DNA from: Bugula neritina | Taxonomy: Eukaryota; Animalia; Bryozoa | Direction: 5' to 3' | NCBI GenBank assembly: GCA_964035545.1 | Contig: OZ037771.1 | Span: forward strand, 1,623,628 to 1,687,627 | DNA: 64,000 nt | Shown: in pieces, positions 1-64,000 of the stretch | Layout: every line of letters starts with the position of its first letter | Position numbering within the stretch: the stretch's first letter is position 1 | The notes under the pieces: model-generated | The model's database searches: none | The model's input: the letters and a program-made list of their open reading frames with translations, nothing else | Told to the model about the DNA's origin: nothing | Translations under genes and position numbers: made by a program

Positions 1-411
1 TACATAGATTATTTTGGTAGTGAACCAATACCAATAATAATTGCAAATTGACATAAAGTTAAAAGAGAGATTACATAACAATACTTATTGATTTGACACA
101 TGACTTAGTCACAGACTCATGAGCATATTTATTAATATAAAATAACATATTTTATAATAGTTTAAATTATACTACAGATCAATAATATTAGTAGTAGTAG
201 TACCATGAATATAAGATTTAGACAAAACTATAATAAATAATTATAATAGCCAAAGAAATCACATCAAATAAATAATATACAAAATGAAAATTTACAATCA
301 CAATGATCATGATGATGATGACCTGAACTTGAAGCTGATTATGGTGATGATCATGATGATGATAATATTGATTTAATAATTATTACACTCATAATCACAA
401 TGATAGTGACC

Positions 412-600
412 ATGACTATCAGTATCACCATACAATTTTAATATTACTATGCCTATGGTCTATGAGTATGACTATGACTAGTCACTGAGACCGAGTATGA
501 CTATGAGTCTATGACTATGACAGTACATGACTATGACTTTGACTATGACTTGAGTATCAGTATGACTGAGTATGAGTATCAGTATGAGTGAATCAGAATG
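412..600. repeat. Degenerate hexamer array (ATGACT/ATGAGT)n
   Basis: Runs such as atgagtatgactatgact and gactatgagtctatgactatgac. Confidence 0.75.
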
Positions 601-1010
601 TTACAGTTTGAGTTAAACTTAATGTTTATGTTAACATTAAGTTTAACTCACCTCGTAAAAACGAAAATAATATGATAATGTAGGATGATAAAAATTTAAA
701 ATAAATTAATCTATCATACTTTAAGTTTATAAATATAATATAAATTGTAAATATAAGGTAAATTATAATTACCAGTGTTCACTAGGTTGACTTTCAGTTT
801 CAGGTAGTTAGATTTTCATACTTGTGCTTTTGTTATGATCCTCCACGTCAAGAGTTCAAATCGTATAGTATAGTCGAGTTTAACTAGCATAAGTCGATCT
901 TTGACGGCCACTCGTTTGAACACCAGGATTTTAGGCTGCAAAACTCTTGCATTGAAGATAACAACCTTTCCCTGTTTACAAATATACGCATGTGCGCTTT
1001 AATAGCGGAA

Positions 1011-4000
1011 ATGGCCTCGAATTACCAAGCGGTATGTTTTTTCCATTCTCAATCTGATGTTGTAAATGATTTTTTCATATAGCCATTACTTTTGTGGAAC
1101 TTTGTACAAAAGGACCTTTTGATTTTCAATAAATCATATTGTTATGACGTTTATGAATTATGAACAAAAATTGTTATATTCACTTTCATTTTGATTTTCG
1201 AGTTAAACTTTACACTTCAAGTTGAAGTTCCATTTTCATTTTGATTTTGACTTGCATTTACTGACTTAGTCTTACAGTTGAGTTACTCGTAAGCTTAGAG
1301 TTAGTCCTACTCTTGCAGTAAGACTCTTAGTCAAAGACCAACAGTAAGTCTTACACTTACAGACTGTAGCACTAATTGTAATACTTAGTCTTGCTGTATT
1401 TTAATGCTTTAAGTTAAACTTAAACTAAAGTTAATTTTTTGTTGAACTAAGCCTAAGGTGAGGGCTAAGACTAAGAGTAAAAATAAAATTGAATGTTTTG
1501 TAAGTCAAATGTATACAAATTTAGTTTTTAACACTAATGCTAATGGTAATACTAATAGTAATACAAATGCTAATACCAATAATAAATCACTAAATGTAAT
1601 ACCATGTTTTTAATTTAATATTATTAATTATTAAATTTAATGTGAACTTGAATCACACTCAGTCTGACAAGTAACAGTTTATTTAGTTTTAACTAAAGCT
1701 AAATGAGTCAATGATTTTATATTAATATTTTACAAGGTTTATTATTTATTTTTCAATTTAGCTTACTGTGGTCAGGATCCATATAAACATTTGTATTAAT
1801 CATTGTATACATTTAACTTTCAGCTTCAAACGTTATACAATGGCATTTTTATTGGAAAAAATACAAAAAAATGCTGCATTGTTTAATTTGTCACATTTGC
1901 TTTGTTCTGCATTTCAATACTGGTAAAAATTTGGAGCAAGTTACTTAATTTATTGATTTGATATTTTAAAGCTGTTGAAGCAGAATCTTCTGTATGCAAT
2001 TGTGAAAATTTTGTCCAATGAGGGCTACGAACTACCGCCAACTGCTAAAGTATTTTTATGAAAATTCTGGGTATGACTGTCACTGTTATATTTTTAATGG
2101 TAAAAAACTGATCGTATTACTTGCTAAATTTTAGAAAAATCATGACGACTTCAGACAGAAGTGGGACCGTGAGAAGTACGAGAAGTTGGCTGAGGAGCGG
2201 CTGAAGGAGTTGGAGGATGAGGGGAAGGGAAAGAGCTCTGATGAACCGCCGGTGAAAAGGGCGCTTCTCAAGGCTAGGGACTACACAGTAAGTGCAGTAA
2301 AATCATACATAACTAGTATTCTGGTTGAAATAAGAACATCCAGCAGTTTTGTGAGACTCTTTCATCTTAGCTGCTGTAATGAAATTAATGTGGCTAGTTG
2401 CTCTGTTCAAGTAATCAACATTGTGGAGATGAAGATATAGTCTGTATTTTTACGTTAGTATTTCTAGTGAAGGTAAATCTAGTATTTACTGTGTGTTATG
2501 TAGGTAAATCTAGTATTTACTGTGTGTTATGTAGGTAGATCTAGTATTTACTGTGTGTTATGTAGGTAGACCTAGTATTTACTGTGTGTCATGCAGGTAG
2601 ATCTAGTATTTACTGTGTGTCATGCAGGTAGACCTAGAAGGTAAATTAGGCAAATCCCAGGTCATCACTAAGACTACACCATCAGCTGGACAAGGAGGGT
2701 AAGCTCTAACATCTGGCTGTTATTGACTAAGATACATGTCATTCTGTGGATATTCTCTGTGCTCTAAATTGTGTGGTATTTCAGTTTTGTTCTTCTGATT
2801 TTTCTCAAACTCATATGATTTACTATAATTGGGTATATATTCTGTGCAGGTACTACTGCAATGTGTGCGATTGTGTCGTCAAAGACTCCATCAATTATCT
2901 CGACCACATCAATGGGAAAAAACGTGAGTCTCTAACAGCCACTGCTTTAACAGCCCCACTTGCGTACTTTGTTTGTGTGGTTTAGACTTGTTTATGTTTA
3001 CTCCTCCATGCTGTATGTTTCCGGTATTGCTTTTCCACAAGGACTCATAGATAAATTACAATTGCAACTTCAAGTGCATGTGAGAGTTGCCTTCTCAATG
3101 TTGTGGACAGACAACTCCTGTTGTAACATAAAAGCCCTTATTCCACTATGCATTAACCTAGTTTAACACTGAAGCCCTGATATGAAAAGTTCCCCCACTG
3201 TTACTCAGTTTACTGTAACAGTAGCAACCTGCAGAAACTTTCTAAGCATTTCCAGCCTGTTTGTACACACAAAGTATTAAGTGTCTTTCAAGTTTATCTA
3301 AAATGCTGAACTCGAAACATTATCATCAGTTTGGCCATGTTTTGGTGAAGCTGTACGCATTAGAATTCATAAGAAGAAAATAAATTATCTTTAAATGCTC
3401 TCTGTTAAGATATGCTGTTTATTTTTGGAAGCAGAACAGCCCAATGGTCTGATAATTATTCCAGTAACACTTAAATACTCATTGGCCCACATCTCTCCTT
3501 AATGCACATCAATATACACAGAGTAGCTGCTAATGAGTCATCAATAAGTCCTCACAGACATTATAACAGTTATCAGTTTTATTGTTACTCTCTGCATAGA
3601 CACAGCTCCTGCATGCTGCCGAGCTGCCCCAGCTCCTACATGCTGCCTTAGGTATACCTGCACTGCACACCAAGTGATGCGTATACAGTGTTGTGAATTC
3701 TAAAGTCAGCTGTATTCCACTAGTATGACATTAAGTCTCTTTCTAGAAACTGGATTTTATTTAAAAAAAAGGAGTAGTTGCTCTTCAAAACACGTTTTAT
3801 AATTCTCACTACATAATTAGAGACAGCATAGATAAGTTTAATGTTATGTTTTTTTAACTTCACACAGGCTTCTGTCCACACATTGAGACATATTCCATTT
3901 CCACTTGAATTTTCTGTAGAACTCAAAGACCAGTGCAGGTGTTTGTATATGTGTCAGTTGGTTTTGGCTATAGTGACGGGAATGATGCTGTGATGTGATT

Positions 4001-4610
4001 TTAGATCAAAGGAACCTGGGAATGTCCATGAAGGTAGAGAGATCCTCCCTCGAACAGGTGAAGGCCAGGTTTGAGTTGAATAAAAGAAAACAGGAAGAGA
4101 AGAAAAGTGAATATGATTTTAATGAAAGAATGAAGGAACTGCAGGAAGAGGTAATAAATGGACTCACTACTCTTGTGAAAACTATTATTCATGTAATTCA
4201 AAGAATGTTTGAGATTTTCACTTTTATTATGAGTTCGATTACAATGTTTACTCTGTCTGAACTGAGCAGTACATTCAACTCAGAGAGGGGGTGGGGGACC
4301 CTCCCCTCTTCTGCACGCACATGTCTATGCTGAATTCATTCCACTTTATACATCACCTGTTCTGTGGCACAGAGTTGTACTCTATTACTGCAAGTTGACT
4401 ACTTAACACTGGAAGTTGTCTGTCCTTTTTCTTTTAACCTGCTCTGTATTCCAGGAGGAAAAACAAAAGGCATACAGAAAAGAGAGAAGAAAGGAGAAGA
4501 AGCGACAGCACTCTGCCCTGACGGATGATGACGGAGGAGGTGGCATGGATCCACAGATGGCTGCTATGATGGGGTTCAGTGGCTTTGGGGGCAGCTCTAA
4601 AAACAACTGA
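1011..4610 (+). CDS. ZMAT2: Zinc finger matrin-type protein 2 (Snu23 homolog, spliceosomal)
   Basis: Phase-consistent GT-AG exons 1011-1031, 2135-2287, 2628-2698, 2850-2923, 4005-4150, 4455-4610. Translation includes [80 protein letters not shown] and C-terminal [11 protein letters not shown], all ZMAT2 hallmarks. AATAAA at ~4638. Confidence 0.96.
2473..2637 (+). repeat. 31-bp minisatellite (5 copies) made of the ZMAT2 intron 2/exon 3 junction
   Basis: Units of GTA(A/G)A(T/C)CTAGTATTTACTGTGTGT(T/C)ATG(T/C)AG start at 2473, 2504, 2535, 2566 and 2597; exon 3 starts GTAGACCTAG at 2628. Confidence 0.95.
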
Positions 4611-7600
4611 ACTCTATTGACACTTTTTATAGAATTTAATAAAATTTGTACATAGTGTAAAAATGATTGTGTTTTCTGAATGCAAGTGTGTTGCTATAGC
4701 AACGGTTAGGAAGTTATTCAAATAGTGGTATTTGACCTTAAGAATGTTATTTTCCTAATTATATTTTACTTTGTAATTTAATAAACTGTCGTGACATCAC
4801 CATCAGCATTGTTATGTTACTTTATAATGTGAAGTGAGTTTATTCAGTGTTGTCTGCTCATGTTTGCTCCTCTTCCTGGTGTCACACTAGGGGTGGCAGG
4901 TGTTCTTCCCCTTTCTGCTGTTTCTTGAGGTTTTCAGGCTTAAATATAATATTTAAGTAGGTTTACATTCTCTGGTTGCTGCAGTTTTACTCATGTTTAA
5001 TATAAGTCAGTGAATTTAAAAGCTAATTCTAGGATACTGTGGCAGTCCAGGCTATGGGGTATTAGCATTTGGTTTCTCATAAGATTTCTTCATGCCACGG
5101 TATCTTTCCGTCTTCATTCAATGCATCTCATATAAACATTGGAATTTTTGGTCCATCATGTTTTAATACTTCTTGGATTGCAGATCTTTATGCACATATG
5201 CGTCACTCAGTCTCTTAGGCTTTTTGTCTCTTGCTGCATTGTGTGTTATTGCGTTGAAAAGTCTGTAACTTGGAAACATGGAACTATATTATATACTAAT
5301 CTCATTTAGCTATCCTCTTCAATACTTTTTATACATATAAGTAATATTTTAATATAAAAACATTTTAAAACTTCCATGTCAAACCAACTATCTAGTTACC
5401 TGCTTACATTGCTGCAACATGTTTTTGCATACCCCCATATTACTTGTTATCGAATATATTATGCACTGTGTGTATACAAAATTATTATATATACTTTACA
5501 AGTATATTATATATGGTTAATATCTTTACGAGGATTAACCTGTATCATTTGTCTTCCCTTTGTGTTTGTACAGTTGAAACATTACCCTAAGTGCCTATAG
5601 GCTTCTAATTAACCTGTCCTAGCCATGTCAAAACCTACTTTCTTAAGACCCTGAACTTTATTACCTATCCTCCGTACCGGGCGTTAGCAGATCCCCCACT
5701 AAAGTCTAATCCCCTGGTGCCCATTGAACTACACCCAGTCTGAGAATTAGGCAACGGAATATTGGGTGGTGAGTGGTTTTTTGGGCTTTGTTTACCCAAA
5801 GTTTTAGAACATTGTGTACAGCTATGTGCAGAGCTCTCACAACCTTAATCTGTTTACACAAACTATATTTACTACAAGCAGTGGCTATGTATTACAGAAC
5901 CATACACAATGCTATTGTGATGCCAGCAACTTATTATGTAGTCTCCGGTAATCGCAGGTCATTCGGCAAACAGCGTCTACTTGCACCGCAGTTTCCTGCT
6001 GCAACCGCTGACCAACCCTCTCTGAAAGCTAAAGGTAAGCATTTGTAGCATACTGGGGGATAGGGTAGAGGGGGTGGAAAGACTTTTAAAAGTATAGTTT
6101 TCAAACTATATGTCTAGTATGTTTGAAACTTATTAGGTCAGTATTTTACTTGCTTATATATCCGGAGACTTCCATTTTAAATCAAAGTCTTAAGTCACTT
6201 AGGTAGTCCTTAGGCTACTCAATCCAAATCAAAGTCTAAGAAAGTTTGAGTACTAACACTGCTACATATGCCATCTTATCTTGAAATGATTCCAGTAACA
6301 TGGTAGTTATGTAAATATTTTCTAGCATTCTCTGCAGGTTACTGCCTGCCAGTGATTAGAGCCTTCCCCAACTGCTGTTTTAGTTTTGTAGAACATAAAA
6401 TGCATTCTGATAGACAATTGGCATTCGTTACAAGTCTACAATGCTAACTCAAAATCTATAATATTCACTCTATAAGTCTACAATATTATTCACTCTCAGT
6501 ATACAGTATACGTTCTAAGTCTAAATTATGCACTCTAATTTTACAGCATTCATTTTAAGTATGCAACATTCACTCTAAGTCTACAATATGCACACTATAA
6601 TAGTCACTTCAAGTCTATAAAAATGTCAAAAAATCATTAACTGACACAATTGTTATGCCTGCCACTACAAGACACTCATGAATACTCTAGCATGCTCCAA
6701 CCTAGGACTACCTCACCCTTAATAGCTCCGGCAACAGGCCATGTTGGTTTCAGCGAATCAGAGGCCACGACTCACGCTTGTTTTATATTAACTCTCTGAA
6801 ACAAAAGAGAGCTGGTGAAGGAAAACAACTTCAAGAATGCTTGCCATTTGGTTGTCCAGACATGCGTAGAGAATGAGATAAAAAAGGATATTGCTTGCAA
6901 TCAATCTCTTTGAATTTTCAGTGCTCGTGTCACACAATTGCTTGATATGTTTATTTCCTGTTTCCCCCTATAATTCAGTACTATAGAGCTCATTTATTCT
7001 TGGAAACCATTACTGAGGAAATCTCTTTAAAGTTTAGCGTATAATACCATCATCAGAGCTACTTAGCTTTTACTTGATCTCTTTCTCCTCAACCCTTAGT
7101 TCTGCTGAAACATTAAATGCTCCTTTTCTTATCTCTCATAAATTGAGTAAAGTTAGGTTCTAAGGCTGAATAGTTTGGCCCCTTTACAGTTACTCACTTC
7201 CTAATCCTAATTTATTTGATATGATGCGAAATATATTCCACTAAACTATTATACTATTATATATTCTACTTAATTACTATATTATATAGCTGTACATTAT
7301 TTCATGCTCAAACATAATAATATTCTCTGATAACAACACCTAGTCAGCTGTATCGGCAGCACCTCTGTATGTCGGCTTTGCGGTCAGCTTCTTCTCTGGT
7401 TGTCTCTCCCTCCATGGCTTTCTGTGAACAGGATCTTGTCAGCATCGTGAGTTCCATCTTTCTTACCTCTTTTTCAAGTGTTCATTTGTAGCCAGCTTGC
7501 ATTGCATGATGTGAAACACACAGTATACAATATAAAATCTTTTCATAAGTTTAAATATTTAATGAATTATGTAAAGTATACTAAACATAACATAGACAGG

Positions 7601-7709
7601 ACTACAGCACTACAGCTGTCTAAGTGAAAAGTATCAACTATAACATATATGCATCAGATATGACTTAATACCTATAGGATATAAAGTAAGATATAGGTAA
7701 GATAGGTAA

Positions 7710-7775
7710 TGTATGCATGCATGCATGCGTGCGAGCGCGCGTGTGCAGTGTGTGTGTGTGTGTGCAGTGTGTGTG

Positions 7776-7816
<41 letters not shown>

Positions 7817-7823
7817 GTGTGTG

Positions 7824-7854
<31 letters not shown>

Positions 7855-8053
7855 CAGTGTGTGTGTGTGTGTGTGTGTGCGTGTGTGCAGTGTGTGCAGC
7901 GTGTGCAGTGTGTGTGTGTGTGCAGTGTGTGTGTGTGCAGTGTGTGTGTGTGCAGTGTGTGTGTGTGCGTGTGTGTGTGTGTGCGTGTGTGCAGTGTGTG
8001 TGTGTGTGTGTGCGTGCGTGCGTGCGTGTGTGTGTGCACACAGTGTGTGTGCG

Positions 8054-8099
<46 letters not shown>

Positions 8100-8107
8100 G
8101 TGCAGTG

Positions 8108-8139
<32 letters not shown>

Positions 8140-8275
8140 TGTGTGCGTGTGTGTGTGTGTGTGTGTGCACAGTGTGTGCGTACAGTGTGTGTGCGTACAG
8201 TGTGTGTGCGTGTGCAGTGTGTACAGTGTGTGCAGTGTGTGCAGTGTGTGCAGTGTGTGCAGTGTTTGTGTGTGT
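7710..8275. repeat. Compound (GT)n microsatellite interrupted by GCA/GC units
   Basis: Visible tgtgtgcagtgtgt arrays; source of spurious HT/CV ORFs. Confidence 0.97.
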
Positions 8276-9346
8276 AATCTATTCACAAAATTATTGAAAA
8301 ACATTTAATAAATAAATGCTGCTAATTTGATAAAAATAGTGTTTTGGTGTGCTAATATATACGGTGACAATAGGTCAGGAGTTGTTTACCCTTGCTCTAG
8401 CTGATACTAACACTGAACGTAAGTTTAAAAGGTTATACAAGCTGAGTATATACCACAGTATAATGACATCAGTATTTATAGCTTTAGCACTTTATTATGC
8501 AGCACTTAACATGCATTACAGCAGAATAATTTACTAGAGACTAGTCTAATAATTTAGTTTGAAATAATATGTAATATTATATTAATAATATTATAATACA
8601 TTGATAGTTTAATTTGAGTGGATTGTTGTTTATATTAACTAATAAAACCTTAGAAGTCAGAAAAACTAATGTTGCAAATTTTGAAAGCTTTATTTTCAAC
8701 CAAGTTAGCCAAATCTATCCTTTACAAGAAGCATGTATAAACTTTTATATAAATTTAGAGTTTTCCTTCCAAAAGACTGGGAGGTATTCCCATTAAAATG
8801 TAAACAATCAATACTATGTAGTAACACTTTTAATTACCTGCGTACCAGATTTATCCACTTCACCCACTCACCCCTCATTACTGTAGATTAATCTTAACAA
8901 TGTGTTTACACAATCACTGTGATAACTACATTTATAACATAATCATCGCTGCCTGCCTTATGCCCCTCTATCGGCAGCAATTCCAATACACAGACAAAGA
9001 ATGTAAATTACCCCGCAGCCGCCATATTTGCGCCGTTGGTGAATAAAACAGATTTAGCTAGTTTTATTGTAAAAATAAATATTGAGTGCACTGTAATGGC
9101 ATGCAGCTATATCTGTGGGTATATTTTTACCATTTGTGTGTATTTATAACATGGCTGTTGCCAACTCACTTTTCTGCTCCTAATAAATTTCTTTCAATGG
9201 CAGTTTCTGATAGTTTTGAGATACAAAGCCATCTCAGGCCATAGCTAAACTAAACTATAGTTGAAGGTGTGAATAATGACTCCAGATGAGGCCTAATTAT
9301 ATCTACCAATAACTGAATCCCAGCTTGGTGCTGTATTTACTAAATC

Positions 9347-9575
<229 letters not shown>

Positions 9576-12500
9576 CTAAAATGTTACATAACATACTAAA
9601 AAGTTCTCACGCTTTAGAAGGATAAGATATGGACTTGAGTATTCCTACAGTAGTTGTCCTCCAGCCTCTCTTGTCCACTAGACACAGTTATTATAGAATT
9701 CAAAATAATCTCTTGTATGCACCTTTTTATTTCGTGCTTTCCTTAGAATGGGAAGTTATTTAAACTGACTTATAAAGATAATTGGAGCTGCTATAAGCAT
9801 AAATGGATTCACACAACATTTGCATTTTCTTTGTGCTTGTCCTAAATTCTACAAGTCTATTAACAACTCCATTTTCTCAAAGCTCTAATCTGACAATGAG
9901 GTGTAGAGTTGTTGAATACATTGAATACTAATCACCAATTACATAATAATTAAAAGTGAAAGAAAACAGAAATCGAATGGGAGGGGGAGAAGGGGGAGGG
10001 AGAAAGAAGGATGGCAAAGCTATATTACATAATTCTTACAATCTTTGCTGCAATGAATGTAGAATTTTATAATAAATTAATGTAATACCTTGTCACTACA
10101 ATCTAATTTACATTTACTACTCTTACATTTCCACAGCCCTCTTTTTGTTCTATCTACCAAATAATAACCTTAGGAAAGTTACATATTGGACAGAAATGCA
10201 AGAGACACTAGTTACTGTGTGCCAACTTGGTACGTCTTTTTATTAATACTATAAGCCCAGGGCCTGCCGGCTTTACAGCAAGCTACTGATGATACTTTTA
10301 GTAGATAAATTGTACAAGGAAAGAAAAGCTTTCACCTGCACGTGCCCCTTGGTCTGCTACATGCATTTCCACTTGTAATCTGCTCATCATTATTACTCCC
10401 AGCTATTTTATGTCTATCATTCACTAAATTGCCAGTCGGATATACCTATGCACTTGATTAATAAAGAGGTGTATAAACTCTTTCAGCGCTAATTGGGGGG
10501 AGGCCATACTTATTAGATTCTCCATATGTTTTACAAAATCTTTCTGTTTAAAGCACACTGAAATGGTAATACTTATTTTTAGAGTTATCTTAGCCATTTT
10601 TGTTGTGTTTGTTGAATTTTAAGTGGAATCAGTGATGTTGCTGCCATAGGTGATGTCGGTAGCTCAGTCCACCCTATGAGTACTTCGGCAGCATTGTTTA
10701 GCATTGTGTCAGTGTATTAGTTCATCTTAATGAGCAGACGCTGCTAGGTACGTCTATTCTCTCCAATCAGAGCTAACCTACGAATCAGTTCTCAGTTAGA
10801 CTCTTCGAATCACTTTGGATTACTAGCGATCTAAAGTTTCTGCTACTTTTCTTGCTGAAAACTTTCAGGTTGGAGTAAAACGAGGTTAGTGTTTTTTTTC
10901 TTGTGAATTTTTCTCCCTGTAAGTTCATAGTTCATCATTAGAATTAATAGCTTTGCATTTTTTAATAAGTCGAGTCAACTAATAAACACCTTTAATAGTT
11001 AGTTGAATTCAACTTAATTTGAAGTGGGCCTTCTAGATACCCCCTTTGCATAATATGCCATCTAAGTTAACCTCAGTAACAACTATAGGCCTTTCTTAAT
11101 TTCTTTTAAGCAACAAAACTATATCTTTATCCATTATAGTATTTTAATCATATCGAGTAATTATAGCTTTTATTGTATTCAATGGAATTTGAAATATCCC
11201 AAACTTATACTTATATAATAACTACGTTACTAAGTCCAACCTACTTTATATTTATCTTTAAAGATGTCACACTCAGCTTTCTTATACCTGAGAAATTAAT
11301 TTCTGATTGGTTTGAAAAAGTAGTAATAAAGTGAAATTTGCATTACGCCAGAAGTTGTTACATGATAATATTAGTCACAGAATACAAACTTCAATCCAAT
11401 TACACCGAGTTAAATTTTTCAGCTTTTATGCAAAAGAGAACATACAATCCACTCTATTCCAATAAATTTAATGAGCCTATTTAGGCCATGACACATTCAC
11501 TGATTGATTTTCATGCCTTAAACTGGTTATTAAATTTTAAATAAAGTAATATCAATTTTGTATAGCCTACAATATATATGTTATTCAGGAAAAGTTATCA
11601 CGGTTTAGAAGTTTATAAGTTAATAGTTAATACTGCTTTTTGATGCTTGTTGACTATTCTCACCTGCTCACTAAGAACACTATGATTATCTAACTCTATG
11701 TGATATCAGTGTAGTGCCTGCTATGGTTAATGCTGCATGCTCCAAAATCAAAGCACATCATTACATATTTAAAATTTTGGCAATAGAATAATGCATAGGT
11801 TTTCGTCTACGAACTGCACATTTATAAACATGTAATATTATAGGAAAAATTAAAAAAATTATGACTAAATTCAATGTTCTCTTTTAGAAACAGAAAATTA
11901 ATTAATAATTGGTTTTCATACTCATTTTCAACAAAAAATTACTTTTGTTGCTTTTGTATATTAATATATAAAGCTATATTTTACAAAGACAATACCAAGT
12001 ATGCATGTTGTTTGGTTGGCGAATACAATGCTAAAGAAAATTTTTTTCTCTAAATAAATAAAAAACTGCCACTTCAAAACAGATTTTTAGAGAAACAAAA
12101 AAGGCTTCTGTTCAAAGTTATTGTTCTTTTTTGCAATGGCCTAAAATATAATATATATTGCTGGTGTCCATTAGCTGCACTTTTCACTTGTAATGGCTGA
12201 AACTGGCCAAAACTCTGTGTGGCATTTGGCCAGATACATTGTGGCTATTTGGTTACATTCTTGTGTCAGAATGAAGTGTATAATTTTGTTATGAGTAGAA
12301 TTTCTGCAAGTCTAAAATGGTAGATTAAATCTACAGTAGATCTACAGTAAATCACTGCTCTGTATTACTATAACCCTTCTGTAAGTACTCTAACTTAAGT
12401 CTACAACTAGTTTGTACAGTAGGTTTGGGAGTGACTTGAACATAACATTATAAACTATGATATTATATTGTACAAGATTGTTGCAAAGTCATAGGTTTAA

Positions 12501-13955
12501 GTTCTACAGTAGGCCTATGCTTCTACAGAATATATCTAGAAAGTCTGCGAACCATCTATAAAAGTTAACAGATTATGGGCAGAATGATGCCTAAAAGAAC
12601 TATGTATTATCTATGTGCTCTTCCATGTTGTCTGCTGCTAATTTCCTGGAGAATGATGTAATCTCTAATAATGCTAATGTTCTTTTGATCCAATTATTTT
12701 AATTAATTTTATTCAAGTATAGGCTCACCCTAATAAGCAGTAACAGCTCTCATTCTGACTGGCTAGTTGCATTCTGAAAGGAATTAAAATAGCTGTGGAA
12801 TTAGTTCTGCTGTAAAGAGCTGGATATCTGCTACAGCCATCACTCATTCGTGTGGCGGGTTTGACATTTAAATTTTAGCACCAGATTTTATTATGAAGTC
12901 ACCGTCCTGGCTTTTCTCCAAGCTGTCAGATTTTGTTGTGAAGTACAGGTTACACAGTACGCAGTATAGAGTACACAGTAAACAGCACAGTACAGAGTAC
13001 ATAGTAACAAATGCAGTTTCGTTTCTTTTAGTATGTCTTATAATGAGTTGCAAAAAAGGTGGTGGTGACTAATTACTGTGACTAATGACTATAAAAACTG
13101 TGACTATTGACTACTGACTGATTGAAGCAATATGTCAAGTTTATTATTCACACTGAAAGTGTTGAAATATATTCCAAGCAGTCATAGGTTTAGGTGTTGA
13201 TTCTAGAAAGTTCGAGTAGCTTTGTTTGAGTGGTAACTTAGTTGAAAATAAGTTTCACTTATTTATAATTTGTTGAAAACTGCTGATAGTTAACAAGACT
13301 TCTCATGAATCCTGACACATAACTTTCTTATTTGAACTCATCGAAAATCATTTTATTTGAAGTTATTTCCCCACATTTGTAGGCAATATTTTTAGCGTTT
13401 TCAGACATGGACTACACACATTCTAGAGATGCCAGCTACATAGTCAGACTAGAGTCTGTTGAACACTCGTATGTTAACACTTAATACGCTAAACAGCTCT
13501 ACACTCAGCGTAATCTACAATAATATGCTCGTTTATATACCACTTTCAGATAAATCAACTTACTCATAGCAAAATGTCAGTTTGTATACAACCTACTGCG
13601 TAAATATTTGACTCGTAAAGAGGAAATCTGCTGGAATACAGGTGCTAAGGCTTACTTTTAACACATGTTGCTCTTGTAAATGTTTAGCCTCAGCTCCTAA
13701 TAGCTTATTATCGAACAGGAATGACCTGATTAGTGAAAGGTAGCACACTTCACTTGACATCCTAATTAATTGATTGGATTTTATGGCTAATTATTCAAAG
13801 GCAAATATTCTAACCAGCAGAGAAAGGGTCTTGATGTAAAGTTAACAACTATTTATCTCACAAGAAATCTTTGGCAGCGTGTGGCAGCCTGGGTTATATA
13901 ATTACCACAAGTTTAGTTGAACTTTAGTTATGAACTTAAGAAAATGCGCCTTTTA

Positions 13956-14071
<116 letters not shown>

Positions 14072-14335
14072 TTCTCCCTCACACTACTGTAATCATTAAC
14101 TGATGAAGGCTTACAGAGTATGCTATGCTTCTACCTGGGACAAAGTCTATTTAGAAACACCATGGTGTCTAAAACTTGGTGTTTAGTATCAATTGCCCAG
14201 TTTTGTTGAAATCATACACCTGAATCATACCTGGGGAACTTGTAGAATAAATTTAAGCTCTGTGAAAAGTTTTGGTGCTTTTGAACAGATTCGAGACCAG
14301 AAATTTTAGCAAATGTGAACAGCTGTAAGAGTATT

Positions 14336-14497
14336 TAGGAGCAGTAGCGGAGAAATTGAGATAGCCTAAGCTCTTTAAATTTCTTTATAAATTTTGGTTA
14401 GGGGCTCGGGTTAAAATTCTTCTGAGAACATAACTTCTTTTGCTGCATTTCTAATTTAAAACACAGGCTTTTCTCAATTTCTCCTTTACTGCACCTA
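14336..14497. mobile_element. Possible degenerate MITE-like element
   Basis: Inverted arms TAGGAGCAGTAGCGGAGAAATTGAGA (14336-14361) and TCTCAATTTCTCCTTTACTGCACCTA (14472-14497) match at 23/26. An internal motif GAGA(A/G)CATAACTTCTTTTGC recurs at 29261-29280. Confidence 0.4.
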
Positions 14498-17400
14498 CCT
14501 CTGTGGGAACAGACTACTTGTTAAATAATTGATACAAAAGGCTTTACTTGCTGCCTAAGTTCTCCAGTAAACATTGACCAGAGTGTAAGGATCTCAAGCT
14601 AAGCTGACCTCTTTATAACTGGCCGACTTTACAGACAGCTGGCACGTTTTAGCCACCCCTCCATCATCAAAGAACTACGCTAACTAATACCCCATCCTCC
14701 TAATCGTTCTAATATTATCTCTCTAGACTACCTCACACATGGGATCCTCTCTCCAATAGATGACTGTAATATTGAGGCATGGTTCATATTATCTATGAAT
14801 TACTATAAGAAAATATTAAGTATTATTCACTAATAATGATCTGCTAGAAATTAGTGAGCTATTTGTCGGTATGTAGTATAGTGAGAAATCAAAGGCATTT
14901 ATTGTATTGTGTAAATATATCCAGGGTTATCCATCTTGCCGACTATCGTAGATTTGCTACTGCTGCTTCACACAGCATAAGAAATCTTGCTTAGTTCTTA
15001 TGCTGCTGCTGCTGTTGCTGCCTTACCTTCTCTAGGTCGAAATACTATATATATAAAACCTATAGTGTAGAATTATTGAATTAACAAAACTTATATGCAG
15101 GTAACTTGCAGCCACAAGGAAATCAAATTATCATAAATTTTGGTTTGTTAACTTGTTGAATGACTACTACGTTATTTTCATTCATTAATAAATTGCCAAC
15201 AAATGTAGTAGATATGATTACAGTCAAACAATGTGAGCTGTGAATACGCAAGAAAACCCATTACGTAAACCTTTTCTACTTAGTAATCATTATCCACCTA
15301 GTTATACTAGTAGCATTTGCCGGCCATTTCCCACTTTTTGCAATCCTCATTTTATATCAAAAGTGGTTCAAATCGACTACGGAGTCTCCCACTTAGAATA
15401 ACCAGAAAACCAAAGTATTTCTAGCTTGAGTTTCCATACACGTATACATATGTTTCCATGCATCTACAGTGGTATCATGTTACCATAGAGCCTAAAGTAG
15501 TTTCTGAAAGAGTTGTAGAAATAGAATACAATATTATGTAATATAACATTACACAATAGAGTAAACTATATTACAATTTAATGTAATACAACGTTTTAGA
15601 TCACAATTCTTAGTAATATACAATAGTTTCACTATAATATATCCAAGTACAATGATTTATACTATATGATATATTATTATGATGTCAGCACTGTGTCTAT
15701 GTTATCTTGCATAGAAACTGCTACATATAAATTGGTTTTTAGTAACTCGGTTTATATTTCATAATTAATACCTTATAGATTACATTTCTCTATTAATTTC
15801 TTTTTAAATCAGGTGTTTTTCTGCTATATTTACAGCAGTAACTCTAAACTAATGAACTTCAAAATGTTTTAAAAATGAGAAGTATAAAGTTTTGCTTGTT
15901 ACTTTAGTAGGGTGCATAAATAATTTGATTTACAGTTTAAGATATCACCTTGCCAGTCTTAGTAATTAGGAAACTGTGTTAATTGTGATATTATTTTGTC
16001 AATTTATATTTAAATATGATTTTTATTTTCTAAATGATATGATTAATTATGAATAGTTTAGCTGTTAATGATAGACAAAGTACCATAGCTTAGTAAAAGG
16101 AGGCAGAGGGGAGGGAAGAATGACACCCGTAGCTACAGCTGATGTTCAATGGCTGTCTCGGCACACTTCATACATATAACATTACAATGATGTGGCTAAA
16201 TGATGGCATATTCATTTACAGTTGAGTTAGATTTAATAAACATTTCTAATTGCTATCAAGCTTCCTACTTTGCTAACAAAACAAAAACACACAAAGACTA
16301 GATTACAAGGGATAGTTGGGATGGAGTTACATTCTTACACTCCCCCTTCAGTTTCACTAGGGCCTGCTATTAAGAACTACCGCTCTCTGTCTTTAATTTC
16401 TGATTAACCTGCCTTTGTCTGAATGCTGTAAGCTTTGTTTTATCTATTAATTCACTAATTAGCAAATAGATGACAGGGGCATTTAGCTGCCAATTTGCTG
16501 CCCTCCATCAACCAATCAGGGATGAGTGGAGAGCAGACTATTGTACGCTGCTTTGCGATACTCATTGAGTACTACAAACACCGACTAGTGTAATTGTGTA
16601 GCTTCATTCATGGGTTTGTCAGATTTAAAGATTATAGATAACACTTTAGTCTAAATAAAATAAACGTTTGTGTTTAAATAAGCTATTCAACTTTATCTAT
16701 TCGGCTCTACACCATTGGTTACTCTTTCAATGGGGGTATGTTATTATTTACTATTTTATCAGCATATTGTGGTGTTTGTTATTTAATTGCTTTCAATCCT
16801 TCACTTCACACGTACAGATTGTTAGGCAATATGGATGCATATTTGATATTTAGACTTTCTCATGAAACACGTAAGTTCTTTTTGCTTACGCTACAGCCAG
16901 TATATAGAATCCATTACTAACTTATTTTGTTATGTGTGTTATGAAGGTTTATTACAGGAAAAGTTTTTGCAATACTATAATTAATTGTTGATTATTTATA
17001 AATAATAAACTGCAAACTATTTTTGCTAAATAACCATATTATTGTTAATTTTTAATCTAATTTTGGAAGTAAAATTAAAAAGTTGCACAATAAATGTAGA
17101 CATTTAGCCACTTAAATTACTGGACCCTGTTTTAGCAAAACTGTGGTATCTAAATTAGTGTTGGTTATAAAATTATTTAAAAATGTTATATTTAGTTTTT
17201 CTAATCATGGACTCTAAATCTAGTTTTAAGTAAACAAGGAGTTGAGCTGTCAATTGTTTAACTCTCTTAGTACACATAGAAAGCTGAACTATACATGAAA
17301 GCTACAATTTACTAATTGAACTTTAAAAGTGCAATAAAATGAATAAAACAAAGTAGCTAGTAAATGATAACTTTAGAGTAAGGCAGCTTTCTAGCCCTAA

Positions 17401-20400
17401 ACAGTTTTAATACTCTATTTGTTGGAAGTAATGAAAGCCCCCCCTCTGTGTATTCATGGAAACCAGGTTAAATAGCCTGTTCTGGCAGATGTATTTACAG
17501 TCTGTGTTGTGTGTAGGTGGAACAAAAATATTTATGACGCAAAGTGATGCCATTCTTAAAGCTGCCATATTATAATTACTCGTTTACTCTGTTAATAAGC
17601 TTTTCATTTAATCGTTTATCAGCTTAGAAGTATTTCTAATGATAATATAAGTTATTCTCTCTTGCTATAAACAACCGTTGATTGTTGTAATAAACATTTG
17701 CATGTCTATCAGTATGACTTATATATTTTATATTCGAGGCCTGATGTTGGCAAATATCATTAGTAAAAGTTGCCCCAAATACTGGAGGTCTGTAACAAAA
17801 ACTATTAGAAAATACACAAATCTTGAATCTTGGAAGCAAATTCCTCCTATAAAATGAGCTACCATTTACCGTTACTAAATAAAATAATGTCATGCTTTTC
17901 AACGTGTTTGGTATAGTATATTTACATTATATATTATATTTATATTTAGTTTTCCTTGCACAGCAGTATGATGTTATTAAGATAAGATAGTAATTCTAAT
18001 ATGTAATTTAGTAATTCCAAACAGAAGTAGTTATGTTGTTTCTAGGCACCAACTTAGTCTGTAGTAAAGTACACAGCAAGTCAGCAGTAGATGTACTGAT
18101 AGCTGCCAATAAATAACAGCAGCATTCGATTCATCAACTTTTCCACAGCGCCTGCTGCTAACCTGGGTGTCCATCTCAGCACCTGTCCTACTGTGTTACA
18201 TAGAGTAAATTATACACGTTATCCTAACTACTCACTAGTACTAGTATAATAGTGCTACACCTAATTAGCTTATCTAATAGTTCAGTACTTAATGTGTTTT
18301 GAAACGAGTTTCATTCTGCAAAGAAGTGTTGCTTAATAAAATTATTTATGCTTAAATTCTATCACAGAATTTCATTGCTGTGAGCTGGCATGCAAGAGTG
18401 TGTTGGTAGAGTGTTTTTCTCTCTTAAATTTAAAAGAGTTTGAAGTATATTATGTTTTTCTGTTTTTTTTAATTCAGTAAAAACCCATTCAAAAATTTGT
18501 GTTGAAACACATGTCAGTTTACATATTTAATTAAATTTAATCTTTTAATCTTGTTAAATGCTTTCTATAATCATTTATTTTATGAAACTTAAATGTGATT
18601 TTCAAAGGCTTTATTACTTGTATTATGATTTGGAATATAGCTATTGTTTTCAAACTAATTCTTGCAGTTCAAAAAGTTTCTATAGCAAGTCTGAATTCAA
18701 CTCATTTCTGAGTTTAGTTGCTATTAGTTGCTGTTAGTCATTACATAACTATAAACTGAAACTAAAAGTTTTAATTATAAAAAAGTTTCATAATAATTTT
18801 GTATGAGGACCAAACGCATATTATTTTTGTGATGCAAACCCATCAAAAACACAAAAGAGCAAGGCATAACATAATTCATTATTTTTCAGTATTTATTTTT
18901 TGATATCAATAGAAAATAATCATATGATAACATATTTATGTATAGCAACATATTATTAGTATAATAGATAATCATAAAAAGTTATTACTGATATTATCAC
19001 TTTACATCATGTTTTACATATATATTTTACCATAATTCTTTCCAAGCTTTGTTAGTTCTGCTATAAGAAAAATGTGTTAAGAATTTAGTTTTTATAAATC
19101 AAGTTTTTCTCAAAAGTTTTCGTTTACATTTCAAATTTGGGGTTAAAATACAATTCAGCTTTATTTGCAGGTTTTGCAGTCAAACTGATTTACTATTAAA
19201 CAAATTCAAACAGCAAATAAATCCAAGTTTACTACACATTTGCAATTTATAAGACACTATGTTAAAAATAGCTAATTATGTAACTTTATGTGATAATGAG
19301 AATGTGTCTGGTTAGATTCAAGTTTATATTTCTTTAATGAGTATATCAAATTTGTTTTAAGACGATAAGCTAATAACTTTTTGTTTTGAAACATGTTTTT
19401 TTGGGTGCTACTTTTGTTTTATTGCTTATATTTCACATAGTTTTTTGTCAAGTTAGCTGAAACAGTAATAAAAAAACAAATGTTGAAACTGAGCACTTTC
19501 TAAAATTTCTAAAATTACCATAACTTCCCAGTATATAATTTAAAGTTAACGGTTTGTCTGAATTTTCGGTCACTCCATTTTAAAAATGTTTTACGGTTGG
19601 ATGTTACTTAGGTCAGCCGGTAAAATTCACTCCAACCGCCAATGTTTGTATTGGTTTGTCAGTTTCCACAAAGATATCTTGTCTATTGAAGACCATCAGT
19701 TTTATAAATATTGGCTGCGTCTTTAATAACAGAGAGAAAATTAAAACTCCGAAGCTCTTGGAATGCATTAGTTTGAGTAAATAAGGCACAAGTCTTGAAA
19801 GAGTTCAGGTGCAAGCTTTGGTAATAACACTTAATAATAGCTGTAGGCCCAGATTTCACACTCTAATGAAAAGTGGTATTATGAGTAATTTTAGGTTTGA
19901 TTTAATGTGAAAAGTAATTGAGATTATCAGCGCGAATCAGTTCTAACCTTCTTTGTGAGTTAAGGGTTGGGTGGGTGCAGGGGTTAGTGGTTTATAACAA
20001 TAAATGTTGGTACTTATAATAACAGTTGCCTAAATTATCTAATGACACTTTACAGTTTAAAAGCTACATGCACTGCTAATAGTATTTTTAATTTTTAATA
20101 ATTTCCGACTCATTACTTGACGTTTTATTTTATTCAGCGGCACTCATGAGTACAAACCGCAATTAGCTCAAAATTGTTGAGTGAAAATGATTCATTAAAT
20201 ATTAAAAAAATTATCTTGTTGAATATAACATTAGAAATAAATAGCTATTCTTATTTATTATTTATGTCTGTTTGGAGGATTTTGTTACAGTTGGCAATGA
20301 AACCAAATGAAACAATCATATGATAAAACGATTTTGACATTTATCCATGCTATTATAAGAGTAGAAAAACCGTGCATATCCCTTTGAAAATAAAGTAGAT

Positions 20401-22398
20401 TTCATGTCAACTGATTCCTTTGATATAAAAGTTTAGAAAACTCTGAACCTAGAGAACACTTTGAGCCGTGTCCTTCCAGTTCAGTTGCTACTGTAACTCC
20501 TCTTTATCTCTATAGACAAATTATCATATTATGTGGCCACAGTTTGCATAGAGAACAAGCATTGCGTAGCTCTTTAAACTTATAAAAAGTATAAGACAAG
20601 ACGGATGGTGTTATGACACCCCCCCCCTGAAGGATGAATACTAAGAGCTCATGCTAGGATGTTCAACCATGTTAAGGCGGATAATCCCACCTCTTCATGT
20701 AGCATTAAATTGAAAGAAATTTAAGCAAAAGAAATATTTATCTATCAATTGCGATTAAATAGAAGATGAGAAAGCGGTGCCGACGACTTCTCATGCTTGT
20801 TTTCTCCCACCAAAATACTTCTGAGGTCTTCTTAACTTAATTCATTCAACACAGTATTTATAAATACTATATACATGTATAATCACGTTATTCTCAATTT
20901 TTAGTACAGATTTGCTTACATCAAAAATAAAGATTTATTTACACTAAAAAACGAACCACCAGATTAACTATAAAATATATATTTATATTTCTCATTTAGC
21001 TTTTATTATTATACTCTACATATTAATTATTAAAGACAAATTTAATGAAAAGATACTTTTTAAAATAGCTCTTTAGATACAAATTAAAAGAGAAAAGTAA
21101 TTTTATGTTTGCAAAGATGAGTTTTTATGCTGATTGCCTTTAGTATTCACTTTCCACCTATTTATAGCATCTCACAAATTGCGTAATAAATGTAAGTAAA
21201 AAGTGATTTCATTCTCACAACTGAAAAGACCACCCAAGATGATGATAATCTTATTAGATAATGCAATAATCATTATATTATATGTGCAACTTCATTATGT
21301 TTCTTACAGCAATTCCCATAATTCTCATTCTTACAACTAAAAGTCATTCATAAACTAAATTAACATGTTTTAGCAAAGCCAGATCAGGAATAAACTATGT
21401 TGTATAATGTTTTACTTTAAGCTGGCCAATAATAAAATCTAATGCAATTATCGGAGAATAATTATTTTTAGTAATGTAATTTATTCAGAAGCTAGCTGCA
21501 TGATAAGATAAAGCTCAACCTTTGATATTCAGCGAAGATTTAGCAAAATGAAGAACAGTTGAAATTAGTTTCTGAATTGGTAATAGAAAATCCTTAAGTT
21601 TTGAGTCACAGAACTTTTAGCAGCACAGTACTATTTTTTCTGATGTTCTTCATCATCTGCACATGCTGCTGCTGCCATAGACTAGCCACCAAATTGTAAT
21701 GAACTACTGGTTTGCCCTGCAGCTGTTCACCTTTGCATAACTTTGGACACGTGTTTTTGCTTCTGGCTAATTTATGATCTTTGCTTCCAACTTACCCCAG
21801 AACGCTCTACATTTAATCAACTATTATTACTTTGTTGGGAAATTTCTCTTGTGATAATTAGTAAGAGTTATGACATCTTGATATAGTTGGAATTATTATA
21901 AGCGGACGACCTGGCTAATATCAAATACTCTCTTTGTTAGGAGATACTAACTGAAAGAATATGTTGGTTTATGTAATAATCAATTCTCTGTCTAATCAAT
22001 TTCATAAAAAATACTTTCCGTCTGCGGCTAGCCCATTGCCTGCCAGTCGCTGGAATAGATTTTATTGTAGGCCTACAGTTCACAAACTTGTTTATATCTA
22101 TAAATATATTGAGTAGAAAATTGTATCATATACTGTTATTACACTGCTACAAGCAAATCTATATGTATATGCATCAATACTATATAATATTAGACTATAA
22201 ACAATTAATACCCTTCGGTAAATGGTCAGAATTCATTAGAAATTTTTTATTTTACCAGCCTAGTTGTAGTTTGTAATATTTCGAGGCTATTACTAATATG
22301 GTTTGTATAGAATAAAAGTCTTTATGACTATGCTATACATGCGTCGTTACAGCTCTTCTAACTTGTAATTGAACTTCCTGTTTCAGATATTCGCCAAT

Positions 22399-26722
<4,324 letters not shown>

Positions 26723-28680
26723 GATTCTCCAAACACCTTGCTAGACAAGAAGGTCAAGTCAAATTGGCTGCCAAGTTAAACCATCGTACTCAAATCTGTT
26801 TTTTTCTAATTGTGTTTGCCTCTACCTGCTTCTTAGCAGTTATCTCCTCTCTTCCATGTTTGGAGTGTAAATTCTGTCATTGCAGTAACTGCCCCCACAT
26901 TGTTATTATATAATTCATGTATGAACCCAACTGTGCACATCACTTCGACATCAGGTTTACTATGCAACATGTGGTTCACCTACAGAATCTCAGCTAGATT
27001 ATTTTAAATCTCAGTCTGAACTACAATAGACTGTCTCAACTGCAATGAAGCTGCATAGAAAACTAGTCTATGGTGTTCATAGTTAGTCTAATCTGTAGCC
27101 TTTGTCCCCCTGTACAGAATACCCCTCTTATGACGATCTGTAGTGATAGTAGCTAGTTATCCAATAAGAAATCAGTTTACTTGCCTCTATTTCTGTGACT
27201 AATGGCTTTAGTCAATCCTGCATGTAAATATATTCAATTTTCTGCTTAGCCTAAATTTTATACCAAATATCATAGAATATATTTTTGTGTTTATAAAATG
27301 ACTTTTAAAACATTAGACTTTTTACGTGTATTGTTCATACTATTATATACCTTAATATATACATGTTTTATGTGCAATCACATTTATTGCGAAATCAATC
27401 ACTTTGATTATATGATTACACTTACTTAGTAAGTTTATCTGTATATTTATATATCTCTTGGAAAGACCTTAGTTATGGTTTTATTCTTCCCGTGTGACAA
27501 TTTTATCCCCCCCATCCCATCTTGATTTTCCTGCTTTCTATTTTAGCAGTGCAACGATGAATGCGTTGGCGTTTTAGCACTATTCAAATGCTTTTATCAA
27601 TTCAGATCTTTCTTAAAAGTTTTTACCCAGCAAATATTTAGTGAAAAAACACAACTTCCATCTTATAGAATGCATCCCTCTCATAATTATTATATATTAT
27701 ATTTTTGTGCCCATATTGCTGCAAATCTAGAGCCCAAACTTTCATATTTTAATAATTTATATAGCTCAAGATATATTTATAATATCTGTGTAGTAGATAA
27801 AGTTATCCCCAATGCTGCTACAATCATTAGTACAATAATTATATAACATATTACATCATATTCAACTAAGCATATATATTTATAAAACTTTATTCTAGCA
27901 TATTGATTATTATAATTTGCTGTTTGCAATTTTGATTGCAACTTGATAAAATTATATTTAATAAAAATCATATTGTAATTGAATATAGTAAAACAATGAA
28001 ATATATCAAAACATTGAAATATTCTCCTCAATGGGTTATTAGTCACACTGACAGAATGATTACACTGAGAGGGTGATCACACTAAAATATATTAGTCGGA
28101 CTGAAATATGAGTCACACTAAAATAGTAGCCACAAATCTTTACTGTAGCAAATTTAGTGGATGCCATTAAACATTCACAAAAAACTAATTTGACAAGCTA
28201 CCAAGCAATGACTTCTAATTATATAATAATAAACAGATAAAAACTGTTGTAGGTATAAATTTAATTCCTTCTTACATATATCTTTGTGACTAGAAATTCT
28301 GGTAGCATGCCTCATGCAGTTTAACTAGCTATTTTTTCTGAGTAAGTTTATTTCAGAGAAAATTTGGTCTGCTGTTTTATGTAAATTAAACATAATTTAT
28401 AAACAAAATAAGTTACATATAAATGGAATAAAAAAAATTCAAAAAATTGTAAGTAATCAGCTTTTCTAAATCAATAACAGTTTGTATTTAATCAATATTC
28501 AGTCAAAAATTAAAACCGATTCATATTTATAGGCCGTGACTCAAGATTTTAGACTGTGTTTAAAGGATGTAGATTGTAAAGATAACTCAAGTGATATTTT
28601 TCTGATTAACCAACACCTGCATACTACAAATTCAGCTTTCTTTGATAAACATTGTGTCTGCATGAGCACGCCCACTACCG

Positions 28681-29019
28681 CTACATATTTAATGTTTGGG
28701 AGGAAGGCCTCTGGTAACTGCGTCGAGGCAGCGATGAGCGCTGACTGTAACGTAGACTTGATCTGGCGCTGCTTAGAGGCTGGTATATCACATCCTCGTC
28801 ATCACTCTTGCTCTCACTGTCATCCTCTTCTAGCAGAGAATCTACTGCAACTCGATATGACTTTGAATTGCGAGAAGGGTCAGATGCTGGTTGGTTGTCG
28901 ACAGCGACGCGATAAGATTTCAATTTGTCGGCAGCAGTGTCGAGTAGCTGGTTCTCTTCATCCACCGCCACTCGATAAGATTTCATCCTGAGAGAGCCAT
29001 CCACTTCATCCTTCAACAT
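28681..29019 (-). CDS. Orphan 112-aa ORF (or terminal exon) with three KSYRVAVD repeats
   Basis: The three peptide-identical repeats use different synonymous codons, and the ORF is a GC-richer island in AT-rich flanks. The 5' boundary is uncertain. Confidence 0.75.
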   Translation of the reverse strand: MLKDEVDGSLRMKSYRVAVDEENQLLDTAADKLKSYRVAVDNQPASDPSRNSKSYRVAVDSLLEEDDSESKSDDEDVIYQPLSSARSSLRYSQRSSLPRRSYQRPSSQTLNM

Positions 29020-29394
29020 TACAATACGTACACAATAGCCTTGGTGACTTGGTGATTTCTTAATGAAAGAGTGTACCAGTTAGCTCTATAGGAGTTGTCT
29101 TCTCAATGACTAATAACTAGCACATGAATATATAAAAAGTTATGCACGCAGTGTTTTTGCTTATTCTGTGGATTTATCATTTGGGTACAGTTAAAGAAGC
29201 ATTTGAGTAGCTCCAACTCTTTAACTTTTGTATGAATTCTAGTTTAGTTGGAAACTTTGCGAGAGCATAACTTCTTTTGCCATATTTCCCATCCAGAACA
29301 CAGGGCTTTCCCAATTGCTTCGCTAATACACACTCTCTCCCCCCTTTCTTTCTCTTCCCCTCTCTTTCTCTTCCCTCTCTCTTTCTCTCCCCCT

Positions 29395-29508
<114 letters not shown>

Positions 29509-30145
29509 CCTCTCTCTCACTTTTTGATTTCTAGTAAAAACCCACCATTTCCTGAGTGTAGAAGTTCTCCTGAGAAACTGAGAGAATTTTAAGTCCGCCA
29601 TTGTCCCGAGTATTTAACTTGGAATGAACAACTGTAGTATGCTTGAAGCCATCTCCATCTTCATCCATAGTTTTTCTAAAACATCCCAGCCATTTCTATA
29701 CAAATAATAATCCATTTAATTGCTATCAAGTGATAAAAATAACAATAAAGTCTGAATTTTTAGCATGTAACTAGAGTCAGTTAGCTTACACACTAACCGT
29801 ACTGTTCAAGAAAATTATACAGAGCTGCTGAATGCATTCATGAACTGTCAGTTGCTGCATCATCACCCGGGCAGGCAAACAAAGTCACGAAATTAGAAAT
29901 TATCAATCTTTTTTATTGAATTTAAATTGACATGTACAATCAAAAAATATTCCGAGTAACAGCTGTTGAAGCAGTGACTGGAGAATTGTACCAACTCTTA
30001 GTTGTTGAAACAATGAAATTTGCTGAGAAATAGAGTAAGACAGAAGCTATCTAAAGTGTTGTAACAAAAGCTGTGCAAATCAGCGAGAATATTTCAAGTT
30101 TCAGTATTATTTAAGAAAAAACAAGAAAACTGTAAAAAAGGTCTA

Positions 30146-33100
30146 TTAAATGTACATCTCCCAAGTTCCATCATCTTTCTCTTGATTAATCTGATTTTGT
30201 TTTACTAACACATTTGAGTATTTTAGCTGATCAGTTTTGGCTGCTTTTCGATTTCGATGCACCAGACCGGCCATTATGATGAGGAAAATGACCACTGCTG
30301 TTGTCACCAAGATGGCTGCCAGAATACCGTAGTCTGCCTCTCGAGTGTCTGATGTCGTCTCGGCTGACCCGGATGAACCACTGGGGGTTCTAACTTTAGT
30401 GTCAGCACTGCTTAGTTTAACTGGAGAACCAGTTGCATCGTTATCATTGGGAGTTGTTTTCTCTTTATTAGGGGAAGAAAACTCCGGAAATCCACCTACA
30501 TGCATACAATCAATTATGTAAATAGAAGAACTGCATATAAAAATACTTGCTGAGAATTTATTTTATTTGAGTTTATAATCGTTTGAAGGCAAATTGCAAT
30601 TGCTTTTAAAGTTAGGCTTGAATCCGCAGTTCTTCAAACAGTACAAGACACACCAACACACAGCCCTCAGGCTGATAGCTTTACTTACTGTAAACACAAA
30701 CAGCGGATATCTTTGGCTCCCACATTCCTTTATCGCTACATGTGTACTTCTGACCCACTGTGTGATTTACAAGGTCGTATCCATGACGACAAGATCTAAT
30801 CTCCACTATTGCCCCTTCAGTGTACATGTCACCTTTCCGGTTTCCGTGAAACACTGGCATTCCACAAGACACAACTGAAATCGAAGATGTAAACTTGCGC
30901 AGACTTGTACAAATATTTAGAGTTGATTCATTGGAATATTTATAACTATATAAAGTTACAAGACACTTTAAGAAACGGCAATACTTATGATGTAAAAATT
31001 TTGCATTTTCAATTGCACTGAATTAAAATTATTAAAAAATGTCATCTTGTCTTTAATAATCATTCATAGACCATAGTTATGAATAGTAATATTTCAAAAC
31101 ATCTTTTTTAGCTTATATACAGAATCTAGCAGGTATAAAAAGAATGCAATTCTCTCTAAATAATAGAACAGTATGTTTTAAAAGTTGTCCATTACTTGCT
31201 GTGCACAAATATACTTGCAGATCTCATTGGCAAAATACACAAAATAGATAGTAAATTAGCCTTAGAGTTTCAAATAGACTTGATGCTAGTTGTTAGAAAC
31301 TTATTGAAGTGATTTGTAAATCACTTGATCTGAGGCTACACATTTTAACCAGAGTCTCTATTAACTAGCAAGCATCAACGTAAGCACTTACCTGACTGTG
31401 AGTATTCGTCTAAACTAGTCATCCAATCAGCAAACTCAGCAGCTCGCGATGTCACTTTCTGGGAATCATAGGCTTTAGCTGAAACTGTCTGTTTGTCGGA
31501 GGCAGTAAACATTGAATGACCCGGCATGATAAAAGCTAAAACATACACCATATACTTGAACATGATGTAATATAGAGGGTATTATTGTGATATGTATCCA
31601 CAGTATAAAACAAACATGTAGTTTGTATATTGTGACATAACATAGACTATTGTGTAATGCTTATACCATCTGTTAGTAAAGCTCCATCTGCCGTCTTTTC
31701 CCAGGCACCCAGTAAAGACTTCGAATTCAAATAATTCTGAAAAACCAAAAATATTCTATTTTACTTGAAAATTTTTGTAACAATTACATATTTGTAGAAT
31801 AATCTGTATTGAAAATGGTCGTAGCCTGTGAGAATGTTAACTCACCTGAAACGACTCAGGCACCGTGACTAAGATATCTAGGTTATGTTTAGTGGCAGTT
31901 ACTCTGATGCCAACACCACAGTATAAGGTCAAGGTGAAGTTGGAATGATCTGTTACTGGCTTCTCGTTCCAGCTCAAGACTTTTAGACCTACAGAATGCA
32001 ACGCATCAGTCACTGTGTTTGTGGTGAAGATGCCACCTACTTGACGGTGAAGGACGTTAAACATTGCAGAGTTATTGCTCCTTTATAGGAAACTAGACTA
32101 GAACTAGAGTTGTGTGCCCAGTAATACCACAGGTAAAATTGTAGGAAGCAGATATTGAGATTCATTGAGAGTTTTGAGATAAACAGCTGTTTAAAATTTT
32201 TAGAGCTGTTTGGGTGTGAAGTCATGACCCAATCCCAACTAAATGAACCAAATCTACAGATAGGCAATTTTCAAGTTTCATTATACCCTATAAAATGTGT
32301 GCAGCACTATTGTAGCTAACCTTGATATTCTTGTTTATACCAGGCAGGGTCAGTGAAGTCTCTCTCCACGTTGTCTACTATCAGTTTAGATCTCAGGCTA
32401 TCATCATGCTTGTTTAGAGTGACCTTGACTTGGCTGGAGTTGTGGGTTTTGATAGCGACTGCCGACACAATGGTGGAGCCGGTCCCAGGGACTGTTGAAT
32501 GAATTAGACAACGTCACTATTGTGTAACAGTGGCAAGATCCCTTCAGTTGTTTTTATAGAGTTTTAGAAAAAGCATTTCTTAGAATTTTCCCATGAGGTG
32601 TTAGCTAGTTCTGTTAACTGTACTTCTAAAAGTTAACAAGTAATTACTCACTAATACTGAGTAGAATTACTCACTAGTACCAAGTAGAACCACTCACTGG
32701 CACTGAGTTAAACTACTCACTAGCACTGATTAGAACTACTCACTATAGTACTAGTTGGACTATACTCACTGGTACTGAGTAGAACTACTCACTAGTACTG
32801 ATTAGAACTACTCACTATAGTACTAGTTGGACTATACTCACTGGTACTAAGTAGAGTTACTCACCAGCACTGAGTTGGACATGAATATGTAAATCTGTTG
32901 AATTTTGAGACTTGAGAAGTGAGTATTCCCCTTCCAAACTGGGCAGTTTCACGCTGCTTTTATCAGCCAACGTCGTAACATGGGTTGCTCCATAAATAGC
33001 AGCTAAAAATAGAAATCAGATTTGTTGTTGAGACGTTATTTATTGTGTTGGATTAGCTAAAGTATATATCTATCTTGAAATTTCGCTTTTCCCAAACAAT

Positions 33101-34539
33101 TTTGAAACTGTAAAACAAAAAGTAAATGTAGATTGGCAATATTGCTTCCTATCGACTAATACTTATAGACTGAAAAGTTGTCTTTCTAGTAAATAAAGAC
33201 AACTGGCTTTAAGCACAAATTAAGTTGCAGTTGAATACTCAAGTGCTACTCAAGCGCGACTCAAGCGCGACTCAAGCGCGACTCAAGCTCACCATGCCAA
33301 TTGCACAAACCACAAGTGAGTTATATCAAGTACTAACACCGGAGCATGGGAGCTGATATCAGAGTTACCTGTAATCTTATAGCTCAAAAATTATCTGTAT
33401 CTTACTTACAGTTTTAAAAATAGATGTGGTTGACCAAAACACATACATGCAATATAAAAGATATAGCAACATACATCAACACTGATATAACGACAGTACG
33501 GTGGTAAAATTACATCGTGGAGGCTAATTATTGTATTAACAAAACTCTAAATAGGAGGTCTGAAGAAGCACTGATTAATGAACTTTAGATAATGCTGTCA
33601 TGCAAAGACTGTATAAAAGACAATATATTAATACATTATACAAAGACAGTATACAAAGACAGTATACAAAGACAGTGTGCAGACACAGTATACAAAGGCA
33701 GCATACAAAGACAGCATTACTATTTCAAACCTTTCTCTATTATTTCCTGATCAGGTGGCGGAAAGCATTGCTATACAATCACTAAATACGCCAGATATGA
33801 ATTACTTACCAGTTTTGATTCTCTGGTAATTCTTGCAGTCCTTAGTAGGTCTGAGATCCATATAGATGTTACACGTATCATTCAGACTGTTCCACAGACA
33901 GCAGTACTGGTACGTGATCACATCTAGTAGCCAGTGGGACAAGCCTGGCACTAATCCTGGGGAGTTGTAAGGAAGAGCCCCTAAAGAAAGCAATTCGTAT
34001 TGGTTCTAGTCTAACCTACTTGCAACTGATAATCTTCTGAAACTGTTTGTGAAGCTTGCCTTGACAACTCTAGTCCTAGACTCTCATGAAGTGAATAAAC
34101 AAGTTTTCAATTATCATAATTTTAAAACTTCTTCAACTTCATTTACACCAAATCTTGTATCATGCAGCATATATATGTGTCCCATTATTTGTTGTATAAA
34201 TGTAAAACAGCTCCTTGAAGATGCTCTGTTGTCAGTTTTTCCTTTTATCAACATAAAACATACTATTTTTCATGACGAACGAAACACCATGCCAGTTTTA
34301 CTCAACCATTATTTACAGTTTTTTCAATATGACAGAATAAGCGCTGGGTAACAGAAAACTCTCGGATGATCTGGTTTACACGGTAACTCACCATCATTGT
34401 GACTTTTATCAACAGTGGAGCCGTAGATAGAGTCTCCAGCGTAGATGAGATTTCCATCTGGTCCATAGCAGCACTGGGTTCCAGCACCAGTTGGACGTCT
34501 GCAACATTATCTCATTTATATGTACATTATGTCATATAG

Positions 34540-34571
<32 letters not shown>

Positions 34572-37103
34572 TGAGTGAGTGCGTGAGTGAGTGTGTGTGT
34601 GCGTGTGTGTCTGTGTGTCTGTGTGCGTGCGTGCATGGTCTACTATAATAAGCTGGTAGAAGGCACATATCTGTTTGACTTAACAAAATACAATAAGTAT
34701 AAGATTCTGTTTCCAACACATAGTGGGATACGATCATGTACAGAGTGTTGTAAGATGCCATAGAGTCGGATATTTAAGATACTAAAGCTAGAGGAACACA
34801 ACTTGCAGATGATTAATTATTAAATGTCATCTAACGTTATGCCATAGAAGAAAAACAAGGTGCAGCATAAATTAGACAGCTTAAGAGATTTAGACCCAGT
34901 CACTTTTGAATACATTAACTTTACTTCATTGTACAATTTTTTATTTGTTATATAAAGCATTTGACATCCATGTGATTTGAAGTTCTATGTAATAAATTAA
35001 AAATATATTTCAGACTATTAAATTTATGTGTCCTATAGACTATGCAGAATATACAAAACTTTCTAGTAGCTCTGGTTTAGTATGCAATTTAGCATAATCC
35101 AACAGTTAATAAAAATTTGCTGTACACATGCAGAAATTCAAAAAGTGCAAATTATTATCGAATGGCAATGATCACAGTGAACGTATCATATTTTCATAGT
35201 CAAGTCAATTTGCAGCTCTAAATGAACCAATACAAAACCGTCATGCATGTGGAATTTTCACTTTGTTGTTAACCCTGATAATTTGCAAAGAGAAGCTTCT
35301 AGAATGGGGTTTTCCATTTTCCAAAGTACTTGGAAAGATAGTACATTACATTATGGAATTCCCACTTTCCAAGAGTGCATATATGTTATATATAAGGACT
35401 TGGCAATTAGCTGCCCAAGCATTTTGCTACATTGGAGCTAACAGTTACCAGCTTTGACATCACAATGACCTCTGACAACGATGCAGTGAGACTTTATATT
35501 GAACGCTATGTGAAACAGGATGCAGATGTGTCATCAAAGCGTAGAGGTATTTGCTATAAAAGAGAGATCTGTATAATCAAAAATAGAAACTTTTGTAAGT
35601 CAGTATTTTTCAATAACATTTTATAAATTAATTTCTTTGAAGGTGGCTTGTTTACCACTTTTCATAGAATTATTTTGAAATAATAAATACATTTTAAGAT
35701 TATGGTTCAATTATTAATAACCTTATCATCGACTGACTGCAAGATTGAGAGTATTATTATTGACTGTAAAGCTTTTTACGCTTGATTTTAGCTGATTACA
35801 TTATCCATGAGTTGACCAACTTTAAAATTTAAAATGGCTCTCACTGAAGCATATATGTGAATTACAACAACCCAAAAACTATTATATTGCAGCAATCATC
35901 ACAGATGTGATTCATATAGTTCGGGCAGCAATTCCAGATGCAGACCAGGTTGAGTACCTCGGCAGCAGTTACGAAGGAAATGCCACAAAAAACAACTCGG
36001 ATTTTGACGTAACCATAAACATCGCTCCAAGAGGAAGTCAGTTTCGGGCGGAGAATATTCCAGGCGAGTTGGGATATGTAAGACTAAAGCATCTAGGTGG
36101 TGGAACACACGAGTTCAATTCTAAATGTATCAAAGGCGGATATTTATCTGGCAAAGCTGTCATGCAAAAAATAGTAAGTGGTTATCTACCCAGAGTGTTG
36201 AATTTTTATTAAACATAGTAGTGAAACACTGAATATATTTTAATATTTATGAAAATCTTTTTGCTGGCAATTAAATTTTAACATTCTGTATGAGCTATAT
36301 TGCCACCGTTATTATATAAACGCATTTATTATTACGAACGATGAAAATAGTGTAAGGAATTTGTTTACTATCAAAGTGCAACTTTTCTTAGATTCAGTCG
36401 TCACTTGACAAACTGAAGCATCGAGAGGGAGGATATATGCATGTGCAAGGCGAGCGAATCAAATTCAGCTTCTCAATAAGTGGTCCAGCCGTTACAGTCA
36501 ACTTGAGTTGGGGCGGTAACCGTATGCAATTAGACGTCGTAGCTTCAGTTTATCGCGATCACGTTGTTGGAGGAAGAGATGCAGACTACGTTCCTAAACC
36601 ACCCAACAGCACTGTAAGTTGCAAATACATTCACAATTGGTAAGACAATTCCAAAATATTTTACTTTACATTTATTGTGTAGCAAATAAGTTTGACTAGG
36701 CTAGTACTCTGCACTGCTGAGTAAGTAAATACGCATGTAAGAATTTAAAGTTCAAATCTCACTAATATGGCCATATTTTCCTTTATTTATGTTTGTGGTA
36801 TTAGAGAAAACCTTGTTGATTAATGTGCATGTATGTTGAGTTAGATGGTTTGCTAATGGCTAAACTGTGTAAACCATGGTGTTTATAGGCACCATCTTCA
36901 GACGACAACTGCTGGAGACAATCTTTTGCTGTCGAACAAAAATCTGTGTTCACAGGAGTAGATAGAGGTAACCTGGTACATAGAGAAGCTATCAAAGTGG
37001 TCAAGACTGTCGTGAAAAATGATCCTGTTTTATGTGAGTATAGCAGTGATCTTTAAACTAAAGATATTTAGGGAATATGCAGAACTGAAGCTATTTTGAA
37101 TAA

Positions 37104-37182
<79 letters not shown>

Positions 37183-40100
37183 GCGGTGTATGCACCCTGC
37201 AAGTGCAGTTTGTATATGTAGCCGGTAACATAAACATAAAAGAAACCACCAAATAATTGCTATCACAACCACCAATATAGTTTATAGACTATATAGTTAT
37301 AGTTAGAGTAAGCCTAAAAGTTTGGAGACTGCATTTATTCATCACAATACGTACTCTTATGTTGAAGCATTCGAGATGTTTTAAAGTGATATTACATTCA
37401 AATTTTGAGCCAAATGTCCATGTTATTCACTCTAGGGGACATGCCATCCTACGTAGTGAAAACTGCAGTTTTGATACTGATTCATAAGGACGAGCAAAGA
37501 GTCAGTCAAGGGGCTGCCCCGAAATCATAGGACGCTGCTCACACCGCTGATAGAGTGCTGGATATCGGAAAGGTAATAAACATATGACCAAAGTTGAAAG
37601 TTTTGAATTTGCAACTCACTTTCCTCAGTAATTTATAGTTAGTAGCCAACTAAAAACAGCTTGTGGAGCTAATTAGGTTTAGTGGGTGACTTCGACATCA
37701 ACACTTTCTAATTCAAAACTTAGTCCTAAGGCTAAACTATATAAATGATTTTGTCCCCCCCCCCAGTATATAAATTTGCAAATGCCTGCTGGCATAAAAA
37801 GCTAATATTGATAAAAGTATATAAAAATATATACTAACACCCAGAAGAATCAGTTTAGATCAGATGTGGATGTTGAGCAATGTTATCATGATTGAAGGAG
37901 ATGTATGAAGGCTTATCTAGAGGGGATATGAGAGATCCTCTCAATGGGTCTGAAAATATCCTATCAAGAACCTCTCTCCCTCAAAGAACAAAATGGCGAA
38001 ATGGGATAGAGTGTGACGGCCGGGGACTTATCAAAAAGATCAGAGCCAAAGTTGGTCTAATTAGATAATCTTCAAACAATGCATATTAATTCTACACTTT
38101 TGTTAACGAATATTTGTCTATTATCATACGCATACTTTTATTTAACAACTTATTTTAATTTTGCTGTCATGGTATCATTTGGTTTGTGCTGCAGTGTACT
38201 TGAAGTAAAGATATTGAAAACATTACGTGTGTTGAACTTTTAAACCTTTCATAAACCTGGAGATAATTTATCTTAGGTTAACCTTTTGCTTGTCTTTACG
38301 TCTTATTCATGGTTGTGGAGTTGTTAACTCAATGTGAAAATAAGTACTTTATGTCATCCCATCAGACTCTTCCATTTCATTTTTCAACCAAAACTCATTT
38401 GAATTTCATCTATCAAGCCTCGGTGTGTTCACCATGTGAGTATTAGATACAGTGAATACAGCTAAAGTATGCCAGGGCTAATAATGTACCCAGCAAAGAA
38501 TATTAATATTGTCTTTAGATGATGAAATTGACTCGCATTTGAATAGATTTGTCTAAAGAAATTTGGAGAAAAAGTTTTCAATAAATCAAGAACTTGGTTT
38601 GTTTGAGTGGTTGCTATGCTAGCAGTGAGATTTTAAAAAGCAGAGCAGATTTTTAGCATGAAAAACATTGTAAATATAGCTTTAAAAGTGAGTAACCCTG
38701 GTGCCCGACACCCCTATAGTACTGCATTTACCCATAACCATTTAATATGTATAAGATATAATTATTATTGCACAAGGTAGTTTAGAAAGAAGACAACTAC
38801 CACTAAAGCTCAACGAACAAAATTTCATGAACATTATCTAATAGAAATAAGCTTTTATCACTGAAACCTAACTTCAGATGAGTTGCTATAAAGAGGATAA
38901 CAAACATTTGATATCACAGACACAGAGACGAGTATAGAGTAGCAGTAAGTGAAAGAGTATGATTTTAGTTAACTTACGATGGCCAAATAGATCGCACACA
39001 GTGTTCTGCTGTTTGGTGGTAGTAACAGTTGTAGCTTGACTTCTTGTTGTACATGTTGCAACTCGGGTCAGGTACAAACCTCCCAATATCCGCAACAGCT
39101 TGGTCCTTAGTACACGGGCAATCCTGGATAGTTATATACAAGTGTATTGGAGCAACTAAAATAAGCTGTAACTTCTGCTTAGCAAAATTTATTATTGAAA
39201 AAATAGTTTTTAACATTTAATTTACTAATTGATAAAAGATGAAAGAAAAAGAAATATAAAAGCACTAAAACTAAAAATAAAATTGCAAATTATTTTGAAA
39301 CTTTTTACATTTTATAGCACCCTGTTCATAACTTTATAGTAGGAAACACAAAATGAGAAATGCACGAGATGGCAATCCTACCTCAAGTTCATTCAACCAA
39401 TCAGAGCCCTCCTTTGTTTCCTTAACAAACCAATTATAGCATTCTCTATCTGGCCAGATATTACCATCTTTACCTTGTCTTAGCTGATGGTCTACATACC
39501 AAGCTAGGGGGCCTTCCTTAGACCACAGTCTCCTATGTGAACCAATCATATCAACTGTTACATGATTCTGAATACTCACAGCTATTCACGCTATGTTAGT
39601 TTGATTGAAGACCTGTCAGAAACTTATGTGACAACAGAAATTAATTATTAATTTATTTGACCAATCATAACAGTTCTAGCATTCTCTTAACCAATCACAG
39701 TGAGTGTGACGTAGAAAAAGTTACAAGATATTCAATTAAAGTTACAAATTATGGCAAAAATTGTATAAAAATCAACAATGCAAACATTTTTCCAAACGAC
39801 TTTTAAATGAAAAATCTTCATCAAGCAGCATTAAACTTGATCCTAAAAATCAACTTTAACTTTAAACTAGTAGTTTTTAATACAATGATTCATATAAATT
39901 GAATATTTTATTTAAATAAACCTAATAGCCTCTAACTTTTTAACATTTATAAGTCACTTGGCCCAAGTACTTATATAGTCTAAGTCTGACAACTCCAAAA
40001 AGCAATACATGATAACTGCATATCTTGGATTAGTAATACAAAAAAATAGTATTAGAAATAGCAGTATTAAAAAGAATAATACAAATACTTGTACTAGTGA

Positions 40101-43100
40101 TACTACAAGTACTGGCACTAATACTACCAGTACTGGCACTAATACTACAAGTACTGGCACTCACCCAGGGTGAAGTGAGTCAGGAGTGTCAGGCAACTCC
40201 AAAACAACTGCACCCAGAATCTTATCTCTGCAATTAGTGTTGCATCGGAACAGTGAAGAGTTGAAACTATAGGAGCCAGTGTTTGGTACGTTTTTAGCAA
40301 TTGTCAGCTCCTCATTCCAACTAAAGTACTAAAAAGATGCATTTTATTCAAAAAAAAACAAGTAAACATCAAACAAATCTAATAGCTATAAAGACTCACA
40401 TGAAAATAAAAAGGCAGTTAGCCTGTTGTATACATGATATATATAAACTGAAATAAACATTTAAATGAATAACCTTAAAACAAAAGTTGCTTGTAAAAAC
40501 GATTGCATTATTTAGTTTATCTAAAAGTTAAACTTCAATTACTTAGCATTAAAACTGCAGCTCAGGGTTTACTCACAGATGCATTTTCTCTGTAAGTGAA
40601 GATTTTCAGGTTTAGACTCCCATTATATCGAGACAGGGTCATAGGGTCCCACTTTAGCTGTAAGTTAGACTGTGGTCTAAGAGACCTCCAATTATCTGTG
40701 TCTAGTAGGTCTATTGGAGCCTTCACGCCATTGGCTAGAGTGAAAATACTTGCAACTTTTATAAACTTCTCATTAAGTTTACACCATGACAAAATTCAAG
40801 GTTGATTATTTGTGAAGTAAAATTTCAATTATTGGGTTTAACTGCTTTTTGTTAATTTTTTTTCATGCCAGCAGTTTTATTTCCAAAAGATTAGAGGCAT
40901 CAGTGCAGAAGTTTTGTTTTCTAAAAGTTTATACATAGCCCTATGTTTTGAGAATTTTCTCTTTTAAGAGAACGGGTGCTACCACGGTCAAACAGTAATA
41001 TTTTTAACTTTCAAACTAAAAATAATGGCTAATCACAGCCTGTAGCCCCTGTGACTTCAAGCACCCAGCATACAATGCTACGCATACTACATTATCAGTT
41101 TCTACAAGATATTACTTGTAACCTTGTAACACAGGCTAAATTACATGATGACAACTTCAAAAAAGCTACCAGTTTCTGGTTCGAAAGTTTGGCCTCTCCA
41201 AACATATTTCACAACAACTTTGCTTATAATATTCTGCAAATCAAACTATTTCTAATTATGTAGAAGCAACTTACATGAAAGGTAATAGATGTCATTGCCT
41301 TTGACCTCCACACCGCCAATCTTTAGTTTGAACTCGTGCTGTTTGTTAGCGTAGAATGTTGGAGCGTAACACAACACCTTTGTTGAGCTGAGATACAATC
41401 CCTTTACACTCTGCAGAAATGAGAAATGTTTTACTGCATATGAAACAGTATAAACTTTGATCTGTTTTAACAAACTAATATTTGAACTTAATATAATTAA
41501 CTATAATGTTATATTTAACTCTTTAGGAGAGTTTTTATTGCATTCTGTTGAATTGCTTTTAGCATATGCAAATTTTCAAAGCAAACCTACAATATTTCCT
41601 AAACAAATGCTATTCTGTAAACTAAATGCAACTTTCAGCACTAATCATTTTTCTACAATTGGTATAAATAAAGCCCAGCATTTATTGAGACTTTCCTCTG
41701 TCATACCTGATTCCCAAACTGACACTCTATAGTCTGGTGAGGCATGAAACAAGCACCTGCCACTTCTACAGGATTTCCTCCAAACATGTGACCACTGGAT
41801 GGTATCAGTTCTATAGACTGAACTGCTGTAATTACAATCTCATGGTGTGACACTTTTGACATTGGTATGTGACACATGATATCAGTGTGTGACACATGAT
41901 ATCAGCATGTGACACATGTGTGACATCACTATGTGACACAAAGCATCACTATGTGACAAGTAATTCGACACAAACTAATGGTTATACAAGTGGAAGCTAT
42001 AATATTTCTCATGCTACACATGAATACCTGAATTCACTCCAGGACACGTGTGCTCAGCAGTAGCGACTTTTGATATCTCATAAATGTACTGTCCAACAGC
42101 GTTACTACCTCGTACCACATCCAGGTCAAGGACATTGCTTTTATTGTTGAGGTTAATAAAACCTTTGCCATGGCCAATGTTGATTCCTGCCTGAAATGTG
42201 TATACGTTACTTGTGGAGTGTGAACATATTAATTGTACAATGCAATATAGTATAATATAATATACAGTACAATATAGTATAATATAATATACAATACAAT
42301 ATAGTGTAATGTAATACACAATAAAATATAGTATAATATAATATACGATATAATATAGTATAATATAATATACAATATAATATAGTATAATATAATATAC
42401 GATATAATATAGTATAATATAATATACAATACAATATAGTGTGATATAATATATTATTCATCATATAATAAACATAATTTAGAAATGCATCAATAGTAAT
42501 AATATATAAAATAAAGTATTTTAAGTAACCTGTGCAGGTGGGTTGTCTGCCCCTACACCTGTCTTGGCATCCCCACCATTAGCGTGTCCTCCAGTCCAAA
42601 CAAGACTCTTGTAGTTGAAGACTGCAAATGTAGACGTGCCATTGGTGCAGATAACCACTTGGAATGTATTTCTCTGTAAATATGTAATGATATTTTATTT
42701 CTTAACATAGAGGGTTGCATGGATTCATTTATATTTCTTCCAACTGTTAGAAAAGTAAGCCCAAAAAACACCAGGTGCAACTGTTATAGAGATATGGTTA
42801 ATACATCATTCAACTTGAACCAGAGAGGAAGGTGTGTAAAATTTGATTAATTTTCATAAAATGTTGATATGATGTATTGACATAGTTTTAAAATGTTTAA
42901 TCATGTCTCTTAATGTGCTAAAATACACATCTGTAATTTCAAGTTTGTAAAGTAAAACAACAATACTCTGTCTGTATACTATTTGAATTGTTAGTCTCAG
43001 TACATGGGAATACACACTTACTGGGTAGGGCATAGCACTGGGGTCTCCTCCATAAAATGATATGTTAGCCCACGAGACAGCCAACAGATGGGTCACAGAA

Positions 43101-44548
43101 TACGAGTTAGCTCCTGGTATATTTGCTCTTATTAGCGAGTTTAAATCAGATGTCGAGTTTGAAGTAAGACTCAGACTGTAGGATACTGAGGCTAGACTGT
43201 CACTACAAGGAATTAATGAAGAAGATGTCACTTTTTGTGAATTATTGGTTAATACAGATGACCCTCTAAAGAGGGGACAACTACCAACCTTTCATCTGGC
43301 CTATACTGCATTCTAGCTCTGAACGGAGCAATCAGTGTGGGATCGCTGTTCACATCATCTGCAGGGTAGGTGAGCTTCTCAAACTTTTTTACCTCTTTTC
43401 CAAAAGAGATATAGCCGTTAGGAGATACCTGTGACAGTAAGATATATAAATATTATAGATAAGTTTGTTTGTATTTGTATTTTGGATTAGGAATGATAAA
43501 GGTTTTCGTAAGATTTGATATGAATCAAGTTCAAGCATTCTGCGACTAAATATGATATCAAGTGTTTGTATAGTACAATGCTATAAAATAAATATCTCCT
43601 TTGTTTTATATAGAGCAATTTTTTTCAGATAATTTTAGAAGTATTTCGGGACACTTTGGATTCAGTGCACACATAATAATGAGTGAGCCTGTTGAAAAGA
43701 CAATTCCAAAGTTAAAAATTGAACTCATTTCAAAAAAAGGTAAAATTATACCAAGTAATGATCAGCAAGTTTCTAGTTTAGTATTTAGGAGGGCAACTCC
43801 AATTAGTAGAGCTATATATATACATTCTATATATAGCAACCATGCTACTTGTTCAAATAAAAATCCAGTTTTACCTATAATAAACTAGTTTTCTCAACTC
43901 TACAAACAACAAGACTCACCCAGACATTGCCACCAGGGGGCAGGGTTGTCTCAAACAATGAGAGTTGAAAGGGAAGAGTGACAGATGCCCCCGCATCTTG
44001 ATACTTTGGGAGAACTTGGGGACTAGCCAAGGTCAACCAAGACGCATCTGTAACCAATTTATAAAGTAATATGATGTAGAAAAAACTGAGCTAAAATTTG
44101 TTTATAGTAACCATAGTAGCCTTTGTGCTTTTAGAAAAAAGCCTAAGTTCCAAGGATTAACCTATGTTCAAACTGAAATTTGACATACTGGTGAATTTCA
44201 ATGCCGTAAAGGCCAATATCAAACTGAAAGTTGCGCAAATTTCAATAAAACAAACAATTTATCTATAATTCAATGAGAAAGCAATTCCTGTAGATAAAAA
44301 TTTACTTTAAATAATAGTTTTAATGTCTTTTATTAATTTAGCCAGACCCCTTTTTGCTAAGGAAAAACTACAAGCTTTCAGGTATACTTGTTAACTCGAT
44401 TGTTGAAATAAAATAAAAGCTTTTAATAAAGTTACTGAATGTAGTGTTGGTAGACTGCAGCATGTTTACCTGCTGAAGAATGTTTACCTGCTAGAGAAGG
44501 TGGTGGAAAGAGCAAAACTACAACTAGGAAGGCAAACTGCTTGTCCAT
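30146..44548 (-). CDS. Mesh/SUSD2-like type I membrane protein (signal peptide-NIDO-IPT/TIG-AMOP-VWD-Sushi-TM)
   Basis: About 20 exons. Signal peptide MDKQFAFLVVVLLF (44488-44548); NIDO VSPNGYISF, LIAPF, RNTFQVVICTNG (42530-42673); IPT PSSGHMFGGNPVEVAGACF (~41707-41826); AMOP DCPCTKDQAVADIGRF (38978-39123), GAGTQCCYG (34392-34498), YQYCCLW; VWD from ~33002; Sushi SCG..CRHGYDL..TCSDKGMW (~30688-30874); TM GILAAILVTTAVVIFLIIMAGLV. Some internal boundaries are approximate. Confidence 0.92.
32646..32880 (-). repeat. ~23-26-bp minisatellite made of a SUSD2-like exon end/5' splice-site junction
   Basis: Ten ACTCAC (GTGAGT on the minus strand), each next to a variant of the exon end; the real donor follows 32865. 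Confidence 0.92.
35250..35396 (+). promoter_or_regulatory. Candidate promoter of the nested cGLR gene: HSE + kB sites + TATA
   Basis: AGAAGCTTCTAGAAT (35291-35305, nGAAnnTTCnnGAAn), GGGGTTTTCC (35306-35315, GGGRNNYYCC), GGAATTCCC (35355-35363), TATATAAG (35389-35396), ATG at 35465. Confidence 0.65.
35465..38068 (+). CDS. cGAS-like receptor (cGLR; Mab21/cGAS-family nucleotidyltransferase), ~345 codons, one in-frame TAG in this sequence
   Basis: Phase-consistent GT-AG exons 35465-35546, 35893-36173, 36392-36613, 36889-37033, 37436-37572, 37898-38068. Motifs: YLGSSYEG..SDFDV, SGPAVT, QLDVV, YVPK, CWRQSFAVEQ, PSYVVKTAVL, ENIL. TAG at 37528-37530 (codon 275). Confidence 0.9.
37107..37177. repeat. 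(GT)n microsatellite in cGLR intron 4
   Basis: Perfect GT run. Confidence 0.97.
42240..42455. repeat. AT-rich degenerate minisatellite (~25-bp unit of 5-mers)
   Basis: Repeats of aatatagtataatataatatac. Confidence 0.85.
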
Positions 44549-45488
44549 TCTACAGGTGAGCTGTTGGTTAACTGATTCTTTAATCTATCTGTGAAATATT
44601 GTAACTATTTTATCTTCTAAACAAACAGAAGCTTTAATCCGTTATTCTATTTGAATATGATCTTTATCACAGTGCTACTGGAATCTCTCTGCGCTCTCTA
44701 TATACCGCACGAAGTTGGCAAGCTAACTAAGTATTATAGCAACTATGTGTCATTCAGCCTATGAGAATGGAATTATATCTCTAGGTAGTTTCTTATCTAA
44801 AACCAGCCAATATATTTGCACAAAATCTTAATAAACTCTCGAAAAAAATTCATGCTGGCAGTTAGTTTTATACTTTATAAAATAAAATCATATATAGACT
44901 ATAGTTGATATTTGATAAGTTCTTTAGTAAAACAACGTTATGTAATATTACATTGCAAGTTTTCCATTTGTAGAGCAAATAAACCATAATTTAGATGTTA
45001 TTTACATATAGGCCTACCTTGTGCATTGTTATTAACCAACAGTGTCAACTAAATTCTATTGTCATATGCCTTATTAAATTATTTAATTTGAACTTATTCA
45101 CTTATTCTAGATAAAATATAAACAATTTTTGCTTCAAGTAATTTTCCATTATTTATGGTCTTAGGTCTATTATTTGGTCTTATACAGTTATCATTCATTT
45201 CCTTAGCCTGCTTCTCTTTGCTATGCAGCGAGTTTGACAATAATGTACTGAGTAAGTTTTTGACCATTTGGCACTTCATATGGCAATAAAATATTTAAGC
45301 CTGTATGTGTTTATGAGCAGCTCTTTTTATGGGGGGGGGGGGGGAGCCTAAATGCACAAACAATAAACCTTCTTTTGATTGTTTGCTTAAGCATTGCCAT
45401 GATCAAAGTTCAATAGATAGTATGAAACAGTCACTCAGTTAGTGTTACTAGCTGAAGTTGCCTAGTATACCAAATACACAGCATAGCC

Positions 45489-48400
45489 ATGCTTACAGGA
45501 GATCTAACTTCTCTGGTTATATTCATACCATCTTCAGTTCTTGTAGCTCTCATTGGCTGGTATGTTTATTGGAAGAACACCAGAAATAAGATTCTCATAG
45601 ACAATGTGCCAGGGTTCAAGGACTGGCCTTTGGTTGGGGACATTCTACACTTAGAGAGAGATCCTACAGGTAAAAGGATACGATTGTTATAGAGTGAATT
45701 AATTCATGGTAAAGTTTTGACTAGAATGCAGCTTAGATTTGATGATGAAATGTTGCATATTCAAGGTTTACTCTGACTATTAGCAGTGAGTATGAATTTA
45801 CTACTAGATTTCCTTCAACAACTGCTAAAACTTGCTGATGTAAACAGATTCCACAAGATATTGAAGCTGAAGTTTCTAGAACTCCCACAGATAATGATAT
45901 TCTCAGCAGAAGATATTGAAAAGCTACTCAGCAGTAAAGTGAATATAGACAAGTCTCCACAGTACAGTGTGGTACACGGGTGGCTGGGGTTAGGGAAAAC
46001 TTGCTAGTTACTAGTTTAAGGTCTTTAAGTACATTTAATGTCTGTTGAGTTGTTTGAAAGTTAAATATGCCTGCGTTGTTGGTAATGAAATAAGAAATTA
46101 TAACTTGTAAACATTTATTCTATAATTCAATGTCAAAGTTAGAAAATATAATATAATACAATAAAATATGACATATTATAATATAACATGATATAATGTA
46201 ATAAAATGTAAATTTGCACAGAGTTATAATAAAAAATATTTTTAATCTGATCACTTACAAGAATTGCAGTTTGATAATCTGCCTTTATTGACGATTAGAA
46301 TCTTATAACCAAACGAGCCAATTAAATATAAATGTCCTTGTTTAGTCACTTGCTTAAAAGTCCTGTGATTAGCATAACTCAATACAGACAACAATAAGAA
46401 GGCAGTTGGTTGTAAATTATTGTTAGATTTGCAACTAGAAAGGAAATAGATCGACTGGTGCTTTTTTGCAGTTCAGGAGCAAAGTGGAGAAGTAGACGAA
46501 AGATGATAACTCCAAGCTTCCATTTTTCTATCCTGAAGGAATATCTGGTATTGATTAATGAACATTCTAGAAAACTGAGAGACAAGCTTCTTCTTGATGC
46601 ATCCGACAACGGCCAATCATATGACATCTACGAAGATGTTACATTGAATACTCTTGATATAATATGCGGTAAGAGTAATTCTGATTGGTTGGCTGTCTGG
46701 CTGGCTGTTGGTAATAGAAAGAAGATGGTGATTTGCTAAAGCTAAAAAGCAGAAGTTGTCAAGTATTTCAATCAACTCCTGTTTAGAAACGTTTGTTAAT
46801 TTGTAAAGCTAGTCTGCGTAAAACATTTGCCATGGTATATACCTCTGATTTGCGTTGACAGATACAGCTATGGGTGTGAACGTGAACGCACTAGCTGGAG
46901 GCCAGTCGGAGTATGTAGATGCGCTTCAGTTAATTAAAGACGAGACAATAGAAAGAGCGAAAAACCCTCTTATCCTTCCCGATGTGACTTTCAACATGAC
47001 TGCTGCTGGCAGACGAACTAACAGAGCTATCTCTTTGGCTCACAAGTTTACAATGCAGGTTGGATCCACACTCTTCTAGAATATTTTTGGTAGTAAGTAG
47101 TCTAAAAACCTTTAAACATTTGTGAAACCTTGTTTTTAAAGTCAACATTTTTGTTTTCTTCCAAGCAATGAATAAACGTGTTCAAACTGGGTGTAAAATT
47201 AGAATCTGCATAAGAATTATTGGCATGTCATTTAATCAAAATTTGGCATGAAGTTGGCCAGCCTATTCAATTATAGGTAACAGAAAGACAAACACATTTA
47301 CTTGTAGGTGATCAAAGAGACAGGTAATAACAATTTACTTGTAGGTAATAACAATTTACTTGTAGGTAATAACAATTTACTTGTAGGTAATAACAATTTA
47401 CTTGTAGGTAATAACAGTTTACTTGTAGGTAATAACAATTTACTAGTAGGTAATAACGATTTACTTGTAGGTAATAACAATTTACTTGTAGGTAATAACA
47501 ATTTACTTGTGGGTAATAACGATTTACTTGTGGGTAATAACAATTTACTTGTAGGTAATAGGGGAAAGAAGAAAAGCTAAGCATAACAAAGAGAGTTCGG
47601 AACCAGCCAATGCAAAGCATAAACCATTCCTGGACCTTCTACTAGACTGTACAGATGAAGATGGACTTCCTTTAACTGACTCTGATATCAGAGAGGAAGT
47701 TGACACCTTTATGTTTGAGGTAGGAGTGTTGGCAGTAAGGGTATCAGCAGTGTTTGATAAAGTGTCAGCAGTGTTAGATAGAGTGTCAGTACAGTTAGTT
47801 AGAGCACCAATATGTTTAGTGAAGGTATCAGCATTCTTGTGAAAACTTGGTGCTAATAATATTTTCATGTCGTCAATATTTGCATATGCAAAGCCCTGCA
47901 CAGAAGTTTAATTAGCTTAATAGCCTGAAAGTTTCCAATTGATTACAGGGACATGACACGACGTCAACAGCCATTGGCTTTGCTATTCATCTCTTAGGTA
48001 GTCATGTGGAAATACAGAAAAAGTGTCAAGAAGAACTGGATGAGGTTTTGGGTATAACAAATAGTGTATTGTGATAAATATCATTTAGGTTCTAAATAAA
48101 ATAAGATACAATGCTACACAGGCACCTACAATGCTACACAGGCACCTACATAATGATAATGTAATGTATTATATCATAATATTGTAATATATTATTATAT
48201 CATATTATAATATATTACAGTAATGTAATATATCGTATAACAATATTATAATACATTGTACCATAATATTAAAATGTATTCTATCCTATTTTTATCTACT
48301 CTTCAATCACATGCAGTTAGTTTGTATACATGTATTTATTATAATAACTGCATCACCAGTTTTTTAATGTTTCTTCTGTTTTAAAAACCAAAGACAATTT

Positions 48401-49774
48401 ATTTCTCTTTTGTATCTGGGTACAAGCAGTTAAACTATTGAACCACTAAATAAGGTTTGCACTAACACAGCTATTGTATTGATTCCACACTCTACAATGT
48501 GAATACAATTATTATGCTATTCTAATCCTACAGGAGATACATCTGATGGCCTTTCTGTTGCTGACCTATCAAAGATGACCTATTTAGAATGTTGCATAAA
48601 AGAGACTCTGAGACTATTTCCACCTGCAGCTTTCCTCGGCAGATCATTGGCTGAAGATACAGAACTGGGTGAGTCTTCAGATAAACACTATCTCATGACT
48701 CATCATTGTTCCCTGTGATGTAATTCTACTTTGATGATGTAATATGTTATTTACTCTGCGCTCGTATGTGCACTGTTTTGTAGCCTTATAGTATTTTTCA
48801 AATTTGCTAAAAATGTAATAAAAATCAGCAACATCTACATGTAATTTTGATTATTTATATGTTTTAGTATACAAATGGGAATGTGCTAGCCATATACTAT
48901 AAAATAAAGGTTTTCATCATAACTATATTATATATAAATTAAGATAACTGATGTATCTGTATTTGATATGCTCTATGCCTTTTGCAGCTGGATATACAAT
49001 TCCTAAAGGTGTTTCTGTCTTAGCGTTTACTATGGGCTTACATCGGGATCCCAAAGTCTTCCCAAATCCTGAAAAATTTGACCCAGATAGATTCATGGCT
49101 AAGAACTGTGTTCAAAGGAATCCATTTTCCTATGTCCCCTTCAGCGCTGGACCAAGAAACTGCATAGGCAAGGGCTGTTGACAAATTTTATTCATACTGG
49201 ATTCCATGTTGTCTGCAGTGTTTTTAGTCAGCTGCGTACACTTATTCACTTATTAGCACATAAGATGTTTTCCTAAAAATTTAAACTTGCTATGCAACTT
49301 TCGGTTGTAACATTTAGTAACATCACCAGCTGTGATTCTGCACGGGTAGCCAGAAGTGAAAAAATAAAATCTGACTTGAAATTTGACACCACATGCTATT
49401 TTCTTGCTTTAATTATTTCTGCAGACTCTATTTTGTGTAATTACCTGACGGATGGTGTGAATTTCTTAGCTATCAACAGCTAATATAATTTGGATTATAA
49501 ATCACTTTAATTCAATAATTTTAGCCAAGTTTGGCTTCATTGGCTTATGGCTTTATGCTGTTAAAATTTAATATCTTTCATAACTGTTGAGACTTGCCTG
49601 GTATTAATTTTAGGACAGAAGTTTGCTATGATGGAGATGAAAGTTCTACTTGCTATGATACTACACAATTTTACCATAGTTTCCACACAGACCGAAAAGG
49701 AACTTAAAGTTCGCCCAGCCCTAGTCTTACAGCCTTCCAATGGAATATTAGTTAAACTTTACAAACGAGTTTAG
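45489..49774 (+). CDS. Cytochrome P450, CYP4 clan (CYP4V/4C-like)
   Basis: Exons 45489-45669, 45809-~45990, 46472-46668, 46862-47058, 47555-47719, 47949-48051, 48534-48668, 48988-49167, 49614-49774. Motifs: N-terminal anchor, [52 protein letters not shown]. The exon 2 donor is unresolved. Confidence 0.95.
47297..47560 (+). repeat. 21-bp minisatellite (11 copies) made of a CYP4 intron/exon acceptor junction
   Basis: GTAATAACAATTTACTTGTAG units from 47324 to 47554; the real exon starts GTAATA at 47555. Confidence 0.95.
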
Positions 49775-50133
49775 GAGAAATTTTTTATTCATTCTTATGT
49801 TTGTAAATAAACTAATAAAATATTTTTTGCAATTTTTATTCAACATTATTAAAACAGTTATAAAAATATTTCACAGCACAAAAAATATTTATGATTAATA
49901 GTTATAAGTTGACCTCCACGCATCCTGGACCACGGTGACTAGGTGAGAAAGGTGAGAAAGTTATAATTGTTAATGGCACATGTACATGTATAAAAAATTG
50001 TAATTATAACTTATTTTATAGTTTTGTACTAATATATTTCTATTTATTTATAATAATATTTACTTTTATAGTTTGCATCACAAAGCTTTGATTGTGTAAG
50101 CAGATTGTCTCTGTTCTCTGCATAGACTGAAAA

Positions 50134-54038
<3,905 letters not shown>

Positions 54039-55307
54039 TTCCTAAATAAACTGTTGTAAGCTGGTAAAGTGTAATGTATGCAAATTGCTTCAAATGTGGC
54101 AGTTGCCTGCAGAAGGCTGTTTATATTGTTGAATTAAATGTCATGTTTTCAAGTGTAGATTAATAGATGCGGGGGGAGGGGGGCACAATTACCATAACTG
54201 AGCACACTTATGCCTGTGATATTGAACATATAGCATAGACACAGTCTATTATATATAGGTGTAGTATTACGTGGGTACGCAGTAGTTTTTGCATATTTAG
54301 GAAGAGCTACATAATGTGTCTATAGAGCCAAGGGCTGCAGGTCAATATATTTGACTAGAAAATGAATATTTTAAATTTTCATGAATATTCAAGTACGACT
54401 TAAGTTTCTGATTTGGATTCAGCTATTTAATAATCGATTTAATTAAAATAAAAATGGAATAGATATATGGTTCTATAAAAAGTTTTATATACACTTTAGG
54501 CACATATACATCTAAACACACACTTATTATGTTAGTAATGCTGCTGTTACATGGGTACAAAGTCAAATTATGCACTACACTGCATATATCCAATACCAAA
54601 ATCTTGTAAACTCTTATTTTTTGCTCTCAAGAAAACCTAAGCTGTTGTCAAAATTCGAACAGTGTTTAATTCTTTACTGACAGTAACCAAGGAAGATAAT
54701 TCCATCAGTGATGAGATATTACTGGTTATTATTCTAAATAGTAATCAAGTATAATTGAAAGTAGTTGGACTGTAAAACAGTTTATACATCTTGTCTGAAA
54801 ATTTCAATCAGGTGAAAAAGTGATGCTAATTGCCAATAAAGATTTAAGACTTGCAGCCCAAGTTTTGGGTAGTTTTATTGAGGCATAAGATACACTAAAC
54901 ATAGGTAAATAAATACATATAAATTATGGGTAGAATCAGATTTGCTGCCCATAAAAAGCAGTAAACCACAAAAAAATTACATAATTAAAATAAAGGTATT
55001 AAAATACTATACTGAGCAATAAATTGAATCAGAAAATGAAGCTACTGATGAGAATAACCAGAATATTATAATGGAGAAAGTTGAAAACTTGAAAAACTAT
55101 TTGGAGCCTTAGTTACCAGAAATGAGAATAAAATATTCAAACCTTATCTACAGCCGTTAGCACACTTGAAGGTTAGTAACCCAAGGTCAAGGTCTCCAAT
55201 ATTTTGTGAAAAATATAATGCAATGCAATCAAAAGCTGGAATATACAATTGTAGGGTTTGTTTTTTAAAATTACTGCTAAATCCTAAGACAGTTGATGAA
55301 TCACAGG

Positions 55308-56925
55308 CTATTTATAGCCAGTCAGTCTGTCAAGAAAATCATTGTTTTTAATTCTCATATCACGTTGGAGTTGTCTTTCTCTTTCCCTTTCCTTAGACTG
55401 AAGAACTTCAGCTTTCTGTCTCTGTACAGACTTGCGTCTCTCGATCTCTGGATCCTCCATGCGTGCCGTCTGCGTCTTCAACGACACGGGCTTCTCCAAA
55501 TACAAAATACACTTTCGGTGAGCAAAAATGGCGGTTGGTTATGTAACTCGAAAGCTCATACACATCGGCTATAGGGTTGTACAGGCCTTTTATGGGTAAA
55601 TGCTTTACATATTAGATAACAGAACATCTTATTACACAGTAACATGTAATATATATCACAACAACATATTATGATATATAATATAAAACTTAAAATAGCA
55701 AATTACCACATAATGCAGCAACATAGCGTATTACACGCGTAGAGTAACATATATCATGTAGCAGCATATTGTCATATCTAGGAATATAGAAGAGACATAT
55801 ATCATATGACTGTTTAAGGAATTTACTTTTTTAGCAATAGCACCAGCGTTGCGAGGTATAGACCAGTTCTGTGCTGAAGTTGAAGGGCCAGAGGCTACAG
55901 TGCGGCCATGGAACCTTGATGGTTGAGAATAGGAAGGTGGGTGGGAGTCAAAGCTTTCCCACTCTGAATAATCATTAGCCCGACCTAAAAGAAGATATAG
56001 AAGCAGCTGCAGTTACAACTGAACAAAACATCTGATGGAAAACAACTTCAGCTTCTCATAAAAATACTAACAGAGAAACAATGCAGTTGATTTTTGTAGA
56101 AAGTAAGTTTTTTGCAAATATAACGGACGACATATTTCTTGAACAGCCTCAATAGTAAAAATAGTTTTCCCAAGTTTAGAGACTAAATAATGTATAGTAT
56201 TCAACTCAACCTAGTGCATGTAACACCTTCAATACTACAGCAGTTTACATAGCCAGGTGGGGTGATAACAAACCGACAGATGAAGTTGTGGTGGTGTAGC
56301 CAACCTCCCGTCTTCTCTGTTTATACTGTTCATAGGATCTCGTCTCAGCCTCTGCCACTAAAAGTTACAATAGAGCCGGTAAAAAGTAGACAGAAACATA
56401 AAAACCTTTCAAATAAAATACTAACTTATATATTCAATTTCTACCCTTATTAGGTTAATATTAAATTAGTATATAAACAGCAGAATGTTCCTAACGTAAC
56501 TTTTATTGTAGCATCAACAACTGGATCTACTTTCCAACTCACCTCTTTGTATCTTGTTTCTTTTAGCAGGATTTGGAGCTTTAACAGAATAGCCTCCCTG
56601 ACTAAATAATACATCACAGAAAACTTTGAGGTTCTAAGTTTCTTGACAGGCTGTAGTTTAAATCAAAATATGTAACCACTTTTAACTTTTATCAACAAGT
56701 ATACATATCAGTAAAATTAATTATAAAATAATACAAACATATATGCTTTTAAAAATTTGAATCCATATTTTTACAGACTGACTATTCTAGCTTTCTCTCT
56801 GTAGGTTGCTGCTTCTGCTGACTTTGCTGTTGTGCTGCTGTTCCTTGCTGTTGGTACGGTGCTCTAATGTCGTTGTTAGTTACTTGCCTTTGAGGTCGAA
56901 CAGGATTAGCTCTAGCAAAACTCAT
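55308..56925 (-). CDS. EPSTI1: EPSTI1-like protein (epithelial-stromal interaction protein 1 family)
   Basis: Phase-consistent exons 56783-56925, 56543-56601, 56274-56357, 55827-55984, ~55308-55493. GGYSVKAPNPAKRNKIQRVAEAETRSYEQYKQ and KSVQRQKAEVL...NNDFLDRL resemble the two conserved EPSTI1 blocks (recognised from memory). The last acceptor is ambiguous. Confidence 0.7.
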
Positions 56926-57359
56926 ATTTCTTAATCACTCTAAGTTTGCATTACCTGCAAGAACAAGTTTGTAAACAACCACCAGTATTACCAATACAGC
57001 ATTACTAATAGAAATAATGAACATCATCAGCAATATTAATATCAATGTGAATATAATTACAATAAAGCAGTTTTGTTTTAATTTTACAAAATTTTTAACC
57101 ATGACAAGTTATTAACAAACATCAAATTGAACGAATGATTGCAAAAACAAATCATTTTTTGGTAAATTTAATTTGATTATAATCCCAATATATTATTATC
57201 TCTATTTTTAAAACAGAAGTTAACTTCATGTGGAGTCATAATGATAATCGCAACTGTAGGAACTGATGCCGCATCAACTTCTTATATTATCGTCAATTAT
57301 ATTAAAAAGCAAATTCAAAATCATTCAACAATAAACAACCATCTTACTTATATTCAATC

Positions 57360-57450
57360 TGACTCAGTGTCTGCATGTAATAGTTTCCCAAAAAGCCACA
57401 ATTAATCAATCTAATAATTACTTCAACCTATCGTTTGTTTGGGAATCCCC
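57360..57450 (-). promoter_or_regulatory. kB site and AP-1 site upstream of the EPSTI1-like gene
   Basis: GGGAATCCCC at 57441-57450, TGACTCA at 57360-57366, and a probable 5'UTR exon donor (GTAAGA on minus) near 57347. Confidence 0.5.
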
Positions 57451-57973
57451 TTGGTTAACGGATACAGAAATGTAGTAACATTATTCTGTCCCGCAATAAT
57501 GTTGAAAAGAAAATTTGAAAAACGAGAAAAGATAACTCCATTTTTGAGACTTGAACTTCCAATAAAGTAAGCCATCATTCGCAATTTTCTCAATCATCCA
57601 ATAAATTGCCAGAATAAAAAGTATTCGAAGGGAAAATCTTATTCAAAGGTCCAAATAGTGCTGCTTGTTCAAGTTGATAGAACTGAAACTATAATATTTC
57701 CTAAACACTGTTCTGAATTTTATTGTTCTTATAAGACTGTTGTTTTAATGCAGAGTATAAAGCGTTGTTTTGAAAACCAGTATTTAAAAATATTGGCAGA
57801 AACAAGCACAACTATCTTTCTGATGAGGGTTACAATAAAGTTTAACTGTGAATTATCAAATAATTTTATTTACCCAAACAGGTAAAACTGTTGTTATATT
57901 TAAACAATATTAAAGCATAAATTATCCACATGAAAGATATTTTTGAAAAACTTTATGATTCACTGAGAAAAAT

Positions 57974-60900
57974 TCAGCTGGCTTCTAGCCTGAACAGCTC
58001 CTCAAACTCAGCAAAGCGAATATCTAAATACTCTTTGGTGTTGAGAGGAGATATTCTACACAGTCTAATTCGCTGATCTTTCATGTGTTTGATGCAATCA
58101 TCCCCTAAAAATAAACACAAAAACTTAACATGAAATGTGTAGAAGGTTGCGCCTGTTCTCATCATCACATAATCCCTAAAACTATATAAAGGAGCCCTGG
58201 TTACAGTTTGTCACTTTCACCAGCTAATCTACATGCAGTATCTTTGTAGCTGTCAGACAATATGACACTGGCCACTGTCAGAGAGAAAATGACCTACTCA
58301 ACAGTAAACAAACATATTGATTTATTGTGAACTTGGCAGGCTTGAAAAAGAGTAAAACTTTGCCACGACTGAGGCAATAGAATTGACTATTTTCTGAGAA
58401 ATATTATATCGTGTGTATATAATAAATATGAGGAATATATAATATGTATACAATAAAAATGAAAAATATATCATATGTGCACCATATAGATGAGATGTAT
58501 ATATCATGTGTATACAATATATAATACAGATATAATATATATAATAGAGATATAATATATAATAGAGATGGAGAAGAGAAAACAGGAAATGCTGTACCCA
58601 AATCTGGATGAAGCTCTAAGTGAAGAAATTCCCCTGGTCTACATAACCCTTTATCAAACGCTGTCGACAGCCTGTTGACAACTTTCCGATCAATCTATCA
58701 ATTGTAAAGAAACATTCACTCTACAGAGTCTCAGTAATGCAGGAGTTGATCCTAATCTGTACCCTGGTCTGTTTTTACAGATTGATATCGTGTAAACTAA
58801 TACAAGGTAAATATATTATTGTTATCAAATACAAAAATATGATGTTATAATATACATTAATATAATATATACAATAAATAATATATTAATATAATATATA
58901 CTAATACAATATATACTGATATAATATACACTAATATAACATATAATAATATATACTGATAATATATATAATGATGTAATACTGCAATGTCACATACAAA
59001 ACACACAGCTAGTCTGTAGGTAGTCTGTCTGTTTGTCCACAGCAGAATAATTTAATAAACAGGTAAACCGAAAAGATACCTCGTGTCGCATATGTCTGGC
59101 GCCATATGATTGGTTGAAGGTTTTCAGTAGAAAGTCGTAGAGAGAGGAGTCCCAGGTCAAGGTTATTCCGTGATTCTTAGCTGCGAGAGAGCGAACTTGA
59201 CATAGCTGAGTTTCTATGAGTTTTCTTTGTTCAGCCTTAGAGAATGGAAGGAATATAGCAAGTTCATTGATCCTTCCCAGTAATTCGTCTCTTTTAAAGG
59301 CTTTCTACAGCATAAATAACATGAAACTACAGTATACATCACATACTACAGTATACACTACATAGTACAGTATACACTACATACTACAGTATACACTACA
59401 TAGTACAGTATACATTACATACTACAGTATACACTACATAGTACAGTATACACTACATACTATACAGTATACACTACATACCACACTACATACTACAGTA
59501 TACACCACATACTACAGTATACACAACATACTACAGTACACACTACATACTACAGGATACACTACATACTACAGGATACACTACATACTACAGTATACAC
59601 TACATGCTATACAGTATACACTACACACTACAGTATACACAACATACTACAGTATACACTACATACCACAGTATACACTACATACTACAGTATACACTAC
59701 ATACTACAGTATACACTATATGCTATACAGTATACACTACATACTACAGTATACACTACATGCTACAGTATACATTATACACTACAGTATACACTACATG
59801 CTATACAGTATACACTACATAGTACATACTACATATTTACCCTCAAAGGTCCGTGAAGAAGCCGAGACTTGAAGTAATGCACATAATCTTGCATCCGGTT
59901 GTTGTTGCCACTTTCAATAGACTGAGGACTGAAGAATTTTCTGAGCCCGTCTCCAAAGTCTTTGATCTGGTCTATGGCTAAGTTGGCAGTGAGAACAAAC
60001 ACAGCCTCAGGACAGTCTATACTCTTACCGGAACCGCTGGTTAACCGCCCCTCATCAAATAGCTAGAAAAGTAAAGACCACAGGCTAAGCAAAAACTCAA
60101 TCTAAATTTTCTGTTTATTAAAAAGCATACAATTTTTACGATAATTCAAATATAAATGTGAGAAAACATAATAAAAACATGAATTCTTAATACAAAGTAT
60201 GTTAGAATATATTTTCATAGCTTATAAACAAAGTAATTAGAATGAGAAAAATAAATATTTCTTATGGGACTTTCAAAGACTATTTTATAAAAGTCCAGTT
60301 AGACTTCAGCTTGGTTTTACCTTGCCAAGAACATAATAATAGTAGAATACCTGCAACAGAGTGGTAAGCACGTTAGGGTGGGCCTTATCCGCCTCATCAA
60401 ACAGCACCACAGCTTTAGGATTCTTGGCTAGGAGAGAAATTAGCTGACCGTCACCTGATTCGCTGTAACCTACATAGCCCGGTGGAGACCCAATAAACTT
60501 GGCAGCCTGTAACAATAGACTGTAATAATAACTACATACACCAAGTCTACTATCTTGTAGACCACAGGCTAACCACATGCATATAATATCTCATTAAAAA
60601 TACTATTTCTAATATTCTACACAATAAATTCTAAAATGTATATCAAAAATAAATTAAAAACAAATAATTTTTCATAATACAAATCTTTATCTTTACTAAC
60701 TCTAATATCAAAACTTGTTTTATTATTCTAAGAGCAGCTGAGTTTCTTCAAATGAAGTTTGCAAAAGATAGGGAGATGTTTAGCAGTCAGACTGGCCAAT
60801 GAAATACCTCGTGTTCCGTCTGGTACTCCGACAGATTCACGTGAACAAAGCTAGTCTTAGAATTACCCCGCAGGTACTGGGCAAGACGCTTTGCCATTTC

Positions 60901-63668
60901 TGTTTTACCTGCAGAAATAATGCACAGATTAAGGCAAACTGATTTAAAAAAAAGTAATGGTAGAGCTAAGAGTTGCAAACATAAAAGTCTAGCAAGTTTT
61001 CCTTATGCAGTTTACAAGTTTTACAATGATCACTCATAAGAAATCACCTAATCCAGTAGCTCCAACAAACAGAAGCACCATCGGGTGTTTACAATTGGTC
61101 CATCCCATCTCCAGACGATTCACAACTGCAAACACATGTGTGACACTTCAACACTATTGAGTTACTAGACATTTACTAAACGACATAAGCACAGAAGTAG
61201 AAGTGTGTTAATATTATTATAAGTACGAGCAAAATTGATGATTAAATAAGTAGTATAAAAATGAGGAAAATACTTATAATATTAGTAAAAGAGACAATTA
61301 ATAGAAGTGACTGTCAAAGCTTTGTAAACCAGTTAGTTTATCTAGTTACAGAAGGAAACAACTCCCTATTGACTGTCTCACCGCTGGATACTTGCTCTAT
61401 GGCTAATTTCTGTCCAACCAGCTCTGTGGTCAAAACCTCTTTCAGATTTATATTCCTAAATACTTCAGAGTTTCTCTTTTTCTTCCTCTGAAAACAACGA
61501 ATAATTTATCCAAGTATTCCATAAAGCATATAACCGATAATTAATAAGCAATAAAAGATGTCTTCGTGTAGCTTAAAGCTAGAGGTAAATGTCAAGGACA
61601 CAACGTAAAAAGTCAGAGCTACGGGTTATTTAAACAAGCTGCCTTTACCTCAGCCTCCAGGGTCAATATTTGTGCCTTAGACTTGTCACTTCCCAGTTCA
61701 GCAGCCGTATAGCCTTTGCCATTCTTTAGTGACCCATCAACACCTTAATAGTAGAATCAGTAAACAGCATAGCATTTAGTAATGTTTAAGAGTCATCCTC
61801 TCTACAAGCTCAACAAATAGCTACTCAAATGTAGTGTTTGATTCATCAAAACTTTGAGTTGCAGAAAAACTAACTTAACATCAAAATTCTAAAATAATTA
61901 TCAAGAGCTTGTTGTTAGCAGCAGACCCATTATTAGCTGACAAATTTGTTTTTCTCCTTATTTTCTTTTAGCAAAAAGTCTCTGTTTTTTCAAATATGAA
62001 AATGTTAAAAACATTATTGCAAGTACACAGTATACATATGTTTGATTAAAAATATTGTCTATCATATCATACTGTGTAAAAGATGACAGACAGGTGGGCC
62101 TACTTTTAATGGAAATATTAGCAATTAAATTAAAAAAGTGAAAATAAACTGTTAAACTGCCTTGTGGGACATAGACTGCATTGCTGGAGAGAAAATGCAT
62201 TGTGGGACATTCACCATATTAATAGAGAAAATGCATAGTGGGACATCTACCGTATTGATAGAGGAGAGAAATTAAAGAATGGTGATTCATGAGGGAAGCA
62301 TAATGGAGGGCAGAACATCCGGCGAATGAGACCTCTTCATCTAAGTCATCACTGAACTCGAGCTTCCTGGCAGCCATTGCTGTAAACAGAATCAGTACGA
62401 TGCCTTAAAAATAGACAATAAATATTTATTAAAAATAAGTATTTCAGAATTAGATAAAGATTAAATTGTAATTTATACATAAAAGTAGACACGTGAGATA
62501 AATGATAGTTCATAAAGCAAACATTACTAATAAAAATGTTCAAATTTAACAATGCGGAAACATAAGAATAGGTAATAGGAGAGTGCGCAAAGAGAGCAGT
62601 TTGAGGAGTATGTTGTGATTGTGGCCAAAAGAATATATAAGACTATGAATGACCTATATAAGACTATGAATGACCTATATAAGATTATGAATGACCTATA
62701 TAAGACTATGAATGACCTATGTAAGACTATGAATGACCTATGTAAGACTATGAATGACCTATATAAGACTATGAATGACCTATATAAGACTATGAATGAC
62801 CTATATAAGACTATGAATGACCTATATAAGATTATGAATGACCTATATAAGACTATTAATGACCTATGTAAGACTATGAATGACCTATATAAGACTATGA
62901 ATGACCTAAATGACAGAAGTTGAGTCTCACATTTAATGCTGTTGGAGATGTTAAAGATTTTGTTTTCATTTTTCTTCAGAACAGGGTTGTAGTCATCCTG
63001 GATGTTAGGATCAGCTCCTGCTTCCAGGAGTAATTCCACAGCTCTGTGAGGCAGAGGGAAGATAAATCCCAATGAGATGTGTGCAGGAGATGAGATGAGT
63101 CAGAATATGTAGAAAGGTCAATATCAGTGAGCAGTTATGATAGAACTTATATTCAGAAGATATGACAGATTAGATTAGAAAGTAAAGTGGGGGTGTATCA
63201 GCTATAGATAGACTGCAGACCAAGCATACAATATATTAATGTAGGAAGTGCGAGAGAAAACACTAGTCCTGTGTAATACTTACGGCACATGCCCATTAAC
63301 TACTGCAGTCATGAGAGCAGTCCAGCCATATTTACATTTCTTATCCAGCTCTTGACCTTTGGCTATGTAACTGCAAACAAAGATTACAAAGTGTAAAAAT
63401 TATAAAGTAGAAAAATGAACTACTAAATTAGCGAGAAAATCATAAGTCTATTTTTACCTGACATATATTTAATCACTTGAATGTACTGCTATGAAGAGAA
63501 AATAAATTCACACAAAAAGATTAATATTTTAAAATTTTGATTACATGTTTTGTTTAGACAAACTAAACCTTAAAATATGATTTAATGTGAGAACAAATAT
63601 AATTAATCTGCGTTACCTTTCAATGGCCCTTACATCACCAATCTTACAGGCTGTCAAAAACGCATCAC
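57974..63668 (-). CDS. CLPB: Ankyrin-repeat AAA+ ATPase, CLPB/Skd3-like (5' end not identified)
   Basis: Ankyrin exons [36 protein letters not shown]; Walker A GATGLGKT; pore loop [11 protein letters not shown]; Walker [12 protein letters not shown]; [10 protein letters not shown]; Arg finger [10 protein letters not shown]; sensor-2 YGAR. About 13 exons, stop at 57974. Confidence 0.9.
59327..59832. repeat. ~19-bp minisatellite (CATACTACAGTATACACTA)n filling a CLPB intron
   Basis: Visible tandem array with variants. Confidence 0.95.
62635..62908. repeat. 21-bp minisatellite (ATATAAGACTATGAATGACCT)n, ~13 copies, CLPB intron
   Basis: Visible tandem array; source of spurious [14 protein letters not shown] ORFs. 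Confidence 0.96.
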
Positions 63669-64000
63669 CTACAAATATAGTGAATTTAAATTAACTAAAT
63701 TAGATTAAATAAAAAGCAAAATTTAAATAATTTCAACTACTTATGGATGAGAGCTTTCATTAACCATCAGTTAATTGTTTCTTGCCGTTGTAACATTATA
63801 TTGTTCTACAAACAAAGAAAAATAAAAGGTGATCAAATACAAAATTTATGTTTTTGGAATTCCCAGCGTTAGTCAGACACAGGACGAGTGAAATCATACC
63901 ATGAGTTGCTTCTTCATAGAGATAAAAATCCTTTTGTCGAGCGTGGCAAGTCCAATTCGACTTAAAGAAAACTTTATAGGCCAAGTAAACACCAGCTGCA

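Follow-up and report, generated by a model that had tools for sequence, protein, structure and literature searches.

The window analysed here, a stretch of 64,000 nucleotides of Bugula neritina DNA, carries on its plus strand a six-exon gene (35465-38068) that lies wholly within one predicted intron of a minus-strand host gene. By the predicted domains found in it exon by exon (NIDO, AMOP and Sushi, together with a hydrophobic segment within 30149-30562), the host is probably a SUSD2/Mesh-like NIDO-AMOP-Sushi-TM gene, with a putative role in cell-surface adhesion; the two host pieces tested for vWD gave no match. The features of the locus are as follows, a slash marking the splice junction.

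34327-34498 (lower boundary provisional), minus strand: host exon with AMOP profile positions 71-109 (Pfam AMOP, E 1e-5)
34499-38977, minus strand: predicted host intron of 4,479 bases, enclosing the whole plus-strand gene
34528-34640, no strand: (GT/GC)n microsatellite in the host intron
35465-35546, plus strand: exon 1, ATG and 27 codons, ending in phase 1, donor GAG/GTATTT
35893-36173, plus strand: exon 2, nucleotidyltransferase (NTase) core, holding the G-S activation-loop motif at about residues 51-52 and D-F-D at about residues 64 and 66
36392-36613, plus strand: exon 3, with the GPAVT strand and, in QLDVV at about residue 169, the third catalytic Asp
36889-37033, plus strand: exon 4, WRQSF motif, ending in phase 1
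37096-37191, no strand: (GT)n microsatellite in the nested gene's intron 4
37436-37572, plus strand: exon 5, SY..KT motif, holding the in-frame stop, donor AAG/GTAATA
37501-37506, plus strand: cryptic donor-like GTCAGT, predicted to skip the stop in frame and leave 321 residues
37528-37530, plus strand: premature TAG, codon 275 of 345, where the sister lineage (contig L004) has TGG (Trp)
37898-38068, plus strand: exon 6, 56 C-terminal codons, then TAA
38580-38585, plus strand: candidate polyadenylation signal AATAAA, the first 3' of the stop (pattern scan only)
38978-39216 (upper boundary provisional), minus strand: host exon with AMOP profile positions 21-68 (Pfam AMOP, E 6.7e-14)

The first-pass annotation had placed the smaller gene antisense inside a host intron that interrupts the AMOP domain, and this layout is supported by the GT..AG boundaries of the intron (donor CATC/GTAAGT at 38978/38977, acceptor TTGCAG/ACG at 34499/34498), by a reading frame that runs across the joint, and by the continuity of AMOP, which is divided at profile positions 68/71. 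The other host introns had been put at under ~1 kb, in agreement with gaps between the remaining host coding pieces that are all below ~0.8 kb, a rough bound taken from open pieces. Six phase-consistent exons, all inside the host intron, are likewise borne out by splice sites, phases and ortholog conservation. Junction and frame arithmetic shows that every junction is GT..AG and every phase consistent, with the terminal T of exon 4 and the start of exon 5 forming a split TGG codon, and the exons sum to 1,038 nt, or 345 codons and a stop codon. The proposed 345-residue protein stands as the sum of its exons, but the frame is not open in this genome, where codon 275 is TAG, something the first-pass annotation intimated solely by speaking of a Trp-restored protein.

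Whether or not the present copy is functional, sequence conservation makes the nested gene real far beyond chance. Two contigs of a sister lineage, L004 and L029, overlap by 68 identical bases and together tile window positions 35448-39277, and they hold an ortholog in which all six exons are intact and the splice sites and start codon are kept. Exon 1, including the ATG, is retained at L004 18-99 with 89% amino-acid identity, and the counterpart of exon 5 (L004 2132-2268) has equal length and identical splice sites. The ortholog of exon 6 (L029 103-264, 87% identity), found by protein search where a metagenome scan with exon 6 had come up blank, keeps its acceptor and reaches its stop two codons earlier. 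Over all six exons the comparison of the window with the sister lineage gives a dN/dS of 0.165 at a dS of 0.33, and exon 6, 3' of the premature stop, is constrained as strongly as the remaining exons (Sd 14/38 synonymous sites, Nd 8/124 non-synonymous sites). Exon-level relatives at 34-48% identity occur in five other assemblies and end at the same exon boundary. A reading in which these are open frames that arose by chance within a large intron could appeal to the fact that none of the window exons, taken singly, matches a family significantly, but it is refuted by this conservation, since six exons, splice sites and a start codon kept in a sister lineage at such a dN/dS, and relatives sharing an exon boundary, leave it with virtually no probability.

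The surroundings of the gene are conserved as well. An ortholog of the host AMOP exon, with a precomputed AMOP match, lies on the minus strand of L029 at 1029-1450, so that the sister lineage keeps the antisense host neighbour on the 3' side of the nested gene, and any arrival of the gene at this site therefore predates the split between the two lineages. We found no terminal or direct repeats and no target duplications flanking the nested gene, marks that a mobile insertion would leave, and the DNA-level relocation first proposed for it is hypothetical. Opposite-strand genes nested in introns are common in animal genomes; like others of this kind, the gene has its whole transcription unit within a single host intron that is enlarged compared with the neighbouring introns, and it shows nothing special beside them and no mobile-element hallmarks, the coupling to the host through antisense overlap that was first suggested being likewise hypothetical. 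A 13-kb ENA contig (L031) with homologs of the downstream host exons was set aside: it has bacterial-type genes at the intron site and no cGLR exons, probably represents a chimera or another gene, and is uninformative on this intron in relatives.

Membership in the Mab-21/cGAS-like family is supported by sequence for the N-terminal core. The Pfam scan of each window exon returned no Mab-21 match, and a genome-wide six-frame Mab-21 scan did not pick the window; the evidence comes instead from relatives. The exon homologous to exon 2 on L011 matches Pfam Mab-21 (PF03281) at positions 2-75 (E 0.014), those homologous to exon 3 on L006, L009 and L002 match positions 80-131 (E ~0.003), and Mab-21 is the only or best family match on these exons, in collinear order, at scores of 15.9-19.9 bits each that lie below the 24.1-bit gathering cut-off when scored exon by exon. 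The same genome has a paralog, on contig C2, that matches Mab-21 at positions 75-132 and 159-193 and Mab-21_C at 5-56 and 57-99, also below the cut-off. Profiles of the nested gene align to this paralog with hhalign at E 3e-5 for exon 2, at 98% probability and E 4e-13 for exon 3, and at E 2.6e-6 for exon 4, whose partner is the very paralog exon that matches Mab-21 159-193. As the single matches are all sub-threshold, we accept the N-terminal homology because of their collinearity and the link through the paralog.

Atlas features of exon 2 point to NTase/Mab-21 at 0.94. Other searches show how divergent the protein is. A phmmer search with exon 2 against 1.84 billion proteins returned six exon-sized fragments of the same subfamily and one unrelated bacterial protein, with no annotated cGLR among the matches; the 4,029-residue match (P0007), a bacterial cadherin-repeat protein, was discarded as spurious. 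Profiles of exons 2 and 3 found nothing significant among PDB sequences, where the cGAS entries 4jlx and 9elx reached E 0.4 and 1.4. The sole match in the exon-by-exon Pfam scan of the window was a weak one, to an MTPAP-like palm on exon 2 (E 0.0076).

The predicted structure of the exon-2 fragment is a weak model (pLDDT 57.6), and against 48,161 PDB representatives its top eight matches all have the Mab21 fold (Z 2.5-3.6). The top matches comprise the Tribolium cGLR (7lt2), MiD49, mouse cGAS, MB21D2, Sp-cGLR1, Cv-cGLR1 and MAB21L1; the Foldseek matches of the same weak model have E values of 0.5-5. An AlphaFold model of exon 3 by itself gave a generic beta sheet with uninformative matches and was not used. 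The C-terminal half is fainter. Pfam Mab-21_C has no match on exons 5 and 6 of either the window or L004, the Atlas feature search with these two exons gave no usable match, and BLASTP aligned exon 6 at E 0.035 and exon 5 not at all. Local alignment of exons 5 and 6 to the Mab-21_C exons of the paralog reaches p ~0.02-0.03, and the S-Y-x-x-K-T and S-W motifs alone are visible. The cGAS/Mab21 identity first assigned to the whole protein is thus supported for the N-terminal core, through the Pfam matches of relatives, the paralog and the exon-2 fold, while for the C-terminal half it is shown weakly.

All the motifs originally listed for the nested gene (GS, DFD, QLDVV, WRQSF and SY..KT) are found in it, and those of the catalytic core are conserved. 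In exon 2, G23, S24, D36 and D38 are invariant in a seven-sequence alignment (A1), the third Asp (D48 of exon 3) is invariant in two further alignments (A2 and A3), and WRQS of exon 4 is invariant in another (A4). The catalytic residues of cGLRs, a G[S/G] loop followed by an [E/D]h[E/D]...[E/D] triad, are present. The strict cGLR pattern, h[QT]GS X8-20 [DE]h[DE]h X50-90 h[DE]h (PMC9980059), is missed twice by the window, which, counted exon by exon, reads Y-L-G-S, X11, D-F-D-V, X100, L-D-V, with Leu where Q/T is expected ahead of GS, and with a spacer of 100 residues that exceeds 90. The near absence of an N-terminal extension was correctly noted, as GS sits at about residue 51. A minimal protein is, on the other hand, not unusual among cGLRs, because core-only cGLRs of ~350 residues are the norm (PMC9980059).

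These properties place the protein closest to the animal cGLRs (Li et al. 2023, PMC9980059; Tribolium 7lt2, Stylophora Sp-cGLR1 8gjy, Crassostrea Cv-cGLR1 8gjw, Drosophila cGLR1). Like them it is core-only, at ~345 residues, it has the G-S loop, D-h-D and third Asp, then GPAVT, W-R-x-S-F and S-Y-x-x-K-T in the usual order, and cGLR chains head the structural search with the weak exon-2 model. Unlike them it is very divergent, has the Leu and the long spacer just described, and has a C-terminal bundle that is not recognisable from sequence and is, in the copy here, cut by a stop. With vertebrate cGAS it shares the fold family and the layout of the catalytic triad, and the best fold matches of the same weak model include cGAS chains, whereas the nested protein is without the unstructured N-terminal tail, has no stretch seen to be fit for a Zn-ribbon insertion, and shows identities of ~10-18% in structural alignments.

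It could nevertheless be that the protein has the Mab21 fold and is not a cyclic-dinucleotide synthase, being without enzymatic function or acting in another way, in the manner of MAB21L1/2, MiD49/51 or the crustacean Mab21 proteins. MAB21L1/2 and MiD49/MiD51 share its Pfam family and fold, and MiD49, MiD51 and MAB21L1 rank beside cGLRs in the fold searches; the Leu before GS and the spacer outside the published 50-90 would also fit, and PMC12928593 describes shrimp Mab21 proteins acting outside the canonical sensing paradigm. We regard this as improbable. MAB21L1/2 and MiD49/MiD51 make no cyclic dinucleotides, whereas in the nested gene the acidic triad and G-S are complete and conserved, as one would expect of an enzyme, and they do not vary in any subfamily member, even at 34% identity. 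By this signature active cGLRs are told from Mab21L-type proteins (PMC9980059), and other members of the subfamily do carry T or C before GS. By analogy with its family, one would expect the intact protein to act as a ligand-activated nucleotidyltransferase, the cyclic dinucleotide product of which may be read by the genome's own STING. Exons with STING_LBD are present in the same genome, on the contig that carries the nested gene (C7:554398-556001, 53 and 36 bits).

The gene had been proposed to be a compact sensor, but the premature stop makes it doubtful that this genome has a working one. A single G-to-A change turns the Trp codon TGG of L004 into TAG at codon 275, and the last 71 residues, part of the C-terminal helical domain, are lost, so that a product of 274 residues would remain. 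The TAG is the sole lesion, the start codon and every splice site being intact. Among the read runs, X1, the only full holder of the gene, is the source DNA and X2 is DNA of the sister lineage, and neither the nested gene nor the host exons are present in X3 and X4. The contig of X1, an independent build of the source reads, has TAG and no other letter at a depth of ~100; contigs drop rare variants, and the sequenced animal may carry a further allele with TGG.

The gene could be functional despite the TAG, through a heterozygous or polymorphic allele, through readthrough, through A-to-I editing of UAG to UIG (Trp), or through use of the GTCAGT donor, and we consider this possible, though rather unlikely. 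It would be consistent with a single lesion and with a dN/dS that is as low 3' of the stop as 5' of it. The TAG lies 42 nt upstream of the last exon junction, and under the mammalian 50-55 nt rule for nonsense-mediated decay the mRNA might escape. The GT by which the stop could be spliced out in frame arose in this lineage, as the window has AGA/GTCAGT where L004 has CTCAGT. This cryptic donor, however, with its C at +3, is weaker than the natural AAG/GTAATA, and splicing there would cost the protein 24 residues, the conserved Trp among them. The uniform TAG in X1 also speaks against this reading, and the RNA around the UAG folds no more stably than shuffled sequence (z -0.21). In a more elaborate form the amber codon would be a switch. 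As the cGLR mRNA pairs perfectly with host intronic pre-mRNA, co-transcription would make long double-stranded RNA, which could recruit ADAR to convert UAG to UIG, and the full-length sensor would be confined to cells transcribing the adhesion gene. In another version, a shortened isoform could come from use of the GTCAGT donor. We hold such a switch to be very improbable.

The explanation we favour, with somewhat better than even confidence, is that the locus holds a genuine, divergent gene of the cGLR family, nested antisense, and that the stop-bearing copy is a recent null allele or a very young pseudogene. Purifying selection acted until recently, and for this reason the copy in this genome is most likely such a recent loss and not a working sensor. 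Polarisation of the amino-acid changes with outgroups gives 6 derived in the window, 1 derived in the sister lineage and 15 unpolarised, and the polarised changes are too few to claim relaxed constraint.

Our results add to a family already known as large a very divergent, so far unannotated cGLR subfamily, of which a few holobiont and environmental assemblies have yielded exon fragments and nothing more. As an addition it is tidy but ordinary and opens no long-standing question, and the nested position is conserved yet in itself not unusual. What the locus offers is a natural pair, one lineage having the ortholog intact and the other a copy with a single nonsense change, that could help in asking what role the sensor has and whether its loss matters.

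The six exons that the first-pass annotation placed on the + strand at 35465-38068, inside a single intron of a minus-strand host gene, check out in their borders, their phases and the ends of the enclosing intron. All acceptors are AG and all donors GT, the phases chain without conflict (0, 1, 0, 0, 1, 0), and the coding sum is 1,038 nt, or 345 codons plus TAA. The 345-aa frame given there is broken in the window by an in-frame TAG at codon 275, to which the annotation alludes with the words 'Trp-restored'.

Features of the nested gene and its host (window positions)
35465-35546, + strand: nested gene exon 1
35893-36173, + strand: nested gene exon 2
36392-36613, + strand: nested gene exon 3
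36889-37033, + strand: nested gene exon 4
37436-37572, + strand: nested gene exon 5
37528-37530, + strand: premature in-frame TAG, codon 275 of 345
37898-38068, + strand: nested gene exon 6
42524-43452, minus strand: host NIDO exons
38978/38977, minus strand: host donor, CATC/GTAAGT
34499/34498, minus strand: host acceptor, TTGCAG/ACG
30684-31022, minus strand: host Sushi exon

The predicted host intron (minus strand, 4,479 bases) encloses all six nested exons, and the host reading frame is unbroken across the 38978/34498 joint, with AMOP profile positions 21-68 and 71-109, then 102-143, matched by the exons on either side. This intron is an outlier because every remaining gap between host coding pieces is below about 0.8 kb, a rough bound from open pieces that agrees with the earlier claim of other host introns shorter than about 1 kb. 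As predicted from sequence, the host appears to have a SUSD2/Mesh-like architecture of NIDO, AMOP, Sushi and a hydrophobic segment; no vWD domain was found in the two pieces scanned. Antisense genes nested in introns are commonplace, and no terminal or direct repeats flank this one. Long (GT)n/(CA)n microsatellites of several hundred bases each, at which read contigs break, lie at 7637-8305, 9297-9622, 52268-52791, 34528-34640 and 37096-37191. Elsewhere in the window we noted a cytochrome P450 gene of several exons (45456-49771, +; heme-binding exon 48948-49178, E 1e-25), two exons, one PAN/Apple and one pentraxin-like, of a further protein that is secreted or at the surface (50137-51447, minus), and a CLPB-like AAA+ gene with AAA_2 and ClpB_D2-small exons (58993-63099, minus), in which an intron or exon at 62579-62920 carries repeats that are tandem at the peptide level.

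With exon 2 as the query, phmmer on 1.84 billion representative proteins returned six fragments, each about the size of an exon and of the same subfamily; one further match, a bacterial protein, was spurious. The nearest fragment (90% identity) pointed to L004 and L005, two metagenome contigs from JGI, and a protein search with exon 6 added L029 and L030, which come from those two samples as well. Bases 1-68 of L029 are identical to bases 2450-2517 of L004, and the pair tiles window positions 35448-39277. In this sister lineage all six exon lengths equal those of the window, except for a stop two codons earlier, and the ATG and ten of ten splice sites are kept. Nei-Gojobori comparison exon by exon gave a dS of 0.33 and a dN of 0.054 (dN/dS 0.165). 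Exon 6, downstream of the premature stop, is as constrained as the other exons, with 14 synonymous differences in 38 sites against 8 non-synonymous in 124. Judged by sequence comparison, the nested gene is a real gene, and chance as the source of its exons is excluded because the gene is conserved.

The first-pass annotation had also suggested looking for this intron in relatives, and in the sister lineage, whose contigs reach the edge of the intron on the exon-6 (3') side, the host AMOP exon follows about 760 bases past exon 6 and on the other strand, as in the window. The antisense neighbourhood is therefore older than the split (dS about 0.3). A 13.2-kb contig (L031, ENA ERZ4903317), in which animal exons of an AMOP gene are fused to alpha-amylase and histidine-kinase genes of bacterial type, was set aside as probably a chimeric metagenome assembly.

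Where the window has TAG, the sister lineage has TGG (Trp). The stop is not an assembly slip, since contigs assembled from run X1, the source reads, at a depth of about 100 also give TAG and no alternative letter, with the caveat that contigs may hide a minor allele. This single nonsense mutation would remove 71 residues from the end of the helical domain, which completes the caged active site. We favor, with modest confidence, a divergent cGLR gene that was under selection until recently and then suffered one nonsense mutation, the window copy being a null allele or young pseudogene. It seems rather unlikely that the stop is polymorphic or bypassed through readthrough, A-to-I recoding or a GTCAGT donor at 37501; this donor is new to the lineage (CTCAGT in L004) and splicing there would omit the stop in frame, but it is weak, and the RNA fold around the stop gives no support (z -0.21). 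Our search for transcript data returned X1, which is source DNA and the sole run with the stretch, a 2016 'symbiont metagenome' run of sister-lineage DNA, and two more runs under the same organism label with neither the nested gene nor host exons. In a 401-nt contig of run X3 the 18-mers 37456-37473 and 37877-37894 stand directly side by side, between flanks that have no counterpart in the locus. Their junction lacks GT..AG and differs from the predicted exon 5-6 junction, and is probably a chance or low-complexity match.

The same genome holds further Mab-21-family loci, and what looks like its STING gene, from three minus-strand STING_LBD (Pfam) exons (profile positions 1-20, 19-102 and 97-162; 25, 53 and 36 bits), shares contig C7 with the window and lies about 1.07 Mb ahead of it.

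STING and other Mab-21 loci in the genome (contig positions)
C7:554398-556001, minus strand: STING_LBD exons (L018-L020)
C2:10083122-10085069 (L015 3123-5070): paralogous Mab-21/cGLR gene with GS..DFD, GPATT strand, WRQSY and SY..K..W
C7:5181652-5182906: Mab-21 / Mab-21_C exon matches
C3:2585940-2587604: Mab-21 / Mab-21_C exon matches
C1:26553459-26553686: Mab-21 / Mab-21_C exon match, TAA inside

Evidence for membership in the Mab-21/cGAS-like family, gathered exon by exon and through relatives, is indirect but coherent. The suggested Mab-21 match came, below the Pfam cut-off, through relatives and the C2 paralog, and Mab-21_C through the paralog; no single window exon matches Pfam Mab-21. 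Homologous exon 2 of L011 matches positions 2-75 (E 0.014) and homologous exon 3 of L006, L009 and L002 positions 80-131 (E about 0.003), collinearly and with Mab-21 the sole or top family each time. Successive exons of the paralog, some of whose intron positions differ from those of the nested gene, match Mab-21 75-132 and 159-193 and Mab-21_C 5-56 and 57-99, and hhalign of subfamily exon 2, 3 and 4 profiles built without the paralog against its exons gave E-values of 3e-5, 4e-13 and 2.6e-6. By its language-model features, exon 2 resembles nucleotidyltransferase/Mab-21 clusters (0.94). On its own, exon 2 gives a poor AlphaFold2 model (pLDDT 57.6); the Foldseek list of this model is nearly all MAB21L1, cGAS and MiD51 (E 0.5-5), and when the model was aligned exhaustively against 48,161 PDB representatives the best eight were all Mab21-fold chains (Z 2.5-3.6, 81-92 of 93 residues aligned), including Tribolium cGLR, MiD49, mouse cGAS, MB21D2, Sp-cGLR1, Cv-cGLR1 and MAB21L1. 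A protein with the Mab21 fold that is not a cyclic-dinucleotide synthase appears quite improbable: G-S, D-x-D and the third Asp are unchanged in all subfamily members, at identities down to 34%. Family membership is weakest at the C-terminal bundle, whose visible motifs are S-Y-x-x-K-T and S-W only and whose similarity to the paralog has a p of about 0.02.

Published criteria for cGLRs include the catalytic residues and a pattern with a 50-90-residue spacer (PMC9980059). The nested gene has the catalytic residues and departs from the strict pattern twice, with Leu before GS and a spacer of 100 residues. Thousands of cGLRs occur across animal phyla, most of them core-only (PMC9980059), and the nested gene probably belongs to this same known family as a new and unusually divergent member. 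The intact copy of the sister lineage and the probably null copy of the window would make a neat pair between two lineages.
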